Origin: Candidatus Margulisiibacteriota bacterium
Lineage (GTDB): Bacteria; Margulisbacteria; WOR-1; XYC2-FULL-46-14
NCBI GenBank assembly: GCA_042563095.1
Contig: JBHPMS010000002.1
Coordinates: forward strand, 5,551-69,550
Length of the DNA stretch: 64,000 bases
Direction of reading: 5' to 3'
The number at the start of each line of letters is the position of its first letter. The first letter of the stretch is position 1. Positions 1 through 64,000 of the stretch are shown piece after piece. A program made the translations under genes and the position numbers. The notes under the pieces are model-generated. The model was given only the letters and a program-made list of their open reading frames with translations. It ran no database searches and was not told where the DNA came from.

Positions 1-1200
1 GATACGACACTTCCGTACATCCAGGTTGTTCCATATCGCAGACCGGCCCTTACTTCATAGTTTGAATCTGGCAGGAGCCCTGAACGGGTATAACTGTAAC
101 TGCCGGAACCCGATTGGGTAACAGTGCGTGCAGTTGTCCAGCTGGTTGCACCCTGTATACGGTATTGTAACCTGATACTGCCAGTTAAATAAGTCTTAAA
201 ATCGAAGGTACAGTTTAATGTTGCGCTGGCCGGCATTACATTTGTAACCGGGTCGGTAACAATAATTGGCATATCGGCCGCGGATCCAGTTGTAAATGTA
301 ACTATATCACCATAAATCCAGGTTGTTCCGTATCTTAAACGGGCGCGAACTTCATAATTTGTATCCGGAGTAAGTCCGCTGCGGGTATAGCTCCGCGTGC
401 CTGATCCAGATAAAGTGGCATTCCCTGCATTGGTCCAGGTGGTTACTCCAGAAATACGGTATTGAAAACCGACAATTCCGGAACTGTAAACCTTGAAATC
501 GTAGGTAGCATTAAATGTAGCACTGGCGGGTAAAATATCTGAAACTGGATCAGTTGCAATAGTTGGAACTTCTGCAGCTGAACCGGTTGTAAAAGCTACA
601 ATACTACCGTACATCCAGGTTGTTCCATATTGCAAACCGGCCCTTACTTCATAGTTTGAATCTGGCAGGAGCCCTGAACGGGTATAACTAAAAGAACCGG
701 CACCGGAGCGGGTTACAGTCCTAACAGTGGTCCAGCTGGGAGCTCCCTGTAATCTCATCTGAAATCTTAACCGCCCGGAAGAATAAGCAGCAAAATCATA
801 GGTCATGTTAAAAGTAGCGCTGGCGGGCATAATATCAGTAACTCCGTCAGTAGAAACGGTGGGTAAACCGCCCGCATCACCAGTATTAACCGGGACTATT
901 GCACCAGAAGACCATACTCCCAGATGCCTGATTTGTGCACGATAAACATAATTGGTTTCGGGATTTAAACCTGATCTGGTGTAAGCTCTGGTGCCGGACC
1001 CGGTTACATTTGCGCCCCCCATATTTGTCCAGGTGCTAACACTAACATCACGAAATTGGAATCTTACCCGGCAGGAAAAGCTAAGGCAGTCATATTTCAT
1101 ATTTAAAGTTGCACTGGCAGGTAAGACATTGGTTGGAGCTTTGGTAGTAACAATCGGTTCAGTATATATATGTACATGAGGATCAACTCGATTATCTAAA
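1..1200. repeat. Tandem 297-bp (99-codon) coding repeat, at least 4 copies; alternate copies are most similar (e.g. 11-100 vs 605-690 near-identical)
   Basis: Direct inspection: the block CCGTACATCCAGGTTGTTCCATAT...CCCTTACTTCATAGTTTGAATCTGGCAGGAGCCCTGAACGGGTATAACT recurs at about 11, about 308 (diverged) and about 605. The period is a multiple of 3 and the frame stays open. Confidence 0.8.
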
Positions 1201-1502
1201 TTATCATCTTCATACGGATCGCCCATCGGACATTTGGGTGCACCCTCTGGATAATAGTTGGTATCAGAATACAGCTCAGAAGGAGTTGGATACGTCGCCA
1301 GTCCACGGTTAACAAATTTTAATTCCAACTGTTCGTTTATTGATGCAACATTTGAATTACAACTGTTTTGCCTGGCATCATTTGATGATGCAACATAGCG
1401 TGGAATGGCAATTGATGAAAGGATACCAATACTAACCACCACGATCATAATTTCTATAATCGTAAATCCTGAACGTTTTCCCTTTTTAAATAAATTTCTA
1501 AT
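1..1502 (-). CDS. Type IV pilin-like protein with tandem FN3-like 99-aa repeats (3' end beyond window; start codon uncertain)
   Basis: The reverse complement is one open frame from about 1502 to position 1 with no stop. Because the stop lies off-window, the ORF track does not list it. The N-terminus reads ...KKGKRSG|FTIIEIMIVVVSIGILSSIAIP, a prepilin cleavage/methylation motif with Glu at +5. About 110 aa later there are at least 4 tandem 99-aa repeats (PASATxN..YDF....G...FQ.R..G...W......T.SGSG..SYTRSGL.PD.NYEVRA.L.YGTTW.YG) resembling fibronectin-III. There is no in-frame ATG/GTG/TTG between the upstream TAG and the motif. Candidate starts are ATT at 1502..1500 or ATG at 1448..1446. Confidence 0.6.
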   Translation of the reverse strand, partial: MRNLFKKGKRSGFTIIEIMIVVVSIGILSSIAIPRYVASSNDARQNSCNSNVASINEQLELKFVNRGLATYPTPSELYSDTNYYPEGAPKCPMGDPYEDDNLDNRVDPHVHIYTEPIVTTKAPTNVLPASATLNMKYDCLSFSCRVRFQFRDVSVSTWTNMGGANVTGSGTRAYTRSGLNPETNYVYRAQIRHLGVWSSGAIVPVNTGDAGGLPTVSTDGVTDIMPASATFNMTYDFAAYSSGRLRFQMRLQGAPSWTTVRTVTRSGAGSFSYTRSGLLPDSNYEVRAGLQYGTTWMYGSIVAFTTGSAAEVPTIATDPVSDILPASATFNATYDFKVYSSGIVGFQYRISGVTTWTNAGNATLSGSGTRSYTRSGLTPDTNYEVRARLRYGTTWIYGDIVTFTTGSAADMPIIVTDPVTNVMPASATLNCTFDFKTYLTGSIRLQYRIQGATSWTTARTVTQSGSGSYSYTRSGLLPDSNYEVRAGLRYGTTWMYGSVV

Positions 1503-1503
1503 G

Positions 1504-3078
1504 TTATGTTCCTGTGGTTTGCTGGTTAATGTATTCTAAAAACAGATCGAGATTAATATCAAATTTGTCCGGATGGTCAGCAAAGTAATGGTTCCACTCG
1601 CCCTCTGCATCTAACGCAATAGCATAAGGTAAATATTCTTTATATAAAGCATTATTTTTTGATGGAGGATTAAGGTTGGCAATACTTTTATCTTCGGCAC
1701 CGGCCAGGTAAATGTTAAAGCCATTAATTTTTGAAATAATTATATTTCCGGCAATTCCACCTGATTTTATTATACTTGCAAAAAAGAAGTTAATTGATAT
1801 AAGACACATCAAAATTAGCGGATTCCAGAACGAATAAAAGATAATGCCCAATCCAATTAAAGTTGACAATAAATAAACTGCAACTGAAAATAGTATCGCG
1901 GGCATGATGTATTTTAAAGAATAAATCATTAAAGCATTTCTACGGCTGGCTTTGATCGAATCCCTGATCTTATCTCTCAGGTCCTGTTTTCTGCTTTGCG
2001 AAATAGTATTAAGGCTAACGCTCTGGCCGACATTAAAAAGGGCCAGGGTCAATAGTTTTTCTTCCGGCAAAAGAAAGCTTTTACTAACTGCTTTTTTTTC
2101 TAAAACAAAATCGATGCTGCCCTCTTTTTCGGTTTGGTTTATCTTAATGCAATCTTTAACTGCCATATTTATAATAATTGCAGCAACAGACTTACTGTCA
2201 AGGAGTTTAGTTATAAAAAAACGGGCCATAGCAGGATAAATTTTTGCCGGCGGCTCAAAGCCGGGGGATATTTTGTGTTGTTTAATCCTCAGGCGGACTG
2301 TAAATAAAATTATTACATAATATGCTAATAATAAAATAATGCCAAGCAAACCAATAAATGTTCCAAGATTGTCTTTTAAGAGCCGCTGGTAGATTGCTCC
2401 CTGCCCGCTCTCTTTTATAATTCCTTTTGGCCAGCGCAGCAAAACCGCATAACTGCATTTTGGCGGGAGCGGATCAGAAAAAGAAAAATAAAACTTACCT
2501 GCATCCTTGGAAGCTTCAAAGTTTTTCACCTCATCACCGGAGGGGGCCTTAAAAGCTTTAGCGAGTAAAAGTTTTTCAGTGATTCCGACCGGAACACTAA
2601 TTTCTGTATCAACATGACCAACCGGATATTCCCAGTCGCTTCCGCTAACTTCGAGAATTATTTCATCAAAACTTTCGCGGTAATTTATTTGCCCGGTGGT
2701 GCGGTAAGTTAGTTTATAAACATATTCATCCGGTGCAATTAAAATGTCTTTGCTGCCCAAAAATGCCCTTTTCCCTTTTGGGATATTTTCGATCCAAAAA
2801 TCAATTAATTCTCCATCGCGTGTTACAGAAATAACTTCAAATTTTCTAACATGGTTGAACCCGTATTGATCAACTGTATTTGTAATGAAGTCGCGGTGGA
2901 TTCCAGAAATTGTCTGATCCTGTTTTATGTCGGCTTTAATTGTTTCGGTGACTACAATTGAGCGGTCAAATCCGAGGGAAGATTCGCTATCAAATGATAG
3001 AATTTTTTCTTCTTGTGCCAGGCTAAATTGTAACATTGAAACAAAAAGTATAAAAATATATGCTATTAGCTTTTTCAT
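1504..3078 (-). CDS. Membrane protein with N-terminal signal peptide, extracytoplasmic domain and C-terminal TM bundle (DUF2207-like)
   Basis: 524 aa. The N-terminus MKKLIAYIFILFVSMLQFSLA looks like a signal peptide and there are multiple hydrophobic segments in the C-terminal half. Architecture recalled as DUF2207-like. Confidence 0.4.
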   Translation of the reverse strand: MKKLIAYIFILFVSMLQFSLAQEEKILSFDSESSLGFDRSIVVTETIKADIKQDQTISGIHRDFITNTVDQYGFNHVRKFEVISVTRDGELIDFWIENIPKGKRAFLGSKDILIAPDEYVYKLTYRTTGQINYRESFDEIILEVSGSDWEYPVGHVDTEISVPVGITEKLLLAKAFKAPSGDEVKNFEASKDAGKFYFSFSDPLPPKCSYAVLLRWPKGIIKESGQGAIYQRLLKDNLGTFIGLLGIILLLAYYVIILFTVRLRIKQHKISPGFEPPAKIYPAMARFFITKLLDSKSVAAIIINMAVKDCIKINQTEKEGSIDFVLEKKAVSKSFLLPEEKLLTLALFNVGQSVSLNTISQSRKQDLRDKIRDSIKASRRNALMIYSLKYIMPAILFSVAVYLLSTLIGLGIIFYSFWNPLILMCLISINFFFASIIKSGGIAGNIIISKINGFNIYLAGAEDKSIANLNPPSKNNALYKEYLPYAIALDAEGEWNHYFADHPDKFDINLDLFLEYINQQTTGT

Positions 3079-3332
3079 GTAATACTGATGCTATAAACTT
3101 CAATTACCGGATTGGCAAGCAGTTTGTTGCACATCTCTTCCACCTCTGCCTTTGCCTTATCCTCCGGTAATTTGTCCGGGATTTCAAATTCCAGATACCT
3201 GCCGATTCTCATGTTAGAAACATTTTTATGCCCGAGTGAGTGGAGCGCCTGTTCAACTGTTTTACCCTGCGGATCAAGGACTCCTTTTTTATTTTTTACG
3301 AATACTTTAACCTTTTTTGTTTTTGCTTTCAC
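3075..3332 (-). CDS. purS: Phosphoribosylformylglycinamidine synthase subunit PurS
   Basis: 85 aa. VKVFVKNKKGVLDPQGKTVEQALHSLGH...MRIGRYLEFEI matches the PurS fold signature. It overlaps purB by ATGA-type coupling. Confidence 0.85.
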   Translation of the reverse strand: MKAKTKKVKVFVKNKKGVLDPQGKTVEQALHSLGHKNVSNMRIGRYLEFEIPDKLPEDKAKAEVEEMCNKLLANPVIEVYSISIT

Positions 3333-4623
3333 TTATTCCTAACCTCTTATAAATTGTTTTGATGTTTCTTAAAAAGTAAGCGGTGCTGAACACATTGTCA
3401 ATTTCTTTAAGGCTTAAATGTTTAATGATCCGCTTATCTTCCATGACCAGCACTTTTAAATTAGTATCGGTTTCTCTGGCCTTCATGGCATTTTCCTGGA
3501 CCAATTTGTAGGCTTCTTCCCGCTTTAAACCTTTATTGGTTAGCATCAGAAGTAACCTTTGAGAATACACCAATCCTTTAGTCAGCTCAATATTCTTTTT
3601 CATCCTGTCCGGAAATACTTTGAGGTCGTTAATTACTACGATCATCTTATTGAGCATGTAATCAATCAGGATTGTGCTATCCGGAAGCATAATTCGCTCA
3701 GTTGAAGAATGGCTGATATCCCGCTCGTGCCAGAGCGCAATATTTTCAAGCGCAACCAGTGAATTAGCCCTTATAATCCTTGCCAATCCGCAAATCCTTT
3801 CACATACAATCGGATTCTTTTTATGCGGCATGGCCGAGGACCCTTTCTGCCCTTTCCTGAAAGGTTCTTCAACCTCTCCTACTTCAGTCCGCTGCAATCC
3901 GCGTATTTCGGTTGCAATCTTTTCTAATGTCCCTGCAATAATTGCCAGAGTCGTTAAAAATTGGGCATGCCGGTCACGCTGCACGATCTGGGAAGAGACG
4001 GGTGAAGGATTTAATTCTAATTTATCACAGGCAATCTCTTCTACTCTTGGATCGATATTTGAATAAGTTCCAACCGCGCCCGAAATCTTGCCAAATGAGA
4101 TAACTTCTTTTGCTTCATTCATCCGTTTCAGGTTACGTTGCATCTCTTCGGCATAAATTGCCATTTTTAATCCGAAGCTGGTCGGTTCAGCATGAATACC
4201 ATGGGAGCGACCGATCATAACTGTATTCTTATGTTTGCGGGCAGTCTTTTTTAGTGTAAGAATAAACCTTTCGATATCTTCTATTATAATATCTGAAGCT
4301 TCTTTTAATTGCAGCGAAAGTGCAGTATCAACTACATCAGATGAAGTCATGCCCATATGGATATACCTTGAGTCCTGTCCAACATTTTCGGCAACGGAGG
4401 TTAAAAAGGCAATTACATCATGGTCAACGGTTTTTTCAATTTTATTAATCCTTTCTATCGAAAACTCAGCTTTATTTATAATCTTTTTTAACGATTTAGC
4501 AGGGATTTTATTAAGCTTTCCCCAGGCTTCGCAGGCGGCAATTTCTACAGCTAACCATTTTTGGAATTTGTTCTCTTCGGTCCAAATACTCCCCATCTTC
4601 TCAAGCGTATAACGATCTATCAT
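3307..4623 (-). CDS. purB: Adenylosuccinate lyase
   Basis: 438 aa. MIDRYTLEKMGSIW...SSAMPHKKNP (fumarate-lyase signature S-S-x-M-P-x-K-x-N). Confidence 0.9.
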   Translation of the reverse strand: MIDRYTLEKMGSIWTEENKFQKWLAVEIAACEAWGKLNKIPAKSLKKIINKAEFSIERINKIEKTVDHDVIAFLTSVAENVGQDSRYIHMGMTSSDVVDTALSLQLKEASDIIIEDIERFILTLKKTARKHKNTVMIGRSHGIHAEPTSFGLKMAIYAEEMQRNLKRMNEAKEVISFGKISGAVGTYSNIDPRVEEIACDKLELNPSPVSSQIVQRDRHAQFLTTLAIIAGTLEKIATEIRGLQRTEVGEVEEPFRKGQKGSSAMPHKKNPIVCERICGLARIIRANSLVALENIALWHERDISHSSTERIMLPDSTILIDYMLNKMIVVINDLKVFPDRMKKNIELTKGLVYSQRLLLMLTNKGLKREEAYKLVQENAMKARETDTNLKVLVMEDKRIIKHLSLKEIDNVFSTAYFLRNIKTIYKRLGISESKNKKG

Positions 4624-4643
4624 ATAGCACCTCTTTGTGGGGA

Positions 4644-5696
4644 TTATAGCACAATACTTTTAATTTCATCAATAAGTGCATCAACCATTTCAGCCTCGGA
4701 TACTTTGCGGACGACCTCGCCAAAGCGGAAAATGAGGCCGACCCCGTTACCGCCGGCTAAACCAACGTCAGCATCGGCGGCTTCCCCGGGTCCATTCACC
4801 TCGCATCCCATGATGGCGACTTTTAGCGGATTTTTAATGTTTCTGGTCCTGGCTTCAACTTCGGTTGCAATCTTTTCAACATCGATTTCCATCCTGCCGC
4901 AGGTTGGACAAGAGATAATAGTTGTTCCATGCTCAATCAGCTCCAATGATTTTAAAATTTCAATCCCAACTCTCACCTCTTCTACCGGACTCCCGGTGAG
5001 TGAAACGCGAATAGTATCCCCTATCCCTTTTGTTAAAATGGAACCGATCCCAACGGCTGAGCGGATTATTCCGGTTTTTGGAATGCCAGACTCAGTAATT
5101 CCAACATGTAATGGATAATCAGTTTGTTTTGAAATTAATTCATAAGCTTTGATTGTAGTTGGAACTGAGGTTGCTTTAATTGAGATAACAATGTCATGAA
5201 AATCGAGCTTTTCAAGAATTTTAACGTTTCTTAATGCACCCTCAACTAAAGCTTCTGCAGCTGGACGGGTATATTTTTTAATAAGTTCTTTTTCGAGTGA
5301 ACCAGAATTTACTCCAATCCTGATCGGAATATTAGCTGCTTTGCAGGCGGACACGACTTTCTCAATTTTGTCCCCTCCACCGATATTTCCTGGATTAATC
5401 CTGATCTTGTCAGCTCCCTCATTTACCGCAATAATTGCCAATTTATGATTAAAATGGATATCAGCCACCAGTGGAATTGAGATTTGGGATTTGATTTTTG
5501 AGATTGCTTTTGCATCATCTTCAGTTTTAACTGCTGAGCGGATAATCTGGCAGCCGGCCTGTTCTAATTCTTTAATTTGCCTGACTGTTGCAGTAACATC
5601 ACGGGTGTGGGTTTTAGTCATTGACTGGATTGCAATTGGATTATCGTTGCCGATTTTAACTGATCCGATTTTTATTTCTTTGGTCTGGCGGGGCAT
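4644..5696 (-). CDS. ispG: 4-hydroxy-3-methylbut-2-enyl diphosphate synthase (flavodoxin)
   Basis: 350 aa. IKIGSVKIGNDNPIAIQSMTKT, and CPTCGR...GCEVNGPGEAA (4Fe-4S Cys ligands). Confidence 0.9.
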   Translation of the reverse strand: MPRQTKEIKIGSVKIGNDNPIAIQSMTKTHTRDVTATVRQIKELEQAGCQIIRSAVKTEDDAKAISKIKSQISIPLVADIHFNHKLAIIAVNEGADKIRINPGNIGGGDKIEKVVSACKAANIPIRIGVNSGSLEKELIKKYTRPAAEALVEGALRNVKILEKLDFHDIVISIKATSVPTTIKAYELISKQTDYPLHVGITESGIPKTGIIRSAVGIGSILTKGIGDTIRVSLTGSPVEEVRVGIEILKSLELIEHGTTIISCPTCGRMEIDVEKIATEVEARTRNIKNPLKVAIMGCEVNGPGEAADADVGLAGGNGVGLIFRFGEVVRKVSEAEMVDALIDEIKSIVL

Positions 5697-6622
5697 TAGA
5701 GGCTGGCTTTGCCGGTAATAATTTTAAATGCTTCTAAATATTTTTCCCTGGTTTTTAGAACCACTTCTTCAGAGAGTGCCGGTGCCGGAGGCTCTTTTTT
5801 CCATTTGATTGATACTAAATAGTCCCTGACAAACTGTTTATCAAAACTGGCCTGGGATTTTCCAGGAGTGTACTGGTCTTTTGGCCAAAAGCGGGATGAA
5901 TCAGGAGTTAAAACCTCGTCAATTAAAATAACATTCCCGCCAACTTCGCCAAATTCAAATTTGGTGTCTGCAATGATAACACCCCTGCTAAGGGCATAAG
6001 CAGCAGCTTTTTGATATATATTGATACTCTGGCTCATTAAAATATTAGTGATCTCACCGCCTACTTTATCGCGCATCTGTTTTTCGGTAATTGGCAGGTC
6101 GTGCCCGGATTCTGCTTTGGTAGTTGGAGTAAAGATTGGGTGAGGTAATTTATCAGATTCTTTTAAATCGTCCGGTAATTTTACACCACAGACCGATCCG
6201 TTTAAGCGGTAATCTTTCCAACCAGAGCCAGACAGGTATCCCCTGACTACACATTCAATTGGGATTACTTCACTTTTCTTAACCAGTACAGTCCTCTTTT
6301 TTAGCTGGTCTTTATACTTTTGGAATTGTTCAGGGAAGTCTTTAACATCTTCACTTATAATATGGTTTGCAATCAGGTCGCTGGTAAAGCTGAACCAAAA
6401 ATTAGAGATCTGGGTTAAGATTTTACCTTTGTCTGGAATCCCATTTGGCATGACCGAATCGAAGGCTGAAATCCGGTCTGATGCTACAATTAATAATTTA
6501 TCGCCAAGATCAAAAATATCGCGCACTTTACCGCTTTTTGTTATTGGGATGTCTTTCAATTCTGTCTTAAGCATTGCATCAGGCATTGTTTTTATTATAA
6601 CGTAATTTACTTTTGAAGACAA
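5696..6622 (-). CDS. purC: Phosphoribosylaminoimidazole-succinocarboxamide synthase (long form)
   Basis: 308 aa. GKVRDIFDLGDKLLIVASDRISAFD. Confidence 0.9.
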   Translation of the reverse strand: MSSKVNYVIIKTMPDAMLKTELKDIPITKSGKVRDIFDLGDKLLIVASDRISAFDSVMPNGIPDKGKILTQISNFWFSFTSDLIANHIISEDVKDFPEQFQKYKDQLKKRTVLVKKSEVIPIECVVRGYLSGSGWKDYRLNGSVCGVKLPDDLKESDKLPHPIFTPTTKAESGHDLPITEKQMRDKVGGEITNILMSQSINIYQKAAAYALSRGVIIADTKFEFGEVGGNVILIDEVLTPDSSRFWPKDQYTPGKSQASFDKQFVRDYLVSIKWKKEPPAPALSEEVVLKTREKYLEAFKIITGKASL

Positions 6623-7316
6623 GGAACAAAAACCTGGGCAAAGCCAGCTGCCTCTTCCATCTCCACGGTTCGGTGATCAGCCGATAGAGCCATTCGATAT
6701 ACAGTCTTTGGAAAATATTAGGTGCCCGCCTCTTATAGCCAGAAATAACATCCATCGCTCCACCAATCCCGACCGAAACCGGGACCTTTAACTCATTTAA
6801 GTATTTTGCCAGCCACTTTTCTTGCCGGCCCGCGCCTAATCCGGCAAAAAGAATGTCCGGTTTGGCAGCCTTTATCTGGGTGATGATTGTGCCATCATGT
6901 TCAAAATACCCATCGTGAATGCCGACAATCTTTATACCCGGATAACTTTCCTTTAGTTGCTTAGCTGCCTTTTCAGCGATACCCAGCTTACCACCCAGAA
7001 GAAAAATACGGTATTCCTTTTTTGCTGCTTGTTCTGATAACTTTAGCATAAAATCAATGCCAGAAACCCTTTCTTTAAGTGGTTTTTTGAGTAATTTTGA
7101 GACTACTACCATAGATATCCCGTCTGCCAGTCGGAGCGCTGCGTTGTTAATAATGCTTTTTAAAAGGAAGTCGTTTTGAGCCCTGACAATCATTTCGGGA
7201 TTTGGGGTGACGATTAATTGCGGCTCTTTATGGTTAATAAGTTGTTCTGTCTCAGCGACTGCCTTATTTAAAGTCAGGTTGTTTACTTTTATATCTGAGA
7301 ACTCGATAATCATCAC
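6579..7316 (-). CDS. WecB/TagA/CpsF-family glycosyltransferase (GT26, ManNAc transferase-like)
   Basis: 245 aa. LIVTPNPEMIV...LADGISMVVVSKLL...RVSGIDFMLKL...RIFLLGGK is the family pattern. Confidence 0.75.
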   Translation of the reverse strand: MMIIEFSDIKVNNLTLNKAVAETEQLINHKEPQLIVTPNPEMIVRAQNDFLLKSIINNAALRLADGISMVVVSKLLKKPLKERVSGIDFMLKLSEQAAKKEYRIFLLGGKLGIAEKAAKQLKESYPGIKIVGIHDGYFEHDGTIITQIKAAKPDILFAGLGAGRQEKWLAKYLNELKVPVSVGIGGAMDVISGYKRRAPNIFQRLYIEWLYRLITEPWRWKRQLALPRFLFLVFKSKLRYNKNNA

Positions 7317-8395
7317 CTTTGCCGCATCGGGGTTATAACTGCGTCAAAATTTAGGATGGTTTTACCGTATAACTTTTTCCTGGTAAAATCAAGGCTTTTA
7401 ATTACCCCTTCCCGATTGTCCTGCAATTGTTTGAACATTCTGACTATCTCATCCGGATTAAGCTGAGCTTGTTCTACCCAGGGGAGTGAAAATTCATCCA
7501 TAAATGCCTGGACCTTTGGATCATATGAGATTCCAATCGCAGGTACCAGTGAAGCTGCTGCAAAGATTAAAGAGTGAAGGCGCATACCAAGCAGATAATC
7601 CATCTCTTTTATCAAACCTAATATTTCAGCGGCGGAATAATCTCCTCTAATCAATTTGGCCGGTTGCTGCATTTTATCAATAACCTTTTCTGAAGCAGCA
7701 ATATCTCCCGGATACTGTAGCGGGATGAAAACAATTTCGGCGTTAAATTTTTTTACAATCAGGTCGCAAGCTTCGGCTAACCGGGGTAAAACCTTAGTCC
7801 ACATTTTGTAAGGCCTGACCGCTATCCCAAACAGCGGCCGTTTATTAAAGTTTATTCCCTCTTGCTTTAAAAGGCTGCTAATGTTTTTCGGTTGCAAACT
7901 TAAGGCTGGATCAACTGTTTCCATCAGCATCGTTTTGGGAGAGTTTAAGGCTTTTACAAGATCATAAGATTTTTTTTCTCTAACTGTAACAACCGTGCTT
8001 TTTTCAATGATCTTTTTTAAAATGATCCGATTAATTTTTGAGCCGATCGGTCCTATACCCTGCGCAATAATAAAAGTTTTTTTGTTAAGTAATTGGGCTA
8101 GGCCGGTCAATGCCGCATAATACAAAAAACTGCGCCGGCTGGTCCGGTCTTGTAAAAGTCCTCCGCCGCCAAGTGCAAAACCATCGCATTTCAAGAGCTC
8201 AAAAACAATACGCATAAGGTTATGCCGGGAGACCGATTTTACATTAAACTTAATTGCTGTTTGTTGCGGAGTGTTTGAGAGGACCGTCAGATCTATTATA
8301 TTGCCTCTTTCTCTGAAACCGTTAATCAATGACTCAAGAATCGCTTCATCACCAGTATTTTTGAAACCGTAATAGCCGCAGAGGAGTAGTTTCAT
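7313..8395 (-). CDS. csaB: Polysaccharide pyruvyl transferase CsaB-like
   Basis: 360 aa. The N-terminus MKLLLCGYYGFKNTGDEAILESLI is typical of CsaB/PS pyruvyl transferases. It is co-operonic with the TagA-like gene. Confidence 0.7.
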   Translation of the reverse strand: MKLLLCGYYGFKNTGDEAILESLINGFRERGNIIDLTVLSNTPQQTAIKFNVKSVSRHNLMRIVFELLKCDGFALGGGGLLQDRTSRRSFLYYAALTGLAQLLNKKTFIIAQGIGPIGSKINRIILKKIIEKSTVVTVREKKSYDLVKALNSPKTMLMETVDPALSLQPKNISSLLKQEGINFNKRPLFGIAVRPYKMWTKVLPRLAEACDLIVKKFNAEIVFIPLQYPGDIAASEKVIDKMQQPAKLIRGDYSAAEILGLIKEMDYLLGMRLHSLIFAAASLVPAIGISYDPKVQAFMDEFSLPWVEQAQLNPDEIVRMFKQLQDNREGVIKSLDFTRKKLYGKTILNFDAVITPMRQR

Positions 8396-10293
8396 TGTTT
8401 CTTTCTGAGCCTGAGGCTTAAAGCCTCGGCCCCAATTAACAAAATAAATCCAACTATAACACCCAGAACCAATCCGTTAAAAGACCTGGCCAAAGAAATC
8501 ATTATTGGGGTGTGGATGTGGGTAAAGCTATTAATTAAAGTAATTGGTGCCAGTGTACCAACCATAATAAGCAGCCAGGTCCAGCGTTTTTCTTTCTTAT
8601 TCACCAACAGATAACTTGCGATAAAAAGTACGGGATAACCGATTAAAAACTCTTTAAAACGGGGCCTGACCAGAAAGATTTTTTCCAGAAGTGAGCGGAA
8701 AAATATTTCTTGCCTTAATACCGGCAGAATAAAATTACCGCTCCGGGCTACTATTATTAAAAGAATGAACGCTGCGGCTCCACCCCAGACCAGATATTTT
8801 GTTTTGATGGATGAGTTTAAATAGTAATTTATTTTCTCTTTTATCCCTTTTTTACCTAAAGTTTTATTATTTAAGATAAAATAGCCGGCAACAATCAGCA
8901 GCGGGGCAACCAGCGCCAGTTTAACACCAGAAAATTGGAAGGCTCCGAGCATAAAACGGGTATCCGCCAGTAAACCGATAATAATTACTGCTCCGAGCAG
9001 GGCCTCAACCGCAATATTAATGGTTAGCATTGCGGCAGACCAATACGCATTTTTTGGTTTTTTGGCCTTGCCTGCCGGCAGGCAGGGAGCACGCGCAAGA
9101 GTATGAATTACGGCTACGGCCGGAAACAATATTGCTGCTGCAAGAGATAAAGTTTTTTGCATTAATAGATCTGACCAGTGAAAATAGATTGCAAAAAGCG
9201 AGAGCAGCATCAGGCCTGTGGCATAGATTGTCTGCAATCCAATAAAAGAATCCACCAGTATTACCAACGCAACCGCAACCCCTAAACCGAGCAAAACAAT
9301 TTGCCAGTGGGTTAATCCCAGTTTAGATGGATAACTGGCTTCACCGATTAAAAACCCGGATTTTTTTATTCCAACAACTATTGATTTTATGTAATTAAGA
9401 TTTTCTTTTACTCCTTGATCAAGATACGGCCTGATGTAGAGCATCCTGATTGAGCGTTCTTTGACAGAACGGATAAAACGTTTGGATGCGGTGAGCGGTT
9501 CAACTTTTTTCAGCTCATCTTTAGCAATTCCGTGTACACGAATCAAATTTTGGCTCATCATTTTTTTTAGCCGGCTATTGCCAAATTGCTTAATTATCTC
9601 AACATAACCGTACTTAATACTGTTCTTTTTAAGCGCGTTAGCAAGCACACCTATTTTGTCAGGGTAGCCAGGCAGCTCTTCACCCTCAAAAATAATCGTT
9701 TTATATTGCGAAAAGATATTAATTTTTTTCGGTATGCTGTATTTAGGGTTGTTACTTAAACGCGGAATAATTTTAAAACTGCCCAGCTGTTCTACCGTTT
9801 TTTCTGAAAAACCGATTCCTAAATTGCGGATTTGGCTCTCTCTTTCGTTTACTTCAATAATATTCTGGCCGATAAACTTAATTTTTTTAATATCGTACAC
9901 AGCCAGGAGGTTTCTGATTACTCTTTTTCTTATCACAGAATCTTTTATAAAAAAGTAGGACTTATTTTTTTCTACCAGGCCACGCTGGTAATAATTTTTT
10001 AGATAGATCCCCCCTTTACCGGAAGAAAAGTAAAATTCTCCAGACGAAGTGGCGGTGGAGGGAGTTTGTTCAGAGAGCCCGATCGAAGTAACCCCAATTT
10101 CTTTTAATTCAAATAATAATTTGTCGAGCGGGTATCCTTCCCGGGCGGCCAAAGTTTCAAGGTCAGTGTAATCAACAACAATTTCAACAGTGTCATTTTT
10201 TTCTTCGATCTGTTGCCGCAACAGGCCCAGCCAGAAACCCTGTAACACTGCAATGGTTAATACGATACTTAGATAGAATTTAAGCTTTTGCAT
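8392..10293 (-). CDS. Large polytopic membrane protein (DUF5693-like?) of the CsaB/TagA envelope-polymer operon
   Basis: 633 aa with many TM segments in the C-terminal half. The family assignment is a recalled neighbourhood association, not verified. Confidence 0.4.
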   Translation of the reverse strand: MQKLKFYLSIVLTIAVLQGFWLGLLRQQIEEKNDTVEIVVDYTDLETLAAREGYPLDKLLFELKEIGVTSIGLSEQTPSTATSSGEFYFSSGKGGIYLKNYYQRGLVEKNKSYFFIKDSVIRKRVIRNLLAVYDIKKIKFIGQNIIEVNERESQIRNLGIGFSEKTVEQLGSFKIIPRLSNNPKYSIPKKINIFSQYKTIIFEGEELPGYPDKIGVLANALKKNSIKYGYVEIIKQFGNSRLKKMMSQNLIRVHGIAKDELKKVEPLTASKRFIRSVKERSIRMLYIRPYLDQGVKENLNYIKSIVVGIKKSGFLIGEASYPSKLGLTHWQIVLLGLGVAVALVILVDSFIGLQTIYATGLMLLSLFAIYFHWSDLLMQKTLSLAAAILFPAVAVIHTLARAPCLPAGKAKKPKNAYWSAAMLTINIAVEALLGAVIIIGLLADTRFMLGAFQFSGVKLALVAPLLIVAGYFILNNKTLGKKGIKEKINYYLNSSIKTKYLVWGGAAAFILLIIVARSGNFILPVLRQEIFFRSLLEKIFLVRPRFKEFLIGYPVLFIASYLLVNKKEKRWTWLLIMVGTLAPITLINSFTHIHTPIMISLARSFNGLVLGVIVGFILLIGAEALSLRLRKKQ

Positions 10294-11368
10294 TTTTCCT
10301 CAACATCGCCTCGATAAATTGGTCGAGTTCGCCATCGATTACTTTTTGCACATTCCCGGTTTCAGAGTTTGTCCGGTGGTCCTTTACCATTGTATAGGGA
10401 GCAAAGACATAAGAACGGATCTGGTTCCCCCACTCTATTTTTTTTCGCTCCCCTCTTATCTCTTCAATCTTCTCCTTATGCTGTGACAGCATCAACTCGT
10501 ATAGTTTGGCTTTTAAGATTTTCATGGCGTAATCTCTATTCTGATGTTGAGAGCGTTCCGATTGGCTCTGGGTAACAATTCCGGTAGGATTATGGGTAAT
10601 CCTTACAGCGGAACTTACTTTATTGACGTTTTGTCCGCCCGGTCCGGAAGCGCGATAGGTGTCAACTCTTAAATCAGCCGGATTGATTTCGATCTTAATA
10701 TCTTCGGTTATTTCCGGAATAACTTCGACCGAAGCAAAAGAAGTATGTCTTTTTCCATCTGAATTAAAAGGAGACATCCTGACCAGGCGATGGACACCGT
10801 TTTCATTTTTAAGATATCCGTAAACATAAGGGCCAGTAATGACCAGGGTTGTGCTTTTGATTCCTGCCTCTTCACCGTATGAAACATCAGCCAGTTCCAC
10901 CGTAAATTCTTTTGCTTCTGCCCAGCGGGTAAACATTCTTAATAATATTTGCGCCCAATCTTGCGCATCGGTCCCACCTGCTCCAGCGTTAATTGAAAGA
11001 ATTGCATTGTTTTCGTCATATGGTCCGGAAAGTAAAGCTTTCAACTCTAACTTCTCGATTGCATTTGAAATTGAATCAGTATCATTATGGAGAGATTCGA
11101 AATCCGATTCTTGTGCCATCTCGATTAATGTAGCCATATCTTCGATCTGGCCTTTCAGCGTTTCCCATTCACCGATTCCCTTTTCAATATTTTTCAGTTG
11201 CTGCATCACCTGTTTTGCTTTATCGGGATTATTCCATAGATCCGGATTCTCGCTCTCTTTTCGTAATCCTTCCAGCTTCGACTTCTTCTCATCAATCTTG
11301 AGATATGATTTAACTTTATCTATTTTTTCTTTGAGGCTATTTATAGTTAATTTAAGGTCAGTTAGCAT
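10280..11368 (-). CDS. prfB: Peptide chain release factor 2 (no programmed frameshift needed)
   Basis: SPxT ..[22 protein letters not shown] motif. The track ORF begins at a GTG. The likely start is the ATG of MLTDLKL. The region where E. coli frameshifts (..YL|D..) is in frame here ([11 protein letters not shown]). Confidence 0.9.
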
Positions 11369-13868
11369 TGGTCCCGCAGCACTTTTTATACTTCTTCCCA
11401 CTCCCGCAGGGGCACGGTTCGTTGCGGCCGACTTTGACGATTTTTGTAACCGGTTTCGGTTTTGAGTCAGCGGTCGGAGCTCCGTAAGAGATCCTTCTCT
11501 TTTGCGGCATCAGCGGTTCTTCTTCATTAGCAATTTTTACCTTTAATATCAACCCAACAATCTCCTGCCGGACCAATTGCATCATCTCCTGGAACATCGA
11601 ATAACCTTCTATTTTATACTCTACCAGCGGATCCTTTCCCCCATAACCCCTAAGCCCTATCCCCTCTTTCAGGTTATCCATATTATCAAGCTGCTCAATC
11701 CATTTTGTGTCGATTACCCGGAGCATTACGACTCTTTCCAATTCACGCATAGCCTCACTGCTGATTTCTTCTTCCCGCAGCTTATAAGCGGAATCAAAGG
11801 TGCGGAGTAACGATTCTTTGATTGCATTCCGATCACGCTCGTTTTTTATCGCAGCTAAACCATGGATCGGAACTATCTCTTCAATGGCAGCAATCAGCCC
11901 GGCATAATCCCACTTTTCCGGATCTTCTTTCTCCGGCAGATAAAAATCAATCTGTTCTTTGATCACTGTATCCATCATCTCTTCGATCCTGGCTTTCAGA
12001 TCTTTTCCTTCCAGTATGTTTCGGCGCAGTGTATAGATCGAATCGCGCTGTTTATTCATAACATCATCAAATTCTAAGATTTGTTTTCTGATCCCAAAAT
12101 GGTACTGTTCAACTTTTTTTTGTGCGTTGGCAATGGCATTAGTAATCAGCGGATGTTCAATCGGCGTTCCCTCTTCTATCCCCAACCTTCCCATTACTCC
12201 AGCAATCCGGTCAGAACCGAATAAACGCATCAGGTCATCTTCTAAACTTACGTAAAAACGGGAAGAGCCCGGATCACCCTGGCGGCCCGATCTTCCTCTA
12301 AGCTGGTTATCAATTCTTCTTGATTCATGCCGCTCAGTTCCAAAGACATGCAACCCGCCCAGCTCAGTTACTCCTTCCCCTAAAACAATATCGGTCCCGC
12401 GGCCGGCCATGTTGGTAGAAATGGTAACTGCCCCTTTCTGACCGGCACGAGCAATAATTTCTGCCTCTTTTTCATGCTGTTTAGCATTAAGGACATGATG
12501 GGGAATACCGTGCCGTACTAAAACATCGGAGAGCAATTCTGAATGTTCAATTGATACTGTCCCAACCAGGACCGGCTGGCCTTTTTTATGCAGGCGCCCA
12601 ACCTCATCTGCTGCAGCTTTAAACTTTTCTTTTTTACTTTTATAGATTACATCCGACATGTTATTGCGGATCAACGGTTTGTTGGTTGGAACAACTAATA
12701 CCTCAAGGTTGTATATTTTCCAGAATTCCCCTTCTTCGGTTTTAGCTGTACCGGTCATGCCGGCCAATTTGTTATAAAGCCTAAAATAATTTTGGAATGT
12801 TATCGTAGCAAGAGTTTGTGATTCTTCCCTGATCCTTACTTTTTCTTTTGCTTCGATTGCTTGATGCAAACCATCGCTGTAACGGCGGCCGACCATTAAG
12901 CGGCCGGTAAATTCATCTACAATTATTATTTCCCCTTCTTTTATTACATAGTCGACATCCTTTTTAAAAAGATGGAGCGCTTTTAAGGATTGGATCAGCT
13001 GATGGGCAATTCCCATATTTTTAACGTCATATAAATATTCTAGCTGCAGCAATCCTTCAATTCTTTTGATCCCTTCTTCAGTCAGGATCGCATTTTTTGT
13101 TTTTTCATCTGCGGTAAAATCTTTTTCTTTGTTTAAGCGGCGGGCAATTTCCATCGCTTTATAATAAGTATCTACCTTGTCCTCAATCATTCCGGATATA
13201 ATCAGCGGGGTCCTGGCTTCATCTATAAGAATCGAATCGACTTCGTCAACGATGCCATAATTTAATTCTCTCTGGACACAATCTTCTAGCGAAAAAGACA
13301 TATTATCACGCAGATAATCAAAACCGAATTCGTTATTGGTTCCATAAGTAATGTCAGCTCCATAAGCAACTTTTCGCTCGCGTGGGTTCATAGGGTGCTG
13401 GATGGTGCCAACGTCCAGGCCGAGAAAGTTATAGACCGGCCCCATCCACGCTGCGTCCCTTTTTGCAAGATAGTCATTAACTGTAACAACATGGCAGCCT
13501 TTTCCTGATAAAGCATTTAGATAAAGCGGCAAGGTCGCGGCCAAAGTTTTGCCTTCTCCGGTTTTCATTTCTGCAATTTTACCCTGGTGCAGGATTATGC
13601 CGCCTAAAAGCTGGACATCATAGTGCCGCAGGCCAATGGTTCTGATAGACGCTTCTCTGACGATGGCAAAGGCATCCGGCAATATTTCTTCATGCGTTTT
13701 TCCGATCTTTATCTGCTGGCGGAAGAGTGCGGTTTTTGAACGAAGCTCATGGTCAGATAATTTTTTAAATTCATCTTCTAACTGGTTAATGCGGAAGATT
13801 AGAGGTTTTAGTCCTTTTAACTTTTTTTCATCGGAATCAGAAAGCAGACTAACAATCCACTTTAACAT
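11358..13868 (-). CDS. secA: Preprotein translocase ATPase SecA (with C-terminal zinc-binding [14 protein letters not shown])
   Basis: 836 aa. The DEAD-like motor motifs ([27 protein letters not shown]) and the Zn finger tail are present. The hpf-secA-prfB order resembles Bacillus yvyD-secA-prfB. Confidence 0.95.
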
Positions 13869-13869
13869 C

Positions 13870-14553
13870 TTACGGTTCGATCAACCCAAAGTTGCCGGAA
13901 TTTCTTTTGTAAAGCACATTTAGTTGATTTGTTTTATCATTCAAATAGGTAATTATATTCCTTTTTCCTTCTGACAATATTTTGGCCGCAGCTTCTTGAG
14001 TTAGCGGCAAGAGGCCGGCTGATTCGATATTCTTTTCTTGATGAAAAACATTTATATCTCCAGACTCAGCATTTACAAATACAATAAATTCCTGTTTGGT
14101 TAATTTTAGCTCCTGTTCAGCTGCTTTAATATCCATAACCGGAATATTAAAGTTTTTTCTCTTCACGATGATCGGGCCGTCCTGTTCCGATTTAGCTTCC
14201 GGATGGTACTCGCGTGCCATCCGTTTTAATTTTTCCCCGCTCCTTCGCCGCTCTTGTACGTGCTTTTCTTTGTGTTTTTTAAGTTGCCTTTTTAGTTCTT
14301 CATAAACCAGGTCAATTGCCGCATACATATCCTGGGCAGCTTCTGAAGCTCGGATTAATTTTTTTTCTGATGCCCAGATGCTTACTTCTGCTACCTGGCT
14401 GCGGTTGTTGTCTTGAATTTTGCGGGCATCTAAAACAACTTCTGCTTTAGTTATTCTTGAAAAAAACTCGTCCAGTTTTCCTATTTTTTTATTGGTATAT
14501 TCTTTGAGTGGCTCAGTCAGATCAATTCCATGACCCTGCAAATTTATCTGCAT
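13870..14553 (-). CDS. hpf: Ribosome hibernation-promoting factor, long form
   Basis: The real start is probably [19 protein letters not shown] (M37 of the track ORF). It has a long C-terminal dimerisation extension. Confidence 0.85.
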
Positions 14554-14591
14554 TTTTCCCTCCTTATTATTTTGATATAGTATAACACAAA

Positions 14592-15287
14592 TTAAAGCGC
14601 TCTTGAAAGAGCTAGTATTTGGACTGATTTTGCACCGGCACTTTTTAATTCGGAGGTGCATTCCCGAACGGTTGACCCGGTAGTTAAGATATCATCTATC
14701 AACAGAATATTTTTTTCTTTTATGAGAGGACTGCCTTTAATCTCAAAAGCACCTTTGATGTTGTGGTAGCGTTCCCTTTTCTTTAAATCAAATTGAGGAT
14801 GAGTATTTTTTTTCCTGAATAAAACACCAGCTACGGTTGGAAGATTTAATGTTTTGGTAATATTTAAACAGAGCAATTCTGACTGGTTAAAACCTCTCTC
14901 CTGCAACCTTTTTTCATGCAAAGGGACCGGTATTAAGAGGTCGATCGACTTTTTCCAGAGGTGATGATTAATATAATTTGACATTAAGAGGGACAATGGT
15001 TTGGCTAAACGTCCTCGTTTTTTAAATTTGAACCTTTTTATCGATTTTTTTAAAACCCCTTCATATTCCCCCACCGCATTGATGAAGGCAGCCGGTTTTA
15101 GGTAGCTTATTTTTGAAAGGCATTTTTTGCAAATCGGTTCATTAACAAAGGTGAAGCAGGTCTCACACTTTGGCGGAAAGATAAGATCTAAGATTGATTC
15201 AAATATTATGCTCATACTATTATTATACCATCCCGCTCTGGAGCAAAATTCCTTGATTTTATAAGATAGATATGTTATCTTACTCAC
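14592..15287 (-). CDS. comFC: ComF-family phosphoribosyltransferase (ComFC-like)
   Basis: N-terminal Cys pairs CETC...CKKC, and a PRTase motif ILLIDDILTTGSTV. Confidence 0.75.
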   Translation of the reverse strand: MSKITYLSYKIKEFCSRAGWYNNSMSIIFESILDLIFPPKCETCFTFVNEPICKKCLSKISYLKPAAFINAVGEYEGVLKKSIKRFKFKKRGRLAKPLSLLMSNYINHHLWKKSIDLLIPVPLHEKRLQERGFNQSELLCLNITKTLNLPTVAGVLFRKKNTHPQFDLKKRERYHNIKGAFEIKGSPLIKEKNILLIDDILTTGSTVRECTSELKSAGAKSVQILALSRAL

Positions 15288-15290
15288 ACA

Positions 15291-15908
15291 ATGACGTGGG
15301 AAAGTTTAATGAATTTACTTGGCCAGGGTGAAGGACAATCACTTGAATTTGAAAAGCAAATTCCCCCTCCAGAAGATATTGCCCGTGAGATGGTCGCCTT
15401 TGCCAATGCAGATGGCGGCAAACTTGTTTATGGGATAGATGATAAAAACCAACACTTGATCGGAGTTGTATTGGGTGATGATTTTATAAAGGACATTAAG
15501 CGCTTGGGCGAAGAGGCTTGCATTCCCAAGCTTGTTCCTCAAATCGATATCTTTGAACATAACCAGAAGCGGGTGGTAATCATCACCATACCAGAAGGTG
15601 AAGAAAAACCATACCGCACAGATGACATTGCCTATATCAGGGATGGAGCGGTATCGCGTCCGGCCAAAGAAGATGAAGAGAAGCAGATAACTAATCCCTG
15701 GAGTGGTTATGGTTTAAATAAAAGACAGCTCCGGGCATTACAAATGATCAGTGAGCATGGAAATATAACAAATCGTGAATTCAGGGATGCGTTTAACGTT
15801 TCACATAAAACTGCGCATATCGAACTTACTATGCTGGTAGATAAAAAAATTGCTTTAACTTCTGGTTCGGGGCGGTCAACCTGCTACATCTTACCTTCAG
15901 GAGATTAG
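15291..15908 (+). CDS. AlbA_2/Schlafen-like putative DNA-binding regulator with C-terminal wHTH
   Basis: LEFEKQIP..IAREMVAFANADGGKLVYGIDDKN..IGVV matches the AlbA_2 signature. The C-terminal LRALQMISEHGNITNREFRDAFNVSHKTAHIEL is HTH-like. Confidence 0.55.
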   Translation: MTWESLMNLLGQGEGQSLEFEKQIPPPEDIAREMVAFANADGGKLVYGIDDKNQHLIGVVLGDDFIKDIKRLGEEACIPKLVPQIDIFEHNQKRVVIITIPEGEEKPYRTDDIAYIRDGAVSRPAKEDEEKQITNPWSGYGLNKRQLRALQMISEHGNITNREFRDAFNVSHKTAHIELTMLVDKKIALTSGSGRSTCYILPSGD

Positions 15909-17546
15909 TACTTTCCCGGTCATCTCTTTAGATGGTTTTAGTCCTAAAAGTTTAACTACAGTAGTTCCAACGTCCGGGACAATTCCTTCCTCTGCAATTT
16001 TACCTTTTGCTCCGAATATCCAACAAGGGACCGGGTTGGTAGAATGTTGAGTACTAACTACCATTTGGTCAATCACCATCTGATCAGCGTTACCGTGGTC
16101 GGCAGTTATAATTATTTTTCCTTTTTGTGCCAGGACCGCCTTGTAAATATGCTGAACACAATCAGATAAAACTGAAATTGAAGATTTTGCAGCGGAAAAA
16201 TCGCCGGTGTGCCCGACCATATCACCATTCTGAAAGTTGTGGACAATCAGGTCATATTTTTTCGAAGCAATTGCTTTTAGCGCTTCTTCAGTTTCTATGT
16301 ACGCAGTCATTTCAGGCGACCAGTTATAATTCTTACCATCGTTAGTTCTTCTTTTTAAATTCGGGTCAGTTGCCAAAATGCGGTCCTCCCCTTCAAACGG
16401 ATCCGGTCTTCTGCCAGAAAACCATGAGGTTACATGCACAAATTTTTCCGGCCCGGCTAACCGTAGTTGTTGTTTTCCAGCCTGTGCCACTAATTCTCCA
16501 ACTGTATTATTAAGCTGTGCTTCGGGGAAAGCAGCCGCTGCGTTCATCTGGAAATAATACTCAGTCATTGCCACAAAGGGAATCTCTTTTATCTTGTTTT
16601 GCAGATAAATAATTTCTTGATACATCCGCTCAGTTATTTCCGGCTGACCGGGTTTAAAGTTAAAATATTTTCGGTCTGTTTCACGCATCGCGGTAGTTAG
16701 TTCGATCCCGCGGTCCTGCCGAAAATTCCAGAAGATCATAGCATCTTCTGGATTTATTCCTTTATAATCACCAATAATTGTTGGCTGAATAAACTCATCG
16801 GTCTCCATCACTTTTTCCATTTTCCCCTTAACTTCGACCTCGGATTCTTGAGCATAGGCAACCCCGATTGCGTTCCTGACATCTGATTCCCTTCTCACCC
16901 CTTCTCCGTTCACAATGGCCTTAATGGCCTTAAGTATTAATTTCCAATTAACATCCCTGTCCATGGCATAAGCCCGGCCCATAATAGTACCGATTTTTAC
17001 TTCATTTTCCAGGTTCAGTTCTTTAATTTTTACAGTTAAGCGCGGCACATATTCTTCTCCAGCAGCATGCGGATCGGTATCTCTTCCGTCGGTAAAAATA
17101 TGGATAACAATTTTTTTGAGCCCGTAAAGAACTGACATCCTGAGTAATCCAAAAAGGTGTTCGATATTTCCGTGGACACAACCTTGTCCGCCCTGTAAAA
17201 TCCCCATAAGGTGGAGTGTAGATTTTTTCTTCTGGCAATGTTCCATCGCCTTAACTATTGCTTTGTTACTTGAAAAGCTCTGGTTTTCGATCGCTTTATT
17301 TACTCTCAAAAGAGATTGAAAAACGACCCGGCCAGCCCCCATGTTCAGGTGGTTTACTTCTGAATTTCCCATTGTTCCAGGCGGCAATCCGACCGCTTCA
17401 CCGGAACACTCCAATTTTGCGTAAGGATGGCTTTCAAATAACTCTTTAAAAAAAGGTGCCCGACCGTCTTTAATTGCTGCAGCAATTGCATCACTGTCAG
17501 TTTCTTTCCCAATACCAAATCCATCTAAGATGCAAAGGTATAACAT
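15897..17546 (-). CDS. gpmI: 2,3-bisphosphoglycerate-independent phosphoglycerate mutase
   Basis: 549 aa. MLYLCILDGFGIG...ITADHGNADQM. Confidence 0.9.
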   Translation of the reverse strand: MLYLCILDGFGIGKETDSDAIAAAIKDGRAPFFKELFESHPYAKLECSGEAVGLPPGTMGNSEVNHLNMGAGRVVFQSLLRVNKAIENQSFSSNKAIVKAMEHCQKKKSTLHLMGILQGGQGCVHGNIEHLFGLLRMSVLYGLKKIVIHIFTDGRDTDPHAAGEEYVPRLTVKIKELNLENEVKIGTIMGRAYAMDRDVNWKLILKAIKAIVNGEGVRRESDVRNAIGVAYAQESEVEVKGKMEKVMETDEFIQPTIIGDYKGINPEDAMIFWNFRQDRGIELTTAMRETDRKYFNFKPGQPEITERMYQEIIYLQNKIKEIPFVAMTEYYFQMNAAAAFPEAQLNNTVGELVAQAGKQQLRLAGPEKFVHVTSWFSGRRPDPFEGEDRILATDPNLKRRTNDGKNYNWSPEMTAYIETEEALKAIASKKYDLIVHNFQNGDMVGHTGDFSAAKSSISVLSDCVQHIYKAVLAQKGKIIITADHGNADQMVIDQMVVSTQHSTNPVPCWIFGAKGKIAEEGIVPDVGTTVVKLLGLKPSKEMTGKVLIS

Positions 17547-17549
17547 TTT

Positions 17550-17578
17550 TTGACTCCCCTTTTCTTTTTTGTTATAAT
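17550..17578 (+). promoter_or_regulatory. Sigma-70-type promoter TTGACT-N17-TATAAT for tpiA-fba-pfp
   Basis: TTGACT is at 17550-17555, the spacer is 17 nt and TATAAT is at 17573-17578. A strong SD AGGGGGGA precedes the ATG at 17613. Confidence 0.6.
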
Positions 17579-17612
17579 ATCATTTCCGAACATTTTTTTA
17601 CAGGGGGGATTT

Positions 17613-18350
17613 ATGCGGACACCACTATTGGCCGGAAATTGGAAATTAAATAAAAATATCGAAGAATCGGTCGCACTGGTGAAAGAATTAATTCCATTGG
17701 TAAAAAATGCCAAAGGAAAAGAAATTTTGGTTTGCCCTGCTTTTACCTCGCTTGACGCTGTTTTTCAGGCTCTTCAAGGATCAAATATAATGTTAGGGGC
17801 GCAGAATATCTTTTGGGAAAATAAGGGTGCCTTCACCGCAGAAATATCAGCTCCGATGTTAAAGAGTGCAGGTTGTTCGCATGTTATTATCGGGCATTCT
17901 GAGCGGAGACAATATTTTGGTGAAACAGATGAGACGGTAAACAAAAGGTTAAAAGCAGCTCTTGGCCACGGTATGGTTTCGATCGTCTGCGTCGGCGAAA
18001 CCCTTGGACAACGCGAAAACAACGAAACTTTTACTGTAATCGAAAGGCAAATCAAGAACGGCTTAAAAGATTTGGACGTTGGACATTGGGCGTTGGTAGT
18101 TATCGCCTATGAGCCAGTCTGGGCGATTGGAACTGGAAAGACAGCAAGTCCTGAGCAGGCTGAGGAAGTCCACGCTTTTATCAGGAAGCAGCTCCCAAAA
18201 GAAGTTGCGGATAAAATTAGAATTCTTTACGGCGGTTCAGTCAAACCATCCAATGTAAAAGAATTAATGGGGAAAGAAAATATCGACGGTGCTCTGGTTG
18301 GTGGTGCTTCACTTAAAGCAAATGATTTTGCAGGAATTGTAAATTATTAG
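17613..18350 (+). CDS. tpiA: Triosephosphate isomerase
   Basis: Start taken at MRTPLLAGNWKLNK (the track ORF starts upstream inside the promoter). AYEPVWAIGTG, GGSVKP. Confidence 0.9.
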   Translation: MRTPLLAGNWKLNKNIEESVALVKELIPLVKNAKGKEILVCPAFTSLDAVFQALQGSNIMLGAQNIFWENKGAFTAEISAPMLKSAGCSHVIIGHSERRQYFGETDETVNKRLKAALGHGMVSIVCVGETLGQRENNETFTVIERQIKNGLKDLDVGHWALVVIAYEPVWAIGTGKTASPEQAEEVHAFIRKQLPKEVADKIRILYGGSVKPSNVKELMGKENIDGALVGGASLKANDFAGIVNY

Positions 18351-18360
18351 GAGGTAAGCA

Positions 18361-19332
18361 ATGGAAAAATTATATGAAAAACTTGGTTTGGTGAATACTC
18401 GGGAAATGTTTAAAAAGGCGGTTGCTGGAGGGTATGCAATACCTGCATACAACTTCAATAACATGGAACAGCTGCAGGCCATTATGGGAGCTTGTGCTGA
18501 GACCAATTCTCCGGTAATTCTACAAGTTTCATCTGGCGCTAGAAAATATGCAAATCAAACGATGCTCTATTGGATGGCAAAGGGTGCCGTTGAGATGACC
18601 CGAAAGGATCTGAACAGTAACATCCCGATTGTTTTGCATCTTGATCATGGAGATACTTTTGAACTTTGTAAATCGTGTGTAGATTCCGGTTTTTCTTCTG
18701 TAATGATCGACGGATCGCACCATCCGTATGAAAAGAATGTTGAACTAACTAAGCAAGTTGTAGAATATGCCCATAAATATGATGTTTCGGTTGAAGGTGA
18801 GCTTGGTGTTCTGGCAGGAATCGAAGATAAGGTCCAGGCTGAAAAATCGACCTACACCAAGCCGGAAGAAGTCCAGGATTTTGTAAAAAAGACCGGGGTT
18901 GATTCTTTAGCCATTTCAATTGGAACTTCGCACGGAGCTTACAAATTTAAACCAGGACAAGCTGTTCCCCCACTCCGTTTTGATATCTTGAAAGAGATTG
19001 AGAAGAAACTTCCTGGATTCCCAATTGTCTTACACGGTTCATCCTCTATTCCTAAAGACTATATTGAGATGGTCAATAAGTATGGCGGCGCTATGAAAGG
19101 AGCGGTCGGTGTTTCAGAGGAACAGTTGCGCGAAGCTGCAAAATCAGCGGTCTGCAAAATAAATATTGATTCTGACGGCCGTTTAGTTGTTACTGCAATA
19201 ATCAGAAAAGTTTTTACCGAAAAACCGGCTGAGTTTGATCCGAGAAAATATCTGGGGCCGGCGCGTGAAGAGTTGAAGAAGCTTTTGATCGAAAAAAACA
19301 AGAATGTATTAGGTTCGGCCGGGAAGGGATAA
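18361..19332 (+). CDS. fba: Fructose-bisphosphate aldolase class II
   Basis: YAIPAYNFNNMEQLQAIM..., LHLDHG, SHGAYKF. Confidence 0.9.
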   Translation: MEKLYEKLGLVNTREMFKKAVAGGYAIPAYNFNNMEQLQAIMGACAETNSPVILQVSSGARKYANQTMLYWMAKGAVEMTRKDLNSNIPIVLHLDHGDTFELCKSCVDSGFSSVMIDGSHHPYEKNVELTKQVVEYAHKYDVSVEGELGVLAGIEDKVQAEKSTYTKPEEVQDFVKKTGVDSLAISIGTSHGAYKFKPGQAVPPLRFDILKEIEKKLPGFPIVLHGSSSIPKDYIEMVNKYGGAMKGAVGVSEEQLREAAKSAVCKINIDSDGRLVVTAIIRKVFTEKPAEFDPRKYLGPAREELKKLLIEKNKNVLGSAGKG

Positions 19333-19334
19333 TC

Positions 19335-20543
19335 ATGAAAGTAAAGTTTGAAGGGAAAGAGATTAATTTAAAAAGAATTGGAGTATTAACTGGCGGCGGT
19401 GATTGCGCCGGGCACAATGCGGTTATCTATGGATTGTTAAAGGGAATTAACAAAGCTAACCAGCTACTTCCAGATTCTGAAAAGATGGAGTTGCTTGGAT
19501 TAAAAGAAGGCTGGAAAGCGGTAACCAGAGATCCAGCTAAAGAACTTGATAAAATAGTCCAACCACTATCGACCGAAGATTTAAAAGATAGTTACAAAGT
19601 TTGCGGGACTATAATCAAATCATCCCGTACTAACCTATTTTCAAAAGCAAACCTTGAAGCCAGGGCTCCTGAAAAAGCGATGGAGAATTTGAAAAAGTTA
19701 AAAATTGATTGTCTGGTAGTTCTGGGTGGCGATGATACGCTCGGTGCTGCGGGAAAGATGGGAAAACAATTTACTTTTCCAATGCTGGGTGCTCCTAAGA
19801 CCATGGACAATGATGTTTTTGGGACCGAGCGGACCTATGGTTTTGATTCCGCAGTAAATGAAAGTGTTCATTTTATTGAAAATATCCAGACCACTGCACG
19901 TTCACACAACCGTTGTTTTGTGATCGAATTAATGGGGAGGCATGCTGGCTGGGTTGCTCTTCACGCTGGCATTGCTGGAGGAGCTGATATTGTGTTACTT
20001 CCAGAAGAAACTGTTGATATACGCAAAGTCATTAGGCAGGTTGAAAAAGCGATGGCTTACCAGAACCACTGTTTGGTGGTTGTTTCAGAGGGAGCTCATC
20101 TTTTTAACAAGAGTTATCCGAAAGATATAAATGATAGCAATAATGCTCTTTTAGATAAAGTTTTGGCTAATCCAAAGAATGCACTGGTCAAAGCCCGCCA
20201 TCAGTTACCAAAAAAACTAGATTCTTTTGGTAATGAGCAGTTAGGCGGCATTGGTGAATATATCTTTGCCCTGCTTTCTGAGCATACTAAAGGCATTGAA
20301 TACCGTCTTCAAAATTGCGGCCACGCTATCCGCGGCGGTGTTGCCCATATTGCGGATCGTTTACTCGGCCTTCGTTTTGGCGATGCTATTTTTAGCTTCA
20401 TAAAGGAAGGAAAATTCGGTGTCTACCCTGGCCTGCAGGCTGACAAGATTGTTGCCAATAATCTACTCGAAGTTAAAGGCGGCAAGTTTATTCCAGAAGA
20501 CGACCGGCTTTATCAGATCAGAAATGCGGTTGAGTTTTATTGA
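19335..20543 (+). CDS. pfp: Pyrophosphate-dependent phosphofructokinase (PPi-PFK)
   Basis: PFK fold with GGDDTLGAAGKM (Asp at the E. coli Gly104 position) and PKTMDNDV (Lys at the Gly124 position). This Asp/Lys pair is diagnostic of PPi-dependence. Confidence 0.7.
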   Translation: MKVKFEGKEINLKRIGVLTGGGDCAGHNAVIYGLLKGINKANQLLPDSEKMELLGLKEGWKAVTRDPAKELDKIVQPLSTEDLKDSYKVCGTIIKSSRTNLFSKANLEARAPEKAMENLKKLKIDCLVVLGGDDTLGAAGKMGKQFTFPMLGAPKTMDNDVFGTERTYGFDSAVNESVHFIENIQTTARSHNRCFVIELMGRHAGWVALHAGIAGGADIVLLPEETVDIRKVIRQVEKAMAYQNHCLVVVSEGAHLFNKSYPKDINDSNNALLDKVLANPKNALVKARHQLPKKLDSFGNEQLGGIGEYIFALLSEHTKGIEYRLQNCGHAIRGGVAHIADRLLGLRFGDAIFSFIKEGKFGVYPGLQADKIVANNLLEVKGGKFIPEDDRLYQIRNAVEFY

Positions 20544-20572
20544 TTGACAAACCTCAAAAAACGTAATACAAT
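20544..20572 (+). promoter_or_regulatory. Consensus sigma-70 promoter TTGACA-N17-TACAAT for vapBC
   Basis: TTGACA at 20544-20549, a 17-nt spacer, TACAAT at 20567-20572. Confidence 0.65.
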
Positions 20573-20576
20573 ACTC

Positions 20577-20586
20577 CTATCGATAG
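20577..20586. promoter_or_regulatory. Perfect 10-bp palindrome CTATCGATAG immediately downstream of the -10; candidate antitoxin operator
   Basis: Seen directly in the sequence. AbrB/VapB-type antitoxins autoregulate at palindromes overlapping their promoter. Confidence 0.5.
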
Positions 20587-20614
20587 CAATATCGTAAGAC
20601 ATGGGGGTATTAGC

Positions 20615-20821
20615 ATGGCAGAAGCAACTTTATCTTCAAAATTTCAATTAGTGATTCCGAAAGAAATCAGAGAAGAAACTGGTTTGAAGAAGGGAGAAAA
20701 AATATACATTTTACAAAAAAATGGGATTATCAATCTTGTTCCATCTCATTTACTTAAAAATATGAGGGGATATTTAAAAGGGATGGATATTTCAAATATT
20801 AGAGACGAGGATGATCGTTGA
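20615..20821 (+). CDS. vapB: AbrB/MazE/SpoVT-family antitoxin (VapB-like)
   Basis: 68 aa. SKFQLVIPKEIREETGLKKGEKI is a swapped-hairpin beta-barrel motif. It overlaps vapC by 4 nt. Confidence 0.7.
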   Translation: MAEATLSSKFQLVIPKEIREETGLKKGEKIYILQKNGIINLVPSHLLKNMRGYLKGMDISNIRDEDDR

Positions 20822-21189
20822 TGTTAGTTGATTCCTGCGGATGGTTAGAATACTTTACCGATGGAAAATTAGCAGGTCAATTCTATAAATATCTAAAAGA
20901 TCCTGAAGAAGTTATAACCTCAACTCTGGTTATGTATGAAATTTATAAGAAAATAAAAAATGAAAGATCTGAAGAAGATGCAATACATGCAATTGCACGA
21001 CTACAAGAAACCGAAGTTGTTCCGGTAAGCCAGTCAATTACTCTTTGGGCAGCGGACTTGAGCACAGAGTATAAAATTCCAATGGCCGATGCTATCATTT
21101 ACGCTACTGCTCTTTCCAATAATGTTGAAGTTGTTACATCTGATCAGCATTTTAAACACCTTCCGGAAGTAGTTTATTTGGGAAAATAG
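20818..21189 (+). CDS. vapC: PIN-domain toxin VapC
   Basis: 123 aa. MMLVDSCGWLEYF... with the acidic PIN residues (D5, E, D, D). Confidence 0.75.
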   Translation: MMLVDSCGWLEYFTDGKLAGQFYKYLKDPEEVITSTLVMYEIYKKIKNERSEEDAIHAIARLQETEVVPVSQSITLWAADLSTEYKIPMADAIIYATALSNNVEVVTSDQHFKHLPEVVYLGK

Positions 21190-21205
21190 ATGCGGTTGTG
21201 TTTTA

Positions 21206-22189
21206 TCAAATCGCCAGCATCTCCGCTAGCTTAATGTGCCTCAAATCAACTTTCATCTTAGTGCGAATTACTTTTGCAAAAGGAGTTTCAACCAGTTCTT
21301 CCGACTTTCCGCCGATCATAATGTTGTGGCAGCCATTTAATAAACATTCAACCGCTCTAGCCCCCATTTTACAGGCCAACTCGCGGGAGATTGCTGTCGG
21401 AGACCCTCCCCTTTGCATATGACCCAAAACAGAAATTTTAACATCTACCTTTTTGACTTTATTACGTAATTTTTCAGCAAACTTTTCGGCACTCATCACC
21501 CCTTCGGCCAGTACAATAATAAAACTGGCTTTCCCCCTCCTCTGCCCATCTTTAATCCTTTTTGCAATTTCTGAAAGATTAAACTTAACTTCTGGAATGA
21601 CAATGGCCTCGGCGCCGCAAACCAGGCCGACCTCCACTGCCAACAATCCTTTCCTCTTCCCCATTACCTCAACTACAAAAACCCGATTAAAAGCAGAAGC
21701 TGTGTCTCTGATTTTATCAATGGCGTCTACTGCAGTATTAACAGCAGTATCAAAACCGATCGTATAATCAGTGCAGCTGATATCATTATCTATACTTGCT
21801 GGAATGTGGATGACCGGGAGGTCGGTCTCTTTACTGACAACATTGGCTGCACGGAGTGATCCATCACCGCCGATAACGATCAAAGCGTCAATAAAGCGTT
21901 CTTTCAGGTTTTTATAGGCAACCTGGCGCATATTTTTATCACGAAATTCTTTGGTCCGATGGGAACCAAGAATTGTGCTTCCTTTATTGATTATTCCGCT
22001 AACAGATTTAATATTCATCTCGTCGATTTGACCAGTTATAAGCCCATGCCAGCCTTTTGATATCCCGTAGACTTTTAATTTATGATAGATTGCAGTTCTG
22101 ACCACTGCACGAATTGCAGTATTCATCCCCGGTGCATCCCCACCCGGAGTTACTAATCCGATAGTTTTTATTTTTTTCTTTTTTGTCAT
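21206..22189 (-). CDS. pfkA: ATP-dependent 6-phosphofructokinase
   Basis: 327 aa. GGDGSLRAA (Gly104) and PASIDND (no Lys at 124). Confidence 0.9.
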   Translation of the reverse strand: MTKKKKIKTIGLVTPGGDAPGMNTAIRAVVRTAIYHKLKVYGISKGWHGLITGQIDEMNIKSVSGIINKGSTILGSHRTKEFRDKNMRQVAYKNLKERFIDALIVIGGDGSLRAANVVSKETDLPVIHIPASIDNDISCTDYTIGFDTAVNTAVDAIDKIRDTASAFNRVFVVEVMGKRKGLLAVEVGLVCGAEAIVIPEVKFNLSEIAKRIKDGQRRGKASFIIVLAEGVMSAEKFAEKLRNKVKKVDVKISVLGHMQRGGSPTAISRELACKMGARAVECLLNGCHNIMIGGKSEELVETPFAKVIRTKMKVDLRHIKLAEMLAI

Positions 22190-22475
22190 TTGTTGATCCT
22201 CCTAATAAGTAATTATAACAGGTTAAAAATAACTAAAACAGCTTTTCTTCCTTCCAGTCCAATCATGAATTGCTTCAAATGCCACCTGATAGTTGTATGG
22301 TAGACCGGACCGGGAGGAGTGCCGAAGTTACTGATTGCCCGATTCCCGGGTTACCCGAATTCTATCAAAGTCTTAATATAAATCACTTGAAATTTATAAA
22401 TTTAGTAGATGAAATAAAGCTAGGATAATTGAGGGAAAAACGAGCCCCTGAAAAAATATTAGGAGGAGTATTGAG

Positions 22476-24986
22476 ATGAGTAGATTAGCAAATGTAGGAC
22501 TCGAGAAATTTGGTGGTAGTAAACTGGGACAACAGCAATTAAAATTTATACATAAACATCAACAGAGTGGGGCCATGACAACCGTTAGGCAACAATCTGA
22601 TTTAAGAAGGACTTTTCTAGAAAATGTTGCTGCAAACCATCCTGCCGGGATTCCTGTGATGTTGTTTAATCTTAAAAATCCATATGAGCAGACAATTATA
22701 TTAGATTCAAAGAAACTAGAAAAATACAATATCGATCAGTATTTTGCAGATTTTAAAAGATTGGCTCCCAAGGCAACAGCCGGACTAAGAGAAACTTATG
22801 ATGTATTAAATTGGAATAACCCAAATTATTTGTATAATCCAGTATTTTTAACACTATTAATAGAAGCTGAAGCTAGATTTATTAAAGAACAACATACTGT
22901 CAAGTCAGAAATGTTAAAAGGAATTGATCTATCTGCAAAGGCGGCGGAAGTAGAAAAGGAATTATCACCTAATACTATATCTACAATAAGAGAAGTGTTT
23001 GAAGGAAAGAGCCTGGTTGAAATATTGAAACTTTTAAGAGATAAACCAATGAAGGTTATGGGGAAAGAAGTTAGACCTCAAACTGATCAGATGCTTGAGC
23101 TGGAAGTACGACTAATGGCTGAAAACGGGATCGCCGTCATTACATCGGAAAAATTTAGCGATACCACAAATATATACCTCACATCTTTCCTCTGCTTTTT
23201 ATTGGGATCAGATGGTGGTACTTATTACACCCCAAGTCATAGTTCAGTTTATGTGCTTGGGAGAAAGGTTCTTTCTCAAGAAGGAGCCCAATTATTGCCG
23301 GAGCTTTATAACCGCTTTATTGAGATACTAGAAGAAATAATTGGAGTTGCAAAAGATAAAGGACTGATGGTTAGTCTTGGAGCAAGAGGGGGCGAAAATA
23401 TTTACAATACTTTGTCATATGAGAGGACTGCAAAATTATTTGCAAAAGCAATGAATCATGATCCAAAAACCATTGATATGATTAATGAAGCAGCAGATAA
23501 AGGACTTAGAATAACACTTAATACCCTATCCGGAAGTGCTGCAAAAAGTTTAGCTTCTCAATTAGTAGCATTTGGAGTTGACAAAAAAGTATTTCAACCA
23601 TTATGGGAAAAAGAAGATTCCTATTTTAATGCCGGTTATGTTGCTGGCTTTAAAGATGGAGAATATTTTGTTGATCATTTAGGAGTTGATACTTCGGCTC
23701 CAAAAGTTGTACAGCAAATTCCTTATGCAGAAAAACTCAAAAATGCACCAATTGGTCGAATGGTCTACGAGTGTGATCCGGATAATGATCGCTTTTTAGT
23801 TAAACAGGTCTTAGCAGAGGATGCGATCCCGCTTTGTGAAGTATATGGGATAGATTATTATAAGCTGGGGAATGGTAGAATTTTGGTTGCCCCAAGCCCT
23901 AATAAAATATTTTTAATGCTGGATATTGCCGATTATGAAAGGATGAAGGCTTCAGGTGAATGGGAGAAATATCATTTCTTATATTTCCCAACCTATGTCT
24001 CATCAGCTGCCTGGGTTGAATTTGCAAATTATTTGGCAAGAAAAGAAGGAAATATCTCAACCTTCTTATGCCGGGTTGGATTTAAAAACTTTAATCAGGC
24101 CTTAACCCAAATTCAGGATTGGTGGTTTAATAGACCGGAGGAACCAACTCTTACAATTAAACCTCAATTGGGGGATCCTATTACCCTTAACCGGGACAAA
24201 CCATTACGAGTCCTAAGTAAAGAAGAAGAAAGTGGCGGAAGAACAGCTGGCCAGGCAGCAGCATTAACTAATATTCTTGGTGAAAGGATGCTTTCATTGC
24301 CAGAAAAAGCTGTTGGAGATGCCTTGATGGCACATCTGGCTGATATGGCAAGAAGATATCTGGAGAAGCAGGAATTACGTTTACCAAGTATAATTGATAC
24401 TGCTTATACAAAATATCAATTAATATCTAAAATTGACTATCGCTTGGATATTCTTCATGGTGACCAGGGTATCATTGCACAGGTTGGTCCAGAAAAAGCA
24501 GCAAAATTAAAATCACAGGCTGGTGCAGAAAAAGCCAACTTTAATAACTTTTTCTTTTCATTGGGTATTGCAGAACAAACAGCAAAACTAAGCCTTGATA
24601 AAATAAGGGGTATTTTAAAAGCAGTGCTCCCTGAATGGTCTGATACCTGGAATTGCCTGGACAGTATTCAATATGTAGAAGAAGAGTTAACCGCTACTCA
24701 AACACGACCGGAGGGAGTGGTGATGTCATTTAATGCTAAGGATGGAAAAACTCCTTTGGTGACTAAATTTAAATTCAGGCCTTCCGGCACAGATCCCTTA
24801 AAGAGTAAAGTCTATATTGATGCTGTTGTATTAAGAATGGAACAAATAAGAGAAATTGAAGACCGCAATAATCACCTAAAACGCCTTGATCTTTATGGTG
24901 TACTTGATCATTACGGGATAGAATATGCAGAAGCTAAACCAGCTGAAGCAGGTCAGATTGAATTAAGACCAGTAGCGTTAAATTAG
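22476..24986 (+). CDS. Atypically long (836 aa) alpha-D-phosphohexomutase-superfamily protein (phosphoglucomutase-like)
   Basis: The four ordered PGM/PMM motifs are recognisable. They are the phosphoserine loop YYTPSHSS (compare TASHNP), the metal loop ECDPDNDRF (DGDGDR), the sugar loop EEESGG (GEESGG) and the phosphate loop RPSGTDP (RPSGTEP). It lies between pfkA and pgi. Confidence 0.55.
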   Translation: MSRLANVGLEKFGGSKLGQQQLKFIHKHQQSGAMTTVRQQSDLRRTFLENVAANHPAGIPVMLFNLKNPYEQTIILDSKKLEKYNIDQYFADFKRLAPKATAGLRETYDVLNWNNPNYLYNPVFLTLLIEAEARFIKEQHTVKSEMLKGIDLSAKAAEVEKELSPNTISTIREVFEGKSLVEILKLLRDKPMKVMGKEVRPQTDQMLELEVRLMAENGIAVITSEKFSDTTNIYLTSFLCFLLGSDGGTYYTPSHSSVYVLGRKVLSQEGAQLLPELYNRFIEILEEIIGVAKDKGLMVSLGARGGENIYNTLSYERTAKLFAKAMNHDPKTIDMINEAADKGLRITLNTLSGSAAKSLASQLVAFGVDKKVFQPLWEKEDSYFNAGYVAGFKDGEYFVDHLGVDTSAPKVVQQIPYAEKLKNAPIGRMVYECDPDNDRFLVKQVLAEDAIPLCEVYGIDYYKLGNGRILVAPSPNKIFLMLDIADYERMKASGEWEKYHFLYFPTYVSSAAWVEFANYLARKEGNISTFLCRVGFKNFNQALTQIQDWWFNRPEEPTLTIKPQLGDPITLNRDKPLRVLSKEEESGGRTAGQAAALTNILGERMLSLPEKAVGDALMAHLADMARRYLEKQELRLPSIIDTAYTKYQLISKIDYRLDILHGDQGIIAQVGPEKAAKLKSQAGAEKANFNNFFFSLGIAEQTAKLSLDKIRGILKAVLPEWSDTWNCLDSIQYVEEELTATQTRPEGVVMSFNAKDGKTPLVTKFKFRPSGTDPLKSKVYIDAVVLRMEQIREIEDRNNHLKRLDLYGVLDHYGIEYAEAKPAEAGQIELRPVALN

Positions 24987-25037
24987 GTTATTTGATTCCT
25001 TTATATGCTAAAATATCTGTATTAAAGGAGATATTTT

Positions 25038-29309
<4,272 letters not shown>

Positions 29310-29310
<1 letters not shown>

Positions 29311-30257
29311 TACATATTTTTTAAGACTGTTGCAACAACTTTTTCTTCTGCTTCTGCCAGTGGAATATCAAGTTGCGCGCCGGCTGCCTGAATATGTCCC
29401 CCACCACCGATTTCGTTAGCAATCTTTGATACGTTAACTTCGCCCTTGGAACGGAAGTTGATCTTTATTTTTCCGGTTGAATCTTCTCTCATGAATACTG
29501 ATACCTGGGAGCCTTTAATTGCCCGCAGGTGGTCAATAATACTTATCAGGTCTTCTGCTTTGGCTCCATACTTTTCAACAATCGATTTTGGGACCGCTGA
29601 CCATACAAATTTACCACCCTTCTCCACTTTCATATTTTCAAGGGCATAGGCTAAAACTTTCATCCCTGCTATGGTCTTTACGTCGTAGACAGCAGATGCA
29701 ATTTTCCACGGAACAGCGCCCGCTTCAACCAGTTCCCAGGCGATATGAAAAGTACTAGGTAAGGTACTGGCATAGCGAAAGTTGCCGGTGTCGGTCATAA
29801 TTGCCACATAAAGTGCAACGGCAATATCTTGTGTTATTTCTACTCTTAGCTCTTTAGCTAACTTATAAATTTGTTCAGCAACAGATGATAATAGTTCGAC
29901 ACAGTTGATATCGCCAAAATTGGTATTGTCTGGATGGTGATCAATGTTAATGATGTTCTTTGCTTTTAGATCAAGTTTGCCCAACCTGGTCAGGTCGGAT
30001 GAATCAACAGTGATCAATAGGTCATATTCTTTCCGTTTCGGTTTTTTCTGTATTTTTTCTGACCTTGGAAGAAATTGATATGATTCGGGCAATCCACTAA
30101 CTGCAACCATCTCTGATTTTTTCCCCAGCTGTTCAAGGATTAGATGCATCGCAATCATTGATCCTAAAGTATCTCCATCCGGATCAATGTGGGCTGCAAT
30201 TAAAACTGTTTTTGATTCTTCAATGAGTACCTTAATTGTTTTATAAACTTGCTGCAT
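29310..30257 (-). CDS. nrnA: DHH/DHHA1 phosphoesterase NrnA (oligoribonuclease/pAp phosphatase)
   Basis: 315 aa. HIDPDGDTLGS, DHH, C-terminal GGGH. It sits in the conserved rbfA-nrnA-truB position. Confidence 0.8.
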
Positions 30258-30262
30258 AAAAT

Positions 30263-30640
30263 TTATCTACTGCTTTTTTTACTCAAACGTTCGCATTCGG
30301 CTGCTTCTTTTTCTAAGCGTGACATAATGGCCATCACCCGGCTACCCCGTTCAATTGATTTATCCCGTACAAAACTGATATTTGGGGTATACCTGAGGTC
30401 AAGGTTGCGGCTAAGTTCAACCTGGATATAGCCTTTGGCACTCTGGAGCCCGCGCATGGAGTCTTTTTTATCTTTCTCACTGCCGTAGATACTAACAAAG
30501 ATCTTGGCAAATCTTAAATCAGCGGTCATTTCAACCTCTGTAACAGAAACAAATCCGATTCTAGGATCAGCTACCTTCTTTGTTAAGATAGCGCTTATTT
30601 CTTTTTTGATCAGCTCACCAACTCTTTTTTGCCGATTCAT
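30263..30640 (-). CDS. rbfA: Ribosome-binding factor A
   Basis: 125 aa. RVGELIKKEISAIL...VTEVEMTADLRFAKIF. Confidence 0.9.
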   Translation of the reverse strand: MNRQKRVGELIKKEISAILTKKVADPRIGFVSVTEVEMTADLRFAKIFVSIYGSEKDKKDSMRGLQSAKGYIQVELSRNLDLRYTPNISFVRDKSIERGSRVMAIMSRLEKEAAECERLSKKSSR

Positions 30641-32637
30641 TTGTTCTTTTCCCTCATTTCAAAAATCTGGATCTTATCCCCCTCTTTAAAATCGGTAAAA
30701 CCCCTGATTGCAACTCCACATTCAAATCCTTCCAAAACCTCTTTGACATCATCTTTAAAACGCTTTAATGATTCTAGCTTATTTTCATAAACTAACTTTT
30801 CTCCACGCAATACTCTTAACCCCGAACCTCTTACAAACTTACCGCTGCTAATAAAGGTTCCAGCAATAACTCCAACTTTTGAATATTTGAAGGTTGCCCT
30901 AACTTCACCTTCTCCAATAATAACTTCTTCGTATACAGTTGAGAGCATCCCCTCCATTGCCAGTTTAATATCCTCGATCACTTTATAAATTACGTCGTAT
31001 CGGCGAATTGAAACTCCTTCAGCTTTTGCGAGTTCAATTGCACGCGGTTGTACATTGGCATGAAAACCAACAATAATTGCACCAGAAGCTTCGGCCAAGA
31101 GGACATCACTCTCTAATACCTCTCCAGCTTGTGAGTGAATTACATTAACATGGATCCCAGAAACATCCAGATCCCTTAATGACTGCACCAAGGCCTCAAG
31201 TGATCCCCTAACATCAGCCTTTACTATTACGTTCAAATCGGTTTTTTCACCCTCTTTGATATGCTGGCTAAAACTTTCAAGAGTTTGCGCAGCACGGTGC
31301 GCCAGGTTTGATTCTTCATTTTTCTTGCTGGCTAACAGGCGGGCTTCTTTTTCGCTTTTAACCGCTTGCAGCAGTTCACCCGGCTGCGGAACTTCTGATA
31401 AACCCAATACTTCTACTGCAGCAGAAGGAGGAGCAGTTTTTAAGCGTTCACCAAACTCTGTAATTAAAGCCCGCACTTTCCCATAAACGCTTCCTATTAC
31501 AATTGGATCACCAACCCGTAACGTACCATTTTTGATTAATACGGTTGCAACTGAGCCGCGCCCTTTATCTAACTTTGATTCAACCACCACTCCCTGCGCC
31601 GGAACATCTGGATTTGCTTTTAATTCTTGAACATCTGAAACCAAGAGGATCATTTCGAGAAGCTCATCAATATTCTGCCCCTGTTTGGCAGAAATGGCTA
31701 CCATAACAGTTTCGCCCCCCCAATCTTCAGCAATTAATTTATACTCCGATAATTGTTGTTTAACCTTTTCGGGGCTGGCATCGGCTTTGTCAATTTTGTT
31801 AATTGCAACAATTATTGGAACTCCCGCCGCTTTGGCGTGATCGATTGCTTCTATTGTTTGTGGCATAACACCATCATCGGCGGCAACCACCAGCACTGCG
31901 ATATCAGTTACTTTTGCGCCGCGTGCCCTGAGGGCTGTAAAGGCTTCATGCCCCGGTGTGTCCAAAAACGTTATTTTCTTACCTTTAATATCTACCTGAT
32001 AAGCTCCAATATGCTGGGTGATTCCTCCCGCCTCTGATTCTGCAACTTTAGTTTCTCTGATCGCATCTAAAAGTTTAGTTTTTCCATGATCAACGTGCCC
32101 CATTATGGCAACTACCGGTGGCCTATCTTTTAACTCGTGCTTGTCTGAAAGAATGACCTTGTGTTGCTTTTCTATCGCTTTTACTACTTCTGCCTTTAAA
32201 CCAAATTTTTCAACAATCTGAGCTGCCAGATCTGATGTAACATTTTGATTGATGTTGAGCAGAAATCCTTTCTTCATTAACTCTTTGATAACTTCACTTG
32301 GGTTTATATTTAACAGATTAGAAAGTTCTTTTATTGCTATGCTTTCGCCAGTAATTTTAATGACTTTTTCTTCTATAACTGGATCTTCAACGATTTCCGC
32401 CTTTGGTGGTTCTTCGGCCTTCTTTTCTTCTTCCTCTACAGCTTCTTTAGTTTTCTCTTTTGGTTTGGTCAAAAGTTCAGTCACAACCTTCACCGCTTCT
32501 GCATCAACAGAACTAGCATGCGTTTTTACTGCTATTCCTAAATCTTTAAGAATTTCAATAAGTTCTTTACTGCTCTTTCCCAGCTCTTTGGCCAGCGCAC
32601 TTACTCTAATCTTTTTTAGGAGTTTCTTCTTTTCCAT
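30637..32637 (-). CDS. infB: Translation initiation factor IF-2
   Basis: GTPase motifs [16 protein letters not shown] and NKID. The start is placed at MEKKKLLKK (M18 of the track ORF). It still overlaps the nusA end by about 30 nt. Confidence 0.9.
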
Positions 32638-33601
32638 TTTCCCCTTCTTTGTTTTGATTCTTTCCCTCACTCTCTTCTTCAGAAACAATATCGATCTTAT
32701 AACCAGTTAATTTTGCCGCTAAACGCACATTTTGCCCATCTTTTCCAATTGCTAATGAAAGATCTTTATTGCCCAAAATCACCTTAACCGCCCTCTCTTC
32801 TTCGTTAATTTCAATCTTTCCACCTTTAGAGGGTGACAGTGCCGAAGCGATATATTTTATTGGTTTGTCTGACCACTCAATTATGTCGATTCTTTCTCCG
32901 CCAATTTCGCGGGTGACATTTTGGATGCGTGATCCCATCTGTCCTACGCAGGTGCCGATTACACCAATATTAGGATCGTTTGATTTAATTGCGATTTTGG
33001 TTCTTCTCCCTGCTTCTCGTGCAATTCCCTTAATTTCGAGCACACCCTGCTCAATTTCCGGAACTTCCATTTCAAAAAGCTTTTTAATAAAATCAGGATT
33101 ACTTCTTGATAAAACCACCAGTGGTCCTTTCGGTGATTTTTTTACTTCTAAGACGATCATTTTGACATGGTCTTTTGTGCGATAGCTCTCACCCGGAATC
33201 ATTTCCATGTTGCCCAGATAAGCCTCCAGCCTTCCAATATTAACTAAATAACCGCCGCTCTCGCGCTTTTGCACAACTCCGGTGATCAATTGCCCAACTT
33301 TTGTGATATACTCTTCAAACAATCCATCTTTTTCTGCTTCACGGATACGCTGGACAATCACCTGTTTAGCAGTTTGTGCTGCTAATCTGCCAAAATCAGA
33401 GGGGGTTACCTCTTTATCATTGTCAAAAACCTTAGTTTCACCAGCATCACTTATTTTAACTGTAATATTTTCATTATTCGGAAACCGCTTTTTAGCGGCC
33501 GAGAGCATTGCTTCTTCTAGAGCTGCAATAATACTCTCTTGTTTAATTCCACGCTCCTCTTGAATCTGCCGCAGCATTTCCTTAAATTTACTGATTTTCA
33601 T
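32606..33601 (-). CDS. nusA: Transcription termination/antitermination factor NusA (short form)
   Basis: 331 aa with an N-terminal domain, S1 and two KH domains. Confidence 0.9.
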   Translation of the reverse strand: MKISKFKEMLRQIQEERGIKQESIIAALEEAMLSAAKKRFPNNENITVKISDAGETKVFDNDKEVTPSDFGRLAAQTAKQVIVQRIREAEKDGLFEEYITKVGQLITGVVQKRESGGYLVNIGRLEAYLGNMEMIPGESYRTKDHVKMIVLEVKKSPKGPLVVLSRSNPDFIKKLFEMEVPEIEQGVLEIKGIAREAGRRTKIAIKSNDPNIGVIGTCVGQMGSRIQNVTREIGGERIDIIEWSDKPIKYIASALSPSKGGKIEINEEERAVKVILGNKDLSLAIGKDGQNVRLAAKLTGYKIDIVSEEESEGKNQNKEGENGKEETPKKD

Positions 33602-33611
33602 CCAACCGGCT

Positions 33612-33647
33612 CCTTAAAAACAAAAGTGGGCCTATTCTTCCCACTTT
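33612..33647 (-). terminator. Intrinsic-terminator-like hairpin plus U-tract in the nusA 5' leader (candidate attenuator)
   Basis: On the minus strand the RNA reads CAAAAAGUGGGAAGAAUAGGCCCACUUUUG UUUUUAAGGAGCC-AUG. The stem is AAAAGTGGG/CCCACTTTT (33621-33647) and it is followed by UUUUGUUUUU and then the RBS. Confidence 0.5.
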
Positions 33648-33669
33648 TTGAAACGTATTTAGTTAATTA

Positions 33670-33698
33670 TATTATACTACTTAACCGGATTACGTGCA
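33670..33698 (-). promoter_or_regulatory. Sigma-70-type promoter TTGCAC-N17-TATAAT upstream of the nusA leader hairpin
   Basis: Minus-strand TTGCAC (33698-33693), a 17-nt spacer, TATAAT (33675-33670). The predicted TSS is about 15 nt before the hairpin. Confidence 0.5.
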
Positions 33699-33738
33699 AG
33701 GTCTGTACAACCTGAAATCTTTTTGCTAAGATAAAACA

Positions 33739-35130
33739 ATGCAAATTAAGAACGAACAGGATATGATTAAGGATTATTTGGAAGATAGCTCAAATTTGCA
33801 GGGTGGTTATTGTGAAGGAGTCTATCTGCCGGAAGAAGAAAACGAAGTAATTGAGATTGTTAAAGAAAATAAGATGATCAAACGTCCCTTAACAATCTCG
33901 GGTGCGGGGACCGGAACAGTTGGCGGTCGTATCCCCTTTGGCGGCTGGGTATTATCTACCGAAAAAATGAAAGAGACTGTAAATGTAGATCTTAATATAA
34001 AAACTGCAGTTTTTCAACCCGGGATAACAATAGAAGAAATTGATAATGTTTTAAAAGATACTGGTTTGATGTATGCCCCCGATCCGACTGAAAAAACCGC
34101 TGCTCTGGGTGGTACAATTGCAACTAATGCATCGGGTGCTCGCGGATTACGTTATGGATCTACTCGTGATCATGTTAATCGAATCAAAGTGGTGACCGGA
34201 GAAGGTAAAGTTTTGGACATCAGTCGAGGCGAAAAGTTTAAAAACGTGCCAAATTACCTGGTCCCGGATGTAAAAACATCAGCTGGTTACTATCTTAAGC
34301 CACATATGGATCTGATCGACCTTTTTATTGGAAGTGAGGGAACGCTTGGAATTATAACCGAAATCGAAGTAAATTTAGTCGAACGGCCGGTGCAAACTTT
34401 CTGTTTTATAGCATTCTTAGATTCTGAAGATGCAGCACTTAATTTTGCAAATGACCTCGCGTTAAAAGATGATGTGATCAGCATAGAATATTTTGATAAA
34501 AATACTTTGGAGATGCTCAGGCCAAAATACAATAAAATCCCAAACAATGCCAGTACCGCGCTTTACATAGAACAGGCGGTGAAAGATTCTTATCTTGACT
34601 TTTGGGACTCATTTTTTAAAAAACATAAACTTTCAGAAAAAAAAGCCTGGATGGGAACAAATAAAAAACAACAAAACACTTTGTGGGAATTCAGGCATGC
34701 AATTCCCGAAACAATTAATGAGCTTTATAAAGCATATCGGCAGCAAAAGGTATCTTTAGATATGTCAGTCCCTACCCACCGCTTTAGAGAGCTGGTTAAA
34801 ATTTATAACACAAATTTAGATGAAAGCCGCCTGTTTTATATAAAGTTTGGCCATATCGGAGAATCTCATCTGCATGTCAATATTCTACCAAAAAATGATG
34901 AGGAAATTAAAAAGGCTCAAGATTTATCACTCCTCTTTGTTACCAGGGCGATTAGCATGCGCGGGAGCATATCGGCTGAACATGGGGTTGGTAAATTAAA
35001 GCATAGCATGCTAAACGAGATGTATCACGAAGGTGGGATCCTGGGAATGATTAAAGTGAAGAAAAAATTCGATCCTGCCCTCATCCTCGGCCTCGATAAT
35101 ATTTTTCCTCGAAAGTTATTTAAAAGATAA
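33739..35130 (+). CDS. FAD-linked oxidase (GlcD/D-lactate dehydrogenase family)
   Basis: 463 aa. An FAD-binding PCMH-type N-terminus (LTISGAGTGTVGG), and a C-terminal HGVGKLK oxidase motif. Confidence 0.7.
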   Translation: MQIKNEQDMIKDYLEDSSNLQGGYCEGVYLPEEENEVIEIVKENKMIKRPLTISGAGTGTVGGRIPFGGWVLSTEKMKETVNVDLNIKTAVFQPGITIEEIDNVLKDTGLMYAPDPTEKTAALGGTIATNASGARGLRYGSTRDHVNRIKVVTGEGKVLDISRGEKFKNVPNYLVPDVKTSAGYYLKPHMDLIDLFIGSEGTLGIITEIEVNLVERPVQTFCFIAFLDSEDAALNFANDLALKDDVISIEYFDKNTLEMLRPKYNKIPNNASTALYIEQAVKDSYLDFWDSFFKKHKLSEKKAWMGTNKKQQNTLWEFRHAIPETINELYKAYRQQKVSLDMSVPTHRFRELVKIYNTNLDESRLFYIKFGHIGESHLHVNILPKNDEEIKKAQDLSLLFVTRAISMRGSISAEHGVGKLKHSMLNEMYHEGGILGMIKVKKKFDPALILGLDNIFPRKLFKR

Positions 35131-35187
35131 AAAAAGAAGGTGGAGAATATTTTCCCCACCTTCGCTATCCGTGCTATCCGTGATGCT

Positions 35188-36849
35188 TTACATCATTCCT
35201 GGCATTCCGCCACCCATTCCGCCCATGCCACCCATTCCACCCGGCATTGCTGGTGCAGCAGCCTCTTTTTCTGGCTTTTCTGCAACCATACATTCAGTGG
35301 TGAGCAACATAGAAGCGATACTGGCAGCATTTTGCAATGCTGAGCGGGTTACTTTTAGCGGATCAACAATCCCGGCTTTGAACATATCGGTATATTCAAA
35401 ATCCTGGGCGTTAAATCCATACCCCTCTTTCTCCTTTTTAACCTTCTCAATTACAACCGCCCCTTCAAATCCTGAATTGCGGGCAATCTGTTTGAGTGGT
35501 TCTTCCAGAGAGTGTCGGACAATACTGACGCCAATCTTTTCATCACCAGAGGTTTTATTCTCCAGCTTTTCAAGTGCCGGTAAAATATGGATAAAGGTTG
35601 ATCCACCGCCGGCAATAATACCCTCTTCAACTGCTGCACGAGTTGCTGAAAGTGCGTCTTCAATTCTGTGCTTCTTCTCTTTCAGTTCTGTCTCTGTTGC
35701 TGCTCCTGCTTTAATTACTGCAACTCCGCCTGACAGTTTTGCCAAACGCTCTTGTAATTTTTCCTTATCGTAAGAAGAATCGGACATTTCCACTTCTTTT
35801 TTTATCTGCGAAACTCTTTCTTTGATAGAAGCGGCAGTTCCGTCCCCTTCGATAATAGTAGTATCTTCTTTGCGAACTACCACTTTTTTGGCTGATCCAA
35901 ACCAGTTTTCCTGAATATTTTCAAGGGTTAAGCCTTTATCTTCAGCAATAACTTCGCCGCCGGTTAAAATTGCAATATCTTCTAACATTGCTTTTCTGCG
36001 GTCGCCAAAGCCTGGTGCCTTCACTGCCACACAGTTGATTGTTCCGCGGAGTTTATTAACAACGATTGTTGCTAACGCTTCACCTTCTAAATCATCTGCG
36101 ATGATCAATAATGGTTTGCTGGCCTGGACGCTCTTTTCAAGCGCTGGCAGCAGATCTTTAATAGCACTGATCTTTTTATCGGTCATCAGGATTGAGCAGT
36201 TTTCAAGTACACACTCCATCCGGTCACGATCAGTAACCATATAAGGAGAAGCATAACCTTTGTCAAATTGCATCCCTTCAACCACATCAAGAGAAGTCTC
36301 GATACCTTTTGACTCCTCCACAGTTATTACTCCATCCTTTCCAACCTTTTCCATTGCATCTGCGATCAAATCTCCGATCTCGTTATCGTTGTTGGCAGAA
36401 ATTGATGCAACCTGTGCAATAGCTTCTTTTGAATCGACCTGACGGCTCTGTTTTTTGAGCTCGTCAATCGCTTTATCGACAGCCTTTTGGATTCCACGTT
36501 TCAAAGCCATCGGATTTACTCCAGAAACAACCCCTTTCAGCCCTTTTCTGAAGATAATTTGACCAAGTAAGGTTGCGGTTGTTGTACCGTCACCTGCAAT
36601 ATCATTGGTCTTGGAAGCAACTTCTTTTAACAGTTGTGCTCCCATATTTTCAAAAGGATCGGCTAAGTCAATCTCTTTTGCAATGGTTACCCCATCATTG
36701 GTTATAGTCGGAGATCCCCATTTCTTTTCGATTACAACGTTTCTTCCGCGTGGTCCTAGAGTAATTTTAACGGCGTCTGCAACTTTTTCAACGCCTTTAT
36801 CGATTGCTCTCCAGGCATCATCGCCGAAACGCAATTCCTTCGATGCCAT
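35188..36849 (-). CDS. groL: Chaperonin GroEL
   Basis: 553 aa. [24 protein letters not shown], and a C-terminal GGM repeat. Confidence 0.95.
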
Positions 36850-36865
36850 AATTTAATAACCTCCT

Positions 36866-37162
36866 TTATTTAATCGCGAGAATATCGCGTTCTTGAAGTA
36901 TGATGAAATCATCACCTTCAAGTTTTATTTCGGTCCCGCCGTATTTTGAATAGATGACTTTGTCACCTACTTTTACTTCCAGCGGAATGCGTTGGCCGTT
37001 GTCCAGGATTCTGCCTGAACCAATTGCCACAACCGTACCTTCTTGAGGTTTTTCTTTTGCTGATTCTGGTAAAACAATTCCGGATTTTGTTTTTTCCTCA
37101 GACGGTGCTGGTTTTACTAAAACTCTGTCCCCGATCGGGGTCAAACCTTTTTTTGCTGCCAT
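36866..37162 (-). CDS. groS: Co-chaperonin GroES
   Basis: 98 aa. [12 protein letters not shown]... Confidence 0.95.
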
Positions 37163-37241
37163 TTTTTATTCTCACCTCCTGTTTAATTGTTAGCACTCAC
37201 TACGCTTGAGTGCTAATTGTAGCATGGGGTTAAATTGGTTG

Positions 37242-38636
37242 TCAAGAGTTGAAAATAAGAATTCTAAAAAAGTTCATTATAAGATATAAAAACGAAAATA
37301 AGGCGGTAACCTTATCGGTAAAATACTGCTCAAAAGTCAGCACTCCTTCCCCTGGAATCATCCCAAAGTACCACTGAAAGTACATTAGTAAGTTAAAAAT
37401 GACTAAAAACGAGAACAATGAAATTGTTCCATAAAATAATACTTTCTTAAATGAAACTTTATCCAAAATTGTCGCAATTCCAAGTGCAAAGACGATGCTT
37501 AAGCTCATATGCCGGCGGGAACCGAATCCGCTCCCGCAGGCCCAATCGATCACCACTCCACTATTTATATAGATCTGAGTTATCAGCATTAGAAAGAAAG
37601 TATAAAACAGATGACGATTCTTGACATCTTTGTAAAATAGAAATAGGCCGATAATTGCAAAAAGAACAATCGGAGTATAAGTTATTAATCCGTGATTGGT
37701 AGAGAAAAGAACCAGGTGAATGTATTTATAAGCTTGTGACCAAACAAAAACCCCCTTCCCTTGCGGCACTGTCAACCACTGCCCATACTGGAGCTTCCAC
37801 GCTATCATCTGCGGCACAAAGAAAAGAACAATCAACGAACCTACTGTAGCAATTGGTCGGAACCTGCGAATGAAATTCGCGGTTCCTTCTTTTTTGTATT
37901 CATAAAACAGTTCAACTAATAGCGCAATTGCAATTGAAAATATATTCTGCGGTCTGATCAGAACAGTAGCACCGGCAATAAGCCCAAGAAAAATCCATTC
38001 TTTCTGCTCTCTCTTTCCAAAAGTGTTGTACCAAAAATAAATAAATGCCGCCATGCCAGTTGCGCTTAAAATATGGGACATAGTTGGCTGGTTAAACTGA
38101 TAAAAGACGTACGGAGTTGCATAAAACATAAAAAGCGTAGCTAATAAACTGGTCTTTACAGAATAAAGCTTCCGTAAAAAGAAATAGATAATAAATATTC
38201 CAGCAGCTCCGATGAGCATCGAAGTGTTGGCAATAAAGAAATCGTAAAGAAAAGAGACACCATTAATCGGCACCATTATCCCGAAAGCATTCAAGAGATA
38301 AGATAGAAAATGAGCAATCAGAAATCCTGGAAGCCAGAGGATTGCCGGACCAACTGACCAAACCGATGCGCGCTGATACCAACCGTAGATTTTAAAGTCA
38401 TTGTGAAGCGATAAATCACCATCAACCATCAGTGAACGAAGAAAAACATAGTAGCCGATGCAATCAATCTCCGGCATGTTAAAGTGTTCTTGTCCGAGCC
38501 GCGGTAAGATAGTTGAAAGTTTTGCAAAACGTTCTCCAACCAGTGGAAAATATGAAAATGCTTTTAAATATGGTGTTAAAGATCCTAAAATAAGCAGTGC
38601 AGCAATTATAATTACAGCGAGCCGATCACGGTTCAT
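37242..38636 (-). CDS. Polytopic membrane protein, GT-C/ArnT-PMT-like glycosyltransferase fold suspected
   Basis: 464 aa with at least 10 predicted TM helices. There is no soluble domain and the call is by weak resemblance only. Confidence 0.35.
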   Translation of the reverse strand: MNRDRLAVIIIAALLILGSLTPYLKAFSYFPLVGERFAKLSTILPRLGQEHFNMPEIDCIGYYVFLRSLMVDGDLSLHNDFKIYGWYQRASVWSVGPAILWLPGFLIAHFLSYLLNAFGIMVPINGVSFLYDFFIANTSMLIGAAGIFIIYFFLRKLYSVKTSLLATLFMFYATPYVFYQFNQPTMSHILSATGMAAFIYFWYNTFGKREQKEWIFLGLIAGATVLIRPQNIFSIAIALLVELFYEYKKEGTANFIRRFRPIATVGSLIVLFFVPQMIAWKLQYGQWLTVPQGKGVFVWSQAYKYIHLVLFSTNHGLITYTPIVLFAIIGLFLFYKDVKNRHLFYTFFLMLITQIYINSGVVIDWACGSGFGSRRHMSLSIVFALGIATILDKVSFKKVLFYGTISLFSFLVIFNLLMYFQWYFGMIPGEGVLTFEQYFTDKVTALFSFLYLIMNFFRILIFNS

Positions 38637-39559
38637 TTGCAGATCAGGGCAAAGTTATCTTTTACTATCTGTGCAGACTTTTGGAGTGCAGCTTTTTCTT
38701 CTTCAGTTAAACCGATATCTATTATCTTTTCTACCCCATTTTTGCCAAGCCGGCAGGGAGCACCTATATATACTCCAGTTATATCATAAGTTCCCTGCAA
38801 ATAAACTGAGCAAGGAATCAGGTCGCATTTATGTTTTATTATCTGGTCAACCATAAAAACCGCACAGCTGGATGGCGCATAAAAAGCGGAACCGGTTTTT
38901 AGTAATTTAACAATTTCTGCTCCCCCATTTCTGGCACGGTCGAAAAGTTCTTTAATCTTTTCCGGAGTACGCAGATTCTTCAAAAGCTGTTGTCCTAACT
39001 TTGTTTCACTTAAGATTGGAACCATCGAATCACCATGGCTCCCCACTATCATAGTTTTGACATCGGTTGGCTTGCAACCAATTTCTTGTGCAATAAAAGT
39101 TGCCAGGCGGCCGGTATCGAGTAAACCAGCCATTCCAATCACCCTGTTAGTGTTAAATCCGGTTGTATGCTGTACCAGCTGAGTCATCACATCAAGTGGA
39201 TTAGTCACAACAATAACAATCGAATTGGTTGCATGTAATCTGATCTGCTCAGAAATCGACCGGATAATCTCGGCGTTCTTCTTTAACAGATCTTCTCTAG
39301 TCATACCTGGTTTTCGGGCTAATCCAGCGGTAACGATAACAATTCCGGAATCTTTTATCTGCGAAAAATCGGTGGTTCCGAAGATGTATGATTTAAATCC
39401 TTCAAGTGAAGATGATTGATAGATATCAAGTGCTTTTCCCTCTGCTAAACCTTCAACAATGTCAACCAGAACAATAACTTCGGCCAGTTCTTTTTCGACC
39501 AGCCGCTGGGCTGTGGTTGCACCGACATTTCCGGCACCGATTACAGAGATTTTACGCAT
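38633..39559 (-). CDS. mdh: Malate dehydrogenase (LDH-like family)
   Basis: GAGNVG Rossmann motif, and [12 protein letters not shown] (Arg at the substrate-discriminating position, MDH-type). Confidence 0.8.
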
Positions 39560-40629
39560 TTTATTATTGCATCCGCCATTTGAGAAGTCCCGACTGCGGT
39601 TGGGTCATTCCGATCCGGCTTCATATCATAAGTTACATCTTTCCCCTCCGCCATAACTTTTGATACTGCAGTTTCGAGTTTTAGTGCTGCTTTCGGCTCA
39701 CCAATATAATCTAACATCATTGCACCGGACAAAATCATCGCGGTTGGATTTACCTTATTCAGACCTTTATATTTTGGAGCCGAACCGTGGACCGGTTCAA
39801 AAAGAGCAATCTCTTTACCGATATTTGCACCAGGCGCAATCCCCAATCCTCCAACCAGTCCGGCACATAAATCAGAAATAATATCACCGTAGAGGTTTGG
39901 AAGAACCAAAACATCGTATAACTCCGGCTTCTGCACCAGTTGCATGCACATATTGTCGATCAAGCGTTCTTCATATTCTATTTTTCCAACATATTCTTTT
40001 GCAATCTCTCTTGCCACTTCATAAAATAGCCCGTCTGTAAATTTAAGAATATTGGCTTTAGTTACCGCAGTCACCTTCTTTCTTCCGTGTTTGACTGCGT
40101 ATTCGAATGCAAAGCGGACAATTTGGCCGGTGCCGACTTTTGAAATTGGTTTTATACTGATACCAGAATCTTTTCTGATTTTCTTCTCAATCTTTCTATC
40201 AATAAAGCCGATCAGGTCTGCCGTCTCCTTTTCCCCTTCTTTAAATTCAATTCCAGCATACAGGTCCTCTGTATTTTCACGTACAACAATCAGATCAATG
40301 TCATTATACTTTGATCTGACCCCTTTATAAGATTTTGCCGGTCTTAAACAAGCATAAAGATTCAGTTTCTGCCGCATTGCAACATTAACAGAGCGGAATC
40401 CGGTTCCAATCGGCGTAGTGATTGGGCCCTTGATTGCAATTTTATTTTTTTTAATTGATTCTAAAACTGAATCAGGAAGTGGCGTCCCTGCTTTATCCAT
40501 GATATCGACGCCCGCATTTTGAACTTCCCAATTTATTTTTACACCGGTTGCCTCTATGCACCTTCTGGCAGCTTCGGCTATCTCCGGACCAATCCCATCA
40601 CCAGGGATCAAAGTAATGTTATAGGTCAC
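39541..40629 (-). CDS. icd: Isocitrate dehydrogenase (beta-decarboxylating dehydrogenase family, NAD-IDH-like)
   Basis: 362 aa. [29 protein letters not shown]. The Ser-x-Asn loop is IDH-like rather than IPMDH-like. Confidence 0.7.
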
Positions 40630-42011
40630 TGAATAGTATTCTCCTTGATAGTTTTGTAATGCTGTGGCAGATATATCTTGACCAGCTTTAAAATTTCTTC
40701 ATTAGAAATTGAAGTTGTCCTGCGATTAAGATATTGTTCATTGATCCAATAAAAAATTGAGTTAACCGCCGGATGGTCTTTCCCGATTCTATGCCTCCCT
40801 TTGAGTTTAAGTTTGCCGTTTAACCAGAGAGCGATTCCAGCCATTCCAGATTTGTCGGTGATCGCTACCCCGATCGGCCTGTCCAGAATTTTTTCAGTAT
40901 TAAAAATATTGTAGATCTCTTCATTTTTAATTATTCCATCAGCATGAATTCCTGCTCGAGTGACATTAAATTCTGATCCGACAAAAGGATAATTGGTTGG
41001 TATATGGAAACCAAGCTCTCTTCTAAAGTAATCAGCAATTTTTGTAATAACTCTGGTATTTATTCCGTCGGTCCGTCCGGTTAGAGATATGTATGACATA
41101 AGCATCGACTCAAGCGGAGGATTCCCGGTCCTTTCTCCAAAACCCAATAGAGCCGCGTTTACTACCGGGCATCCGTAGAGCCAGGCTGCCACTCCATCTG
41201 AATGGACATAATGGAAATCGTTATGGCCGTGCCATTCCAACTGTTCAGGAGGGATTTCCCCTTCTTTTAACAAAAGGTGAACAATTTTTGGCACCGAACG
41301 GGGAAGTTCTGCCGCAACGTGAGGCACGCCGTAACCAAGCGTATCACAAGCTCTAATCTTGATCGGCATTTTTGCTTCTTTTGACATTTTCATTAACTTT
41401 TGGACAAAGGGGAGCACAAAACCGTACATGTCGGCCCGGGTGATGTCTTCTAAATGACAACGCGGAATTACTCCGGCCTCGAGCGCTGCTTCAACAATAC
41501 CAACATACTGGTCAAATATTTGCTTACGATCCTTTTTAAGCTTCAAGTAGATATGATAATCTGAGCATGAAGTTAATATTCCAGTTTCTTTTAGCCCCAT
41601 CTCTTTTACCAGTTGAAAATCAGATTTTACTGCCCGTATCCAACCGGTTATCTCGGGATATTTGTAATGTTTTTCCATGCATTTATAGATCGCTTCTTTA
41701 TCTTTTTTGCTGTAGAGGAAAAACTCGGTCTGGCGGATAATCCCCTTCGGTCCACCCAGCTCATGCATCATATCAAAGACATCCACAATCTGTTTTACGG
41801 TATAGGGCGGCCTGCTCTGCTGTCCATCACGGAAGGTGGTATCGGTTATCCAGATTTTTTTTGGCAGATTAACCGGGACAATTTTATTGCTGATGGTTAT
41901 ACGCGGAACTCTATTATAAGAAAAATATTTCCTGAATAGTTCTGGACGCCACGGATTTTTAAGTTTATATTTATTTGCCATTATTTTATCTCCTCTTCTA
42001 AAATATATCAC
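40626..42011 (-). CDS. IPMS/homocitrate-synthase-family (HMGL-like) enzyme; candidate Re-face citrate synthase
   Basis: 461 aa. The TIM-barrel motifs are [10 protein letters not shown] and [41 protein letters not shown]. It is translationally coupled to icd and mdh, and that context argues for citrate rather than 2-IPM or homocitrate. Confidence 0.5.
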
Positions 42012-43426
42012 AATTTTAAAATAGCTTCCACCGCCTTAATTCCATCAACTGCGGAGCTGACAATCCCGCCGGCATAACCAGATCCTTCTCCGACCGGATA
42101 AAGATTTGAAACATGCTCAGCCTGGCGCTGTTCATTCCTCAAGATTCTAACCGGAGCAGAAGTCCTGGTTTCGGGAACATAAATTTTTGCTTTCCGGGAC
42201 GAAAAGAGCGGAAACCGGGCTTCCCAGTGGCGCAGTGCTTTTTCTAAACTGTTTGATACAAAATCGGGCAGGATTGCTTTCTTTTCAATCATCCTTTGGA
42301 ATTCAATCCCGGCCAACGGATCGTCTGACCCAAAATCCTCCGGAGTAACGGTTACCACCACAGCCGAATTTGAATATTTACCGTCTCTTTTTGAGTTGCT
42401 CATTCCATTGATAGCCAGCAGCCCCTCTTCAGAAGAAGCATTGATAACTTCACCGCCCGGACACATGCAAAAAGTATAAACTCCCCTATTATTTTCTTTA
42501 TCTTTGTATGTAAAAGAATAATCGGCCGCTCCTAAACCTGGATAATCTTTATACTTTTCACCGTACTGCATTAGATTTATTAACTCCGCCGGATGCTCTA
42601 TGCGAATACCGGCCGCAAAAGATTTCGCCTGCAGCTTTATACTTTTCTCTTTTAACTTTTGATAAGTTTCGCGAGCAGAATGGCCGGTGGCAAGAATAAG
42701 ATGTTCAGATTTCACTTTTTCTTGCCCGTTGATAACAATATAATTAATTTTTCCATCTTCTATATTAAAGTCAGTTAATTTTGAATTAAAATAGATTTCT
42801 CCCCCCTGTTCAAGAATATGTTTTCTAAGATTTTTGATTATTACTTTTAATCGATCAGTCCCGAGATGAGGTTTATTAACGTAACCAATCTCTTCTGGTG
42901 CTCCGAACTTTATGAATGTTTCTAATACTTTTGAAACAGATCCTTTCTCTTTGCTTCTTGTAGTTAGCTTTCCATCAGAATAAGCTCCCGCTCCTCCTTC
43001 ACCAAATTGTATGTTTGATTCAGTATTCAACTTTCCTGTTTTATTGAATTCAGCTATATCCTGATCCCTATCCCCTATCCTGCTTCCCCTTTCAAAGATA
43101 ATCGGTTTAATCCCATATTCCAAAAAAGTCAGCGCAGCAAAGATCCCGGCCGGACCAAAGCCAACTATAATCGGACGTTCTTTCAGTTTCCTGGCAACTT
43201 TTTTTTCTTTTTGCTGCTCTTCCTTTTCTAAAGGCGGCACGGTTATTAAAAGTGAAAGATTGTAGAAAAATTGATTCTTATCTCTAGCATCAAGAGATTT
43301 CCGGGTAATTTTTAAATCAATAATTTCATCAGGGCTTTTTTTTATTCTTTTTGAAGCAGATTTTTTGTAAGCTTCAATTCCGTCTTCTTCAATGCGGACC
43401 TTTAGATTCTGGAGAAGTAGTTGCAT
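42008..43426 (-). CDS. NAD(P)/FAD-dependent oxidoreductase (COG2509-like)
   Basis: 472 aa. IIVGFGPAGIFAAL dinucleotide-binding motif. Confidence 0.65.
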   Translation of the reverse strand: MQLLLQNLKVRIEEDGIEAYKKSASKRIKKSPDEIIDLKITRKSLDARDKNQFFYNLSLLITVPPLEKEEQQKEKKVARKLKERPIIVGFGPAGIFAALTFLEYGIKPIIFERGSRIGDRDQDIAEFNKTGKLNTESNIQFGEGGAGAYSDGKLTTRSKEKGSVSKVLETFIKFGAPEEIGYVNKPHLGTDRLKVIIKNLRKHILEQGGEIYFNSKLTDFNIEDGKINYIVINGQEKVKSEHLILATGHSARETYQKLKEKSIKLQAKSFAAGIRIEHPAELINLMQYGEKYKDYPGLGAADYSFTYKDKENNRGVYTFCMCPGGEVINASSEEGLLAINGMSNSKRDGKYSNSAVVVTVTPEDFGSDDPLAGIEFQRMIEKKAILPDFVSNSLEKALRHWEARFPLFSSRKAKIYVPETRTSAPVRILRNEQRQAEHVSNLYPVGEGSGYAGGIVSSAVDGIKAVEAILKL

Positions 43427-43772
43427 TACTCAATAATAGCATGGAATGTCTAAAGCTTTGTCCCAACCGAAAGGCTGATGTTTGAAGAGTTTTGAGATGA
43501 TCCATTTTCCGGAACCAGGGTGCTGGTCGCATATTCAATAAGCATGTTTATATTTTTCATAGGATCAAATTTTAATCCGGCATTCAGCTCAGTACCTGTT
43601 GCATTCCATCCGCTCGAATTAAACCAATGATGATCTGATATTTAGATGCCAGGCAATATTATTGCTTATGAAATAATAATAAAATCGACATATATATCGC
43701 ATCTGTCGACACATTGTCGAAATAGACTACATATACTTGAAATTTTATGTTATAATTAATATATAACTAGAG

Positions 43773-45131
43773 GTGGCAAAAATGAGTAAAAACAAACCGA
43801 ATGTGTTAGTTATAGATGATGAAGAGAATATGTTGTTAACCTATAAATCAATTCTAAAAAAGAAGTACAATACGGTATTAGTTAACCGAGGACAAGCGGG
43901 AATAGATAAGGTAAATGAGCAAGAATTTGCAGCAGTAATTGTTGACCTAAAAATGCCAGACATGGATGGACTAGAGGTATTACGTAAAATAAAAGAGATC
44001 AATCCAGATCAAAATGTGGTTATGTCCACGGCTATGAATGATGCAAAAATTGCAATCCAGGCGATCCGTAATGGAGCTCTTGAGTATATAACCAAACCAT
44101 TTGAAATTGATGAATTAGTTGCACTGATGGATAAGGTTATGGAAAGGAATAATCTAATAAAAGAGAACTCGTATCTTAAGACAGTTTTACAGGAACAAAA
44201 AACCTATTTTGACCTGATCGGACAAACCCAGGTAATGCAAAATATTTTTATGACAATTGAAAACATCAGTGCTGCAGACAGCACCGTCTTAATCACCGGT
44301 GAATCCGGAACCGGTAAGGAGTTAGTGGCTCACGCCATTCACAATAAAAGCAACCGCAAGGCCCGGCCATTTGTAATTGTTAATTGTGCAGCTATCCCAG
44401 AAAATTTGCTCGAATCAGAACTGTTTGGCCACGAAAGAGGTGCTTTTACCGGTGCTTTGGAGCGAAAAATTGGTAAATTTGAACTGGCCGATGGCGGTAC
44501 AATATTTTTGGACGAGATCGGTTGTATGCCGCTGTCAATGCAGTCAAAACTATTACGGATCGTACAGGATAGTAAGATTAGCAGAGTGGGCGGCAAAAAT
44601 CCGATCGAAGTTGATGTCCGGATATTAGCTGCTACAAATGCAAATATCGAGACTGAGATCAAGAAAGGTAATTTTAGAGAAGACCTTTTTTACCGGCTAA
44701 ACGTAATCCCAATAAAACTCCCCCCGTTAAGGGAGAGAAAAAATGATATTCCTCTTTTTGTCAGCTACTTTCTTAATAAATTCAACCGCGATCTCAAAAA
44801 AGCTATTAAAACAATCAGCCCTGACGCAATCAGATCACTTTTGGAATACAATTGGCCCGGGAATGTAAGGGAGTTGCAAAACCTGATTGAGCGGGCAGTA
44901 GCATTAAATGGGAACAAAGATGTCATTGATAGTATCCAGGTCAGTACTTCTTCAAAATCAGAAGATTCGAAAAGAAAAAAAAATTTGAAAGAAGCTACTG
45001 CTGAATTTGAAAAAGAATACATCAAAAGTGCGTTAAAAACTGTTAATGGCAACCAATCGGCAGCTGCGCGCTTATTAGAAATTCACCGGACTACCCTGAT
45101 CTCAAAAATGGAACTGCTCGGTTTAAAATAA
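43773..45131 (+). CDS. Sigma-54-dependent response regulator (NtrC family: REC-AAA+-Fis HTH)
   Basis: REC domain (VLVIDDE...D at VDLKMPDMDG), Walker A GESGTGKE, the GAFTGA motif (ERGAFTGAL) and a C-terminal HTH. Confidence 0.9.
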   Translation: MAKMSKNKPNVLVIDDEENMLLTYKSILKKKYNTVLVNRGQAGIDKVNEQEFAAVIVDLKMPDMDGLEVLRKIKEINPDQNVVMSTAMNDAKIAIQAIRNGALEYITKPFEIDELVALMDKVMERNNLIKENSYLKTVLQEQKTYFDLIGQTQVMQNIFMTIENISAADSTVLITGESGTGKELVAHAIHNKSNRKARPFVIVNCAAIPENLLESELFGHERGAFTGALERKIGKFELADGGTIFLDEIGCMPLSMQSKLLRIVQDSKISRVGGKNPIEVDVRILAATNANIETEIKKGNFREDLFYRLNVIPIKLPPLRERKNDIPLFVSYFLNKFNRDLKKAIKTISPDAIRSLLEYNWPGNVRELQNLIERAVALNGNKDVIDSIQVSTSSKSEDSKRKKNLKEATAEFEKEYIKSALKTVNGNQSAAARLLEIHRTTLISKMELLGLK

Positions 45132-46160
45132 AAGTGTAAAGCGAGTCCCCTCTCCAACCTTTGATTTTACCTGAACGTCACCAGCATGTTCTTTAATAAT
45201 CTTGTAAGTAATCGCAAGCCCCAGCCCGGTTCCACTAGTTTTAGTAGAAAAGAAAGGATCAAAGATATTCTTTATCTTATCCTCTGGAATCCCCAGTCCG
45301 TTATCAAGTATATCAATCTTTACTTTTTCAGCTGCCTTTGAAGTTTTCACTTCTAGCTTACCCCCTTTTGGCATGGCCTGAATCGCATTTAATATGAAAT
45401 TGGTCATAACTTGCTTTATCTGCTGTTGGTCTAGATCCCGATTGGGGACCTCTCCCAGTTTCTTTTCTAATTTAATCCCTTTTTTCATCATTTCTGATTC
45501 AAAAAGTTTTAAAACGTGTTCTAATACTTCATTAATATTAAGTGGAGCTTTTTGCGGTGTTGGTGGCTTTGAATAAGTCAACAAATTTTGGACCAGCTTG
45601 TTGATCCGATCTAACTCTTTTGGCACGACCTTTTTAAAATCTTCCAGGGATTCTTTATCGTTATCCTTGATTGCACTTTCCAGTATCTGGGTCATCCCTT
45701 TGATTGACGCTAAAGGATTTTTGATCTCGTGTGCCATTCCGGCTGCAACTGTTCCAAGTGATGCCAATTTATCAGCATGGAGCAGGCGGGCCTGGGCCTC
45801 CATCATTTCTTCATGCAATTGTGCTTTCTGTATTGCAATAGCTAATTGATTAGAAAGGGTGTTTAAAAAAATCAAATCCTCTTCATCATACATCTCTTCA
45901 TCTTCTTTTGGGCCAAGCGTGAACAGGCCAATCATCTTTTCTTCGGTATTTAGCGGAACGCAAACTTCGCCCCCTGCCTTTTTAAGTTCATCCCATGCCC
46001 TGGTGTCTGGCCCTAGGCTCAACTCTTCAAGCAGAAATGCCCGCTTAGTCTTTTTTAAACACTCAACCAGTGCACTATCCTTTTTTATAATATTACTTCC
46101 TATTTCTAACACTAGCTGCTCCTCTAAAGTGATAATAGCACGCAAGTATTTTAACTGCAA
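45123..46160 (-). CDS. Cytoplasmic sensor histidine kinase (HisKA + HATPase_c)
   Basis: H-box AHEIKNPL, and an ATP lid DNGLGIPEDK...GTGLGLAI. There is no TM segment. It is convergent with, and overlaps, the NtrC-like regulator. Confidence 0.85.
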   Translation of the reverse strand: MQLKYLRAIITLEEQLVLEIGSNIIKKDSALVECLKKTKRAFLLEELSLGPDTRAWDELKKAGGEVCVPLNTEEKMIGLFTLGPKEDEEMYDEEDLIFLNTLSNQLAIAIQKAQLHEEMMEAQARLLHADKLASLGTVAAGMAHEIKNPLASIKGMTQILESAIKDNDKESLEDFKKVVPKELDRINKLVQNLLTYSKPPTPQKAPLNINEVLEHVLKLFESEMMKKGIKLEKKLGEVPNRDLDQQQIKQVMTNFILNAIQAMPKGGKLEVKTSKAAEKVKIDILDNGLGIPEDKIKNIFDPFFSTKTSGTGLGLAITYKIIKEHAGDVQVKSKVGEGTRFTLLF

Positions 46161-46191
46161 TCACGATAATAATAGTAAGGGTGATTTAAAT

Positions 46192-46260
46192 ATGCAAATA
46201 GAATATCTGGCAATTGGAATGATGATTGTGATTTGTGTTGCATTATTAGGGAGAGGTTAA
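46192..46260 (+). CDS. 22-aa hydrophobic micro-protein MQIEYLAIGMMIVICVALLGRG
   Basis: ATG preceded by AAGGGTGA. It is a single predicted TM helix. It is the first of two tandem small ORFs in the gap between the HK and the pilin operon. Confidence 0.3.
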   Translation: MQIEYLAIGMMIVICVALLGRG

Positions 46261-46283
46261 TAAAGTTAGGAGGTGGTTATTAG

Positions 46284-46352
46284 ATGCAAGCCCATTTTGC
46301 CTTCTTATTAGTTGCGATCATTTTCGGTTTCATGTTGTACAGTATCAAGTAA
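46284..46352 (+). CDS. 22-aa hydrophobic micro-protein MQAHFAFLLVAIIFGFMLYSIK
   Basis: A perfect SD AGGAGGTGG lies 7 nt upstream of the ATG. It is a single predicted TM helix. Confidence 0.35.
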   Translation: MQAHFAFLLVAIIFGFMLYSIK

Positions 46353-46354
46353 TG

Positions 46355-46690
46355 TTAATGTAAATGAGGATCAATTCGTTTATTATTATCTAAGTCTAGA
46401 TATGGAGTTGCATAAGGACAAACCGGCGCCCCCCTGGGAAAATAAACCTTACTGGCTTTTAATTCTTCTAAATCTGGATATTTTTGCCTCCCTTCAAATA
46501 AAAAAAAGCGTTCCCATTGCGCATTAATATTTTGAACATTTGCGTTACAAGTTCTCTGCTTTGCATGAGTAACAACGGTGGCATAATATAATAATCCAAT
46601 TGCCGCAATTGATAAAACAATTGCCATCGTGATTGAAAATTCAGCTAAGGTTATTGCTTGTTTAGATTTTATTTTGACGCAATACTTCAT
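46355..46690 (-). CDS. Pilin/pseudopilin-like protein with non-canonical prepilin motif
   Basis: 111 aa. ...KSKQA|ITLAEFSITMAIVLSIAAIGLL has Ala at -1 and Glu at +5. Downstream, AKQRTCNANVQNINAQ is homologous to ARQNSCNSNVASINEQ of the pilin at 1..1502. Confidence 0.5.
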   Translation of the reverse strand: MKYCVKIKSKQAITLAEFSITMAIVLSIAAIGLLYYATVVTHAKQRTCNANVQNINAQWERFFLFEGRQKYPDLEELKASKVYFPRGAPVCPYATPYLDLDNNKRIDPHLH

Positions 46691-47162
46691 AGAGTGCTAC
46701 TCCGGCAGAAACTGAGGCATTTAATGATGAGATTTTTCCTTTCATTGGAATTTTAACAAGACTATCACACCGTTGTTTAACTAAATGAGAGATCCCCTTC
46801 CCTTCGCTCCCAATCACCAGTGCAATTGGTAATTTTAAGTTAGCTGCAGTAATTTCAACTGCTCCTGAATTTTCTAATCCAATAACCTTGATTGCTTGAT
46901 TTTGCAACTTACGGATTACCTCTGCAATATTTGGCACACGGGCAATTTTAACCAGTTTAGCAGCACCGGTCGAAACTTTGATAACTGTATCGGTAACCTG
47001 CACCTGGCGGTTTTTGCGAATAATCAGACCATCAATCCCAACACACTCGGCCGTTCGCAAAATCGCACCAAAATTATGCGGATCTTCAATCCCGTCCAGG
47101 ATTAAAAGAAATGGATTTTTTAAAGGTTGTAAAAGATCATCGAGCTGAAGGTATTCAGACAT
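46662..47162 (-). CDS. TrmH/SpoU-family RNA 2'-O-methyltransferase
   Basis: 166 aa. ILDGIEDPHNFGAILRTAEC, and GSEGKGIS. Confidence 0.8.
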   Translation of the reverse strand: MSEYLQLDDLLQPLKNPFLLILDGIEDPHNFGAILRTAECVGIDGLIIRKNRQVQVTDTVIKVSTGAAKLVKIARVPNIAEVIRKLQNQAIKVIGLENSGAVEITAANLKLPIALVIGSEGKGISHLVKQRCDSLVKIPMKGKISSLNASVSAGVALYEVLRQNKI

Positions 47163-48354
47163 TACTCAATGCTTTTTCAAATATGGTAAGGGCACAATCA
47201 ATTTGCTCTTTAGTTACGATTAATGGCGGAACAAAGCGGATAACCGTTCCAGAACCACCGGTACTTATCAATACTAATTGATTATTTAAACAATCATCCA
47301 TAATTTTTCTTACAACAGTATTATCACCAAAGTCGACACCAAGCATTAAACCTTTGCCGCGCACCTCTTTTATTAATTTAGAATATTTTAATTGCAGCTT
47401 TAGGAGCCCCGACTTTAAATAATCCCCTAATTTTTGAGCATTCTCAAGTAATCCTTCTTCTTTAATAACCTCAATGGTTGCAAGCGCTGCTGCACAGTTA
47501 ACCGGATTTCCACCAAAAGTGCTCCCGTGCGAACCGGGCGACCATTTTTTCATCAGTGGTACTGAGGCAATTATCCCCCCCAGTGTAAAACCAGAAGCAA
47601 TTCCTTTGGCCATAGTAATAATGTCAGGAACAATGCGATAATGCTCCACCGCAAACCACTTACCGGTATGACCAAAGCCGGTCTGGACCTCATCAACAAT
47701 TAACAGGACCTTATGCTTATTGCATAGTATTCTTAGCCCGGCCATAAAATTACCAGAGGTTTCAATATATCCGCCTTCTCCACGGATCGGCTCAATGATT
47801 GCAGCAGCAATTCTATGCTCCTTTATTAATTTTTCAACTGAATCGAGATTATAGGGAGCAATATAGCATTCTGGTAATAAAGGTTCATAACCTTCACGAT
47901 ATTTCATTTTTGAAGTTGTAAGTGAAAGCCCCCCCATGGTACGGCCGTGAAAAGCCCCATGGAAAGCAATGATACCTGGCCTTTTGGTTGCGTATTTTGC
48001 TAATTTGATGGCTGCTTCAACCGCTTCTGATCCACTCTGACAACAAAAGAGCTGAGCGTTTGGCACGGGAGAAATATTTCTAATTTCTTCTCCCAGTTTG
48101 ATATAGGGCTCATATAATGCGACACCAATACAGATGTGGATTAATTTATTGATTTGATCGCAGGCAGCCCTGACTACTTTGGGATGGCAATGACCGGTAA
48201 CTGTTGTTGCGATCCCGGATGAAAAATCGAGATACTGCTTTCCGTCATTTCCGGTCAAATAGCAACCTTTTGCTGATTTAATTTCAAAATCCGAAAAGTA
48301 TAATCCTAACACCGGAGACAAAACTTTTTGCATGCGTTCTTTTAAATCGCCCAT
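47155..48354 (-). CDS. Class-III PLP aminotransferase (acetylornithine/GABA aminotransferase-like)
   Basis: LIVDEVQTGFGHTGKWFA, and the PLP lysine in TMAKGI. The start is set at MGDLKERMQ to avoid overlap with divergent rpmE. Confidence 0.8.
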   Translation of the reverse strand: MGDLKERMQKVLSPVLGLYFSDFEIKSAKGCYLTGNDGKQYLDFSSGIATTVTGHCHPKVVRAACDQINKLIHICIGVALYEPYIKLGEEIRNISPVPNAQLFCCQSGSEAVEAAIKLAKYATKRPGIIAFHGAFHGRTMGGLSLTTSKMKYREGYEPLLPECYIAPYNLDSVEKLIKEHRIAAAIIEPIRGEGGYIETSGNFMAGLRILCNKHKVLLIVDEVQTGFGHTGKWFAVEHYRIVPDIITMAKGIASGFTLGGIIASVPLMKKWSPGSHGSTFGGNPVNCAAALATIEVIKEEGLLENAQKLGDYLKSGLLKLQLKYSKLIKEVRGKGLMLGVDFGDNTVVRKIMDDCLNNQLVLISTGGSGTVIRFVPPLIVTKEQIDCALTIFEKALSNV

Positions 48355-48408
48355 TTTAGGATTATAGCATATTGCAGAGCTAATTAAATTTATGTTATAA
48401 TAAAACAA

Positions 48409-48696
48409 ATGAAAGAGAAAATACATCCAAAGTATTTTAATACAATTGCCACCTGCGCCTGCGGGGCAGAATATGATATTAATTCAAATAAAGAGACCGT
48501 AAGAATTGATATTTGTTCGGCCTGCCATCCACTCTTCACCGGTAAGCAAAAAATGCTTGATACCGAAGGCCGGGTCTCTAAATTTAAGAAAAAATATGCT
48601 GATGTTAAATCTAAAAAAATGGTCCGCCGGGTCTCAAAAAAGAAACTTACCGCCAGGAAAAAAACTGCAAAGAAAAAGCCCGCCAAAAAAAAGTAG
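48409..48696 (+). CDS. rpmE: Ribosomal protein L31 (Zn-ribbon type) with Lys-rich C-terminal extension
   Basis: CxCG...CSACHP zinc ligands, and a 30-aa K/R-rich tail. Confidence 0.9.
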   Translation: MKEKIHPKYFNTIATCACGAEYDINSNKETVRIDICSACHPLFTGKQKMLDTEGRVSKFKKKYADVKSKKMVRRVSKKKLTARKKTAKKKPAKKK

Positions 48697-48702
48697 CCTC
48701 TT

Positions 48703-49764
48703 ATGCTAGAAAACAAACTCTCTAAAGTGGAAGAGAGATACAAAGAATTGGAACAGCTTTTATCAAAGCCGGAAATTATTTCTGACCGTGAAAAATTTGA
48801 AAACTACTCCAGGGAGTTTTCTGAGCTTACTGAAATCGTTGCTCCTTATCGCCAAATAAAACAGATTAATAAAGAGCTTGAAGATTCCAAAGCCCTGTTA
48901 GAAGATCCTGAGATGGAAGAGTTAGCCAGAGCAGAGATTGAAAAACTGGATAACCGTAAGTCAAAAATAGAATCGGAGATAGAGATACTGTTATTGCCAA
49001 AAGACCCGAATGATTCAAAAAATATCATTATGGAAATCAGGAGCGGTACCGGCGGGGATGAGGCTGCGCTTTTTGCCGGGGAGCTTTTGAGAATGTATAT
49101 GCGGTTTGCCGAATCCAAGAGGTGGAAAATCGAATTTATCTCTACCAACTCGACCGGTTTGGGCGGTTATAAAGAAGCGATTTTTAGTATTAACGGAAAA
49201 GCCGCTTACAGCAAACTAAAATACGAAGGTGGAGTTCATCGAGTGCAGCGGGTTCCTGCAACCGAAGCGAGTGGCCGGGTGCATACCTCTGCTGCATCAG
49301 TTGCGGTTATGCCCGAAGCCGAAGACATTGATATTCCGATAGAAGCAAAAGATTTGAAGATCGATGCTTTTCGGTCAAGCGGTCCGGGGGGGCAAAATGT
49401 AAATAAAGTCAGTTCGGCAATTCGGATCACCCACTTGCCAACAGGGTTAGTAGTAGCCTGCCAGGAACAAAAATCACAGCATCAAAATAAGGAACAAGCA
49501 ATGAAGCTTTTAAAAACCAGGTTATTCGAAGCTAAAGAAGAAGAGCAGCGCAAAAAGAGAGCGAGCGAGCGTAAAATTATGGTCGGTTCGGGTGACCGTT
49601 CGGAAAAGATCAGGACCTATAACTTTCCACAGGGGCGCATCACAGACCATCGGATCGGATTTACAGTCCATAAACTGCAACAGATTTTAGACGGAGACCT
49701 GGATGAACTGATCGAAGCTTTGGCAACCGCTGATCGAGTGGCCAAGCTAGCAAAAATGAAATGA
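48703..49764 (+). CDS. prfA: Peptide chain release factor 1
   Basis: PxT-type RF1 with [19 protein letters not shown]. Confidence 0.95.
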   Translation: MLENKLSKVEERYKELEQLLSKPEIISDREKFENYSREFSELTEIVAPYRQIKQINKELEDSKALLEDPEMEELARAEIEKLDNRKSKIESEIEILLLPKDPNDSKNIIMEIRSGTGGDEAALFAGELLRMYMRFAESKRWKIEFISTNSTGLGGYKEAIFSINGKAAYSKLKYEGGVHRVQRVPATEASGRVHTSAASVAVMPEAEDIDIPIEAKDLKIDAFRSSGPGGQNVNKVSSAIRITHLPTGLVVACQEQKSQHQNKEQAMKLLKTRLFEAKEEEQRKKRASERKIMVGSGDRSEKIRTYNFPQGRITDHRIGFTVHKLQQILDGDLDELIEALATADRVAKLAKMK

Positions 49765-50405
49765 AACCACTGGCTTATGAACTTAAATCCCAACCATTTA
49801 TGGACTTTGATTTTTATGTTGACCAGAATGTGCTTATCCCCCGGCCGGAAACTGAACAGTTAGTTGAAAAAGCAATCGAAGAAATTAAAAATTTAAAATT
49901 AAAAATTAAAAACTTGGAGCTATTAGATCTTGGGACTGGATCGGGCTGTATTGCGGTCTCACTGGCAAAGTATTTTTCACATGTTAAAATTACGGCGGTT
50001 GATTCATCGCCGGATGCGCTTGCTGTTGCCAGGAAGAATGCAAAAATCCATAACGTTTATGATCGGATTGAGTTTATAGAAGGCAACCTGCTCGAACCTC
50101 TGGCCGGCCGGAAGTTTGATCTAATTATCAGTAATCCACCCTATATCCCAAGTAAAGATATTGAAACACTTGATTCTGGCGTCAAAGAGTGGGAACCGCG
50201 AAAAGCATTGGACGGCGGTGTTGATGGATTAGACTATATTCGTAAGCTTATTCAAGAAGGACCGGAATATTTAAACCCGGGCGGCATGCTTATTTTTGAA
50301 ATGGGTTATGGGCAGGCTGAAGCTATACGACGGCTATGCCCGGGAGTGGAAATAATAAAAGACTATGCAGGAATCGATAGAATCGCAATTAAAAGAGTCA
50401 GTTAG
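49761..50405 (+). CDS. prmC: Release-factor glutamine N5-methyltransferase PrmC (short form)
   Basis: VLIPRPETE, DLGTGSGCIA and NPPY motifs. It is 214 aa and lacks the usual roughly 70-aa N-terminal domain. Confidence 0.8.
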   Translation: MKPLAYELKSQPFMDFDFYVDQNVLIPRPETEQLVEKAIEEIKNLKLKIKNLELLDLGTGSGCIAVSLAKYFSHVKITAVDSSPDALAVARKNAKIHNVYDRIEFIEGNLLEPLAGRKFDLIISNPPYIPSKDIETLDSGVKEWEPRKALDGGVDGLDYIRKLIQEGPEYLNPGGMLIFEMGYGQAEAIRRLCPGVEIIKDYAGIDRIAIKRVS

Positions 50406-50916
50406 GATATTAAAAACCGGAGGAGTGATTATTTTCCCAACTGACACAGTCTACGGCATTGGTTGTGCGTATGATAATAAAGCAGGGATTGAGCGAATTT
50501 ATGAGATAAAGAAAAGACCGAAATATAAACCACTACAGATATTAATTTCAGATATTAAACAACTCGATGCTCTGGCAGCCGAAATCCCGGCTGCAGCTCA
50601 AGAATTGATGGAGAAGTATTGGCCGGGAGCGTTGACCCTGATACTCAAGACTAAGGGCCAAAGACTAAACACAATCGGGATCAGGATGCCAAATCATCCT
50701 ATTCCTTTACAAATAATAAAAGAACTCGGGAAACCATTAGCGGCAACCTCGGCCAATCTTTCCGGAGAGCCAGATCCCTCCTCCCCGGCTGAGATAACAA
50801 TAAAGGCTGATTATTTAATTGATGCTGGAAAGATTGAAAATCCACAAGCCTCCTCGGTGATTGATGTGACCTGTAATCCTCCAAAAATCCTCAGAAAAGG
50901 CCGGATCAAAATTTAA
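50365..50916 (+). CDS. tsaC: L-threonylcarbamoyladenylate synthase TsaC/YrdC
   Basis: IIFPTDTVYGIGC...KYWPGALTLIL...TSANLSGEP. Confidence 0.8.
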   Translation: MQESIESQLKESVRILKTGGVIIFPTDTVYGIGCAYDNKAGIERIYEIKKRPKYKPLQILISDIKQLDALAAEIPAAAQELMEKYWPGALTLILKTKGQRLNTIGIRMPNHPIPLQIIKELGKPLAATSANLSGEPDPSSPAEITIKADYLIDAGKIENPQASSVIDVTCNPPKILRKGRIKI

Positions 50917-50917
50917 A

Positions 50918-51085
50918 CTGAAATTTTTAGATTTATAGCAAGATAAATATGCGGGAATGGAGAAGGAGAAAAGGGTTTAAATAAATGTTTGGAACTGGAC
51001 CAATAACGTTAGCTGCAAGAATAAAAAGCAGTATTTGCCATAGCAACTACAAAGAAGGCGCTGGGGCTAATCCTCCAAAGCAAGG
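50918..51085. repeat. Direct repeat copy 1 (promoter region + RBS + first 28 codons), near-identical to 52225..52392
   Basis: CAAGATAAATATGCGGGAATGGAGAAGGAGAAAAGGGTTTAAATAAATGTTTGGAACTGGACCAATAACGTTAGCTGCAAGAATAAAAAGCAGTATTTGCCATAGCAACTACAAAGAAGGCG... has only a few mismatches against copy 2. Confidence 0.85.
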
Positions 51086-51530
51086 ATATTCTCTTCAGAT
51101 TGAGCATATTGAAAGCTTACGAGGAAAAGACTTTAGATTTGACCAGCTACGCAGAACCGCACTGGCAGAACTTATTATTAAACGAACTTTGATAGTTGAT
51201 GATGATCTGCTCGTTAGCAAATCAACTATGAGAATATTGAAATTGATCCTAAAAGATGCAGAAGTTGAAATAATAACCTGCGATCAGAATGAAGTTGATG
51301 AACATCTTAAGACCCAATTCGATCTGTTAATTACTGATTACGAAATGCCTGGAATGAATGGAGATGAAGTGATTAGAAAATACAAGGAATCAGGACAGGG
51401 AGGACTTATAATTGGCCATAGCGGGGATAGTGACAATCTTGACTTTTTTTATAAGGCAGGAGCAGACCTGGCCGGCGTAAAACCACTTTCGGTTAGTTTT
51501 TGGAAAAAGATATTCGGGTCAAGAGATTAA
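50985..51530 (+). CDS. Single-domain response regulator (CheY-like REC) with a 70-aa N-terminal leader (gene A of the REC operon)
   Basis: REC residues are intact: LIVDDD, phospho-acceptor DLLITDYEMPGMNG, IIGHSGD and GVKP. The N-terminal MFGTGPITLAARIKSSICHSNYKEGAGA is shared with gene C. Confidence 0.7.
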   Translation: MFGTGPITLAARIKSSICHSNYKEGAGANPPKQGYSLQIEHIESLRGKDFRFDQLRRTALAELIIKRTLIVDDDLLVSKSTMRILKLILKDAEVEIITCDQNEVDEHLKTQFDLLITDYEMPGMNGDEVIRKYKESGQGGLIIGHSGDSDNLDFFYKAGADLAGVKPLSVSFWKKIFGSRD

Positions 51531-51535
51531 GGAAG

Positions 51536-52201
51536 ATGTTATTCATAAGCGGGATCAGATACGGAATAACTGCTCAAAGGGTTAAACTTAGTCTTTTTAA
51601 AACCAGTCATTATTGTCCTTCACAATACGATAAGTGGTCTTTTCTGGGCAAACGGCAGAAGGTAAACGGCACCAACCACTATGTTATAGACAATATTCCG
51701 TTATTTGCAGAAAACAGCCGGCAAACAATCAAACAAATATCCAGAGACTTGCTATGGAGAACAACGTTTTTACTCCACTGCCAAAAAAAACATTTTTTTA
51801 TTAATCAAGGAAAACTTACAAATAGCGGAAAATTTGAGCTAGCCAATAAAGCCGCTAATTTGTTTTGTCCCTTAAAAATACCAGGAATCCCAAAAAGCAG
51901 TTCAATTTCTGAAGTCATTGAGGAGTTGTCTGAAGGATTAGAGCGTCAAATTGAAGCAGAGATTTTCAATTATCTGCTTAAGAAATTTCGGACTGTTTTT
52001 GGGGAAAAAACAGAAATAAGTAATATTCTAGCAATTGAAAAGGATGAAAAAGATATTTACTTTCTTCTTGAATTATCTTCTGATAATAAGGGCCTCCATC
52101 AGCATCGTTTTAAACTGGGCAATAATCATGGAATATTTTTTAGACTAACCTTAAATGAACAAAATCATAGTCTGCGACTGGATCAGGATAAAAAAATCTA
52201 G
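51536..52201 (+). CDS. Hypothetical protein (gene B), no recognisable motifs
   Basis: ATG 6 nt after gene A's stop, with an AAGGAAG RBS. 221 aa. Confidence 0.45.
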   Translation: MLFISGIRYGITAQRVKLSLFKTSHYCPSQYDKWSFLGKRQKVNGTNHYVIDNIPLFAENSRQTIKQISRDLLWRTTFLLHCQKKHFFINQGKLTNSGKFELANKAANLFCPLKIPGIPKSSSISEVIEELSEGLERQIEAEIFNYLLKKFRTVFGEKTEISNILAIEKDEKDIYFLLELSSDNKGLHQHRFKLGNNHGIFFRLTLNEQNHSLRLDQDKKI

Positions 52202-52224
52202 TTTTTCTTTTCCACTGTTTTTAC

Positions 52225-52392
52225 CTGAAATTTTTCTGATTTGTACAAGATAAATATGCGGCAATGGAGAAGGAGAAAAGGGGGTTAAATAAATGTTCAG
52301 AACCGGACCAACAACGTTAGCTGCAAGAATAAAAAGCAGTATTTGCCATAGCAACTTCAAAGAAGGCGGTGGAGCTAAGCCTGCAGCAAGGG
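52225..52392. repeat. Direct repeat copy 2
   Basis: See copy 1. The offset is 1307-1308 bp. Confidence 0.85.
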
Positions 52393-53483
52393 TATTCTTG
52401 GCTGATGCACATGGCGGGTATGAAATCAAAAAGGCGGTCGTTCTGGATAATGAAGTTGCATTTCAATCCGAAGCGCGGAGTATTTTGGCCCCCTATATTA
52501 AAGTGAACTGTTATGACTGTGATGCTGTAATGGAGGCCGCTGAATCCGGAAAGTCTGAAAACTGTCTCTATTTTATTAGCATTGATTTATTACTCGAAAA
52601 AAAAATTAATCTCAGTAAAAAAATTAAAGAACTCCGTAAACATTGGGGAAATAGCTCATACCTCATTGGCTTATCATCACGCAGTCCCCAATCATTAACA
52701 AGAGAAATCATTAAAGCAGGTTTTGATAGAATTATTAAAAAAATTGATTTCTCACAATCTGTTAAAAATGCTTTAAAGAATTGCCATGTTATCGATATGG
52801 GAGGAATTACTCCTGATCAGGTAATTGAGGAGCCAGTTTTAGTAAGGCATGATTCGGCAGACCCCCCCAGCATCTTCGCACGACCGATTACAACAAAAGC
52901 CTGCCAAATAACAGCAAAACAAAAAGAAAACAAAACAGTATATTTATATAAACTGGCGAGCGAAAAGGGGAAAAGCAGCAAGGCAAATGCCCCGCCTCCT
53001 ATAGAGGGGACAGTAGAATTTGAAAAATATAGTTCGAATCATGGTCTGGCAAACCGAATTCTTATTATAAGCCCGCCATCCGATAATAATTTAAGAAAAC
53101 AACTTAAACGAAGGTTTTCATTTGAACTTGGGAAAACTTTAAATGAAATCACCTTAACCCTGCTTGATTCGGCGGAGGAGCAGAAAGTAAATATCGTTTA
53201 TACTAATACCACAGATGAGTTAACGGGAGTTGTTTATCAGTTATCTTATGAGGAACGGCTGCCTGAGGTAATATTTGTCTATTCTAACCCCACTGTCGAA
53301 ATAAGCGGAACAGAAATGGTTAAACGTATCCGTGAATTAAAGAAGGAATGTTATATAATTGGCGTTGCTAAATGTCAAACCGACCCGGTCAAATTTTACA
53401 ATGCTGGAGCAGACCAAACCATATTCGAAGATAAGCTGCCTGAATTTATTAGACGTTTCTTTGTTGAAAAAAAGGAAGAGTAA
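52293..53483 (+). CDS. Leader-REC-linker-pseudoREC protein (gene C)
   Basis: It has the same 28-aa N-terminus as gene A. The REC at about residues 45-165 is VVLDNE...YFISIDLLL...LSS...IIKKI. The C-terminal REC-like fold has Tyr in place of the acceptor Asp (EVIFVYSNPTVEISGTEMVKRIRE...FEDKLP). Confidence 0.6.
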   Translation: MFRTGPTTLAARIKSSICHSNFKEGGGAKPAARVFLADAHGGYEIKKAVVLDNEVAFQSEARSILAPYIKVNCYDCDAVMEAAESGKSENCLYFISIDLLLEKKINLSKKIKELRKHWGNSSYLIGLSSRSPQSLTREIIKAGFDRIIKKIDFSQSVKNALKNCHVIDMGGITPDQVIEEPVLVRHDSADPPSIFARPITTKACQITAKQKENKTVYLYKLASEKGKSSKANAPPPIEGTVEFEKYSSNHGLANRILIISPPSDNNLRKQLKRRFSFELGKTLNEITLTLLDSAEEQKVNIVYTNTTDELTGVVYQLSYEERLPEVIFVYSNPTVEISGTEMVKRIRELKKECYIIGVAKCQTDPVKFYNAGADQTIFEDKLPEFIRRFFVEKKEE

Positions 53484-53484
53484 T

Positions 53485-55062
53485 ATGCATTTAAGATTAG
53501 GAAAGGTTGTTAGAACAAGTGCTTTTTTTATACCTGCTGATGGGAATGGCGGGGAGTTTGGAAAGGGAGGATTAAAATCAACTAAACCTGCTCAGCTTCC
53601 CAGCGATGTAATTGTACCAATCAAATCAGAAGCCCATTCTGAGTTTGTTGACAGCCTTAGTATTACAGATGATATAACAAAATTACCAACTAAGGTCCTT
53701 CCCCTAGATATAAGAAATAACATTGCCAAAGAAGAATGTAATATTAGAAGGATAATACATCAAATAGTAACTGGATACTACTCGAATGAATCCTATTCTA
53801 CTATAAAGCACCTACTAGAATTGGGTGCCGGAAAAGATATATCAGATTTATTTGGAAGAATATCTATAACCAGAATAAACTATGGCCGTGTTGTAGGAGA
53901 TGTGGCTTTTTTACTTAACACTGCTGAGTGTGAAAAGATAATTGGGGCTGGCAAAGCAAAACTACAAAAAATGAGAGATGAATCGGAGATCAAGCTGAGA
54001 GCACAAGCAGCCAAGGTTTCCACTGCAGCGCCGTTTAAAACTAGAGTAGAAGAAATAATTCAATTCTGGCTGGATATCGGTAAACCACAAAATGTTTCAT
54101 TAATAAATAGCATTTTTAGCAATAATGATAAAGCTGCAGCAAAAAATGAGTTTATATTATTTTTAAAGAATGAAAAGATGCTCCGATTCCAAATAGAATT
54201 GGGTGCTGATCAAGAGAAATTCAATTGCTTTTCTAAACTTAATGATTTAGTAATAAGTTATGCCAGATGGATACAGGATCCAAAAAGTACCATACCCTAT
54301 ATCACAGCAACTATCGAACGAAGCCATTTCAGATGGGTACAAGGCCTTAAAAGCATCAAACCCAGTATTGAAGCTACAATTGGGCATTTTAAAGATTATT
54401 TCGATATGCTTGATAATTTGGTAGGCGAGAGCAAAAATAATTATAGTAATGAATTCGACAAAGAAGAGCTAGAACGTATTATAATTAATACCAAAATGGC
54501 CACAAAAACAATTTATCATTATTCTGCGAATGAAGACAAAGCCCGAATCGTTTCATTTCTAATGGACCACTTTTCTGCCAATTTTGGAAATAGAAAATCA
54601 GCCGACATCGCCCTGGAAATAGTGGAAGAGATCTCAAAACAAGAGCAAGCAACTGTTCTCAGCCACATTATTGACCACCTTGGTGATAGAAAGGATGACT
54701 TTGTAATTTTGCTAGCAAACATTGTAACCAGTAAAAACACAGACGTTTCTTCCCCTGCTATTACTAACATACTTGCCACAATAATTCCAATTCACCCAGA
54801 TACAGCGAAGGATTATTTGCGAATACTCTGTTCTAAGATATTTGGCCCAAATAGAATATTGGATTTTCTTGAAAACCAACACCCCCTTTTCTGGCAAAAT
54901 ATAATTGACAGATTAAAAAATGGAGACACCTGTGTTGTAGTTAAATATTTGCAAGCATTTCACACTAATTATCAAGAGCATTCAAACGAAGATAATAGTA
55001 CTACATATGCCGGTGTATTTAATCTGAATAAAAAGGATTATATAACTATAATAAGAGGTTAA
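53485..55062 (+). CDS. Hypothetical 525-aa protein (gene D), predicted all-alpha, no motifs
   Basis: ATG 1 nt after gene C's stop with an AAAGGAAG RBS. The track ORF starts upstream in another part of gene C. Confidence 0.45.
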   Translation: MHLRLGKVVRTSAFFIPADGNGGEFGKGGLKSTKPAQLPSDVIVPIKSEAHSEFVDSLSITDDITKLPTKVLPLDIRNNIAKEECNIRRIIHQIVTGYYSNESYSTIKHLLELGAGKDISDLFGRISITRINYGRVVGDVAFLLNTAECEKIIGAGKAKLQKMRDESEIKLRAQAAKVSTAAPFKTRVEEIIQFWLDIGKPQNVSLINSIFSNNDKAAAKNEFILFLKNEKMLRFQIELGADQEKFNCFSKLNDLVISYARWIQDPKSTIPYITATIERSHFRWVQGLKSIKPSIEATIGHFKDYFDMLDNLVGESKNNYSNEFDKEELERIIINTKMATKTIYHYSANEDKARIVSFLMDHFSANFGNRKSADIALEIVEEISKQEQATVLSHIIDHLGDRKDDFVILLANIVTSKNTDVSSPAITNILATIIPIHPDTAKDYLRILCSKIFGPNRILDFLENQHPLFWQNIIDRLKNGDTCVVVKYLQAFHTNYQEHSNEDNSTTYAGVFNLNKKDYITIIRG

Positions 55063-55065
55063 ACC

Positions 55066-56703
55066 ATGTCTATTCATAGAATATATAGATCACCAAGATG
55101 CAGGGATACAAGGGAACTGGTTGCTCCGCGGCATATGGAGGCAAGATTAACAAGAGATGATTTATTTAAAAGCAGTGGATTAGTGGCGGCCAGAGACGAT
55201 AATGATTTATCTGGTGGGATTGCCAACACTAACCCACTCACTCTATTATTAAGAGTTAAGAATCGTCATCTTCTAATAAATGATATTTTAGTTTATAGCG
55301 GCGATGAGAGTTTTTGCAATGTCACAAACATGGTGTTGCAAGAATTAAAAGAAAGGCATAATTTTGGTTATAAATTTAAAGTTGTAAATGATAGCATAAG
55401 TGCGCTTGATTACCTCAAAAAACCAACAGGTGACAGGCCGGACCTGATTATCTGCGGCGATGATGAGTTGGGATCTATTTCTTATTGTCTGGGGCCACCT
55501 ACTCAAAGGCCCTGCATCATCTGTTGCGTTGATGATTTAATGAATGTTTCATCGCAGAAAAGTAATGAATTACAAAATGAGGGAGTTGTATTGCCGATTA
55601 ACCAAGACCATCTGCCTTTATATATTGTCAATGCATTTAGACAGCAATACCATGCTGGACCAGAAAATTCAGCAACTCAAACGTTAGATAATCCTGGTTT
55701 TGATGTTACTGTTGATACACCTATAAACGGGAAGCCAGAATCCCTTGTTGATATGAGAACCGGAAAATTTAGAAATATCCTGGTAATAAGTAGAGACATC
55801 CCACTAATAGAATCAATTAGAAGCAACTTGAGGTCCACCCGGCCTCGCATTCAATCCACACAAAATAATAGGATTCCTTTGATCGACCAGGCAGCTGCTG
55901 CTCTTTTTCTTGATGAGCCTGACCTGGTATTAGTTGATTTACAAAATCCAGATGCGATTGACATAATCGAAAAACTAAGGTCAATAGAGAATCTTTTTAT
56001 AAAAAGCCAACGCAAATTTTGGCTGGGTGGCATTAGCAAAACAGGGCTGAGTCAAGAGGCAAAGGTAAATCTATCGCAATTAAGTGATTCAATAAATTTT
56101 ATTTATGAGGAACCCCGGTTTGGCTCGGATCTTTTTCGCACCCTTACCGAATCAGATAGTTTATTTAAAAGATCAACCAGCAAGGAATTGGCCGCCATTG
56201 GAACAAACCAGGTTTTGATCAGTGAATCTTATCATAAACCGGAACGCCCAGAAAAAGTTAGAAATATTTTAATGGTTACTAATATTTATGATCAACATTC
56301 AATCTCGCATATAAAAAATATCTTTAACAAGCTAAAAAAAGAATTTGTAATTAACTCATTATTTAATGTTGACTCACAAATCATTCTAGGTAAAGAACAA
56401 AAAATGATTGAATTAAGCACTACCGGTCAGTCTGATTCTGCAGTCAATATTTACACGGTATATTTAAAACAATTTAAGGACTTTGCTTTGGCCAGAATCC
56501 ATAGATATATTACTGCATATGTGAGGGGTCTTGAAATTGATATGATATTTATGCAGGATAAGACTTTTGCTGAATTACTTAGAAAAAAGGAAAATTATCG
56601 GGGCTATATTATTGATACCTCTAATGAAGTCCAGAATGCTGATTTTGACTGTGCAATAACATCAAATCCAGCTTTATTTCTAAAAGTTTTATTTATAGCC
56701 TAA
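55066..56703 (+). CDS. Protein with two degenerate REC-like domains plus an unknown 200-aa C-terminal domain (gene E)
   Basis: REC-like 1 is HLLINDILVY...RPDLIICGDDELGS. REC-like 2 is NILVISRDIP...PDLVLVDLQNPDAIDIIEKLRSIE. It has no HK, Hpt or DNA-binding motif. Confidence 0.45.
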   Translation: MSIHRIYRSPRCRDTRELVAPRHMEARLTRDDLFKSSGLVAARDDNDLSGGIANTNPLTLLLRVKNRHLLINDILVYSGDESFCNVTNMVLQELKERHNFGYKFKVVNDSISALDYLKKPTGDRPDLIICGDDELGSISYCLGPPTQRPCIICCVDDLMNVSSQKSNELQNEGVVLPINQDHLPLYIVNAFRQQYHAGPENSATQTLDNPGFDVTVDTPINGKPESLVDMRTGKFRNILVISRDIPLIESIRSNLRSTRPRIQSTQNNRIPLIDQAAAALFLDEPDLVLVDLQNPDAIDIIEKLRSIENLFIKSQRKFWLGGISKTGLSQEAKVNLSQLSDSINFIYEEPRFGSDLFRTLTESDSLFKRSTSKELAAIGTNQVLISESYHKPERPEKVRNILMVTNIYDQHSISHIKNIFNKLKKEFVINSLFNVDSQIILGKEQKMIELSTTGQSDSAVNIYTVYLKQFKDFALARIHRYITAYVRGLEIDMIFMQDKTFAELLRKKENYRGYIIDTSNEVQNADFDCAITSNPALFLKVLFIA

Positions 56704-56727
56704 AAACTCACCGCAACTTCGTAAAAT
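56699..56727. repeat. Left 29-bp direct repeat flanking the AbiE cassette (relic of the OMP 3' end, encoding FYEVAVSF*)
   Basis: CCTAAAAACTCACCGCAACTTCGTAAAAT versus CCTAAAAACTCAACGCCACCTCGTAGAAT at 58057..58085 (25/29 identical). Confidence 0.75.
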
Positions 56728-56729
56728 AA

Positions 56730-57431
56730 TTATTCGCTATCCCTCATCAATTTGAGCAGAAAAATCGTCTCATCTAAAAGCTTTTGCTTAACCCAGACTT
56801 TCTGCTTTTTATCTAACAGCTCACCAATACCGGATAAAATATTACGGCTGCTCATTTTGGAGAGTAGGTCAATGCATTCTTCAAGAAACTTTTTAAAAGT
56901 CTTTTTTACACGTTGTTCTACCAGTTCTTTGTTAATCGGCCAATTGTTATTGAAGAAAAACCAGACATCATAAATATCGCGGTTGGTCCTTCCAATCCTC
57001 TCATACATCGCAACCAATTTCTGAGCCGCCATATCCGGTTTGACCATTACCTTCATCGAAATACCAAGATAGGCCTTAACTTCATAACTTGATCCAAAGG
57101 CTCTGCGGTTTATCTCAACTTTAATATTCTGCGCGCCTTTTTCTTTATCTTTATAAGAGAGCAGAAAAAAAAGATTAAACCTTTTCTTTTCTGCTTTTTT
57201 TACGGAGCCGTAGCTTTCCAAAATCTTTCTGATCCGCTCAAAGATAACCTGCTCCCTACCCTTATCCAGCAGATCAAAATCAAGATCGACCGAAAAGCGG
57301 CTGAGATTATAAAAAAGATATGCAGCTGTGCCTCCCTTAAAACCCAAAAGCGGACCAACTGTTGTGTCAGTAAAAATATCTTTTAGGATCCTGATCAGAA
57401 GATTTTTATGCTTTGATATATCAAGTGACAT
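56730..57431 (-). CDS. abiEii: Nucleotidyltransferase toxin AbiEii (DUF1814)
   Basis: LLGFKGGTAAYLFYNLSRFSVDLDFD, a polymerase-beta-like NTase motif. Confidence 0.8.
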   Translation of the reverse strand: MSLDISKHKNLLIRILKDIFTDTTVGPLLGFKGGTAAYLFYNLSRFSVDLDFDLLDKGREQVIFERIRKILESYGSVKKAEKKRFNLFFLLSYKDKEKGAQNIKVEINRRAFGSSYEVKAYLGISMKVMVKPDMAAQKLVAMYERIGRTNRDIYDVWFFFNNNWPINKELVEQRVKKTFKKFLEECIDLLSKMSSRNILSGIGELLDKKQKVWVKQKLLDETIFLLKLMRDSE

Positions 57432-57996
57432 TTTTTTGATACCTACTAACTATTTGAGCCATACGTTTGTTGCCATCGTAGGTCGGCAGAATTTCTTGTA
57501 CCCGCTCCCAATTTATAGCTGAAAGATTATCAAAGTGATAATCCTGATTCAAATAAAGTAGATCCAAAAACGCCCTCTCCGAAGACGCAATGCTGTAGTT
57601 ATCCATTATCTTGATGCCAGCACTATTTGTTAATATCGGAGCTTTAACCGTCTTATAGTTGTAAGTCTGTCCGTCACAAACAATGTCCTTAGACTGATAT
57701 GAAGCCACAAATATTTGGCTGTAATATTGGAAAATAATGCCGGCCTTTGTTAAAACAGTCTCAAAACTTATATATGATGGTGTATATATTTTGGTGGCAA
57801 GCTCGAATTTATCATATTTTTTATCTTTTGCATACAATCCCCGCCGAATAGAATAAAGACCACCGTGTTTTGTGTAGTAATTTGCTCTGGCCTTTGCTGT
57901 TTTTTTATCGATATTCCCCCAAAGTAAAATGAGGTCCTTAAAAGAAAAAACAGTTTTATCTGACCTTAATAATTGGTTTAAAAATCCTCTTTCCAT
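57421..57996 (-). CDS. abiEi: AbiEi-like antitoxin/transcriptional regulator
   Basis: 191 aa, immediately upstream of and overlapping AbiEii. The size and arrangement are typical of type IV AbiE. Confidence 0.65.
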   Translation of the reverse strand: MERGFLNQLLRSDKTVFSFKDLILLWGNIDKKTAKARANYYTKHGGLYSIRRGLYAKDKKYDKFELATKIYTPSYISFETVLTKAGIIFQYYSQIFVASYQSKDIVCDGQTYNYKTVKAPILTNSAGIKIMDNYSIASSERAFLDLLYLNQDYHFDNLSAINWERVQEILPTYDGNKRMAQIVSRYQKNVT

Positions 57997-58002
57997 GATT
58001 TA

Positions 58003-58039
58003 AGAGTCAAAGGTAAGGAATATTCTTACCTTTGGCTCT
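58003..58039. promoter_or_regulatory. Inverted repeat AGAGTCAAAGGTAAGG-AATATT-CCTTACCTTTGGCTCT directly upstream of abiEi (candidate operator and bidirectional terminator)
   Basis: 14-15 bp arms with one mismatch. AbiEi-family antitoxins bind inverted repeats in their own promoter. Confidence 0.45.
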
Positions 58040-58056
58040 TATTATACCATATTAAC

Positions 58057-58085
58057 CCTAAAAACTCAACGCCACCTCGTAGAAT
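58057..58085. repeat. Right 29-bp direct repeat (authentic OMP 3' end)
   Basis: See 56699..56727. Confidence 0.75.
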
Positions 58086-59212
58086 TGAGTCTCCTCCACC
58101 TGCCCCGTAGCCGGATTATAAGCTTTGCGATAATGCGTAATTACTTTTGTAAACGGATTGACGTAATAACCGATCTTGGCACCCATCACCGCCCCATTTT
58201 CTAAGGTTAAAGAATTAAAATCAACAAAGTTTGGCTGCTGATAATAAGCGGACACTTCGATATCTTCTCTTAAATACGATTCAGCCAGTGCTGCAATTGC
58301 ACCATTGCCCCCATTATAGTTTTCATAAGAAATGTCTAAGTTCAATACTTTTGGCAGCTTTGCTTTAAAATCAGCAAAATAACCATCACGGCGAATACCC
58401 TGGGCGGCAACTGAACTTATGTCGGTCGGATTGATCTCATATTCCTCATTAAAATAACCAGGAACAAAATTCCCTCCCACAAAACGGTATCCAGTATCAA
58501 ATGCAGCAACAAAGCCGAGCATTTGGGTTGACCAATCAATACCAACTGAAGCTGCTTTCCCGTGATTATTTAACTGAGCCGCCTCAGCATAACCTTCAAA
58601 CCCAAAAGGAAATGGGACCGTAGCATCAACTGCAATTCCTCCCTGTGGAGCGAAACTTCTGATTGTACCATCCGATTGTCTAACTTGTACACCATCCTCA
58701 TCAGTTACAAATGATTGACCTAAAATTAACATCGGATGGACTCTTTGCGTTAGACGGATTGCATAAACATGTGACCAGGTGTTCATAGCATGAAATCCGA
58801 AAATATTGTGGTTATAATAGCCTTTTAATCCCATCTGGTCATTATAACTAAGGCCAGGTAATGCAACTCGAGTAGCATAATTTTTCATCAACAAACCGTG
58901 CCCCAGAGTAATCCGATCCAGTATTCCATAACGCAAACCTTTCTGCCCATCATCATATTCGGCATAACGGAATACAACCGATTCATAATCTGCTGGGCGG
59001 ACATTTCCAAGCGGAACATTAACATCCAATCCTAAACCCAACGGACCAAGCTTGAGGTCCGGCCGCCATGACAAACTGCCTACCTCAACTGTTCCAGCTT
59101 TTACATACCCTGCACTAACGGTATTAGAAACTTTGTCAAACATACCAGCTTCGGCTGAAAATGACCAAGATGCAAGAAACAAGATACAAATAATTACCAA
59201 TATATTTTTCAT
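58058..59212 (-). CDS. Outer-membrane beta-barrel protein (porin-like), signal peptide and C-terminal Phe
   Basis: MKNILVIICILFLASWSFSAEA signal peptide, alternating amphipathic strands, and the protein ends ...YEVALSF. Confidence 0.55.
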   Translation of the reverse strand: MKNILVIICILFLASWSFSAEAGMFDKVSNTVSAGYVKAGTVEVGSLSWRPDLKLGPLGLGLDVNVPLGNVRPADYESVVFRYAEYDDGQKGLRYGILDRITLGHGLLMKNYATRVALPGLSYNDQMGLKGYYNHNIFGFHAMNTWSHVYAIRLTQRVHPMLILGQSFVTDEDGVQVRQSDGTIRSFAPQGGIAVDATVPFPFGFEGYAEAAQLNNHGKAASVGIDWSTQMLGFVAAFDTGYRFVGGNFVPGYFNEEYEINPTDISSVAAQGIRRDGYFADFKAKLPKVLNLDISYENYNGGNGAIAALAESYLREDIEVSAYYQQPNFVDFNSLTLENGAVMGAKIGYYVNPFTKVITHYRKAYNPATGQVEETQFYEVALSF

Positions 59213-59225
59213 ATTATATGCCTCC

Positions 59226-60797
59226 TTAATGCTTAAAATGCCGACGGCCAGTAAAGACCATTGCTATTCCAGCTTCATTAGCCGCATCAATTGAAGCCTG
59301 GTCGCGCTTTGATCCACCTGGTTGAATTATAGCAGAAATTCCATGCTTTGCAGCAAATTCTACAACATCAGGGAATGGGAAAAAGGCATCTGAAGCCAAT
59401 ACAGCCCCTTTTACTTTTTCTGATCCACCCGCTTTTTTAACCGCTATATGGCAAGCATCAATTCTGCTCATCTGCCCTGCCCCAACTCCTATTGTGGCAC
59501 CATTTTTGACCAGGATAATCGCGTTTGATTTAACGTTTTTACAAACTCCCCAGGCAAAAAAGAGATCTTCCATCTCACCTAAACTGGCTTCTTGGTTCGT
59601 AACCGGCTTAACTTCGTTGATGCCCAATTGAGCAGTATCTGCTTCCTGTACCAGGAATCCACCAGAAACTTTTTTGTAATCATATTCATTCTGTTTCGGC
59701 ATTGCTCCGACTTCCATTATTCTTATGTTTTTTTTCTGGGTTAAGGTTTTTAAAGCTGCTTTGTCAAATCCTGGTGCGATGACCACCTCAACAAAGAGCT
59801 TTGCAATTTCACCTGCTGTAGCACTATCAATTTTTCTGTTCGAAGCTACAATACTGCCAAAAGCAGAAACCGGATCAGAAGCATAAGCTCTCTTATATGC
59901 CTCAACCAATGAATCTGCCTGCGCACATCCGCACGGATTAGTATGCTTAATTATTGCAATGCACGGATTGGCAAAATAATTGGCACATGACCAGGCCGCG
60001 TCCATATCAACTATATTATTAAAAGATAACTCTTTTCCATGCAGCTGCTTTGCTTTGGTCAATCCATATTTAACTTTTGCATCTTTATAGAATGCCGCCT
60101 TCTGGTGTGGATTTTCGCCGTAGCGCAATTCCTGGATCTTTTCAAGAGAAATATTTATTGCATTTGGAAAAGCTCCATCCCCGGCCATCTCACGCCCCAG
60201 ATAAGAACAGATTGCCGAATCGTAACTCTGGGTATGTTTAAATGCTTTCAGTGCCAAATCTTTGCGCATTTGTTCTGATATTGCACCTTTGTGCAACTTT
60301 AACTCGGCTAAGATTTTTGGATAATCATCCGGATCAACCACAATTGCAACATCTTTATGGTTTTTCGCTGCAGCTCTGACCATGGCCGGTCCACCGATAT
60401 CAATTTTTTCAATTGCATCAGCGTAAGTACAATCTGGCATTGCAACTGTTTCCTCAAAGGGATACAGATTACAAACAACAATGTCAATTGGTTTTATTCT
60501 AAACTTTTTAAGATCTTGCTGATGTTCATCCAAACTGCGGTTTGCCAAAATCCCACCATGAATAATTGGATGGAGCGTTTTTACTCTTCCTCCAAGCATG
60601 TGGGGGTACTTGGTTAGTTGAGAGACTTCCTTTACTTTTAAGCGTGCTTTTTTCAAAACCTTCGCTGTTCCACCTGAAGAAACGATATCGTAACCATATT
60701 TCTTTAGACCTTTTACGAGTCGCAGAAGACCTCTTTTGTCATAAACCGAAATCAGGGCTAGTTTATTTGTTTTAGCCTGTTTTTTTCTTTTCTTCAT
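59226..60797 (-). CDS. purH: Bifunctional AICAR formyltransferase/IMP cyclohydrolase
   Basis: 523 aa. ALISVYDK, GGTAK, the MGS-like and AICARFT domains. Confidence 0.95.
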   Translation of the reverse strand: MKKRKKQAKTNKLALISVYDKRGLLRLVKGLKKYGYDIVSSGGTAKVLKKARLKVKEVSQLTKYPHMLGGRVKTLHPIIHGGILANRSLDEHQQDLKKFRIKPIDIVVCNLYPFEETVAMPDCTYADAIEKIDIGGPAMVRAAAKNHKDVAIVVDPDDYPKILAELKLHKGAISEQMRKDLALKAFKHTQSYDSAICSYLGREMAGDGAFPNAINISLEKIQELRYGENPHQKAAFYKDAKVKYGLTKAKQLHGKELSFNNIVDMDAAWSCANYFANPCIAIIKHTNPCGCAQADSLVEAYKRAYASDPVSAFGSIVASNRKIDSATAGEIAKLFVEVVIAPGFDKAALKTLTQKKNIRIMEVGAMPKQNEYDYKKVSGGFLVQEADTAQLGINEVKPVTNQEASLGEMEDLFFAWGVCKNVKSNAIILVKNGATIGVGAGQMSRIDACHIAVKKAGGSEKVKGAVLASDAFFPFPDVVEFAAKHGISAIIQPGGSKRDQASIDAANEAGIAMVFTGRRHFKH

Positions 60798-61369
60798 GAA
60801 ATTATTACCCTCCTTCCTTTTATTTTCAATTTGTCTTCACAAAATAGTTTTATTGCTGCAGGATAAGCTTTGTGTTCTTGTTCAAGTATACGAGCTGAAA
60901 GGATTTCTTCGGTATCATCATCTTTGACTTCAACCGTTCTTTGCAAGATGATCGGCCCGGTGTCACACCCTTCATCGACAAAGTGGACCGTTACCCCTGA
61001 AACTTTAACACCATAATCAATTGCCTGCTTCTGCCCGTGCAACCCTGGAAATGATGGTAAGAGTGCCGGGTGTATGTTTATTATTTTGTTTTTGTAAGCT
61101 TCAAGAATAGTTTTTCCTACAATTCTCATATAGCCAGCTAAACAGACCAAATCTGCTTTTTTCTCATTTAAAACTTTAACAATCCCTTTCTCATCACTAA
61201 CAACTCTGGTATCAATATTATGTTTTTTTGCCCGCTCCAGCCCATAAGCATCCGGTTTGTTAGAAATTACAACTTCTACTTTAGCTGGAATTTCCCCTCT
61301 CGCACAAGCATCAATAATTGCCTGCAAATTCGAACCGCGTCCTGAGATTAATACGCCCAGTTTTTTCAT
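60794..61369 (-). CDS. purN: Phosphoribosylglycinamide formyltransferase
   Basis: LISGRGSNL, and INIHPALLPSFPG. Confidence 0.9.
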   Translation of the reverse strand: MKKLGVLISGRGSNLQAIIDACARGEIPAKVEVVISNKPDAYGLERAKKHNIDTRVVSDEKGIVKVLNEKKADLVCLAGYMRIVGKTILEAYKNKIINIHPALLPSFPGLHGQKQAIDYGVKVSGVTVHFVDEGCDTGPIILQRTVEVKDDDTEEILSARILEQEHKAYPAAIKLFCEDKLKIKGRRVIIS

Positions 61370-61381
61370 TTATTTCCTCTT

Positions 61382-61457
61382 TTGGAAGCCTGAGACTAAA
61401 CGTCTCGGCTTCCAATCCAACATCAAATGGAAACCGCGACGTTCAGTCGCTGGTTTC
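61382..61457. other. Two consecutive near-perfect stem-loops in the 97-nt MT-purN spacer
   Basis: TGGAAGCCTGAGAC-TAAAC-GTCTCGGCTTCCA (61382-61413) and GGAAACCGCGAC-GTTCA-GTCGCTGGTTTCC (61428-61457). The second hairpin abuts the purN RBS. Confidence 0.5.
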
Positions 61458-61466
61458 CTGACTCAT

Positions 61467-62123
61467 TTACTTCCTCGCAATAATCAACATCTGTTTACCC
61501 AGCAGCTTCCACAACAATGGGAAGCTAAGGTACAACTTCAACAATTCAGTTGATTTAGGCACAGAGCTCTTGGTTGTATACGGTAAAAAGCGGTCGATCA
61601 CTTTTTCTAGCTTAAAACCGACTGACATTAAAGCCTCAGAAACACTTTTATGGCTGAGCGGGATAAAATGATCAAAAAAATCCCAATATTCTTTAAACGC
61701 ATATTTGATATTAGGTTGGATAATAATGACTTTCCCCTTATCTTTTATTTTCTGGTAAGCAAAGTTCAATGTTTTATAGATCTCTTCAACGTTCTTTAAA
61801 TGCTCCAAAAAATTACTCATAAACACCACGTCAACCGAATTATTATTAAATTTTTCTATTTCAGATGACGTTGAGTTTATAAACTCAACGCTACCATTTG
61901 CATATTTCTGGCATTCGTCATTAAGGTCAACCGCAATCTTTTTTTTTGCCTCAATATTATTAATAAAATTACACTGCCCGGCCCCAATGTCAACTACGGT
62001 TGAACCAGGGTCAATATGCTGTTGCAGATATTCTTTACATAAAACCTTCCAGAGCTTATCTTTTGCTTCAACCTCACTCTCTGAAAAGCGGTTTGAATAT
62101 AGTTTTTTGTACTCTGGTTCCAT
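61467..62123 (-). CDS. Class I SAM-dependent methyltransferase embedded in the pur operon
   Basis: VVDIGAGQCNF motif I, and DVVFMSNFLEHL. Confidence 0.7.
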   Translation of the reverse strand: MEPEYKKLYSNRFSESEVEAKDKLWKVLCKEYLQQHIDPGSTVVDIGAGQCNFINNIEAKKKIAVDLNDECQKYANGSVEFINSTSSEIEKFNNNSVDVVFMSNFLEHLKNVEEIYKTLNFAYQKIKDKGKVIIIQPNIKYAFKEYWDFFDHFIPLSHKSVSEALMSVGFKLEKVIDRFLPYTTKSSVPKSTELLKLYLSFPLLWKLLGKQMLIIARK

Positions 62124-62242
62124 GTTCTCAATATAAAAGAGAAAAGCACAAAGCTAAAAACCACAGATTAAAACCTAAAGACAAATTATTAACTTCATTT
62201 TTTAGTTTTTCGTTGTCGCTTTTAGCTTTTATTTTTTCTTTT

Positions 62243-63238
62243 TTATCTTGCAATAATTTCTCCTATTTCAAAAACCTTCTCTCCTGATCGTTCCAGTATG
62301 CTTATGGCCTTATCAATCTTTTTCGAGTCAAGAATAATAGCCATCCCAATCCCCATATTAAAAGTGCGAAACAGCTCTTTTTCTGTAACCTTCCCTCTCT
62401 TCTGGATTAATTTAAATATCGGCGGTACTCTCCAGGAGGATCTGTCAATTTTAACCTTTAATCCTTTTCTTAATAACCTTTCAATATTCTCATACAATCC
62501 ACCACCGGTAATATGGGCAATCCCATTAACCGGTACCACAGCTAGTAGTTTTAGAATTGATTGGACATAGATTTTTGTCGGCTTCAAAATCATAGCAGCT
62601 AACCGAGAACTGAGTACTTTCCTCGCTAAGCTGAATCCATTACTATGCAAACCAGAAGATGCAAGCCCAATGATTTGGTCGCCCGGTTTGATCTTTGATC
62701 CGTCAATAAGCTTTTTCCGTTTAACAACCCCAACTGTAAAACCGGCCAGGTCATACTCTCCCTTTTTATAAAGATCCCCCAGCTCGGCAATTTCACCACC
62801 GATCAGAGCACAGCCAGCCTGTTTACAGCCTTTTACAATCCCTTTGACAATCTGTGCTATAACTCTGGGATCAACTTTATTACAACCGATGTAGTCGAGA
62901 AAGAAAAGTGGTTTAGCTCCCTGGCAGATTAAATCATTTACATTCATTGCAACCAGGTCAATACCAACTGTATCATGTTTATTTAACATGAAAGCCAGTT
63001 TAAGCTTGGTCCCTACTCCATCGGTAGCTGAGACTAAAACATCTTGCTTATTAAGAGCAAAACACCCGCCAAAAAGGCCAATATTTCCTAAAACAGCCTT
63101 TGATTTAGTGCCTGTTGCAAGTTTCTTAATCTTTTTTACAGCCTGGTTAGCTGCATCAATATCTACACCAGCTTTTTTATAATCCACCTTTACCTCGTGC
63201 ACTCTGCTCTGTTGCTGTACCGTAGTAAACATCGCCAC
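62243..63238 (-). CDS. purM: Phosphoribosylformylglycinamidine cyclo-ligase (AIR synthetase)
   Basis: YKKAGVDIDAANQ..., PurM N- and C-terminal domains. The true start may be the GTG at about 63187. Confidence 0.9.
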   Translation of the reverse strand: MAMFTTVQQQSRVHEVKVDYKKAGVDIDAANQAVKKIKKLATGTKSKAVLGNIGLFGGCFALNKQDVLVSATDGVGTKLKLAFMLNKHDTVGIDLVAMNVNDLICQGAKPLFFLDYIGCNKVDPRVIAQIVKGIVKGCKQAGCALIGGEIAELGDLYKKGEYDLAGFTVGVVKRKKLIDGSKIKPGDQIIGLASSGLHSNGFSLARKVLSSRLAAMILKPTKIYVQSILKLLAVVPVNGIAHITGGGLYENIERLLRKGLKVKIDRSSWRVPPIFKLIQKRGKVTEKELFRTFNMGIGMAIILDSKKIDKAISILERSGEKVFEIGEIIAR

Positions 63239-63383
63239 CGCGTAACACTACAAAAAAGCGGCAATTTACATCTGTACAGGCCCAGGCTTTGTACCTGATC
63301 GCCACCGAATTATTTGAAAAATCAGACAACGGAACCATCTGTCCACCGCATTTTTTGCAATTTGGAAAACAATCGCAGCCCAT
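63177..63383 (-). CDS. 68-aa zinc-ribbon-like small protein between purF and purM
   Basis: A strong SD AAGGAGGTGA lies 6 nt upstream of the ATG. Cys pattern CDCFPNCKKC...CTDVNC. Confidence 0.45.
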   Translation of the reverse strand: MGCDCFPNCKKCGGQMVPLSDFSNNSVAIRYKAWACTDVNCRFFVVLRGGDVYYGTATEQSARGKGGL

Positions 63384-63413
63384 TACTGTTCACCTCCTTT
63401 ACCCCGAGCCCTG

Positions 63414-64000
63414 TTATTTAAATATTAAATTAAGATTTTCCAGTTTTTCCGGAATTTTAATAGGATACTGGTTATTAAAACAGGCTAAACAACAAGCGTC
63501 TTTCTTTGTCCCAACTGCCCTGAGCATCCCATTAATGCTTAAATAAGCTAAAGAATCAGCATCTATGTATTTTCTAATCCCTTCGACACTTAGATTTGAT
63601 GCACTCAATTCTGCCCGGGTTGGTGTATCAATCCCATAAAAACAGGGGCTGATAATCGGAGGAGACGAGACTCTAAAGTGTACCTCCCTGGCTCCTGCTT
63701 CTTTTAATATCTTTACAATGTTTCTGCTGCTGGTGCCGCGAACAATTGAATCATCAATGACCACAACTTTTTTTCCTCTCAAGGCATCACGGATCGGATT
63801 AAGTTTTAACTTAACTCCCTGCTCTCTGATTAACTGGCCCGGTTGGATAAATGTTCTGCCAACATAACGGTTTTTAATTAAGCCCTCACCAAATGGTATG
63901 CCCGACTCTTCGGCGTAGCCGATTGCAGCAGGAACACCAGATTCTGGCACGCCGATAACCATATCCGCTTTTACCGGGCTCTCTGCAGCCAGATATTTGC
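63414..64000 (-). CDS. purF: Amidophosphoribosyltransferase, C-terminal part (N-terminus beyond window)
   Basis: PRPP-binding [13 protein letters not shown], and 4Fe-4S cysteines CCLACF near the C-terminus. Confidence 0.9.

Follow-up and report, generated by a model that had tools for sequence, protein, structure and literature searches.

What kind of protein is encoded by a frame that opens with a prepilin-like N-terminus, runs on into a long array of repeats and has no canonical start codon, and where might its translation begin? The locus lies on the minus strand at the left edge of the window, by which we mean the whole stretch of 64,000 nucleotides analysed here. The frame is uninterrupted from position 1502 to position 1 and reaches the window edge after 500 codons, as the first-pass annotation had described, and it encodes in order a prepilin leader (RNLFKKGKRSG↓FTIIEI, with the arrow marking the cleavage site), a pilin head of ~100 aa and a series of 99-aa fibronectin type III (FN3) repeats. 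That annotation had also called the gene unlisted, which proved to be an artefact of an ORF lister that leaves out ORFs running off the window: GenBank holds the gene as hypothetical protein ACFL52_00410 (MFC1495860.1, P0001 in our searches; 587 aa), from a Candidatus Margulisiibacteriota metagenome-assembled genome (MAG), in an N-terminally truncated form. The gene ends ~318 nt past position 1 of the window, and the whole protein, with C-terminus ...LQFTTLP, carries five FN3 units.

The start assigned in GenBank by PGAP is an internal ATG (1448–1446, minus strand), corresponding to Met19 of the long frame and to position +7 of the mature pilin, so that P0001 begins MIVVVSIG.... This call, probably a gene-caller fallback, drops the pilin signature, which is why the entry is labelled 'hypothetical protein'; recognition of the signature upstream of Met19 corrects the public annotation. 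Counted from an ATT codon at the 5′ end of the frame, the protein is 605 aa long, and the 605-codon frame is intact. Sequence comparison and structure prediction support the fusion of a type IV pilin-like module to FN3 modules, and we think it probable, at roughly 0.6, that the product is a modular type IV pilin comprising a class III leader, a mini-pilin head and five FN3 domains, acting as a tip-type subunit of low abundance.

Type IV pilins are defined (IPR012902, TIGR02532, PF07963) by a short basic leader extending to Gly-1, by Phe or Met at +1 and Glu at +5, and by an alpha1 helix of ~50 residues, the first ~20 of which are hydrophobic. Both the class III signal residues and the long N-terminal alpha1 helix were found in this protein. 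The N-terminus reads IRNLFKKGKRSG↓FTIIEIMIVVVSIGILSSIAIPRY, with Gly-1, Phe+1 and Glu+5, and the 12-residue class III (prepilin) leader, (M/I)RNLFKKGKRSG, which ends in Gly-1, occupies 1467–1502 on the minus strand, as delimited by the open frame, TIGR02532 and the family alignment. The mature pilin module (residues 13–111; 1170–1466, minus strand), placed by phmmer, profile alignment and AlphaFold, consists of FTIIE, a hydrophobic alpha1 and a small ComGC/GspG-like head with conserved positions at C48, C91 and a terminal H109-x-H111. TIGR02532 scored 18.3 against a cut-off of 16.3, and Pfam N_methyl (PF07963) scored 17.3–20.0, just below its cut-off of 21.2. AlphaFold predicted a helix at residues 15–66 (pLDDT 81–93) and a helical head without beta-sheet, and the alpha1 profile matched those of solved pilins, including Geobacter PilA, Myxococcus PilA and GspG, with E-values from 1e-16 to 1e-9. 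The textbook prepilin N-terminus and short pilin head reported from the letters alone are thus borne out by the in-frame KKGKRSG↓FTIIE, the TIGR02532 score and the predicted helix.

The earlier statement that this is not a standard PilA also holds. Profile searches returned a partial PilA match alongside partial matches to GspG (TIGR01710; 39.1 bits against an equivalog cut-off of 88.85) and ComGC (NF040999; 29 bits against an equivalog cut-off of 75), so that the protein is an equivalog of neither GspG nor ComGC. With the ComGC/GspG mini-pilins (NF040999, TIGR01710; homologs matching Pfam N_methyl and ComGC_C) it shares the leader, the G↓FT(L/I)(I/V)E signature, the long alpha1 and a very small head in which a pair of Cys residues is conserved; it departs from them in scores far under the equivalog cut-offs and in an added C-terminal extension of 490 aa.

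A phmmer search with the head against 1.84 billion representatives gave 10,398 matches, nearly all of them pilins of 100–135 aa, named in their sources 'general secretion pathway protein G', 'competence protein ComGC' or 'prepilin-type...'. The best relatives are 41–53% identical and ~105–115 aa long, all with Met, a basic leader and GFTL(I/V)E, and KKGKRSG↓FTIIE aligns in register with 32 family members at every column. Among the best 150 of the 10,398 matches, almost none has the 490-aa extension. With just the head as query, a word-indexed search of proteins gave nothing usable, back-translated searches of genome and metagenome contig collections picked up nothing but pilin N-termini, with matches confined to residues up to 98, and no ortholog of the fusion was found in any collection searched.

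Within the window, a stand-alone paralogous mini-pilin of 111 aa (46355–46690, minus strand) was confirmed as a relative of the head, with 35% identity over 106 aa in an ungapped alignment that stops exactly at the head end. It has an ATG start, ends in DPHLH, gave no Pfam match and carries a degenerate signal (Ala-1 and Ile+1, with Glu+5 retained). Elsewhere in the family, P0099, P0151, P0152 and P0064 join the same mini-pilin head to YD/RHS-like repeats, and P0070 joins it to an unknown 190-aa domain; these proteins differ from ours in their cargo, which here is FN3, and in their ordinary ATG starts, with sequences beginning with Met and the leader. Such fusions show the ~105-aa ComGC/GspG-like mini-pilin head as a recurrent carrier of grafted C-terminal modules, used repeatedly for cargo as different as FN3 and YD/RHS-like repeats.

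The cargo begins directly after a four-residue linker, IYTE (1158–1169, minus strand). On the same strand, FN3-like unit 1 (residues 116–212; 867–1157) is the most divergent in the unit alignment, at 42–50% identity to the other units, and is followed by unit 2 (residues 213–311; 570–866) and unit 3 (residues 312–410; 273–569), both assigned by Pfam fn3, AlphaFold and Foldseek. Unit 4 (1–272), placed by the unit boundaries and the full protein P0001, is cut by the window edge, with its last 9 codons outside, and unit 5 and the stop codon lie within ~318 nt past position 1. The first-pass annotation was therefore right in counting at least four tandem repeats and wrong in leaving the array open-ended, as the full protein comprises exactly five units, the last followed by a stop codon. 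Its proposal of an FN3-like fold was upheld by three lines of evidence. Pfam fn3 (PF00041) matched the window part with E=1.9e-11 and 44.4 bits and the full protein with 48.8 bits, against a cut-off of 25; AlphaFold modelled units 2–3 as a beta sandwich with 7–8 strands per unit (pLDDT 95.8); and the top 50 Foldseek matches of units 2–3 in the PDB were tandem FNIII or related Ig-like tandems such as cytokine receptors (for example 2ibg, E=2e-9, and 1fnh, TM 0.58). Unit 1 was modelled poorly and with low confidence in a head plus FN3-1 model built without an alignment, and Foldseek on this model returned only noise (best E=0.38). We take IPR003961 to be the InterPro entry for fibronectin type III.

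At the DNA level, the array forms a direct-repeat family with a period of 297 nt, which Tandem Repeats Finder did not detect. The earlier claim that alternate repeats are nearly identical in DNA turned out to be overstated. Across their whole length, units 2 and 4 share 74% identity, and near-identity is limited to a 90-nt patch in unit 2 (597–686, minus strand) that is 94% identical to positions 3–92 in unit 4 and includes one exact run of 54 nt; over the first 180 nt of the units, identity is 64% between units 2 and 4, 65% between units 3 and 4 and 59% between units 2 and 3. With units 59–74% identical, long near-identical tandem DNA repeats are absent from the array. The identities likewise do not point to an array that grew through duplicated 594-bp double units, as had been suggested, since outside the 90-nt patch a unit resembles its next-but-one neighbour no more closely than its immediate neighbour. 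From its sequence, the patch looks like gene conversion, and the single 54-nt run is the only stretch that could support instability or length variation. Differences between units fall mostly at third codon positions, as expected for a maintained coding sequence.

A modular pilin has been defined as an N-terminal pilin module joined to one or more additional domains without a specific tie to type IV pilus biology (Raynaud et al. 2021, PNAS, PMC8179133), and the present protein has this organisation, with a pilin module at residues 1–111 followed by five FN3 units. It shares with the modular pilins of that census, for example Streptococcus sanguinis PilB (pilin and vWA) and PilC (pilin and lectin), a class III signal, a small pilin module and a short linker leading to domains that have nothing to do with pilus biology (PMC8179133). 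Dataset S1 of the same study lists proteins combining IPR012902 with IPR003961, twelve with one copy of the latter, one with two and two with three; none of these FN3-type modular pilins has been characterised experimentally in that work. The decorated fibre of the first-pass annotation would imply novelty, but FN3-bearing modular pilins were already in the census, and the pilin–FN3 architecture itself is conceptually not new; the unusual feature of the gene is only the ATT in place of a start ATG. Compared with the census proteins, ours has five FN3 units rather than one to three, a ~100-aa ComGC/GspG-like mini head, a non-canonical start, no orthologs in the searched collections and a presumably diderm host, a Margulisiibacteriota MAG. 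The catalogue of modular pilins thereby gains a member with five FN3 units, from an uncultured phylum that is the sister group of Cyanobacteria; our literature search on Margulisbacteria pili found nothing specific.

In the proposed mechanism, the precursor would insert in the inner membrane via alpha1 and would be cut after Gly12 by a prepilin peptidase encoded elsewhere, the scanned window genes including neither a prepilin peptidase nor pilus machinery. The subunit would then be taken up by a type IV filament machine like that of a 47%-identical homolog (P0021), whose gene stands in an operon of the order T2SSE–T2SSF–pilin–minor pilins–PilMN–secretin. It would sit at the filament tip in low abundance, a placement suggested by the bulk of the FN3 string, with the FN3 stalk serving as an adhesin or spacer. 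An FN3 domain is ~3.5 nm long, and the string would span roughly 15–20 nm if extended. We infer tip location, adhesion and low abundance from the architecture only.

The same subunit could instead polymerise along the whole filament as its major component, each copy bearing a five-FN3 arm, as in the decorated fibre of the first-pass annotation. Such a fibre would accord with a head that most resembles mini-pilins encoded at the major-pilin place in their operon, and with an extension attached at the C-terminus of the head. We regard it as very improbable: a better candidate for the major subunit is P0019 (MFC1496472.1), a 107-aa mini-pilin with a canonical leader that is 53% identical to the head, closer to the consensus and probably from the same MAG; low abundance is what a weak start codon would suggest; and it appears sterically implausible that a secretin would let through ~50 kDa of FN3 with every subunit. 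Published modular pilins, moreover, are minor subunits and have been proposed to be located at the tip (PMC8179133).

The tip-type modular pilin requires a translation start upstream of the cleavage site, and here the earlier reading was accurate. ATG, GTG and TTG are absent from the in-frame upstream TAG to the cleavage site, none of the three occurs in any frame within the 100 nt upstream of that site, and the sole in-frame near-cognate codon is an ATT (1500–1502, minus strand), the putative non-canonical start. This codon, read 1502–1500, aligns with Met1 of the window paralog and of 32 family members. A Shine-Dalgarno-like AGGA (1510–1513, minus strand) read from the sequence lies 7 nt upstream; as a 4-mer it is weak and within chance expectation, and its spacing from the ATT is that of the AGGAGG-type sites at other window genes. 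With its exact family Met1 position, the AGGA 7 nt upstream and the stop codon of an upstream DUF2207 gene 1 nt before it, the ATT at 1502–1500 is most likely, on these sequence features, the translation start. A frameshift fusion with the DUF2207 gene was also considered and rejected: DUF2207 ends normally at the profile end, no frame offers a canonical start, and a prepilin signal must be N-terminal. In two family members shortened by gene callers, canonical starts (GTG and ATG) are present upstream, which makes the ATT case unusual within the family.

In E. coli, AUU initiates translation at ~1–2% of the level of AUG, and infC and pcnB are AUU-initiated genes (10.1101/063800). The likeness to these genes lies in the AUU at the start position, the SD-like site upstream and the low efficiency expected; the difference is that initiation at the ATT of the Margulisiibacteriota gene is only putative. 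By analogy, weak initiation at AUU would fit a low-copy subunit. That the ATT is a genuine and selected AUU start, with the choice of start codon limiting how much of a bulky tip pilin is made, is a tentative proposal to which we give well under even odds. Initiation might then be coupled to termination of DUF2207 at a distance of 1 nt, or respond to IF3, and could supply one five-FN3 adhesin per filament against an abundant 107-aa major pilin. If real, the ATT start would place the gene among very few natural AUU-initiated bacterial genes and would suggest a simple means of setting a low copy number for a tip subunit; if selected, it would be a natural example of pilus-tip stoichiometry controlled by a non-canonical start codon.

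An ancestral ATG may, on the other hand, have mutated to ATT, leaving a class III signal that is no longer translated, and either a young pseudogene or expression from Met19; in the latter case the product would not be a pilin but a surface protein with FN3 domains, anchored in the membrane by a hydrophobic N-terminus that stays uncleaved. Consistent with such a loss are the lack of a canonical start upstream, the choice of Met19 by PGAP, the position of the gene as an orphan apart from any pilus operon among the scanned window genes, its status as a singleton in the searched collections, and the degenerate signal of the window paralog, a hint of relaxed selection on pilin genes. Against it, the 18 codons before Met19 still give a textbook leader and G↓FTxxE in frame, the reading frame is unbroken over its full length, and the repeats differ mostly at third codon positions. 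AUU is, in addition, a proven if weak bacterial start (10.1101/063800), and the SD-like site stands at the right distance. On balance we judge start loss unlikely, and somewhat less so than a third account, in which the codon is really ATG and the T at 1500 arose through faulty assembly or polishing, or represents a minority allele of the MAG, so that the gene would be an ordinary ATG-started modular pilin. The ATT is indeed one base off ATG exactly where every homolog has ATG or GTG, and the source is a MAG with the locus on a single contig. Short-read assemblies, however, seldom carry single-base errors in their consensus, and no second copy of the locus for comparison was found in the searched collections; the exact DNA pattern around the ATT, with its third base set to N, had no match in the genome or metagenome contig collections. 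We consider this account distinctly doubtful.

Neither pilin gene has a match to a strict sigma-54 promoter pattern in its upstream region. A candidate promoter for the pilin gene is a pair of sigma-70-like hexamers, TTGATA-18-TAGAAT (1533–1562, minus strand), with 10/12 matches and a count of such sites in the region that is within chance expectation; the pair lies within the terminal part of the upstream DUF2207 gene.

The minus-strand gene 1502–1, whose 500 open codons in the reverse complement of positions 1–1502 start IRNLFKKGKRSGFTIIEIMIVVVSIGILSSIAIPRY, had been described as unlisted; it was missing from the ORF list because the lister leaves out frames that run off the window. A protein search recovered a 100%-identical GenBank entry, MFC1495860.1 (P0001; 587 aa, 'hypothetical protein ACFL52_00410 [Candidatus Margulisiibacteriota bacterium]'), which derives from one 73.5-kb contig only. 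This entry begins at the internal ATG 1448–1446 (MIVVVSIG...) and was labelled hypothetical because that start drops the leader, the cleavage site and Glu+5. Beyond the window edge, it supplies the rest of unit 4, a fifth repeat and a C-terminus ending in ...LQFTTLP before the stop, settling the repeat count at exactly five and the full length from the ATT codon (1502–1500) at 605 aa. The gene is real and the first-pass annotation had its outline right: a class III signal leads into a mini-pilin head, which the short linker IYTE joins to five FN3 domains.

The head scored above the cut-off of TIGR02532 (NCBIfam, prepilin-type cleavage/methylation domain) and slightly below that of Pfam N_methyl, while the GspG, Myxococcus PilA and ComGC models matched the first 45–80 residues far under their equivalog cut-offs. 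An exhaustive phmmer search with residues 1–113 against 1.84 billion cluster representatives returned 10,398 head relatives at E≤1e-3, and nearly all of the best 150 of these are 100–135 aa long. The best relatives share an initial M, a basic leader, GFTL(I/V)E, a hydrophobic helix, A(K/R)xxxCxxN, NYFPDGxPxCP and RVxxHxH, and their C-terminal end coincides with the end of the target's head; relatives carry source names such as 'prepilin-type...', 'general secretion pathway protein G' and 'competence protein ComGC', with precomputed Pfam matches to N_methyl and ComGC_C. P0021, a relative with 47% identity, is encoded in an operon of T2SSE(MshEN)–T2SSF–mini-pilin–minor pilins–LTD protein–PilM/PilN–secretin, marking the mini-pilin family as the main subunit source for a type IV filament machine of diderm bacteria. 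AlphaFold, run with a 61-sequence alignment, predicted a helix over residues 15–66 (pLDDT 81–93) and a small non-beta head, and the family profile matched alpha1 in the solved structures of Geobacter PilA, Myxococcus PilA, GspG and Thermus PilA5. The same head family also bears other cargos, namely YD/RHS-like repeats (P0099, P0151, P0152, P0064) and, in P0070, an unknown domain. Across the family alignments (A1/A4), two cysteines (C48, C91), E60 and, in the C-terminal H-x-H, H109 are invariant and H111 is near-invariant (target numbering); the cysteines and H-x-H could form a disulfide plus a metal site.

The nearest in-frame stop upstream of the ATT codon is a TAG 11 codons away, and between it and the Gly|Phe cleavage site no ATG, GTG or TTG occurs in frame, as had been reported. 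Inspection of the sequence itself shows none in any frame over the 100 nt that precede the cleavage site, and the start therefore cannot come from a frameshift error. A paralogous mini-pilin gene (46355..46690, minus strand) aligns gap-free and position for position with residues 6–111, so that its ATG corresponds to the target's ATT, which also shares a column with the nearly invariant Met1 of a 34-sequence alignment. The ATT is preceded at 7 nt by an AGGA, and AGGAGG-type sites stand at similar spacing on other window genes; a TTGATA-18-TAGAAT pair lies at 1562–1533, such sites being no commoner here than in shuffled sequence. One base separates the ATT from the TAA (1506–1504) of the upstream neighbour, a DUF2207 gene (1504..3078) with N- and C-terminal DUF2207 domains. 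Gene callers cut two family members, P0150 and P0081, at the equivalent internal Met, and in both cases canonical upstream starts (GTG, ATG) exist and are followed by full leaders (37–75 and 1447–1503 of the DNA stretches L023 and L024). Since these truncated relatives keep canonical starts, the target's missing start is unusual in the family; pilin calls cut at the internal alpha1 Met may recur as an error of annotation. AUU start codons in E. coli work at ~1–2% of the AUG level, with natural use confirmed there for infC and pcnB alone (10.1101/063800). The ATT may be a genuine but weak start, the result of a recent loss of the start, or an error in the consensus. Neither the target locus nor any ortholog was found in the genome and metagenome collections searched. 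Of all the features of this gene, only the ATT in place of Met1 merits an experiment.

The repeats matched Pfam fn3 above threshold, and the proposed FN3 fold was confirmed for units 2–3, which AlphaFold modelled as two beta sandwiches (pLDDT 95.8) and for which Foldseek ranked only tandem FNIII domains at the top of its PDB matches, among them those of Ihog, sDscam, DCC, fibronectin and titin. When the five units were made into an HMM, it picked out 44 similar units in the other database hits, which are common multi-FN3 surface proteins that have no pilin N-terminus. Protein identity is 50–71% among units 2–5 and 42–50% between unit 1 and the others. The first-pass annotation had taken alternate repeats to be nearly identical in DNA, with growth probably by duplication of a 594-bp double unit. 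Adjacent units are 64–66% identical in DNA and units 2/4 74%, an excess due entirely to one 90-nt patch (597–686 versus 3–92) of 94% identity, within which 54 nt match exactly in a single run. Outside this patch, units 2/4 are no closer than neighbours (first 180 nt: units 2/4 64%, units 3/4 65%, units 2/3 59%), and the near-identity claim does not hold; Tandem Repeats Finder reported no array for these repeats. Judged by these identities, the array is old and diverged rather than the product of a recent 594-bp double-unit duplication, and the patch looks like gene conversion. Differences between units fall mostly at codon position 3 (30/20/58 for units 2 versus 3), a bias expected of constrained coding sequence. 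G+C is 46.5% in the FN3 array (1–1157), 36.5% in the pilin head (1158–1502) and 40% in the whole window; the higher value of the array may stem from its amino-acid composition or from cargo of foreign origin.

The InterPro entry IPR003961 is that for fibronectin type III. Raynaud et al. (2021), who defined modular pilins, counted >1,200 in InterPro with 264 architectures, and their Dataset S1 lists IPR012902–IPR003961 in 12 proteins, two IPR003961 copies in one, three in two, and mixed forms (PMC8179133). The pilin–FN3 architecture, whose novelty had been implied, is therefore a known class, though from this census alone; particular to the target are its five-unit array, ComGC-like head, phylum and ATT codon. 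A prepilin peptidase would cleave the precursor, which would then join a type IV filament made mainly of a ~105-aa pilin. Extended, the string of five FN3 domains would measure ~15–20 nm, given the usual size of the domain. Given this bulk, a probably weak start codon, and the fact that modular pilins described so far in the literature are minor subunits proposed to sit at filament tips (PMC8179133), the protein would most likely act as an adhesin or spacer displayed at the tip in low copy number.

The major subunit is more likely to be the closest head relative, P0019 (MFC1496472.1; 107 aa, 53% identical, canonical leader), which is probably from the same MAG, as nearby accession numbers suggest. 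The window genes scanned are mostly housekeeping, with no pilus machine or prepilin peptidase among them. Near the target lie WecG, pyruvyl transferase, DUF5693, RF2, SecA, HPF and ComF-like genes, together with purS/purB/ispG/purC-like ORFs assigned from their translations; glycolysis genes, LigA, TruB and IF2 follow further along. The ComF-like protein (14592–15287, minus strand; phosphoribosyltransferase plus double zinc ribbon) adjoins hpf and secA and may be relevant if ComGC-like pilins act in DNA uptake.

The class III signal of the paralogous mini-pilin (46355–46690) is degenerate (Ala −1, Ile +1); the protein lacks the conserved Pro-Arg after alpha1-N and gave no N_methyl match, and its gene overlaps the upstream one by 29 nt. 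It adjoins an NtrC-type sigma-54 activator (43773..45131, plus strand; GAFTGA motif seen in translation) and an ORF whose translation resembles a histidine kinase (45123..46160, minus strand), a layout that recalls pilS/pilR next to pilA. No TGGCAC-N5-TTGC promoter was found upstream of either pilin gene.

Elsewhere, long ORFs without a Pfam match encode 836 aa (within 22476–24986), 384 aa (within 58058–59212) and 233, 396, 567 and 545 aa (within 51500–56703). A ~170-nt segment is duplicated at 50912–51077 and 52219–52385 (83–90% identity), spanning the upstream region, RBS and first 30 codons of 50985..51530, a response-regulator receiver, and 52293..53483, which has no Pfam match; their N-termini share 25 of 30 residues. 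Finally, an AbiEii-family nucleotidyltransferase toxin gene (56730..57431, minus strand) is overlapped by an upstream ORF on the same strand (57421..57996) that has no Pfam match and is likely its antitoxin partner.

Follow-up and report, generated by a model that had tools for sequence, protein, structure and literature searches.

A five-gene cluster of receiver-like and orphan proteins, possibly derived from one receiver gene, in a Candidatus Margulisiibacteriota MAG

Our tentative reading of five neighboring genes (A-E) in a Candidatus Margulisiibacteriota MAG is that they form a lineage-specific accessory cluster, which arose from one receiver gene through rounds of duplication and rapid divergence and whose products signal via protein-protein contacts. 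We give this reading a probability of roughly 40%. A first unit would consist of A, a phosphorylatable single-domain response regulator, together with B. The second would consist of C (a near-canonical receiver plus an Asp-less pseudo-receiver), the helical protein D, and E (three degenerate receiver-like modules), and each unit would open with a promoter/RBS/31-codon module of ~185 bp. In the 64,000-nucleotide stretch of DNA that was analyzed (the window), our calls for the five genes are the same as the NCBI gene calls for this MAG:

50985-51530, plus strand: gene A, 181 aa, stand-alone response regulator
51536-52201, plus strand: gene B, 221 aa, orphan
52293-53483, plus strand: gene C, 396 aa, leader, receiver-like module C1, linker, and module C2
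53485-55062, plus strand: gene D, 525 aa, orphan, predicted to be mostly alpha-helical
55066-56703, plus strand: gene E, 545 aa, orphan, with three degenerate receiver-like modules
One flank of A-E: prfA-prmC-tsaC
Other flank of A-E: AbiEii/AbiEi, then purH/purN/purM

The genes are co-directional, with gaps of 5, 91, 1, and 3 nt, and the lengths, frame, and tight spacing (except for the 91 nt before C) given in a first-pass annotation of this DNA were confirmed. The GC content of the cluster is lower than that of its flanks, and core genes lie on both sides. With this low GC and this site, A-E looks accessory, in agreement with the earlier description of an accessory-looking operon between tsaC and the pur genes.

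Both A and C start with a copy of the same 5' module, a DNA direct repeat (D1/D2) of ~185 nt that includes ~70 nt of non-coding sequence upstream of the ATG:

50917-51100, plus strand: module copy 1, ~68 upstream non-coding nucleotides, ~31 codons of A, and ~22 nt
52224-52406, plus strand: module copy 2, most of the 91-nt spacer, ~31 codons of C, and ~22 nt

These were the only two copies that blastn found in the window, with a core of 133 nt (50939-51070 against 52246-52378) that is 92.5% identical (E 6e-47), and pairwise alignment revealed a perfect 44-nt block between them. The upstream part of copy 1 carries a Shine-Dalgarno-like run (GGAGAAGGAG) and, by eye, weak sigma-70-like hexamers; a search of this copy against Rfam gave no match, and it showed no excess of RNA structure (z -0.13). 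At the protein level, the first 30 residues of A and C are 83% identical, and the rest of both proteins is unalignable. The shared start of a 70-aa leader that had been described as common to A and C was thus recovered, but it covers the first 31 codons only and is a repeat at the DNA level. Over these 31 codons, A and C differ by 3 synonymous and 6 non-synonymous changes; codons 8-21 do not differ at any of their 42 nt, and the similarity runs on beyond a 2-nt indel, where the frames of A and C differ. Judged by these alignments, what A and C share at their start is a promoter-plus-5' module that was recently duplicated as DNA, and not a conserved protein domain. Because the repeat precedes both A and C, the cluster seems to be built of two units in tandem, A-B and C-D-E. 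The high identity at the start of two otherwise unalignable proteins might also be read as a targeting, secretion, or packaging signal that tags A and C as cargo. We consider this highly improbable, since the identity is found in the DNA and includes the non-coding upstream part, 14 consecutive codons lack a synonymous change while non-synonymous changes prevail overall (6 versus 3), and the similarity crosses the indel into differing frames. Moreover, no hydrophobic signal-like stretch was seen by eye, and the search for other carriers of the leader that had been suggested at first pass found no copies beyond A and C, neither in the window nor in the collections of genomes, metagenomes, and viruses searched.

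The sole REC domain in A-E that passes Pfam is that of gene A (Response_reg, PF00072; residues 69-168, E 4.9e-10, 40 bits against a cut-off of 30.2), whose NCBI product name is 'response regulator' and whose NCBIfam matches are confined to the REC region. The protein consists of the duplicated leader (residues 1-31), a linker (32-66), and a canonical receiver (67-181). Alignment to CheY, Spo0F, PhoB, and NtrC places its active site at D72/D73, the acceptor D118, S146, and K166; with the Pfam score above the gathering threshold and all catalytic residues present, the earlier assignment of an intact CheY-like REC to A holds. Single-domain response regulators work by contacting other proteins, or serve as phosphorelay intermediates or sinks. 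Gene A is like CheY, DivK, CpdR, and Spo0F in that its five active-site residues are all present and an output domain is missing, but differs from them in its 66-residue N-terminal extension, half of which is the recently duplicated DNA module. It also lacks their chemotaxis, cell-cycle, or sporulation partners, its neighbors being orphan proteins.

Gene C comprises the leader (residues 1-31), module C1 (~44-165), a linker (~166-260) with a composition that looks low in complexity by eye, and module C2 (~261-390). By alignment, C1 has D52/N53, D98, S128, and K149, and appears to be a near-canonical receiver-like module, while C2, with Y330 at the acceptor position, S/P in place of the acidic pair, A359, and E379, appears to be an aspartate-less pseudo-receiver. 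Because of the Asn at the second acidic position, C1 would itself be a pseudo-receiver by the strict definition (PMC12632262), and it may be unphosphorylatable. The Tyr at the C2 acceptor and the linker had been noted before and were found again, but the 'intact' REC proposed for C1 falls below the curated cut-off and has N53 in its acidic pair. With Pfam, the whole of C gave a sub-threshold REC match (19.5 bits against 30.2, E 1.1e-3, residues 336-377), and hhalign of C against REC gave a P of 0.01. REC-HMM scores of 3.6-3.9 bits for C1 and 5.5-6.0 bits for C2 were reached by ≤3/1000 shuffles and by 0.2-0.5% of natural segments. In addition, C2 matches the REC-type phrog_8810 (E 0.0074), and the Smith-Waterman score of A against C2 was reached by 0.2% of natural segments.

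Tandem arrangements of this kind have precedents. PleD has a REC-REC' adaptor arrangement. DrdR of Xanthomonas is an orphan regulator, an output-less tandem of REC and pseudo-REC that binds and modulates partner proteins (PMC13507683). Like DrdR, C lacks an output domain and combines a probably functional receiver with a putative aspartate-less pseudo-receiver, but the order is reversed, the pseudo-receiver of DrdR being N-terminal. Compared with DrdR and PleD, C further stands apart by having no sequence relation to known families, a ~95-residue low-complexity-looking linker, and two modules that are both below curated REC thresholds.

In gene E, the acceptor position of E1 (~65-200) is uncertain (G131/D132), E2 (~232-360) has kept Asp291 and lost the acidic pair and the Lys (E348), and E3 (~400-545), the module nearest to the REC of A, has Ala484 at the acceptor position. 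Curated REC profiles found nothing in E. With hhalign, residues 274-307 were placed onto REC alpha2-beta3-alpha3 (P 0.002), and the REC-HMM scores of E1 (1.4/7.8 bits) and E2 (10.5/6.9 bits) were reached by 0.07-2.2% of natural segments. E3 was not significant against generic REC profiles; its alignment to residues 38-154 of A scored 51 (z 4.3), a value attained in 4/3000 shuffles and by 0.03% of natural segments. The C-terminal domain of E is therefore most likely a third degenerate REC that is related to that of A. Of the earlier description of E, the two degenerate REC-like domains found weak backing, whereas the C-terminus that had been called unknown aligns to the REC of A. We know of no described architecture in which a protein consists of three pseudo-receiver modules alone.

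The REC-HMM scores above come from two independent, home-made REC profiles, with 2979 natural non-REC segments and composition shuffles as controls. On this scale C1, C2, E1, and E2 were in the top 0.07-2.2% of natural control segments and were matched by ≤7/1000 composition shuffles, and the local alignments of C and E to REC had the right register. With the same two profiles, B, D, and the C linker gave no REC-like score. The first-pass annotation had let its REC-like assignments depend on profile searches, and here the outcome was divided: C and E failed the curated cut-offs, but C1, C2, E1, and E2 ranked near the top of the natural controls with the home-made profiles. We take the REC assignments in C and E to be weakly supported, the likeness being weak but consistent over C1, C2, E1, E2, and E3, and the similarities of A to E3 and to C2 point to paralogy within the cluster. 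Like FrzS, the pseudo-receiver of ShkA, and the N-domain of KaiA, modules C2, E2, and E3 appear REC-like with catalytic residues missing, and like most characterized pseudo-receivers they are orphans; however, Pfam receiver-type models still recognize the known pseudo-receivers, and do not recognize C2, E2, and E3. Orphan pseudo-receivers are common (PMC12632262).

Searches with Pfam, NCBIfam, PADLOC, and PHROGs found no kinase, Hpt, DNA-binding, or enzymatic family in A-E. The earlier statement that output and enzymatic domains are lacking thus stands in the sense that none is recognizable, though for enzymatic domains this is absence of evidence only, orphan sequences being out of reach of profiling. 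CheY, DivK, and CpdR, as well as the tandem REC/pseudo-REC proteins DrdR and PleD, signal by protein-protein contacts. With output domains lacking in all modules, we propose contact-based signaling for A-E as well, and the phosphorylation, interaction partners, and physiological role that we infer are as follows. A (at D118) and probably C1 (at D98) would be phosphorylated by a histidine kinase whose gene lies elsewhere in the genome, and the signal would leave via phosphorylation-dependent protein-protein contacts, for which the pseudo-receiver modules of C and E would offer docking or adaptor surfaces, with B and D as partners or targets. For orphan receivers, kinases are usually encoded elsewhere (PMC12632262).

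Since A stands alone, keeps its active site intact, and has no output domain, and since the cluster lacks a kinase, A-E might also be a phosphate sink or decoy, in which A and C1 would take phosphoryl groups away from a kinase and so damp another pathway, the other proteins being accessory. CheY-type sinks are one precedent, and Detocs, which consists of the kinase DtcA, the buffer receiver DtcB, and the receiver-effector DtcC, is another: DtcB is a stand-alone receiver proposed to absorb stray phosphoryl groups (bioRxiv 10.1101/2023.01.24.525353). We see such a sink as a special case of contact-based signaling and not as an alternative to it, and as unlikely, since one small receiver would suffice instead of five genes with 1,868 codons, at least four modules have lost phospho-accepting or catalytic residues, and an adjacent kinase or effector to buffer is absent.

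The family libraries Pfam, NCBIfam, PADLOC, and PHROGs gave no match to B, D, or E, and B had none in the PDB either, in keeping with its earlier description as motif-free. An exhaustive HMMER search of 1.84 billion representative proteins with B, D, and E (residues 101-545) returned self only, and a word-index search of 5.8 billion proteins with C, D, and E (for C the only large-database search) returned the query itself only. For the cluster as a whole, generic REC matches to A were the only homologues found. The cluster had been called undescribed, and in the literal sense it is: B, D, and E have no relatives among these 1.84 billion proteins. The two structure predictions for the cluster had a pLDDT of 32 and 37, too low for use; the AF2 model of B stays below 45 and is likewise unusable. 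For D, the absence of family matches agrees with the earlier alpha-helical, motif-free description, while the helicity rests on a low-confidence AF2 model that is mostly helical by DSSP. The only Foldseek matches of this model, which were to TPR, HEAT, and designed helical repeats, were all weak (none at E ≤0.001, the best at 5e-3); D is possibly a helical-repeat scaffold.

B starts 5 nt past the stop of A, which suggests translational coupling, and D starts 1 nt past the stop of C. B or D could be a hidden enzyme or transmitter that is invisible to sequence methods, and one of them might be a new kinase or phosphotransferase that feeds A and C in a self-contained phosphorelay. That both are wholly uncharacterized, that each lies directly 3' of a receiver gene with a gap small enough for coupling, and that no conventional partner kinase is nearby would fit this idea. 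Nevertheless, we judge it very unlikely, as HisKA, HATPase, Hpt, and Spo0B-like signals were absent in the library and PDB sequence searches, orphan receivers are usually served by kinases encoded elsewhere (PMC12632262), and positive evidence is nil. The one histidine kinase nearby had been described as already paired with an NtrC-type regulator, and it is indeed the only kinase in the window:

45123-46160, minus strand: GAF-HisKA-HATPase kinase
43773-45131, plus strand: NtrC-type regulator, adjoining the kinase gene

The other side of the cluster is occupied by a toxin-antitoxin pair:

56699-56727, no strand assigned: left 29-nt direct repeat, overlapping the E stop codon; its minus strand reads FYEVAVSF and a stop
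56730-57431, minus strand: AbiEii toxin (Pfam AbiEii E 5e-20; PADLOC E 2.9e-76)
57421-57996, minus strand: AbiEi antitoxin (PADLOC AbiEi E 2.1e-59)
58057-58085, no strand assigned: right 29-nt direct repeat, the true 3' end (FYEVALSF and a stop) of the OMP-like gene
58058-59212, minus strand: OMP-like gene, 384 aa

The two repeats are identical at 25/29 positions (two matches in the window versus 0 expected), and the left one, by its sequence, is what remains of a copy of the OMP-like gene's 3' end. With direct repeats of its own on both sides, the AbiE cassette arrived separately from A-E, which bears out its earlier description as an inserted cassette. Its adjacency to A-E, a single observation, consequently looks incidental, and this weakens the link to phage defense that had been drawn from it. 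In an anti-phage or abortive-infection module, the receiver-like proteins would be sensors and B or D an unrecognized effector; a low-GC accessory island adjoining AbiE, with the orphan status and extreme divergence typical of conflict systems, would be in line with this, and receiver-based defense is known from Detocs. A-E and Detocs share a stand-alone receiver, and A-E lies in an accessory region near a defense gene pair, but A-E lacks both a kinase and a receiver-effector fusion, and PADLOC matched it only in the REC region of A, at 15 bits. Given also that no effector-type domain was found in A-E, and no relatives of the cluster in the viral contigs, phages, or plasmids searched, we regard a defense function as quite improbable.

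Finally, A-E might be evolutionary debris, that is, recently acquired or duplicated genes that are decaying or selectively neutral and serve no coherent function, with the degenerate receiver sites reflecting erosion and not adaptation. B-E are without homologues, so that purifying selection is unevidenced, most receiver-like modules have lost catalytic residues, the GC content is below that of the flanks, and non-synonymous differences in the leader are about twice the synonymous ones. We nonetheless think this unlikely. The five ORFs (181-545 codons) are uninterrupted in DNA of 35-39% GC, starts and stops are tightly spaced (1-5 nt), and A has kept every catalytic residue. With a codon model trained on the housekeeping genes of the window, all five genes scored as coding, with host-like codon usage in the annotated frame only, at a GC3 of 0.28-0.33 versus 0.365 in reference genes. 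These long intact ORFs and the host-like codon usage argue for A-E being expressed genes.

The cluster under study comprises five co-directional genes, A to E, whose coordinates had been proposed in a first-pass annotation made from the sequence alone and were the same in our ORF scan. The encoded proteins are exact matches to the NCBI entries MFC1495906-MFC1495910, each a singleton cluster at 90% identity, and the A-B, B-C, C-D and D-E intergenic gaps are 5, 91, 1 and 3 nt. Outside the cluster, an NtrC-type regulator and a GAF-HisKA-HATPase kinase are the only two-component genes in the 64 kb.

Genes of the cluster (ORF scan) and the other two-component genes of the window.
50985-51530, + strand: gene A, 181 aa
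51536-52201, + strand: gene B, 221 aa
52293-53483, + strand: gene C, 396 aa
53485-55062, + strand: gene D, 525 aa
55066-56703, + strand: gene E, 545 aa
43773-45131, + strand: NtrC-type regulator
45123-46160, - strand: GAF-HisKA-HATPase kinase

The cluster is preceded by prfA, prmC and tsaC and followed by the AbiEii/AbiEi toxin-antitoxin pair, an OMP-like gene of 384 aa and the genes purH, purN and purM; housekeeping genes make up the remainder of the window (secA, prfB-like, glycolysis genes, ligA, infB, nusA, groEL, pur genes and others). We trained a codon model on 23 of the window's housekeeping ORFs, and with it A-E all scored as coding in the annotated frame: their log-likelihood per codon was -3.93 to -3.95, that of the reference genes -3.90 +/- 0.04, and in the shifted frames it fell to -4.2 to -4.6. 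A-E are therefore real genes. That the cluster is non-functional debris seems improbable to us. Both their GC content (34-39% versus 40.5% in the reference genes) and their GC3 (0.28-0.33 versus 0.365) are lower, and the region is therefore compositionally slightly foreign.

Gene A encodes a bona fide stand-alone receiver (REC). Its residues 69-168 match the Pfam receiver family PF00072 with 40 bits (E 4.9e-10), above the curated gathering threshold of 30.2 bits, and alignment to CheY, Spo0F and PhoB places its active site at D72/D73, the acceptor D118, S146 and K166. A REC profile scan of all window ORFs of at least 60 aa matched the NtrC-type regulator and gene A only. Whole C reached a sub-threshold 19.5 bits against PF00072 over residues 336-377, and its second receiver-like module (C2) 13.1 bits in isolation; the first (C1) and the three modules of gene E (E1, E2 and E3) had no match to this family at E <= 10. 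B, D and E were likewise without a match in Pfam, NCBIfam, PADLOC or PHROGs.

We then scored cut-out segments, with every HMMER filter off, against two home-made REC profiles: profile 1 was built from 15 sequences (14 classical regulators and the REC of the NtrC-type regulator in the window), and profile 2 from 10 natural REC domains of unrelated loci. The scores were compared with two nulls, one of 2979 natural non-REC segments, each 140 aa long, and one of 1000 composition shuffles.

Segment scores with REC profiles 1 and 2, and the share of natural segments reaching each score.
C1 (residues 41-170): 3.6 and 3.9 bits; 0.5% and 0.5%
C2 (residues 256-396): 6.0 and 5.5 bits; 0.2% and 0.4%
E1 (residues 56-200): 1.4 and 7.8 bits; 2.2% and 0.1%
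E2 (residues 226-370): 10.5 and 6.9 bits; 0.07% and 0.17%
E3 (residues 391-545): no hit and 0.2 bits; not significant and 5%
C linker: -0.4 and 1.1 bits; 8% and 3%
B and the three thirds of D: negative or no hit with both profiles; 19-100%

Although C1, C2, E1 and E2 are below the curated Pfam threshold, they thus fall within the top 0.07-2.2% of the 2979 natural non-REC segments. The receiver-like calls that the first-pass annotation had made in C and E fail with curated profiles, but rank high among natural segments with the home-made ones. The local alignments were mostly in the correct register, spanning alpha3-beta4-alpha4-beta5-Lys of REC for C1, alpha3-beta4-alpha4 for C2 and alpha2-beta3-alpha3 for E2; the placement of E1 differed between the two profiles, and its register is uncertain. 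Reading active-site positions from these alignments, which are weak in register, C1 has four of the five canonical residues (D52/N53, D98, S128, K149), while C2 is aspartate-less (S/P, Y330, A359, E379), Y330 agreeing with the earlier proposal that its acceptor Asp is replaced by Tyr. With the same caveat of register, E2 keeps D291 and has lost the acidic pair and the Lys (E348), and E3 has A484 at the acceptor position. By the residue criterion of PMC12632262, C2, E2, E3 and C1 would all be classed as pseudo-receivers, as far as such weak registers can be read.

The C-terminal domain of E (E3), to which no kind had been assigned, is unlike the generic REC profile but could be aligned to residues 38-154 of A over 127 columns (score 51, z 4.3), a score reached by 4 of 3000 shuffles and 0.03% of natural segments. 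Paired stretches in this alignment of A and E3 are 'LITDY'/'YITAY', 'GLIIGHS'/'GYIIDTS' and 'DNLDF'/'QNADF'. On this alignment, E most likely ends in a degenerate receiver, its third. A and C2, too, were more similar than the null (0.2% of natural segments). A MAFFT alignment of the five putative REC-like segments showed 9-19% identity, too divergent to serve as a profile. Our reading is that the C and E modules, undetectable singly by standard criteria, would jointly form a diverged paralogous receiver-like set. As a whole, the cluster holds a single real receiver, a receiver-like module that is near-canonical, about four that are degenerate, and two further proteins.

A word-index search of 5.8 billion proteins with C, D and E returned only the query itself. 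When B, D and E(101-545) were concatenated and run exhaustively by HMMER against 1.84 billion representatives, nothing beyond these three proteins was recovered, which makes B, D and E true orphans. For C the homologue search was the word-index one. No relatives came from PDB sequence searches, from scans of viral contigs, or from blastn against plasmids and phages. For the neighboring tsaC (50365-50916), relatives of the product among the retrieved loci were at most 46% identical, the best being 43-46%. This search for TsaC/Sua5-like proteins covered 185,579 species-representative genomes and JGI metagenome contigs and was pattern-seeded, so that relatives may be missed. None of the hits from the genome collection was named Margulisiibacteriota, and none of the best relatives belonged to the same lineage. 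The lineage of this MAG appears to be poorly sampled, and this accounts in part for A-E being orphans.

AF2 models of concatenated C+E (single-sequence) and B+D had pLDDT values of 31.9 and 36.6, too low for use, and Foldseek found no match to them at E <= 0.001. In these low-confidence models, strands and helices alternate by DSSP in C and E (pLDDT 31.9), D is mostly helical and weakly like helical-repeat proteins, and B has a hairpin, long helices and a small sheet (both pLDDT 36.6).

How might such a set of proteins work? Family searches detected no kinase, Hpt or output domain in A-E, as the first-pass annotation had stated, and chemotaxis families (CheA, CheW, MCP, CheB/CheR) were found neither in B-E nor in other window ORFs of at least 150 aa, which speaks against the standard chemotaxis set that it had named as a refuting case. 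Our tentatively preferred reading, to which we give a probability of about 0.4, is that A-E form an auxiliary branch of two-component signalling. In this view a kinase encoded elsewhere in the genome would phosphorylate A and perhaps also C1, and the signal would then be relayed by protein-protein contacts, with the C and E pseudo-receivers as adaptors and B and D as partners. In its contact-based signalling this proposal resembles stand-alone receivers and DrdR (PMC13507683); tandem REC/pseudo-REC regulators such as DrdR signal by protein-protein contacts (PMC13507683), and orphan pseudo-receivers are common (PMC12632262). That the cluster is purely a phosphate sink seems unlikely to us.

We consider it very unlikely that A-E constitute a novel phosphorelay with B or D as the transmitter: no Pfam, NCBIfam or PDB-sequence match to a His transmitter (HisKA, Hpt, Spo0B-like) was found in B, D or E, although a divergent transmitter could escape such sequence searches. 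An Hpt-like 'HLLELGAG' motif spotted by eye in D had no profile support. There is equally little probability that A-E are a self-contained new receiver system, in which B or D would be a novel transmitter or effector and the C/E pseudo-receivers a multi-site sensor or decoy; if this were true, the C/E array might counter phage or mobile-element proteins aimed at two-component signalling. The cluster is best filed with known orphan receiver and pseudo-receiver proteins, and not as a demonstrably new system.

A and C had been described as sharing a leader at the protein level. The similarity is instead a direct DNA repeat (50917-51100 and 52224-52406) that begins in non-coding sequence, some 68 nt before each ATG, and reaches roughly codon 38, with a core of 133 nt at 92.5% identity that includes a 44-nt perfect block; the window holds two copies only. 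Codons 1-31 of A and C differ by 3 synonymous and 6 non-synonymous changes, all 42 nt of codons 8-21 are identical, and the DNA similarity persists for about 22 nt past a 2-nt indel, into differing reading frames, after which A and C are unalignable. The leader is thus a DNA repeat and not a protein domain; the pattern fits a promoter/RBS/5'-coding module copied recently by segmental duplication or gene conversion, and does not fit selection acting on a peptide over the long term. A back-translated LAARIKSSICH pattern had 0 matches in the collections of genomes, metagenomes and viruses. Since a copy of the module precedes both A and C, the cluster is probably composed of an A-B unit and a C-D-E unit, each headed by the same 5' control region, and the repeats, 1308 bp apart, could drive deletion or amplification of the A-B unit. 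The original observation was largely right, apart from two points corrected here, namely what the leader is and what the C-terminal domain of E is, and the interpretation is plausible. A riboswitch or structured leader RNA was rejected as the cause of the repeat (no Rfam hit; folding z -0.13 and +1.14), as was a sigma-54 promoter in the module, considered because of the nearby NtrC-type activator, for which no GG/GC elements at the right spacing were seen by eye. A consensus sigma-70 scan did not flag the module.

The AbiE pair (56730-57996, - strand) matched AbiEii by Pfam (PF08843, E 5e-20) and both AbiEii and AbiEi by PADLOC (E 2.9e-76 and 2.1e-59). Its two genes overlap by 11 nt, and the pair fits a type IV toxin-antitoxin system, with a nucleotidyltransferase toxin and an overlapping antitoxin gene. 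The cassette is bounded by a 29-nt direct repeat (56699-56727 and 58057-58085; 25 of 29 nt identical; two matches in the window versus none expected), which bears out the earlier suggestion of an insertion. This repeat duplicates the last 8 codons and the stop codon of the OMP-like gene. The true 3' end of that gene lies in the right copy (...FYEVALSF*); the left one (FYEVAVSF*), which overlaps the stop codon of E, is a remnant. The flanking repeat and the remnant indicate that A-E were already in position when the cassette inserted at the OMP-like gene's end. This clean insertion signature shows that the 1.3-kb cassette came by itself, and its adjacency says little about the function of A-E.

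This bears on the idea that A-E are an anti-phage defence module. Because AbiE inserted independently and PADLOC yielded no defence system for A-E, this reading is weakened, and we hold it to be quite improbable. The sole PADLOC match was that of A to PDC-M60C (E 0.002, 15 bits), in the REC region. There was no match to Detocs, which consists of a DtcA-type kinase, a DtcC receiver-effector and a DtcB receiver, whereas A-E are without a kinase or effector domain.

A near-perfect palindrome of about 39 nt (58003-58041; AAGAGTCAAAGGTAAGGAATATTCTTACCTTTGGCTCTT) separates the start codon of abiEi from the OMP-like gene's stop codon, just downstream of the best sigma-70-like match of the region (TTGAGT-17-TATAAT with TG, hexamers 58069-58041, - strand). 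It may serve as an operator for AbiEi autoregulation, as a bidirectional terminator, or as both; this palindrome also gave rise to spurious Rfam hits to ctRNA and mir-587. The OMP-like gene itself (58058-59212, - strand, 384 aa) matched no family in Pfam, NCBIfam, PADLOC or PHROGs. By eye, its product has an N-terminal signal peptide (MKNILVIICILFLASWSFSAEA) and ends in ...YEVALSF, typical of outer-membrane beta-barrel proteins, and it looks like an unclassified OMP family.

If functional, the cluster would represent an unusually extreme proliferation and degeneration of receiver domains, with one true receiver and about five eroded copies in three proteins, plus B and D. It would then be a compact natural test-bed for pseudo-receiver signalling, which in bacteria is largely a mystery according to a 2025 review (PMC12632262). 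As a singleton without homologues, from an uncultured Margulisiibacteriota MAG, it teaches nothing by comparison, and its practical value is limited. More solid are two methodological by-products: the finding that a seemingly conserved N-terminal "leader" is in fact a DNA-level duplication of a promoter-plus-5' module, and the clean insertion signature of the AbiE cassette.

Elsewhere in the window, an 836-aa ORF (22476-24986, + strand) lies among glycolytic genes, between two PFK paralogues (19335-20543 and 21206-22189) and PGI (25038-26645); it has no Pfam match at E <= 1e-5 and, by BLASTP, no similarity to A-E. A 205-aa protein (15291-15908, + strand) carries a Schlafen AlbA_2 domain (E 1.3e-19). 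Its gene, located between a phosphoribosyltransferase-domain gene (14592-15287) and a phosphoglycerate mutase gene (15897-17546), may be another small accessory or defence-related gene amid housekeeping genes.

Follow-up and report, generated by a model that had tools for sequence, protein, structure and literature searches.

Background

Gene conversion between bacterial paralogues such as tufA and tufB acts on genes with homology from end to end and keeps them almost identical. The locus described here resembles the tufA/tufB case in having, within one genome, a local tract of high identity that takes in synonymous sites and non-coding DNA, but it differs in that the tract is 181 bp long, is 11.5% diverged, and belongs to two genes whose remaining DNA is unalignable. 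Partial (5'-end) gene duplication, or promoter capture, likewise fuses a promoter, an RBS and the first codons to an unrelated ORF. Set against promoter capture and chimeric genes, here too the junction was re-framed by an indel and both copies are decaying, apparently neutrally; unlike simple promoter capture, the recipient here heads a three-gene orphan operon.

The slot that holds these genes is also like genomic hot spots and defence islands, in that its cargo varies between core genes and its GC content is below that of most of the surrounding window (the window being the whole 64-kb stretch of DNA that was analysed, from a Candidatus Margulisiibacteriota MAG). Unlike defence islands, its cargo besides AbiE matches no known defence protein (PADLOC), and unlike other hot spots one cargo type, a REC gene of the gene A type together with its promoter, recurs and looks resident. 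Sites of the form TAAAGTTT-N11-GCCGATAA are the E. coli FliA promoters of chemotaxis and flagellar class-3 genes (PMC4183435), and Margulisbacteria are reported to have flagellins together with FlgV, a protein whose conservation goes along with that of sigma-28 (PMC7018530, PMC11607428).

A variable slot between tsaC and purH

The features of the locus, in order along the window, are:

50365..50916, + strand: tsaC, encoding L-threonylcarbamoyladenylate synthase, the conserved left flank of the slot (family profiles, synteny)
50912..51092, + strand: repeat copy 1, with promoter motif, 5'UTR and RBS, ATG and gene A codons 1–30 (plus 14 nt); begins at the tsaC stop codon
50920..50946, + strand: promoter-like motif GAAATTTT-N11-CAAGATAA, copy 1, in a sigma-28-like register; alternatively CTGAAA-N18-GATAAA (sigma-70-like, weak)
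50959..50975, + strand: Shine-Dalgarno region GGAGAAGGAGAAAAGGG, purine-rich, 5' of the ATG at 50985; its copy 2 counterpart lies at 52266–52283
50985..51530, + strand: gene A, a 181-aa single-domain response regulator (MFC1495906.1; Pfam, family alignment, AlphaFold)
51500..52201, + strand: gene B, an orphan ORF of 221 aa (ATG 51536) or 233 aa (TTG 51500) that overlaps or abuts the end of gene A
52219..52398, + strand: repeat copy 2, the equivalent module heading gene C
52227..52253, + strand: promoter-like motif GAAATTTT-N11-CAAGATAA, copy 2
52293..53483, + strand: gene C, a 396-aa orphan (MFC1495908.1, hypothetical), with the apparently copied 30-residue leader and then degenerate REC-like segments
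53485..55062, + strand: gene D, a 525-aa orphan whose ATG lies 1 nt past the gene C stop, in an operon with gene C
55066..56703, + strand: gene E, a 545-aa orphan, 3 nt past the gene D stop
56730..57996, - strand: AbiEii/AbiEi toxin-antitoxin (abortive infection) pair, filling the rest of the slot (Pfam, NCBIfam, PADLOC)
58058..59212, - strand: conserved 384-aa gene, the right flank of the slot, followed by purH-purN-purM (tblastn, 50–57% identity in the relatives' loci L057–L066)

Between tsaC and the 384-aa gene and purH the cargo differs in every sampled Margulisbacterium, the synteny being derived from the loci of PrfA homologues. Relatives carry IS30 or IS91 transposases and other small genes, and the slot analysed here also has the AbiE system (PADLOC, 2.8e-76 for AbiEii and 2.1e-59 for AbiEi); the tsaC–purH interval is thereby marked as a variable hot spot in the phylum. 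A TsaC scan of genome contigs returned distant taxa only, at 26–46% identity. GC content is 35–37% over 52–58 kb, against 39–42% for most of the remaining window, and the 52–58 kb region is foreign-looking DNA.

Genes of the slot

The gene A protein matches the receiver family PF00072 over residues 69–168 (40.0 bits against a cut-off of 30.2, E 4.9e-10; Pfam). D73, D118 and K166-P167, which stand in the sequences IVDDD, LLITDYEMPG and GVKP, are invariant in family alignments, and the protein has the acidic Asp-Asp pocket, the phospho-acceptor Asp and the conserved Lys of a REC domain. Its layout is a disordered tail (residues 1–30), a helical extension (37–61) and the REC domain (66–170). The AlphaFold model (pLDDT 80.6) has an alternating strand-helix, REC-like fold with pLDDT above 87 over residues 41–170, and falls below 50 for residues 1–30 only; since this leader is the sole low-confidence coil of the model, grafting it onto another protein should be tolerated. 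Syntenic REC genes occupy the same slot at three of the relatives' loci from L059 to L061 (L059, L060 and L061) and at L067, where the product P0150 aligns to gene A residues 13 to 170 (E 7e-18), and the relatives' loci contain no homologue of genes B to E. By this synteny gene A is the apparent resident gene of the slot.

The spacing of C, D and E by 1–3 nt, with the overlap of A and B, fits two operons, and gene B is probably co-transcribed with gene A. The earlier note had called A and C two paralogous REC genes. This is right for A, a bona fide receiver, but weakly supported for C, which scores 19.5 bits against PF00072, under the 30.2 cut-off, and there aligns over residues 336–377 alone (Pfam). 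Outside its leader gene C resembles gene A over 38 residues only (32% identity, E 0.001), it has no match in NCBIfam or the PDB, and its single-sequence AlphaFold model (pLDDT 34) is unusable; its product is at best a degenerate pseudo-receiver. An exhaustive HMMER search among 1.84 billion representatives found no homologue of the gene C body. Searches of PADLOC, PHROGs, NCBIfam and the PDB returned nothing for genes B to E, and no relation emerged between gene B and the L063 slot gene (303 aa). Neither the 45-aa leader nor concatenated A–E retrieved anything in a word-based protein search, a weak negative in that the search missed A and C, though both are in the collection. Exact-sequence look-ups of A, C, PrfA, L31 and P0001 likewise returned no record.

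The direct repeat

A near-identical 150-bp unit had been reported to be duplicated 1.3 kb apart in front of genes A and C. Local alignment and probes bear out the direct repeat and its place: the two copies start 1307–1308 bp apart, on the same strand and in direct orientation. The unit is longer, about 181 bp (50912–51092 and 52219–52398), and "near-identical" is generous for an identity of 88.5% (162 of 183 alignment columns, the 21 differing positions falling into 16 mismatches and 4 indel events). A core of 133 nt is 92.5% identical (blastn E 6e-47), and the longest perfect run is 44 nt (AACGTTAGCTGCAAGAATAAAAAGCAGTATTTGCCATAGCAACT), which is marginally unusual (P about 0.045). Repeat probes of 40 and 37 nt match these two sites only, with 0.00 matches expected by chance. 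Further copies of the leader, a matter raised with the original description, were looked for in the 64-kb window by a six-frame motif scan and word-7 blastn, and the two known sites alone were found; no third copy of the repeat is present there. A degenerate DNA pattern for AARIKSSICHSN gave 0 matches in public genome contigs and 0 in metagenome contigs, and blastn finds no nucleotide similarity between A and C outside the repeat.

Within the repeat, the Shine-Dalgarno region is the same in both copies apart from a 1-nt indel. The leader was described previously as 28 codons with divergence setting in after about codon 30; the shared peptide has 30 residues, of which 25 are identical. A 2-nt indel after codon 30 then shifts the frame, and the DNA likeness (AGCAAGGRTATTCT) extends about 14 nt further.

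A candidate sigma-28-like promoter

The pattern GAAATTTT-N11-nnnGATAA occurs in the window at the two repeat copies only (2 observed, 0.04 expected). In relatives it stands before the slot gene at six loci, spread over four genomes (L057, L059–L061, L063 and L067), of which the L057 site was found only with a relaxed pattern; a single stray match fell in a phytoplasma locus rich in AT (L041). The 27-nt motif conserved in the relatives is GAAATTTT-N11-nnCGATAA. The earlier note had held that relatives showing no elevated conservation of this segment would speak for a very recent duplication with no function. Such conservation is indeed absent between relatives for the 5'UTR and the leader codons, and the 27-nt promoter motif alone is still conserved.

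This motif shares the 8-mer register of sigma-28 (FliA/SigD) promoters, and its spacer is exactly 11 nt at all six sites. Over five genomes the match to the E. coli sigma-28 elements is 6/8 at -35 and 5 to 7/8 at -10; the window has 6/8 and 5/8, and L059 up to 6/8 and 7/8. Unlike sigma-28 promoters, the -10 element of the window, CAAGATAA, is without the conserved C of CGATAA. Like the sigma-28 class-3 chemotaxis promoters, the motif sits before a CheY-like single-domain receiver; no flagellar genes lie within the 64-kb window. Judged by motif resemblance, the promoter may be recognised by a sigma factor of the sigma-28/FliA type. Several uncultured Margulisbacteria or Saganbacteria share this sigma-28-like motif, which provides a first candidate for a promoter motif in them. 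Two other candidates were set aside: a Bacteroidota-type promoter (TAnnTTTG), as the host is a Margulisbacterium and the conserved motif differs, and a uORF (MEKEKRV) 5' of the ATG, which is not conserved between the copies.

Probable copying of the gene A 5' end

The repeat is 88.0% identical in its non-coding part and 88.9% in its coding part. This equal divergence, with the likeness that runs across the frameshift and the unlike gene bodies, which share almost nothing, argues for copying at the DNA level and not for common descent of whole genes; the gene conversion, or DNA-level copying, part of the original proposal is borne out to this extent. The 30 leader codons contain 3 synonymous and 5 non-synonymous substitutions (pN/pS 0.46, Fisher P 0.36), and, judged from the two repeat copies, divergence of the leader peptide is indistinguishable from neutrality and looks like the neutral decay of a peptide that is not under selection. 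Slight hints of some constraint are the perfect 44-nt core, with its P of about 0.045, and a pN/pS under 1. For housekeeping genes, orthologues in the nearest relatives have 75% (prfA) and 68–70% (tsaC) nucleotide identity; the two repeat copies are far closer than this, so the copying event would be later than those lineage splits. The repeat has the look of an unremarkable and fairly recent copying of DNA within a hypervariable spot.

We think it likely that the 5' expression module of gene A was copied at the DNA level onto the head of gene C. The module would have consisted of the promoter, some 32 nt of 5'UTR including the Shine-Dalgarno sequence, the ATG and 30 codons for an unstructured tail, and its recipient would have been gene C as the first gene of the orphan operon C-D-E. 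The event may have been a partial duplication by illegitimate or ectopic recombination, short-tract gene conversion being less likely. An indel at the 3' edge would have re-framed the junction with gene C, and drift after the event would amount to about 11.5%, even over coding and non-coding positions. Copying most likely ran from A to C, since gene A appears resident and genes B to E are without detectable homologues. We note that this direction leans on missing homologues of C, which is negative evidence. The repeat breakpoints in this genome show no footprint of a transposase or integrase. The same promoter and RBS would start both operons, so that A-B and C-D-E would be co-regulated, and the shared 30-residue peptide would be a passenger and not a functional signal.

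Alternative explanations

It is unlikely, in our view, that A and C are old tandem paralogues from an ancient duplication of a leader-plus-REC gene, in which recurrent short-tract conversion homogenises only the 5' 180 bp and is confined to that end because identical regulation is advantageous. In favour, REC-like segments follow directly on the leader of gene C, whose C-terminal part is similar to the REC domain of A (the 38-aa match and the Pfam score above), the two genes lie in the same orientation 1.3 kb apart, and the perfect 44-nt core exceeds typical minimal recombination substrates; conversion, however, requires flanking homology, and none is left beyond the tract, the 11.5% divergence and four indels amount to no recent homogenisation, and A has orthologues whereas C has none anywhere. 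Selection on the peptide itself, which the earlier note had raised as a common regulated N-terminal segment, would make the tail, MF[G/R]TGP[I/T]TLAARIKSSICHSN[Y/F]KEG.GA, a docking or targeting short linear motif that brings A and C to the same partner, for example a kinase, a motor or a membrane site. Residues 8–21 are identical in the two proteins; like many linear motifs, the tail is predicted to be disordered; pN/pS is 0.46; and all A-family proteins bear N-terminal extensions. The codons of the identical residues, however, match at every synonymous site as well, which places the identity at the DNA level; pN/pS is not significantly below 1, five of the eight substitutions being non-synonymous; and among the 1.84 billion representatives of the exhaustive HMMER search the leader stands on no protein besides A and C. 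The N-termini of syntenic orthologues are unrelated or weakly related to it, the family-conserved PP..L.L..HI..LRG starting after the copied part, and, as read from the sequence, TTG 52398, with an AAGGG of its own before it, is an equally possible start for C. A functional peptide is improbable on this evidence, and the claim of a conserved, regulated one is not supported for what is modelled as a low-confidence coil. Nor does the leader look like an N-terminal targeting signal: it does not recur on other proteins or on orthologues, and by inspection it has no hydrophobic core and no twin-arginine motif. A microcompartment-type encapsulation peptide was also considered and rejected, as the window holds no BMC gene and the peptide is unique to A and C, and gene E residues 54–66 (NTNPLTLLLRVKN), tried as a relative of the leader, gave a non-significant E of 0.17. 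The most far-reaching idea, to which we give little credence, is that the 181-bp unit is a portable expression-and-tag cassette, with a sigma-28-type promoter of the hot spot, recruitment of C-D-E and a tail that docks both A and C. If it were true, the sigma-28-type promoter of the cassette would be kept at a Margulisbacteria hot spot and drive any gene landing there, its duplication would have recruited the acquired C-D-E into a motility/chemotaxis regulon, and the disordered tail would dock the CheY-like A and the pseudo-receiver C onto one partner.

Function at the level of RNA or of DNA rearrangement fares worse. A cis-regulatory RNA, also put forward in the earlier note, would require the 5'UTR and early codons to fold, for instance sequestering the Shine-Dalgarno sequence, and so to control translation of both operons. 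RNAalifold on the two copies gives 24 weak pairs, among them a long-range helix that pairs UGCGGGA, at the 5' end, with the repeat's 3' edge and contains the one compensatory change (G-C to C-G), and copy 1 has an anti-Shine-Dalgarno-like CCUCC pentamer at 51076–51080; this pentamer reads CCUGC in copy 2, however, the two copies have different MFE folds, and neither folds better than shuffled sequence (z-scores of -0.06 and +0.98). Rfam has no match at the gathering threshold in the window, and at E up to 10 there are chance-level matches only (E above 3), elsewhere in 50000–54000. Orthologues have 5'UTRs that share neither sequence nor length, and we regard such an RNA as very improbable. A population switch by deletion, in which RecA-mediated recombination between the copies drops the body of A together with B and so gives subpopulations with and without A-B, can draw on 181-bp direct repeats 1.3 kb apart with a 44-nt perfect core, and its product would keep an intact promoter-leader-C fusion. 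Direct orientation nevertheless makes the 1.3-kb deletion irreversible, so that the phase-variable architecture suggested previously does not follow from it; an identity of 88.5% strongly lowers recombination; and the locus has neither a recombinase (Pfam and NCBIfam find no such domain in A–E) nor a simple-sequence tract, nor inverted repeats beyond weak 20–23-nt matches. The search of public genome and metagenome collections turned up no contig with the leader motif, so no variant is known, and a switch of this kind is highly unlikely. The window does come from a MAG contig, and the slot is strain-variable among relatives, as a mis-join of two strain variants of the slot during metagenome assembly would presuppose; but 21 of the 183 alignment columns differ between the copies, and copy 2 is preceded by a unique sequence of its own that is continuous with the end of gene B; a k-mer mis-join would instead fall inside the shared 44-mer and yield a single hybrid copy, not a tandem. 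We attach practically no weight to an assembly artefact.

Breakpoints and outlook

Copying of the 5' end of gene A, the reading preferred here, would provide a natural example of a newly arrived or orphan operon that acquires its expression signals from a resident gene, whose promoter, RBS and start are copied, in a graft of the kind that tends to take in only an unstructured tail. The repeat does not open up a new class, be it of RNA elements, signal peptides or switches. It breaks off precisely where the promoter motif starts on the left and at the margin of the folded domain on the right, as a functional cassette would; survivorship of those copies that are expressed explains these positions too.

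The repeat and the genes that it heads

Genes A and C of the window are each headed by a promoter-like motif, a ribosome binding site and a leader, as the earlier note had claimed, though the repeated module spans 183 aligned columns, of which 162 (88.5%) are identical (local alignment; 16 mismatches, 4 indel events, longest perfect run 44 nt), and its leader has 30 codons. A blastn search of the 64-kb window finds a 133-nt core that is 92.5% identical between the copies (E 6e-47), its other matches being chance 10-13-mers; 40-nt and 37-nt repeat probes match the two copies only (0.00 expected), and a six-frame scan of the window for the leader peptide gave none beyond genes A and C. The repeat is genuine, far above chance and present in exactly two copies within the window.

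Features of the repeat and of the variable slot in the window
50912-51092, +, repeat copy 1 (local alignment, blastn)
52219-52398, + (same strand as copy 1), repeat copy 2 (local alignment, blastn)
50920-50946 and 52227-52253, 27-nt motif GAAATTTT-N11-nnCGATAA
50985-51530, +, gene A, MFC1495906.1, NCBI annotation "response regulator"
52293-53483, +, gene C, MFC1495908.1, NCBI annotation "hypothetical"
50917-58057, variable slot: A, B, C, D, E and AbiEii/AbiEi
56730-57996, -, complete AbiEii/AbiEi pair (type IV toxin-antitoxin / abortive infection; PADLOC E 2.8e-76 and 2.1e-59), right end of the slot

The promoter-like motif lies 6-7 nt inside the start of each copy, and copy 1 starts at the tsaC stop codon. 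In both copies the 5'UTR is about 32 nt long and includes a purine-rich SD region, GGAGAAGGAGAAAAGGG, and the ATG follows at 50985 or 52293; 25 of the 30 leader codons give the same residue in A and C, and a 2-nt indel at codons 31-32 then shifts the frame while DNA similarity (AGCAAGGRTATTCT) persists for about 14 nt more.

The two genes had been described as paralogous receiver (REC) genes. This is correct for A (181 aa), a single-domain receiver (PF00072, 40 bits) in which Asp73, Asp118 and Lys166 are present, but is weakly supported for C (396 aa), whose Pfam REC match of 19.5 bits is sub-threshold and whose likeness to A outside the leader covers 38 residues at 32% identity. Genes A and B overlap and the C-D-E spacings are 1-3 nt, so the module stands at the front of two neighbouring operons, A-B and C-D-E. 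For genes B, C, D and E, searches of Pfam, NCBIfam, PADLOC, PHROGs and PDB gave no match, barring a marginal PHROGs match for C (E 0.0074), and homologues of B-E are absent from the sampled relatives. Exhaustive HMMER with A and C against 1.84 billion representatives returned A, C and then generic REC matches to A only, with no other leader-bearing protein and nothing homologous to the body of C. We note that residues 54-66 of gene E (55066-56703), NTNPLTLLLRVKN, are weakly like the leader GTGPITLAARIKS (BLASTP E 0.17), which may be coincidental or else a very ancient remnant.

A variable slot between tsaC and purH

The PrfA of the window shares 100% identity with an NCBI protein from a Candidatus Margulisiibacteriota MAG, encoded on a contig of 73,541 bp. 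The flanks were compared with those of relatives whose PrfA is 77-83% identical and of a Saganbacteria MAG locus, L067, found through its REC protein P0150. All retrieved relatives keep rpmE-prfA-prmC-tsaC on one flank, and most have a 384-aa gene (50-57% identical) and then purH-purN-purM on the other; L067 is without the 384-aa gene and the L057 locus stops before purH.

Contents of the slot in relatives
L059, L060 and L061 (L059 12379-14179): IS30-like transposase and 218-aa REC gene
L067 (2861-4988): IS91-like transposase and 197-aa REC gene, P0150
L063 (10713-11684): 303-aa non-REC gene
L057 and L058 (L057 12393-12905): 157-aa gene
L064-L066 (L064 12292-12295): empty

The slot is hypervariable in Margulisbacteria and Saganbacteria, its cargo differing in every sampled genome. 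GC content is 35-37% at 52-58 kb of the window versus 39-42% in most of the remainder.

A conserved candidate promoter motif

Within the window, each copy has one match to the pattern TGAAATTTT-N12-16-GATAAW and there are no others (2 observed, 0.04 expected). Of the 67 fetched loci, L059, L060, L061, L063 and L067 have it immediately upstream of their slot gene, and an AT-rich phytoplasma locus gives one stray match; in L057 the site takes the variant form TGAAATCTA-N14-GATATA. In register, GAAATTTT-N11- is followed by CAAGATAA in both window copies, GGCGATAA in L059 (13461-13487), TTCGATAA in L063 (10732-10758), GAGGATAA in L067 (4280-4306) and ATCGATAT in L057 (12391-12417). This 27-nt motif is in the exact register of sigma-28/FliA promoters, TAAAGTTT-N11-GCCGATAA, of which the tar and tsr sites are examples (PMC4183435), and matches their elements at 6/8 (-35) and 5-7/8 (-10) positions; the C of CGATAA is missing from the window copies. 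A second reading of the motif is a weak sigma-70 promoter, CTGAAA-N18-GATAAA; the putative sigma-28 assignment is a lead, and the motif may be the first alternative-sigma promoter candidate to emerge for Margulisbacteria, an uncultured phylum. In L067 the GC-rich stretch 4310-4398, between the motif and the REC start codon and adjoining the IS91-family transposase, has obvious hairpin potential (GGATCCGCCGAAGGCGGGCGCGAGTGGGAACCGACACGTTCAGTGTCGGGGGCCCC).

Copying of DNA and selection on its products

The earlier note had offered gene conversion or selection on the DNA or RNA itself, the latter through a cis-regulatory RNA structure or a regulated N-terminal peptide. Identity is equal in non-coding (66/75, 88.0%) and coding (96/108, 88.9%) columns and similarity runs past the frameshift indel, both of which support an origin at the DNA level; the 44-nt perfect run is marginally above expectation for 21 randomly placed differences (P ~0.045). 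An RNA structure finds no such backing: folding z values against dinucleotide shuffles are -0.06 and +0.98, the minimum-energy structures of the copies are unlike, Rfam gives no match, and the 24 weak RNAalifold pairs include one compensatory change, which from just two sequences carries no weight. The peptide fares no better, with 3 synonymous and 5 non-synonymous differences in the 30 codons (pN/pS 0.46, Fisher P 0.36), and in the otherwise confident AlphaFold model of A (six family members; pLDDT 80.6, pTM 0.76) residues 1-30, coinciding exactly with the copied codons, are the exception, a predicted coil with pLDDT <50. Taken together, these results argue for copying at the DNA level and more or less neutral drift since then, the leader peptide being, we infer, a tolerated passenger. 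Elevated conservation among relatives, on which the earlier note had staked a function, is absent from the 5'UTR and leader codons, in contrast to the promoter motif.

The N-terminal extension of A is modelled as two helices packed against the REC domain. Receivers P0150, P0154, P0160, P0176 and P0270, from Saganbacteria and metagenome sources, have an extension in common with A residues 30-65; in these small single-domain proteins a Gly-rich stretch, PP, (R)IL(R)LN, xHINxLRG and RPxEIK precede REC.

Probable origin and timing of the second copy

P0150 aligns to A residues 13-170 (28% identity, E 7e-18), which indicates that A is the resident, vertically inherited gene, with an N-terminus that is ancestral to it; the simplest account is that the 5' module of A was copied onto C. 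Probably, illegitimate or ectopic recombination produced a partial duplication, or else a short tract was converted, and this brought the promoter, ribosome binding site and 30 codons of A in front of C; a later indel would have set the reading frame of C. The A-B and C-D-E operons would now share equivalent transcription and translation signals and so be co-regulated, possibly by a sigma-28-type factor. That the module is instead a cassette, a portable sigma-28 promoter with a docking tail that recruits an acquired operon, seems improbable. Returning to the copy event, the copies (88.5%) are far more alike than housekeeping orthologues are between the window and its nearest sampled relatives (nucleotide identity 75% for prfA, 68-70% for tsaC, 73% for purH), so it postdates those splits. 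Divergence of 11.5% and four indels rule out a very recent date, and no continuing homogenisation is apparent. Recombination between the direct repeats could remove the body of A and B, but such a deletion would be irreversible and nothing points to its use, contrary to the proposed phase-variable switch.

The nearest known parallels of the locus are partial 5'-end duplications in which promoter capture gives rise to a chimeric gene, conversion of short tracts between paralogues, class-3 sigma-28 promoters before CheY-type genes, and the variable hot spots or defence islands that lie between core genes; these kinds of event are already known, and no finding here demands a new category.

Other features of the window

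Phosphofructokinase paralogues at 19335-20543 (+) and 21206-22189 (-) flank a PIN-domain (VapC-like) gene (20818-21189, +), and between them and pgi an 836-aa ORF (22476-24986, +), for which Pfam gives nothing at E up to 1e-5, occupies a patch of 36-39% GC. At 43773-46160, about 5 kb upstream of the repeat, a sigma-54-dependent response regulator (REC, AAA+, HTH_8) is convergent with a GAF-HisKA-HATPase histidine kinase, indicating that this genome uses sigma-54 regulation.

Follow-up and report, generated by a model that had tools for sequence, protein, structure and literature searches.

The closest described systems are elements of the ICESt1/ICESt3 type, found at the fda, rpsI and rpmG genes, and the CIMEs and microCIMEs. 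In all of them the direct repeats correspond to the 3' end of the target gene, which is left intact; at fda the repeat has 27 bp. CIMEs and microCIMEs encode no recombinase of their own: they contain only cargo (about 1 kb) or are gene-free and measure some hundreds of bp (PMC7563491). Integrase-less elements are common in streptococci: they measure 1.2–13 kb, or 130–220 bp when they are gene-free, and keep their att sites at the 3' ends of housekeeping genes (PMC7563491). The IS1202 family produces target duplications of 16–17 or 27–28 bp; its members have a DDE transposase and terminal inverted repeats of 23–26 bp. Integron cassettes are compact and mobile, each with a single operon whose stop is immediately followed by a recombination site, and the recombinase that moves them is encoded outside; the toxin-antitoxin (TA) cassettes of chromosomal superintegrons have their own promoters. 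IMEX elements and the dif modules of Acinetobacter carry no recombinase, often contain TA genes and have flanking sites of about 28 bp: they are moved by a host recombinase.

Defence and TA genes often occupy chromosomal hotspots with no recognisable mobile element. In hotspot #37 of E. coli 68% of the occupied sites have no detectable mobile element, and for similar hotspots in Pseudomonas no means of mobilisation could be identified (PMC10121019). In the locus described here the footprint of the insertion is still legible. It is found in a 64-kb stretch of DNA from a metagenome-assembled genome of Candidatus Margulisiibacteriota, which we call the window. An AbiEi/AbiEii cassette lies there between two copies of the 3' end of a gene for an outer membrane protein (OMP). 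At least four independent events, this insertion included, share one anatomy: the same segment of the OMP gene is involved in three lineages, and a PFK gene of this window in one further case. The footprint offers a handle on the mechanism which can be tested: it defines the motif that is targeted and the limits of the cassettes, and it predicts the junctions of the circle and of the empty site.

As in CIMEs, att-like repeats identical at 25 of 29 positions are present at the 3' end of the target, with no recombination or transfer genes between them. The att sites of a CIME, however, belong to a cognate integrase-bearing ICE or IME that uses the same target, and a limited survey found no such element in about 66 OMP loci or in the window. 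Also different are the minimal single-operon cassettes, the uncultivated host phylum and the targets, genes for a porin-like OMP and for PFK. The long direct repeats are shared with IS1202 (here 17 bp at PFK and 29, about 25 and 29 bp at OMP), but the coding cassettes have neither its terminal inverted repeats nor its transposase. The heptamer GTTGAGT of the repeat fits the integron core GTTRRRY, and the site directly after the cargo stop is also integron-like. However there is no intI, attI or attC-like imperfect palindrome here: the window has no integrase, inspection by eye revealed no inverse core or palindrome at the cargo end, and integron insertion does not duplicate 17–29 bp of a host gene. 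Unlike IMEX and dif modules, the repeats have no 11-6-11 dyad structure and lie inside coding ends. We have rejected a dif/Xer site: on inspection the repeats lack the dyad symmetry typical of tyrosine-recombinase core sites, and GC skew follows gene orientation only, with no sign of a replication terminus.

The AbiE cassette and its repeats

The features of the window are collected in Table 1. The original prediction had placed 29-bp direct repeats at both sides of the AbiE cassette, and its coordinates proved exact. The left copy CCTAAAAACTCACCGCAACTTCGTAAAAT and the right copy CCTAAAAACTCAACGCCACCTCGTAGAAT start 1,358 bp apart. Read on the minus strand, the right one is the genuine end of the OMP gene (...QFYEVALSF*), while the left one has the appearance of an intact end, with an atypical V at position -3 instead of the L of the functional end; both translations were confirmed. 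The stops of the left copy and of gene E are held together in CTAA. This 4-nt overlap is like that of the native convergent neighbours of the OMP gene in relatives. Within 8 kb downstream, a sequence that agrees with the OMP end at 23 or more of 27 positions has a chance expectation of 2e-6, and none of 2,000 shuffles reached it. A degenerate pattern of the repeat finds only these two copies in the 64-kb window, where 0 are expected.

Table 1. Location of the main features in the window
Feature	Position	Strand	Remarks
PFK1 gene-proximal repeat	20524..20540	+	ATGCGGTTGAGTTTTAT; last 5.7 codons of PFK1 (19335..20543); contains GTTGAGTTTT
VapBC cassette	20541..21189	+	649 bp; second repeat-flanked insert in the window
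VapBC cassette promoter	20544-20572	+	TTGACA-17-TACAAT
MazE/AbrB-type antitoxin	20615..20821	+	VapBC cassette
PIN toxin	20818..21189	+	VapBC cassette
PFK distal repeat	21190..21206	+	ATGCGGTTGTGTTTTAT; 16/17; begins at the base after the PIN stop
tsaC/Sua5	50365..50916	+	gene directly facing OMP in most of the phylum
Gene E	55066..56703	+	545 aa; no family match; convergent on the OMP gene
OMP distal repeat	56699..56727	-	pseudo-end FYEVAVSF*; 25/29 with the functional end; gene E stop in CTAA
Inserted AbiE cassette	56728..58056	-	1,329 bp; leader with putative promoter and operator, abiEi, abiEii
abiEii	56730..57431	-	DUF1814 nucleotidyltransferase toxin, 233 aa; Pfam PF08843, 5.1e-20; PADLOC PDLC02324, 2.9e-76, full length
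abiEi	57421..57996	-	predicted antitoxin and autorepressor, 191 aa; PADLOC AbiEi PDLC02255, 2.1e-59
17-bp inverted repeat	58001-58017 / 58025-58041	-	presumed AbiEi operator; directly after the -10-like box
Promoter-like site	58069..58041	-	TTGAGT-17-TATAAT; -35 within the OMP end, -10 within the cassette
OMP gene-proximal repeat	58057..58085	-	functional OMP 3' end: codons -8 to -1, stop TAG, +1 nt
OMP gene	58058..59212	-	porin-like beta-barrel; last of the purM-purN-purH-OMP cluster; conserved in Margulisiibacteriota

Only abiEi and abiEii are found between the repeats: abiEi lies immediately upstream and overlaps abiEii by 11 nt, and the abiEii stop is 2 nt from the distal repeat. As a predicted type IV TA or abortive infection system of the AbiE group, the cargo has nothing unusual in itself. 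Its overlapping bicistronic genes, DUF1814 toxin and promoter inverted repeat are all as described (PMC3985639, PMC7319586). Autoregulation by AbiEi through inverted repeats is known (PMC7319586), and the inverted repeat which follows the -10-like box is presumably the AbiEi operator. The gene-proximal repeat holds both a -35-like TTGAGT and a 10-mer, GTTGAGTTTT (58061-58070), which is considered below. Terminal inverted repeats are absent from the cassette. Among the ORFs of at least 120 aa in the window, none was found to encode a domain of an integrase, transposase or recombinase. No plasmid copies of the cassette were found.

The closest homologues of AbiEii are 72% identical and come from CPR and other phyla. 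A property of the cargo was rejected as the source of the repeats: AbiE cassettes 70–72% identical, in CPR defence islands (L068-L077), have no flanking repeats, nor do the ORF6N genes of other Margulisbacteria (L082, L090, L093). The footprint is therefore tied to the insertion site rather than to what is inserted. It had been proposed to look for the same cassette with the same flanks elsewhere: the homologous cassettes lack the flanks, and the footprint itself recurs around other cargos. Some other origins of the repeats were also discarded. Searches found no Rfam or tRNA match, so that a tRNA or other non-coding RNA is rejected as the target. The differences between the copies (C/T, G/A, G/T, T/G) are not confined to adenine and the window has no reverse transcriptase, which eliminates the TR/VR pair of a DGR. 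Viral contigs were scanned with the degenerate pattern for the attP of a phage or another element; there were two matches, both due to chance and within phage genes.

The OMP protein has an N-terminal signal helix and a conserved C-terminus ending in ...YYExxLSF. Its AlphaFold model is all-beta (pLDDT 83), with about 23 strands, and Foldseek matched it only to outer membrane beta-barrels (AlgE, MOMP, OccK, OmpM1), with E about 1e-6 and TM of only 0.33–0.40. These features bear out the label of outer membrane beta-barrel. Elsewhere in the window a Schlafen gene (15291..15908) and a methyltransferase gene (61467..62123) have no significant flanking repeats.

Recurrence of the footprint

In the same window the VapBC cassette lies between two 17-bp copies from the 3' end of a PFK gene. 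The distal copy overlaps the stop codon (21206-21208) of the convergent gene PFK2 (21206..22189, minus strand) by 1 nt and has an atypical V in place of a conserved acidic residue. This PFK locus is absent from all the loci which were fetched. The two other cases are OMP-end duplications: one (L033, 22/27) surrounds a 692-bp insert with an ORF6N/PDC-S05 gene, the other (L099/L100, 23/29) a REP-like non-coding insert of 646 bp, with a pseudo-end which overlaps the Sua5 stop. The OMPs of these lineages are only 45–51% identical to that of the window. The repeats match the gene end of each lineage: those of the window have F at -8 and A at -4, those of L033 have M at -3.

The anatomy is very regular. 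All three OMP duplications extend from codon -8/-7 to stop+1, and in all three coding cassettes the cargo stop lies 0–2 nt from the distal repeat. The length of the repeat varies and the OMP repeats finish at the gene end, which fits an element that restores the gene. Neither shared termini nor terminal inverted repeats were found in the coding cassettes (AbiE, VapBC, ORF6N), where inverted-repeat scores of 4–7 are at background level, so that the repeat is their only common boundary feature. In the L099 insert there are inverted repeats in subterminal position, at 20 nt from both ends.

The window contains the 10-mer GTTGAGTTTT just twice, in the gene-proximal copies of OMP and PFK1; of 1,891 pairs of ORF ends, no other pair has a 10-mer in common. 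L033 shares the 8-mer TGAGTTTT, while the L099 repeat has no such motif. When 870 ORF ends were scanned, the only direct matches with a score of at least 15 were the four footprints and one chance match. The PFK repeat taken alone scores 15, near the top of the chance distribution (one chance match has 16 and one control match 18). In the two youngest pairs of repeats all differences lie upstream of an identical T-rich core and 6 of the 7 are synonymous, an excess of no more than moderate significance (P between about 1e-4 and 2e-2, according to the model). The six synonymous differences all have G/C in the gene and A/T in the relic, which AT-biased decay alone could produce (P about 0.03, hand calculation). 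The oldest pair, in L099, shows ordinary decay.

The OMP/tsaC junction in related genomes

In the usual arrangement of the phylum the OMP gene abuts or overlaps the stop of a convergent tsaC/Sua5 (or REC) gene. OMP and Sua5 do so in about 28 of 45 loci, while 17 of the 45 have an additional 0.4–7 kb at the junction, including three TA or candidate-defence cargos. The junction also hosts unrelated genes with no flanking repeats. In the window all the DNA from 50917 to 58057 intervenes between the two genes. The suspicion that this spot is variable was thus well founded: it is a phylum-wide feature in a little-studied sister lineage of Cyanobacteria. Contrary to a suggestion in that prediction, the adjacent REC genes are not a mobile or defence island: REC1 is homologous to REC genes which occupy the same place in related lineages, and no REC gene beside the cassette has a PADLOC match.

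The original prediction had asked for an empty site, which exists at the level of the family. In the closest relative (L078, with an OMP 59% identical) the stop of the convergent gene abuts or overlaps the OMP stop, as it does in most other loci, often with the same 4-nt overlap found between gene E and the pseudo-end. A homologue of gene E was found in no other genome, and the OMP protein occurs on one contig only. Neither a strict empty site, nor a circular form, nor an integrase-bearing parent element was seen in a limited survey of about 66 OMP loci. A second copy of the OMP end is never found in relatives without an insert; the left repeat is therefore not a conserved terminator older than the cassette, the explanation which might have overturned the prediction. 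Its central claim, that a small module without an integrase entered at the OMP stop and duplicated about 29 bp at a variable spot, is supported by these findings and by the independent recurrence of the footprint.

Possible routes of insertion

We give about an even chance to the following reading: the AbiEi/AbiEii operon is a TA cassette which regulates itself and was acquired horizontally, having integrated as a circle by a single crossover through a recombinase encoded in trans. The insertion point would be the overlapping stop codons shared by the OMP gene and the convergent gene E, and the last 8 codons of the OMP with their stop would thus be present twice. The gene-proximal copy would preserve the terminal beta-strand of the OMP and provide the cassette promoter with its -35; the distal one would preserve the stop of gene E and be otherwise a decaying relic. 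We infer that the cassettes existed as circles, each with one copy of a gene-end segment, and entered by one reciprocal crossover of Campbell type within this segment. A recombinase encoded elsewhere, recognising the T-rich core, would catalyse it. The logic is that of elements which target gene 3' ends and restore them, such as CIMEs. TA addiction may then guard a repeat-flanked insert against loss through recombination between the repeats, which would account for the survival of the footprint around TA and defence cargo. Against integration of a circle, no recombinase has been identified anywhere, be it in or near the cassettes or elsewhere, and the repeats have no dyad of the kind usual in tyrosine-recombinase core sites. 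As the repeats match the gene end of each lineage, the circle must also have acquired its att copy within each lineage; a mechanism which duplicates the target is simpler on this point.

In such a mechanism a transposase or integrase acting in trans (IS1202-like, or with a ruler like that of Cas1 and casposases) would make cuts staggered by 17–29 nt at a preferred motif, to be filled in. It is a parsimonious explanation for the copying of local sequence at all four independent sites; the distal copies resemble decaying duplicates, both size classes of IS1202 repeats are represented and the L099 insert has its subterminal inverted repeats. We consider it unlikely, however: the three coding cassettes offer an enzyme no terminal inverted repeats or shared ends to recognise, the window has no transposase, the duplication varies at a single site (25 versus 29), and there is no reason why the stagger should end at stop+1 in three lineages. 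Capture by end-joining at a staggered break, or homology-facilitated recombination with a related donor, would dispense with dedicated machinery. In favour of such a one-off illegitimate event, no enzyme was found and unrelated genes without repeats accumulate at the junction in general; but the same anatomy in four events, with the same 25–29 nt of OMP in three of them, and the unique 10-mer GTTGAGTTTT common to two sites of one genome make it improbable.

A decayed remnant similar to a CIME would derive from a larger integrase-bearing element at the OMP 3' end, in which deletions left the cargo between attL and attR. The sizes found here, 0.65–1.3 kb, do fit known integrase-less elements (PMC7563491). 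We think this origin quite improbable, because none of the approximately 66 loci has an integrase-bearing element at the OMP end, the cassettes are minimal and contain no gene fragments, and random deletion would hardly leave the cargo stop so close to the distal repeat in three cases out of three. Finally, the left copy could be older than the cassette (a terminator or regulatory element), the relic of a tandem OMP paralogue, a chance match or an assembly artefact. Nothing specific favours these ideas, although conserved OMP C-termini could make similar peptides recur, and they are hardly credible: second copies are absent from all insert-free loci, about 62 loci showed no tandem OMP, the control strand gave 0 matches in 293 kb, the chance expectation is very small, and the longest identical run between the copies, 12–15 nt, is too short for an assembler to be misled.

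Margulisiibacteriota, and perhaps other uncultivated phyla, might possess an undescribed pathway in which a recombinase or integrase acting in trans inserts promoter-bearing TA and defence cassettes at the 3' ends of convergent gene pairs, at a T-rich motif like GTTGAGTTTT, duplicating 17–29 bp. This is a tentative proposal, which we hold to be doubtful. If true, it would be an integron without an integron and would explain how defence genes reach hotspots without mobile elements.

The composition of the repeats suggested one more possibility. The functional OMP ends of the window and of L033 have a GC3 of 0.75, versus 0.33 and 0.39, and are the top two of 45 loci, as if the functional end were foreign and the relic original. 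This idea is weakened by the residues of the two copies: the atypical ones are held by the relics, and both copies share residues specific to their lineage.

Repeats flanking the AbiE cassette

The AbiEi/AbiEii cassette, between the OMP gene and the convergent gene E, is flanked by a direct repeat of 29 nt. Its two copies are 1,358 bp apart and 25/29 identical, and they lie exactly where 29-bp repeats had been predicted. The right copy is the genuine end of the OMP gene, and the left one still reads as such an end on the minus strand, both as foreseen. The left copy is 2 nt from the toxin gene stop; its CTAA contains the pseudo-stop and also the real stop of gene E. By chance an equally good match to the OMP end is expected about 2e-6 times in the 8 kb downstream, and 0 of 2,000 shuffles reached it. 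A degenerate pattern of the repeat finds just these two copies across the window, with 0 expected.

Coordinates in the window of the repeats, genes and motifs discussed in the text
Feature	Position	Strand	Content
Right repeat	58057-58085	read on minus	last eight codons of the OMP ORF (...QFYEVALSF*), stop codon, +1 base
Left repeat	56699-56727	read on minus	codes FYEVAVSF*
AbiE operon	56728..58056	minus	cassette
OMP ORF	58058..59212	minus	
Gene E	55066..56703	plus	convergent with OMP
tsaC/Sua5	50365..50916	plus	
REC1	50985..51530		REC-domain gene
Second REC gene	52293..53483		REC-domain gene
REC repeat	50912-51077, 52219-52385		about 170 bp, 83-90% identical
PFK1 end	20524-20540		last 17 nt before stop
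Distal PFK1 copy	21190-21206		16/17 identical
Methyltransferase gene	61467..62123		splits purM-purN
Palindrome	61868-61889		22 nt, perfect
Schlafen/AlbA_2-domain gene	15291-15908		among housekeeping genes

The AbiE system (described in PMC3985639) is complete between the repeats: AbiEii (PF08843; PADLOC 2.9e-76) and AbiEi (PADLOC 2.1e-59) overlap by 11 nt. The best promoter-like site in this region lies in the 61-nt leader (TTGAGT-17-TATAAT, TG-extended); this putative promoter has its -35 within the OMP end and its -10 within the cassette. An inverted repeat (17 bp) follows it directly, which would match the autoregulation of abiE by AbiEi via inverted repeats (PMC7319586). No tRNA or Rfam family was found near the cassette. 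As had been noted, an integrase is absent: domains of integrases, transposases or other recombinases are missing from all ORFs of at least 120 aa in the window.

The OMP protein belongs to no Pfam family and has over 130 homologues, found in Margulisiibacteriota, Saganbacteria and WOR-1. Its AlphaFold model is confident (pLDDT 83), all-beta with a signal helix, and similar solely to outer-membrane beta-barrels; the label OMP is justified. An identical protein is recorded in a MAG of Candidatus Margulisiibacteriota. The duplicated segment codes for the last strand, conserved as ...YYExxLSF.

The OMP/Sua5 junction in relatives

We have compared 67 loci obtained by OMP protein search (2 from genome and 65 from metagenome collections) and loci fetched directly around the closest homologues. 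Their conserved order is purM-purN-purH-OMP facing tsaC/Sua5-prmC-prfA-rpmE. The OMP and Sua5 stops abut or overlap in about 28 of the 45 distinct loci (gap -11 to +124 nt). In the closest relative (L078, OMP 59% identical) they overlap by 4 nt, the same geometry as gene E and the pseudo-end. Relatives closer than L078 and homologues of gene E were not found; the insert-free comparison is with OMP/Sua5 junctions, not with gene E.

At this junction 17 loci hold 0.4-7 kb of extra sequence, with contents which include REC-domain genes, PMT_2 glycosyltransferases, a pabB-like gene, IS30 and a HepT-MNT toxin-antitoxin pair; none contains an integrase. The latter pair (L049, 4899-5526) has the opposite orientation; the stops of HepT and OMP overlap, and a pseudo-end is absent. 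The position of Sua5 in the window places everything from 50917 to 58057 in variable space. The original prediction of a variable or defence-island locus therefore stands for the spot itself, given the 17 occupied junctions, but not for the adjacent REC genes: REC1 has homologues at the same place in three relatives (L002, L003, L012) and no REC-cluster protein has a PADLOC match; these genes are not a mobile island. The direct repeat of about 170 bp takes in the first 30 codons of both REC-domain genes together with the sequence upstream of them, and suggests a local duplication inside the cluster after tsaC.

Duplicated gene ends at other inserts

In each locus we looked for another copy of the end of its own OMP gene. 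In L033 (SDBU01000082) the ends ...YYELRMSF* and KYELRMSF*, 22/27 identical, flank a 692-bp insert with one ORF6N gene, which matches the PADLOC candidate PDC-S05 (9e-55). In L099 and L100, where the OMP is of Saganbacteria, the repeat has 29 nt (23/29 identical) and flanks a 646-bp non-coding insert with GTAG-plus-hairpin REP-like units and subterminal inverted repeats. Its pseudo-end has lost its own stop by a change synonymous in the overlapping Sua5 frame; an in-frame stop is present. The segment copied is the same in all three OMP duplications: it starts at codon -8 or -7 and ends at stop+1. A peptide-motif scan of 293 kb gave two hits on the same strand and none on the control strand.

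Some details of these inserts may be added. In L099 (5150-5797; also in L100 and L101) the REP-like units have both orientations; an exact direct repeat of 60 nt has its copies 395 nt apart, and the inverted repeats, of 30 nt, lie 20 nt from each end. In L033 a perfect 20-nt palindrome, AGTGTCGTAATTACGACACT (9172-9191), starts inside the TAG with which the OMP gene stops; in the relic this codon is TAA, so that one difference between the copies lengthens the palindrome. A Margulisbacteria contig (L090, 948-3516) has two ORF6N genes in one operon, tightly after yraN and after comM, with start and stop codons abutting or overlapping and no flanking repeats.

A second target in the window was seen when small accessory genes were checked. 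The end of PFK1 is repeated at the other side of a VapBC-type cassette, in which a MazE-type antitoxin and a PIN toxin have a strong promoter of their own, TTGACA-17-TACAAT. The distal copy begins at the base after the toxin stop and enters the stop codon of the convergent PFK2 by 1 nt. The OMP repeat and this duplication have a 10-mer in common, GTTGAGTTTT; on both strands of the 64-kb window there are just two copies of it, in the gene-proximal repeats of OMP and PFK1. They are the only pair, among 1,891 pairs of window ORF 3' ends, to share a 10-mer; TGAGTTTT is common to L033 too. When 870 ORF ends from the window and all loci were scanned, the sole direct matches scoring at least 15 were the four footprint cases and one chance hit in a RAYT gene; on the control strand there was one hit. 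A perfect palindrome, CGTTGAGTTTATAAACTCAACG, lies within the methyltransferase gene; its half-site GTTGAGTTT is a motif present in both cassette repeats, a 9-mer found four times in the window.

Homologous AbiE and ORF6N cassettes of other genomes have no flanking repeats. The search for the same cassette and flanks elsewhere, as had been proposed, gave AbiE homologues without such flanks; the OMP-end footprint recurs around other inserts. The coding cassettes have no common terminal sequences and no terminal inverted repeats. The cases are therefore united by their target or repeat and not by their cargo. The main interpretation of the original prediction, insertion at the OMP stop with duplication of the gene end, holds: there are four independent cases, with a site and motif preference and no recombinase in cis. 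The finding is wider than one cassette: the insertion footprint is sequence-targeted and recurs in an uncultivated phylum.

Relic copies and possible mechanism

At position -3 of OMP, 120 homologues show L, F, I or M, with V just once, and V is the residue in the relic. In PFK the homologues carry D or E at this position, and the relic again V. Since the atypical residues sit in the distal copies, these appear to be decaying duplicates and the gene-proximal copies the functional ends. In the two youngest pairs six of seven differences are synonymous third-position changes, TAG versus TAA among them; this excess has a probability between 1e-4 and 2e-2, according to the model used. At all six the gene has G/C and the relic A/T. 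The functional OMP end has a GC3 of 0.75 in the window (58058-58085) and in L033 (9147-9173), versus 0.33 and 0.39 in the rest of the gene; none of the other loci, of 45 in all, has so large an excess, and the young pseudo-ends are host-like (0.375). Such patterns could come from AT-biased decay of the relic, or else from copies which diverged as alleles in related strains.

The cassette may have been a circle bearing one copy of the gene-end segment, which would integrate through a single crossover inside it, catalysed by a recombinase encoded elsewhere. We give this reading an about even chance. It would explain the variation in length of the repeats (17-29 nt), the end of the OMP repeats at the gene end, the repeat as sole common boundary feature, the identical T-rich core with differences upstream of it and the compact cassettes, with the cargo stop 0-2 nt from the distal repeat. 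It follows the logic of integrative elements which target gene 3' ends and of their integrase-less derivatives, CIMEs (PMC7563491). The main rival, target-duplicating insertion, is the simplest account of each repeat copying the sequence of its own lineage, and IS1202-family elements give direct repeats of 16-17 and 27-28 bp; however it requires recognisable element ends and a transposase, neither of which is present, and we consider it rather improbable. A decayed remnant of a larger element, a one-off illegitimate capture (in the face of four cases) and a pre-existing or chance repeat (with the chance expectation found for the OMP end) are less likely.

By the tests of membership the cassettes would fall outside integron cassettes, IS1202-type elements, Xer modules and also CIMEs, as no cognate element was seen in about 66 OMP loci; they most resemble known elements targeting gene 3' ends. 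The persistence of repeat-flanked inserts would plausibly be due to toxin-antitoxin addiction.

Other small inserts have been observed. The Schlafen/AlbA_2-domain gene, which shares 12 nt with the 3' end of the iPGM gene, has no flanking repeat. Another Margulisbacteria contig (L061, 3170-4993) has an insertion between purN and purH, with repeats and a 158-aa ORF which by eye looks like a REP-associated (IS200-like, Y1) transposase.
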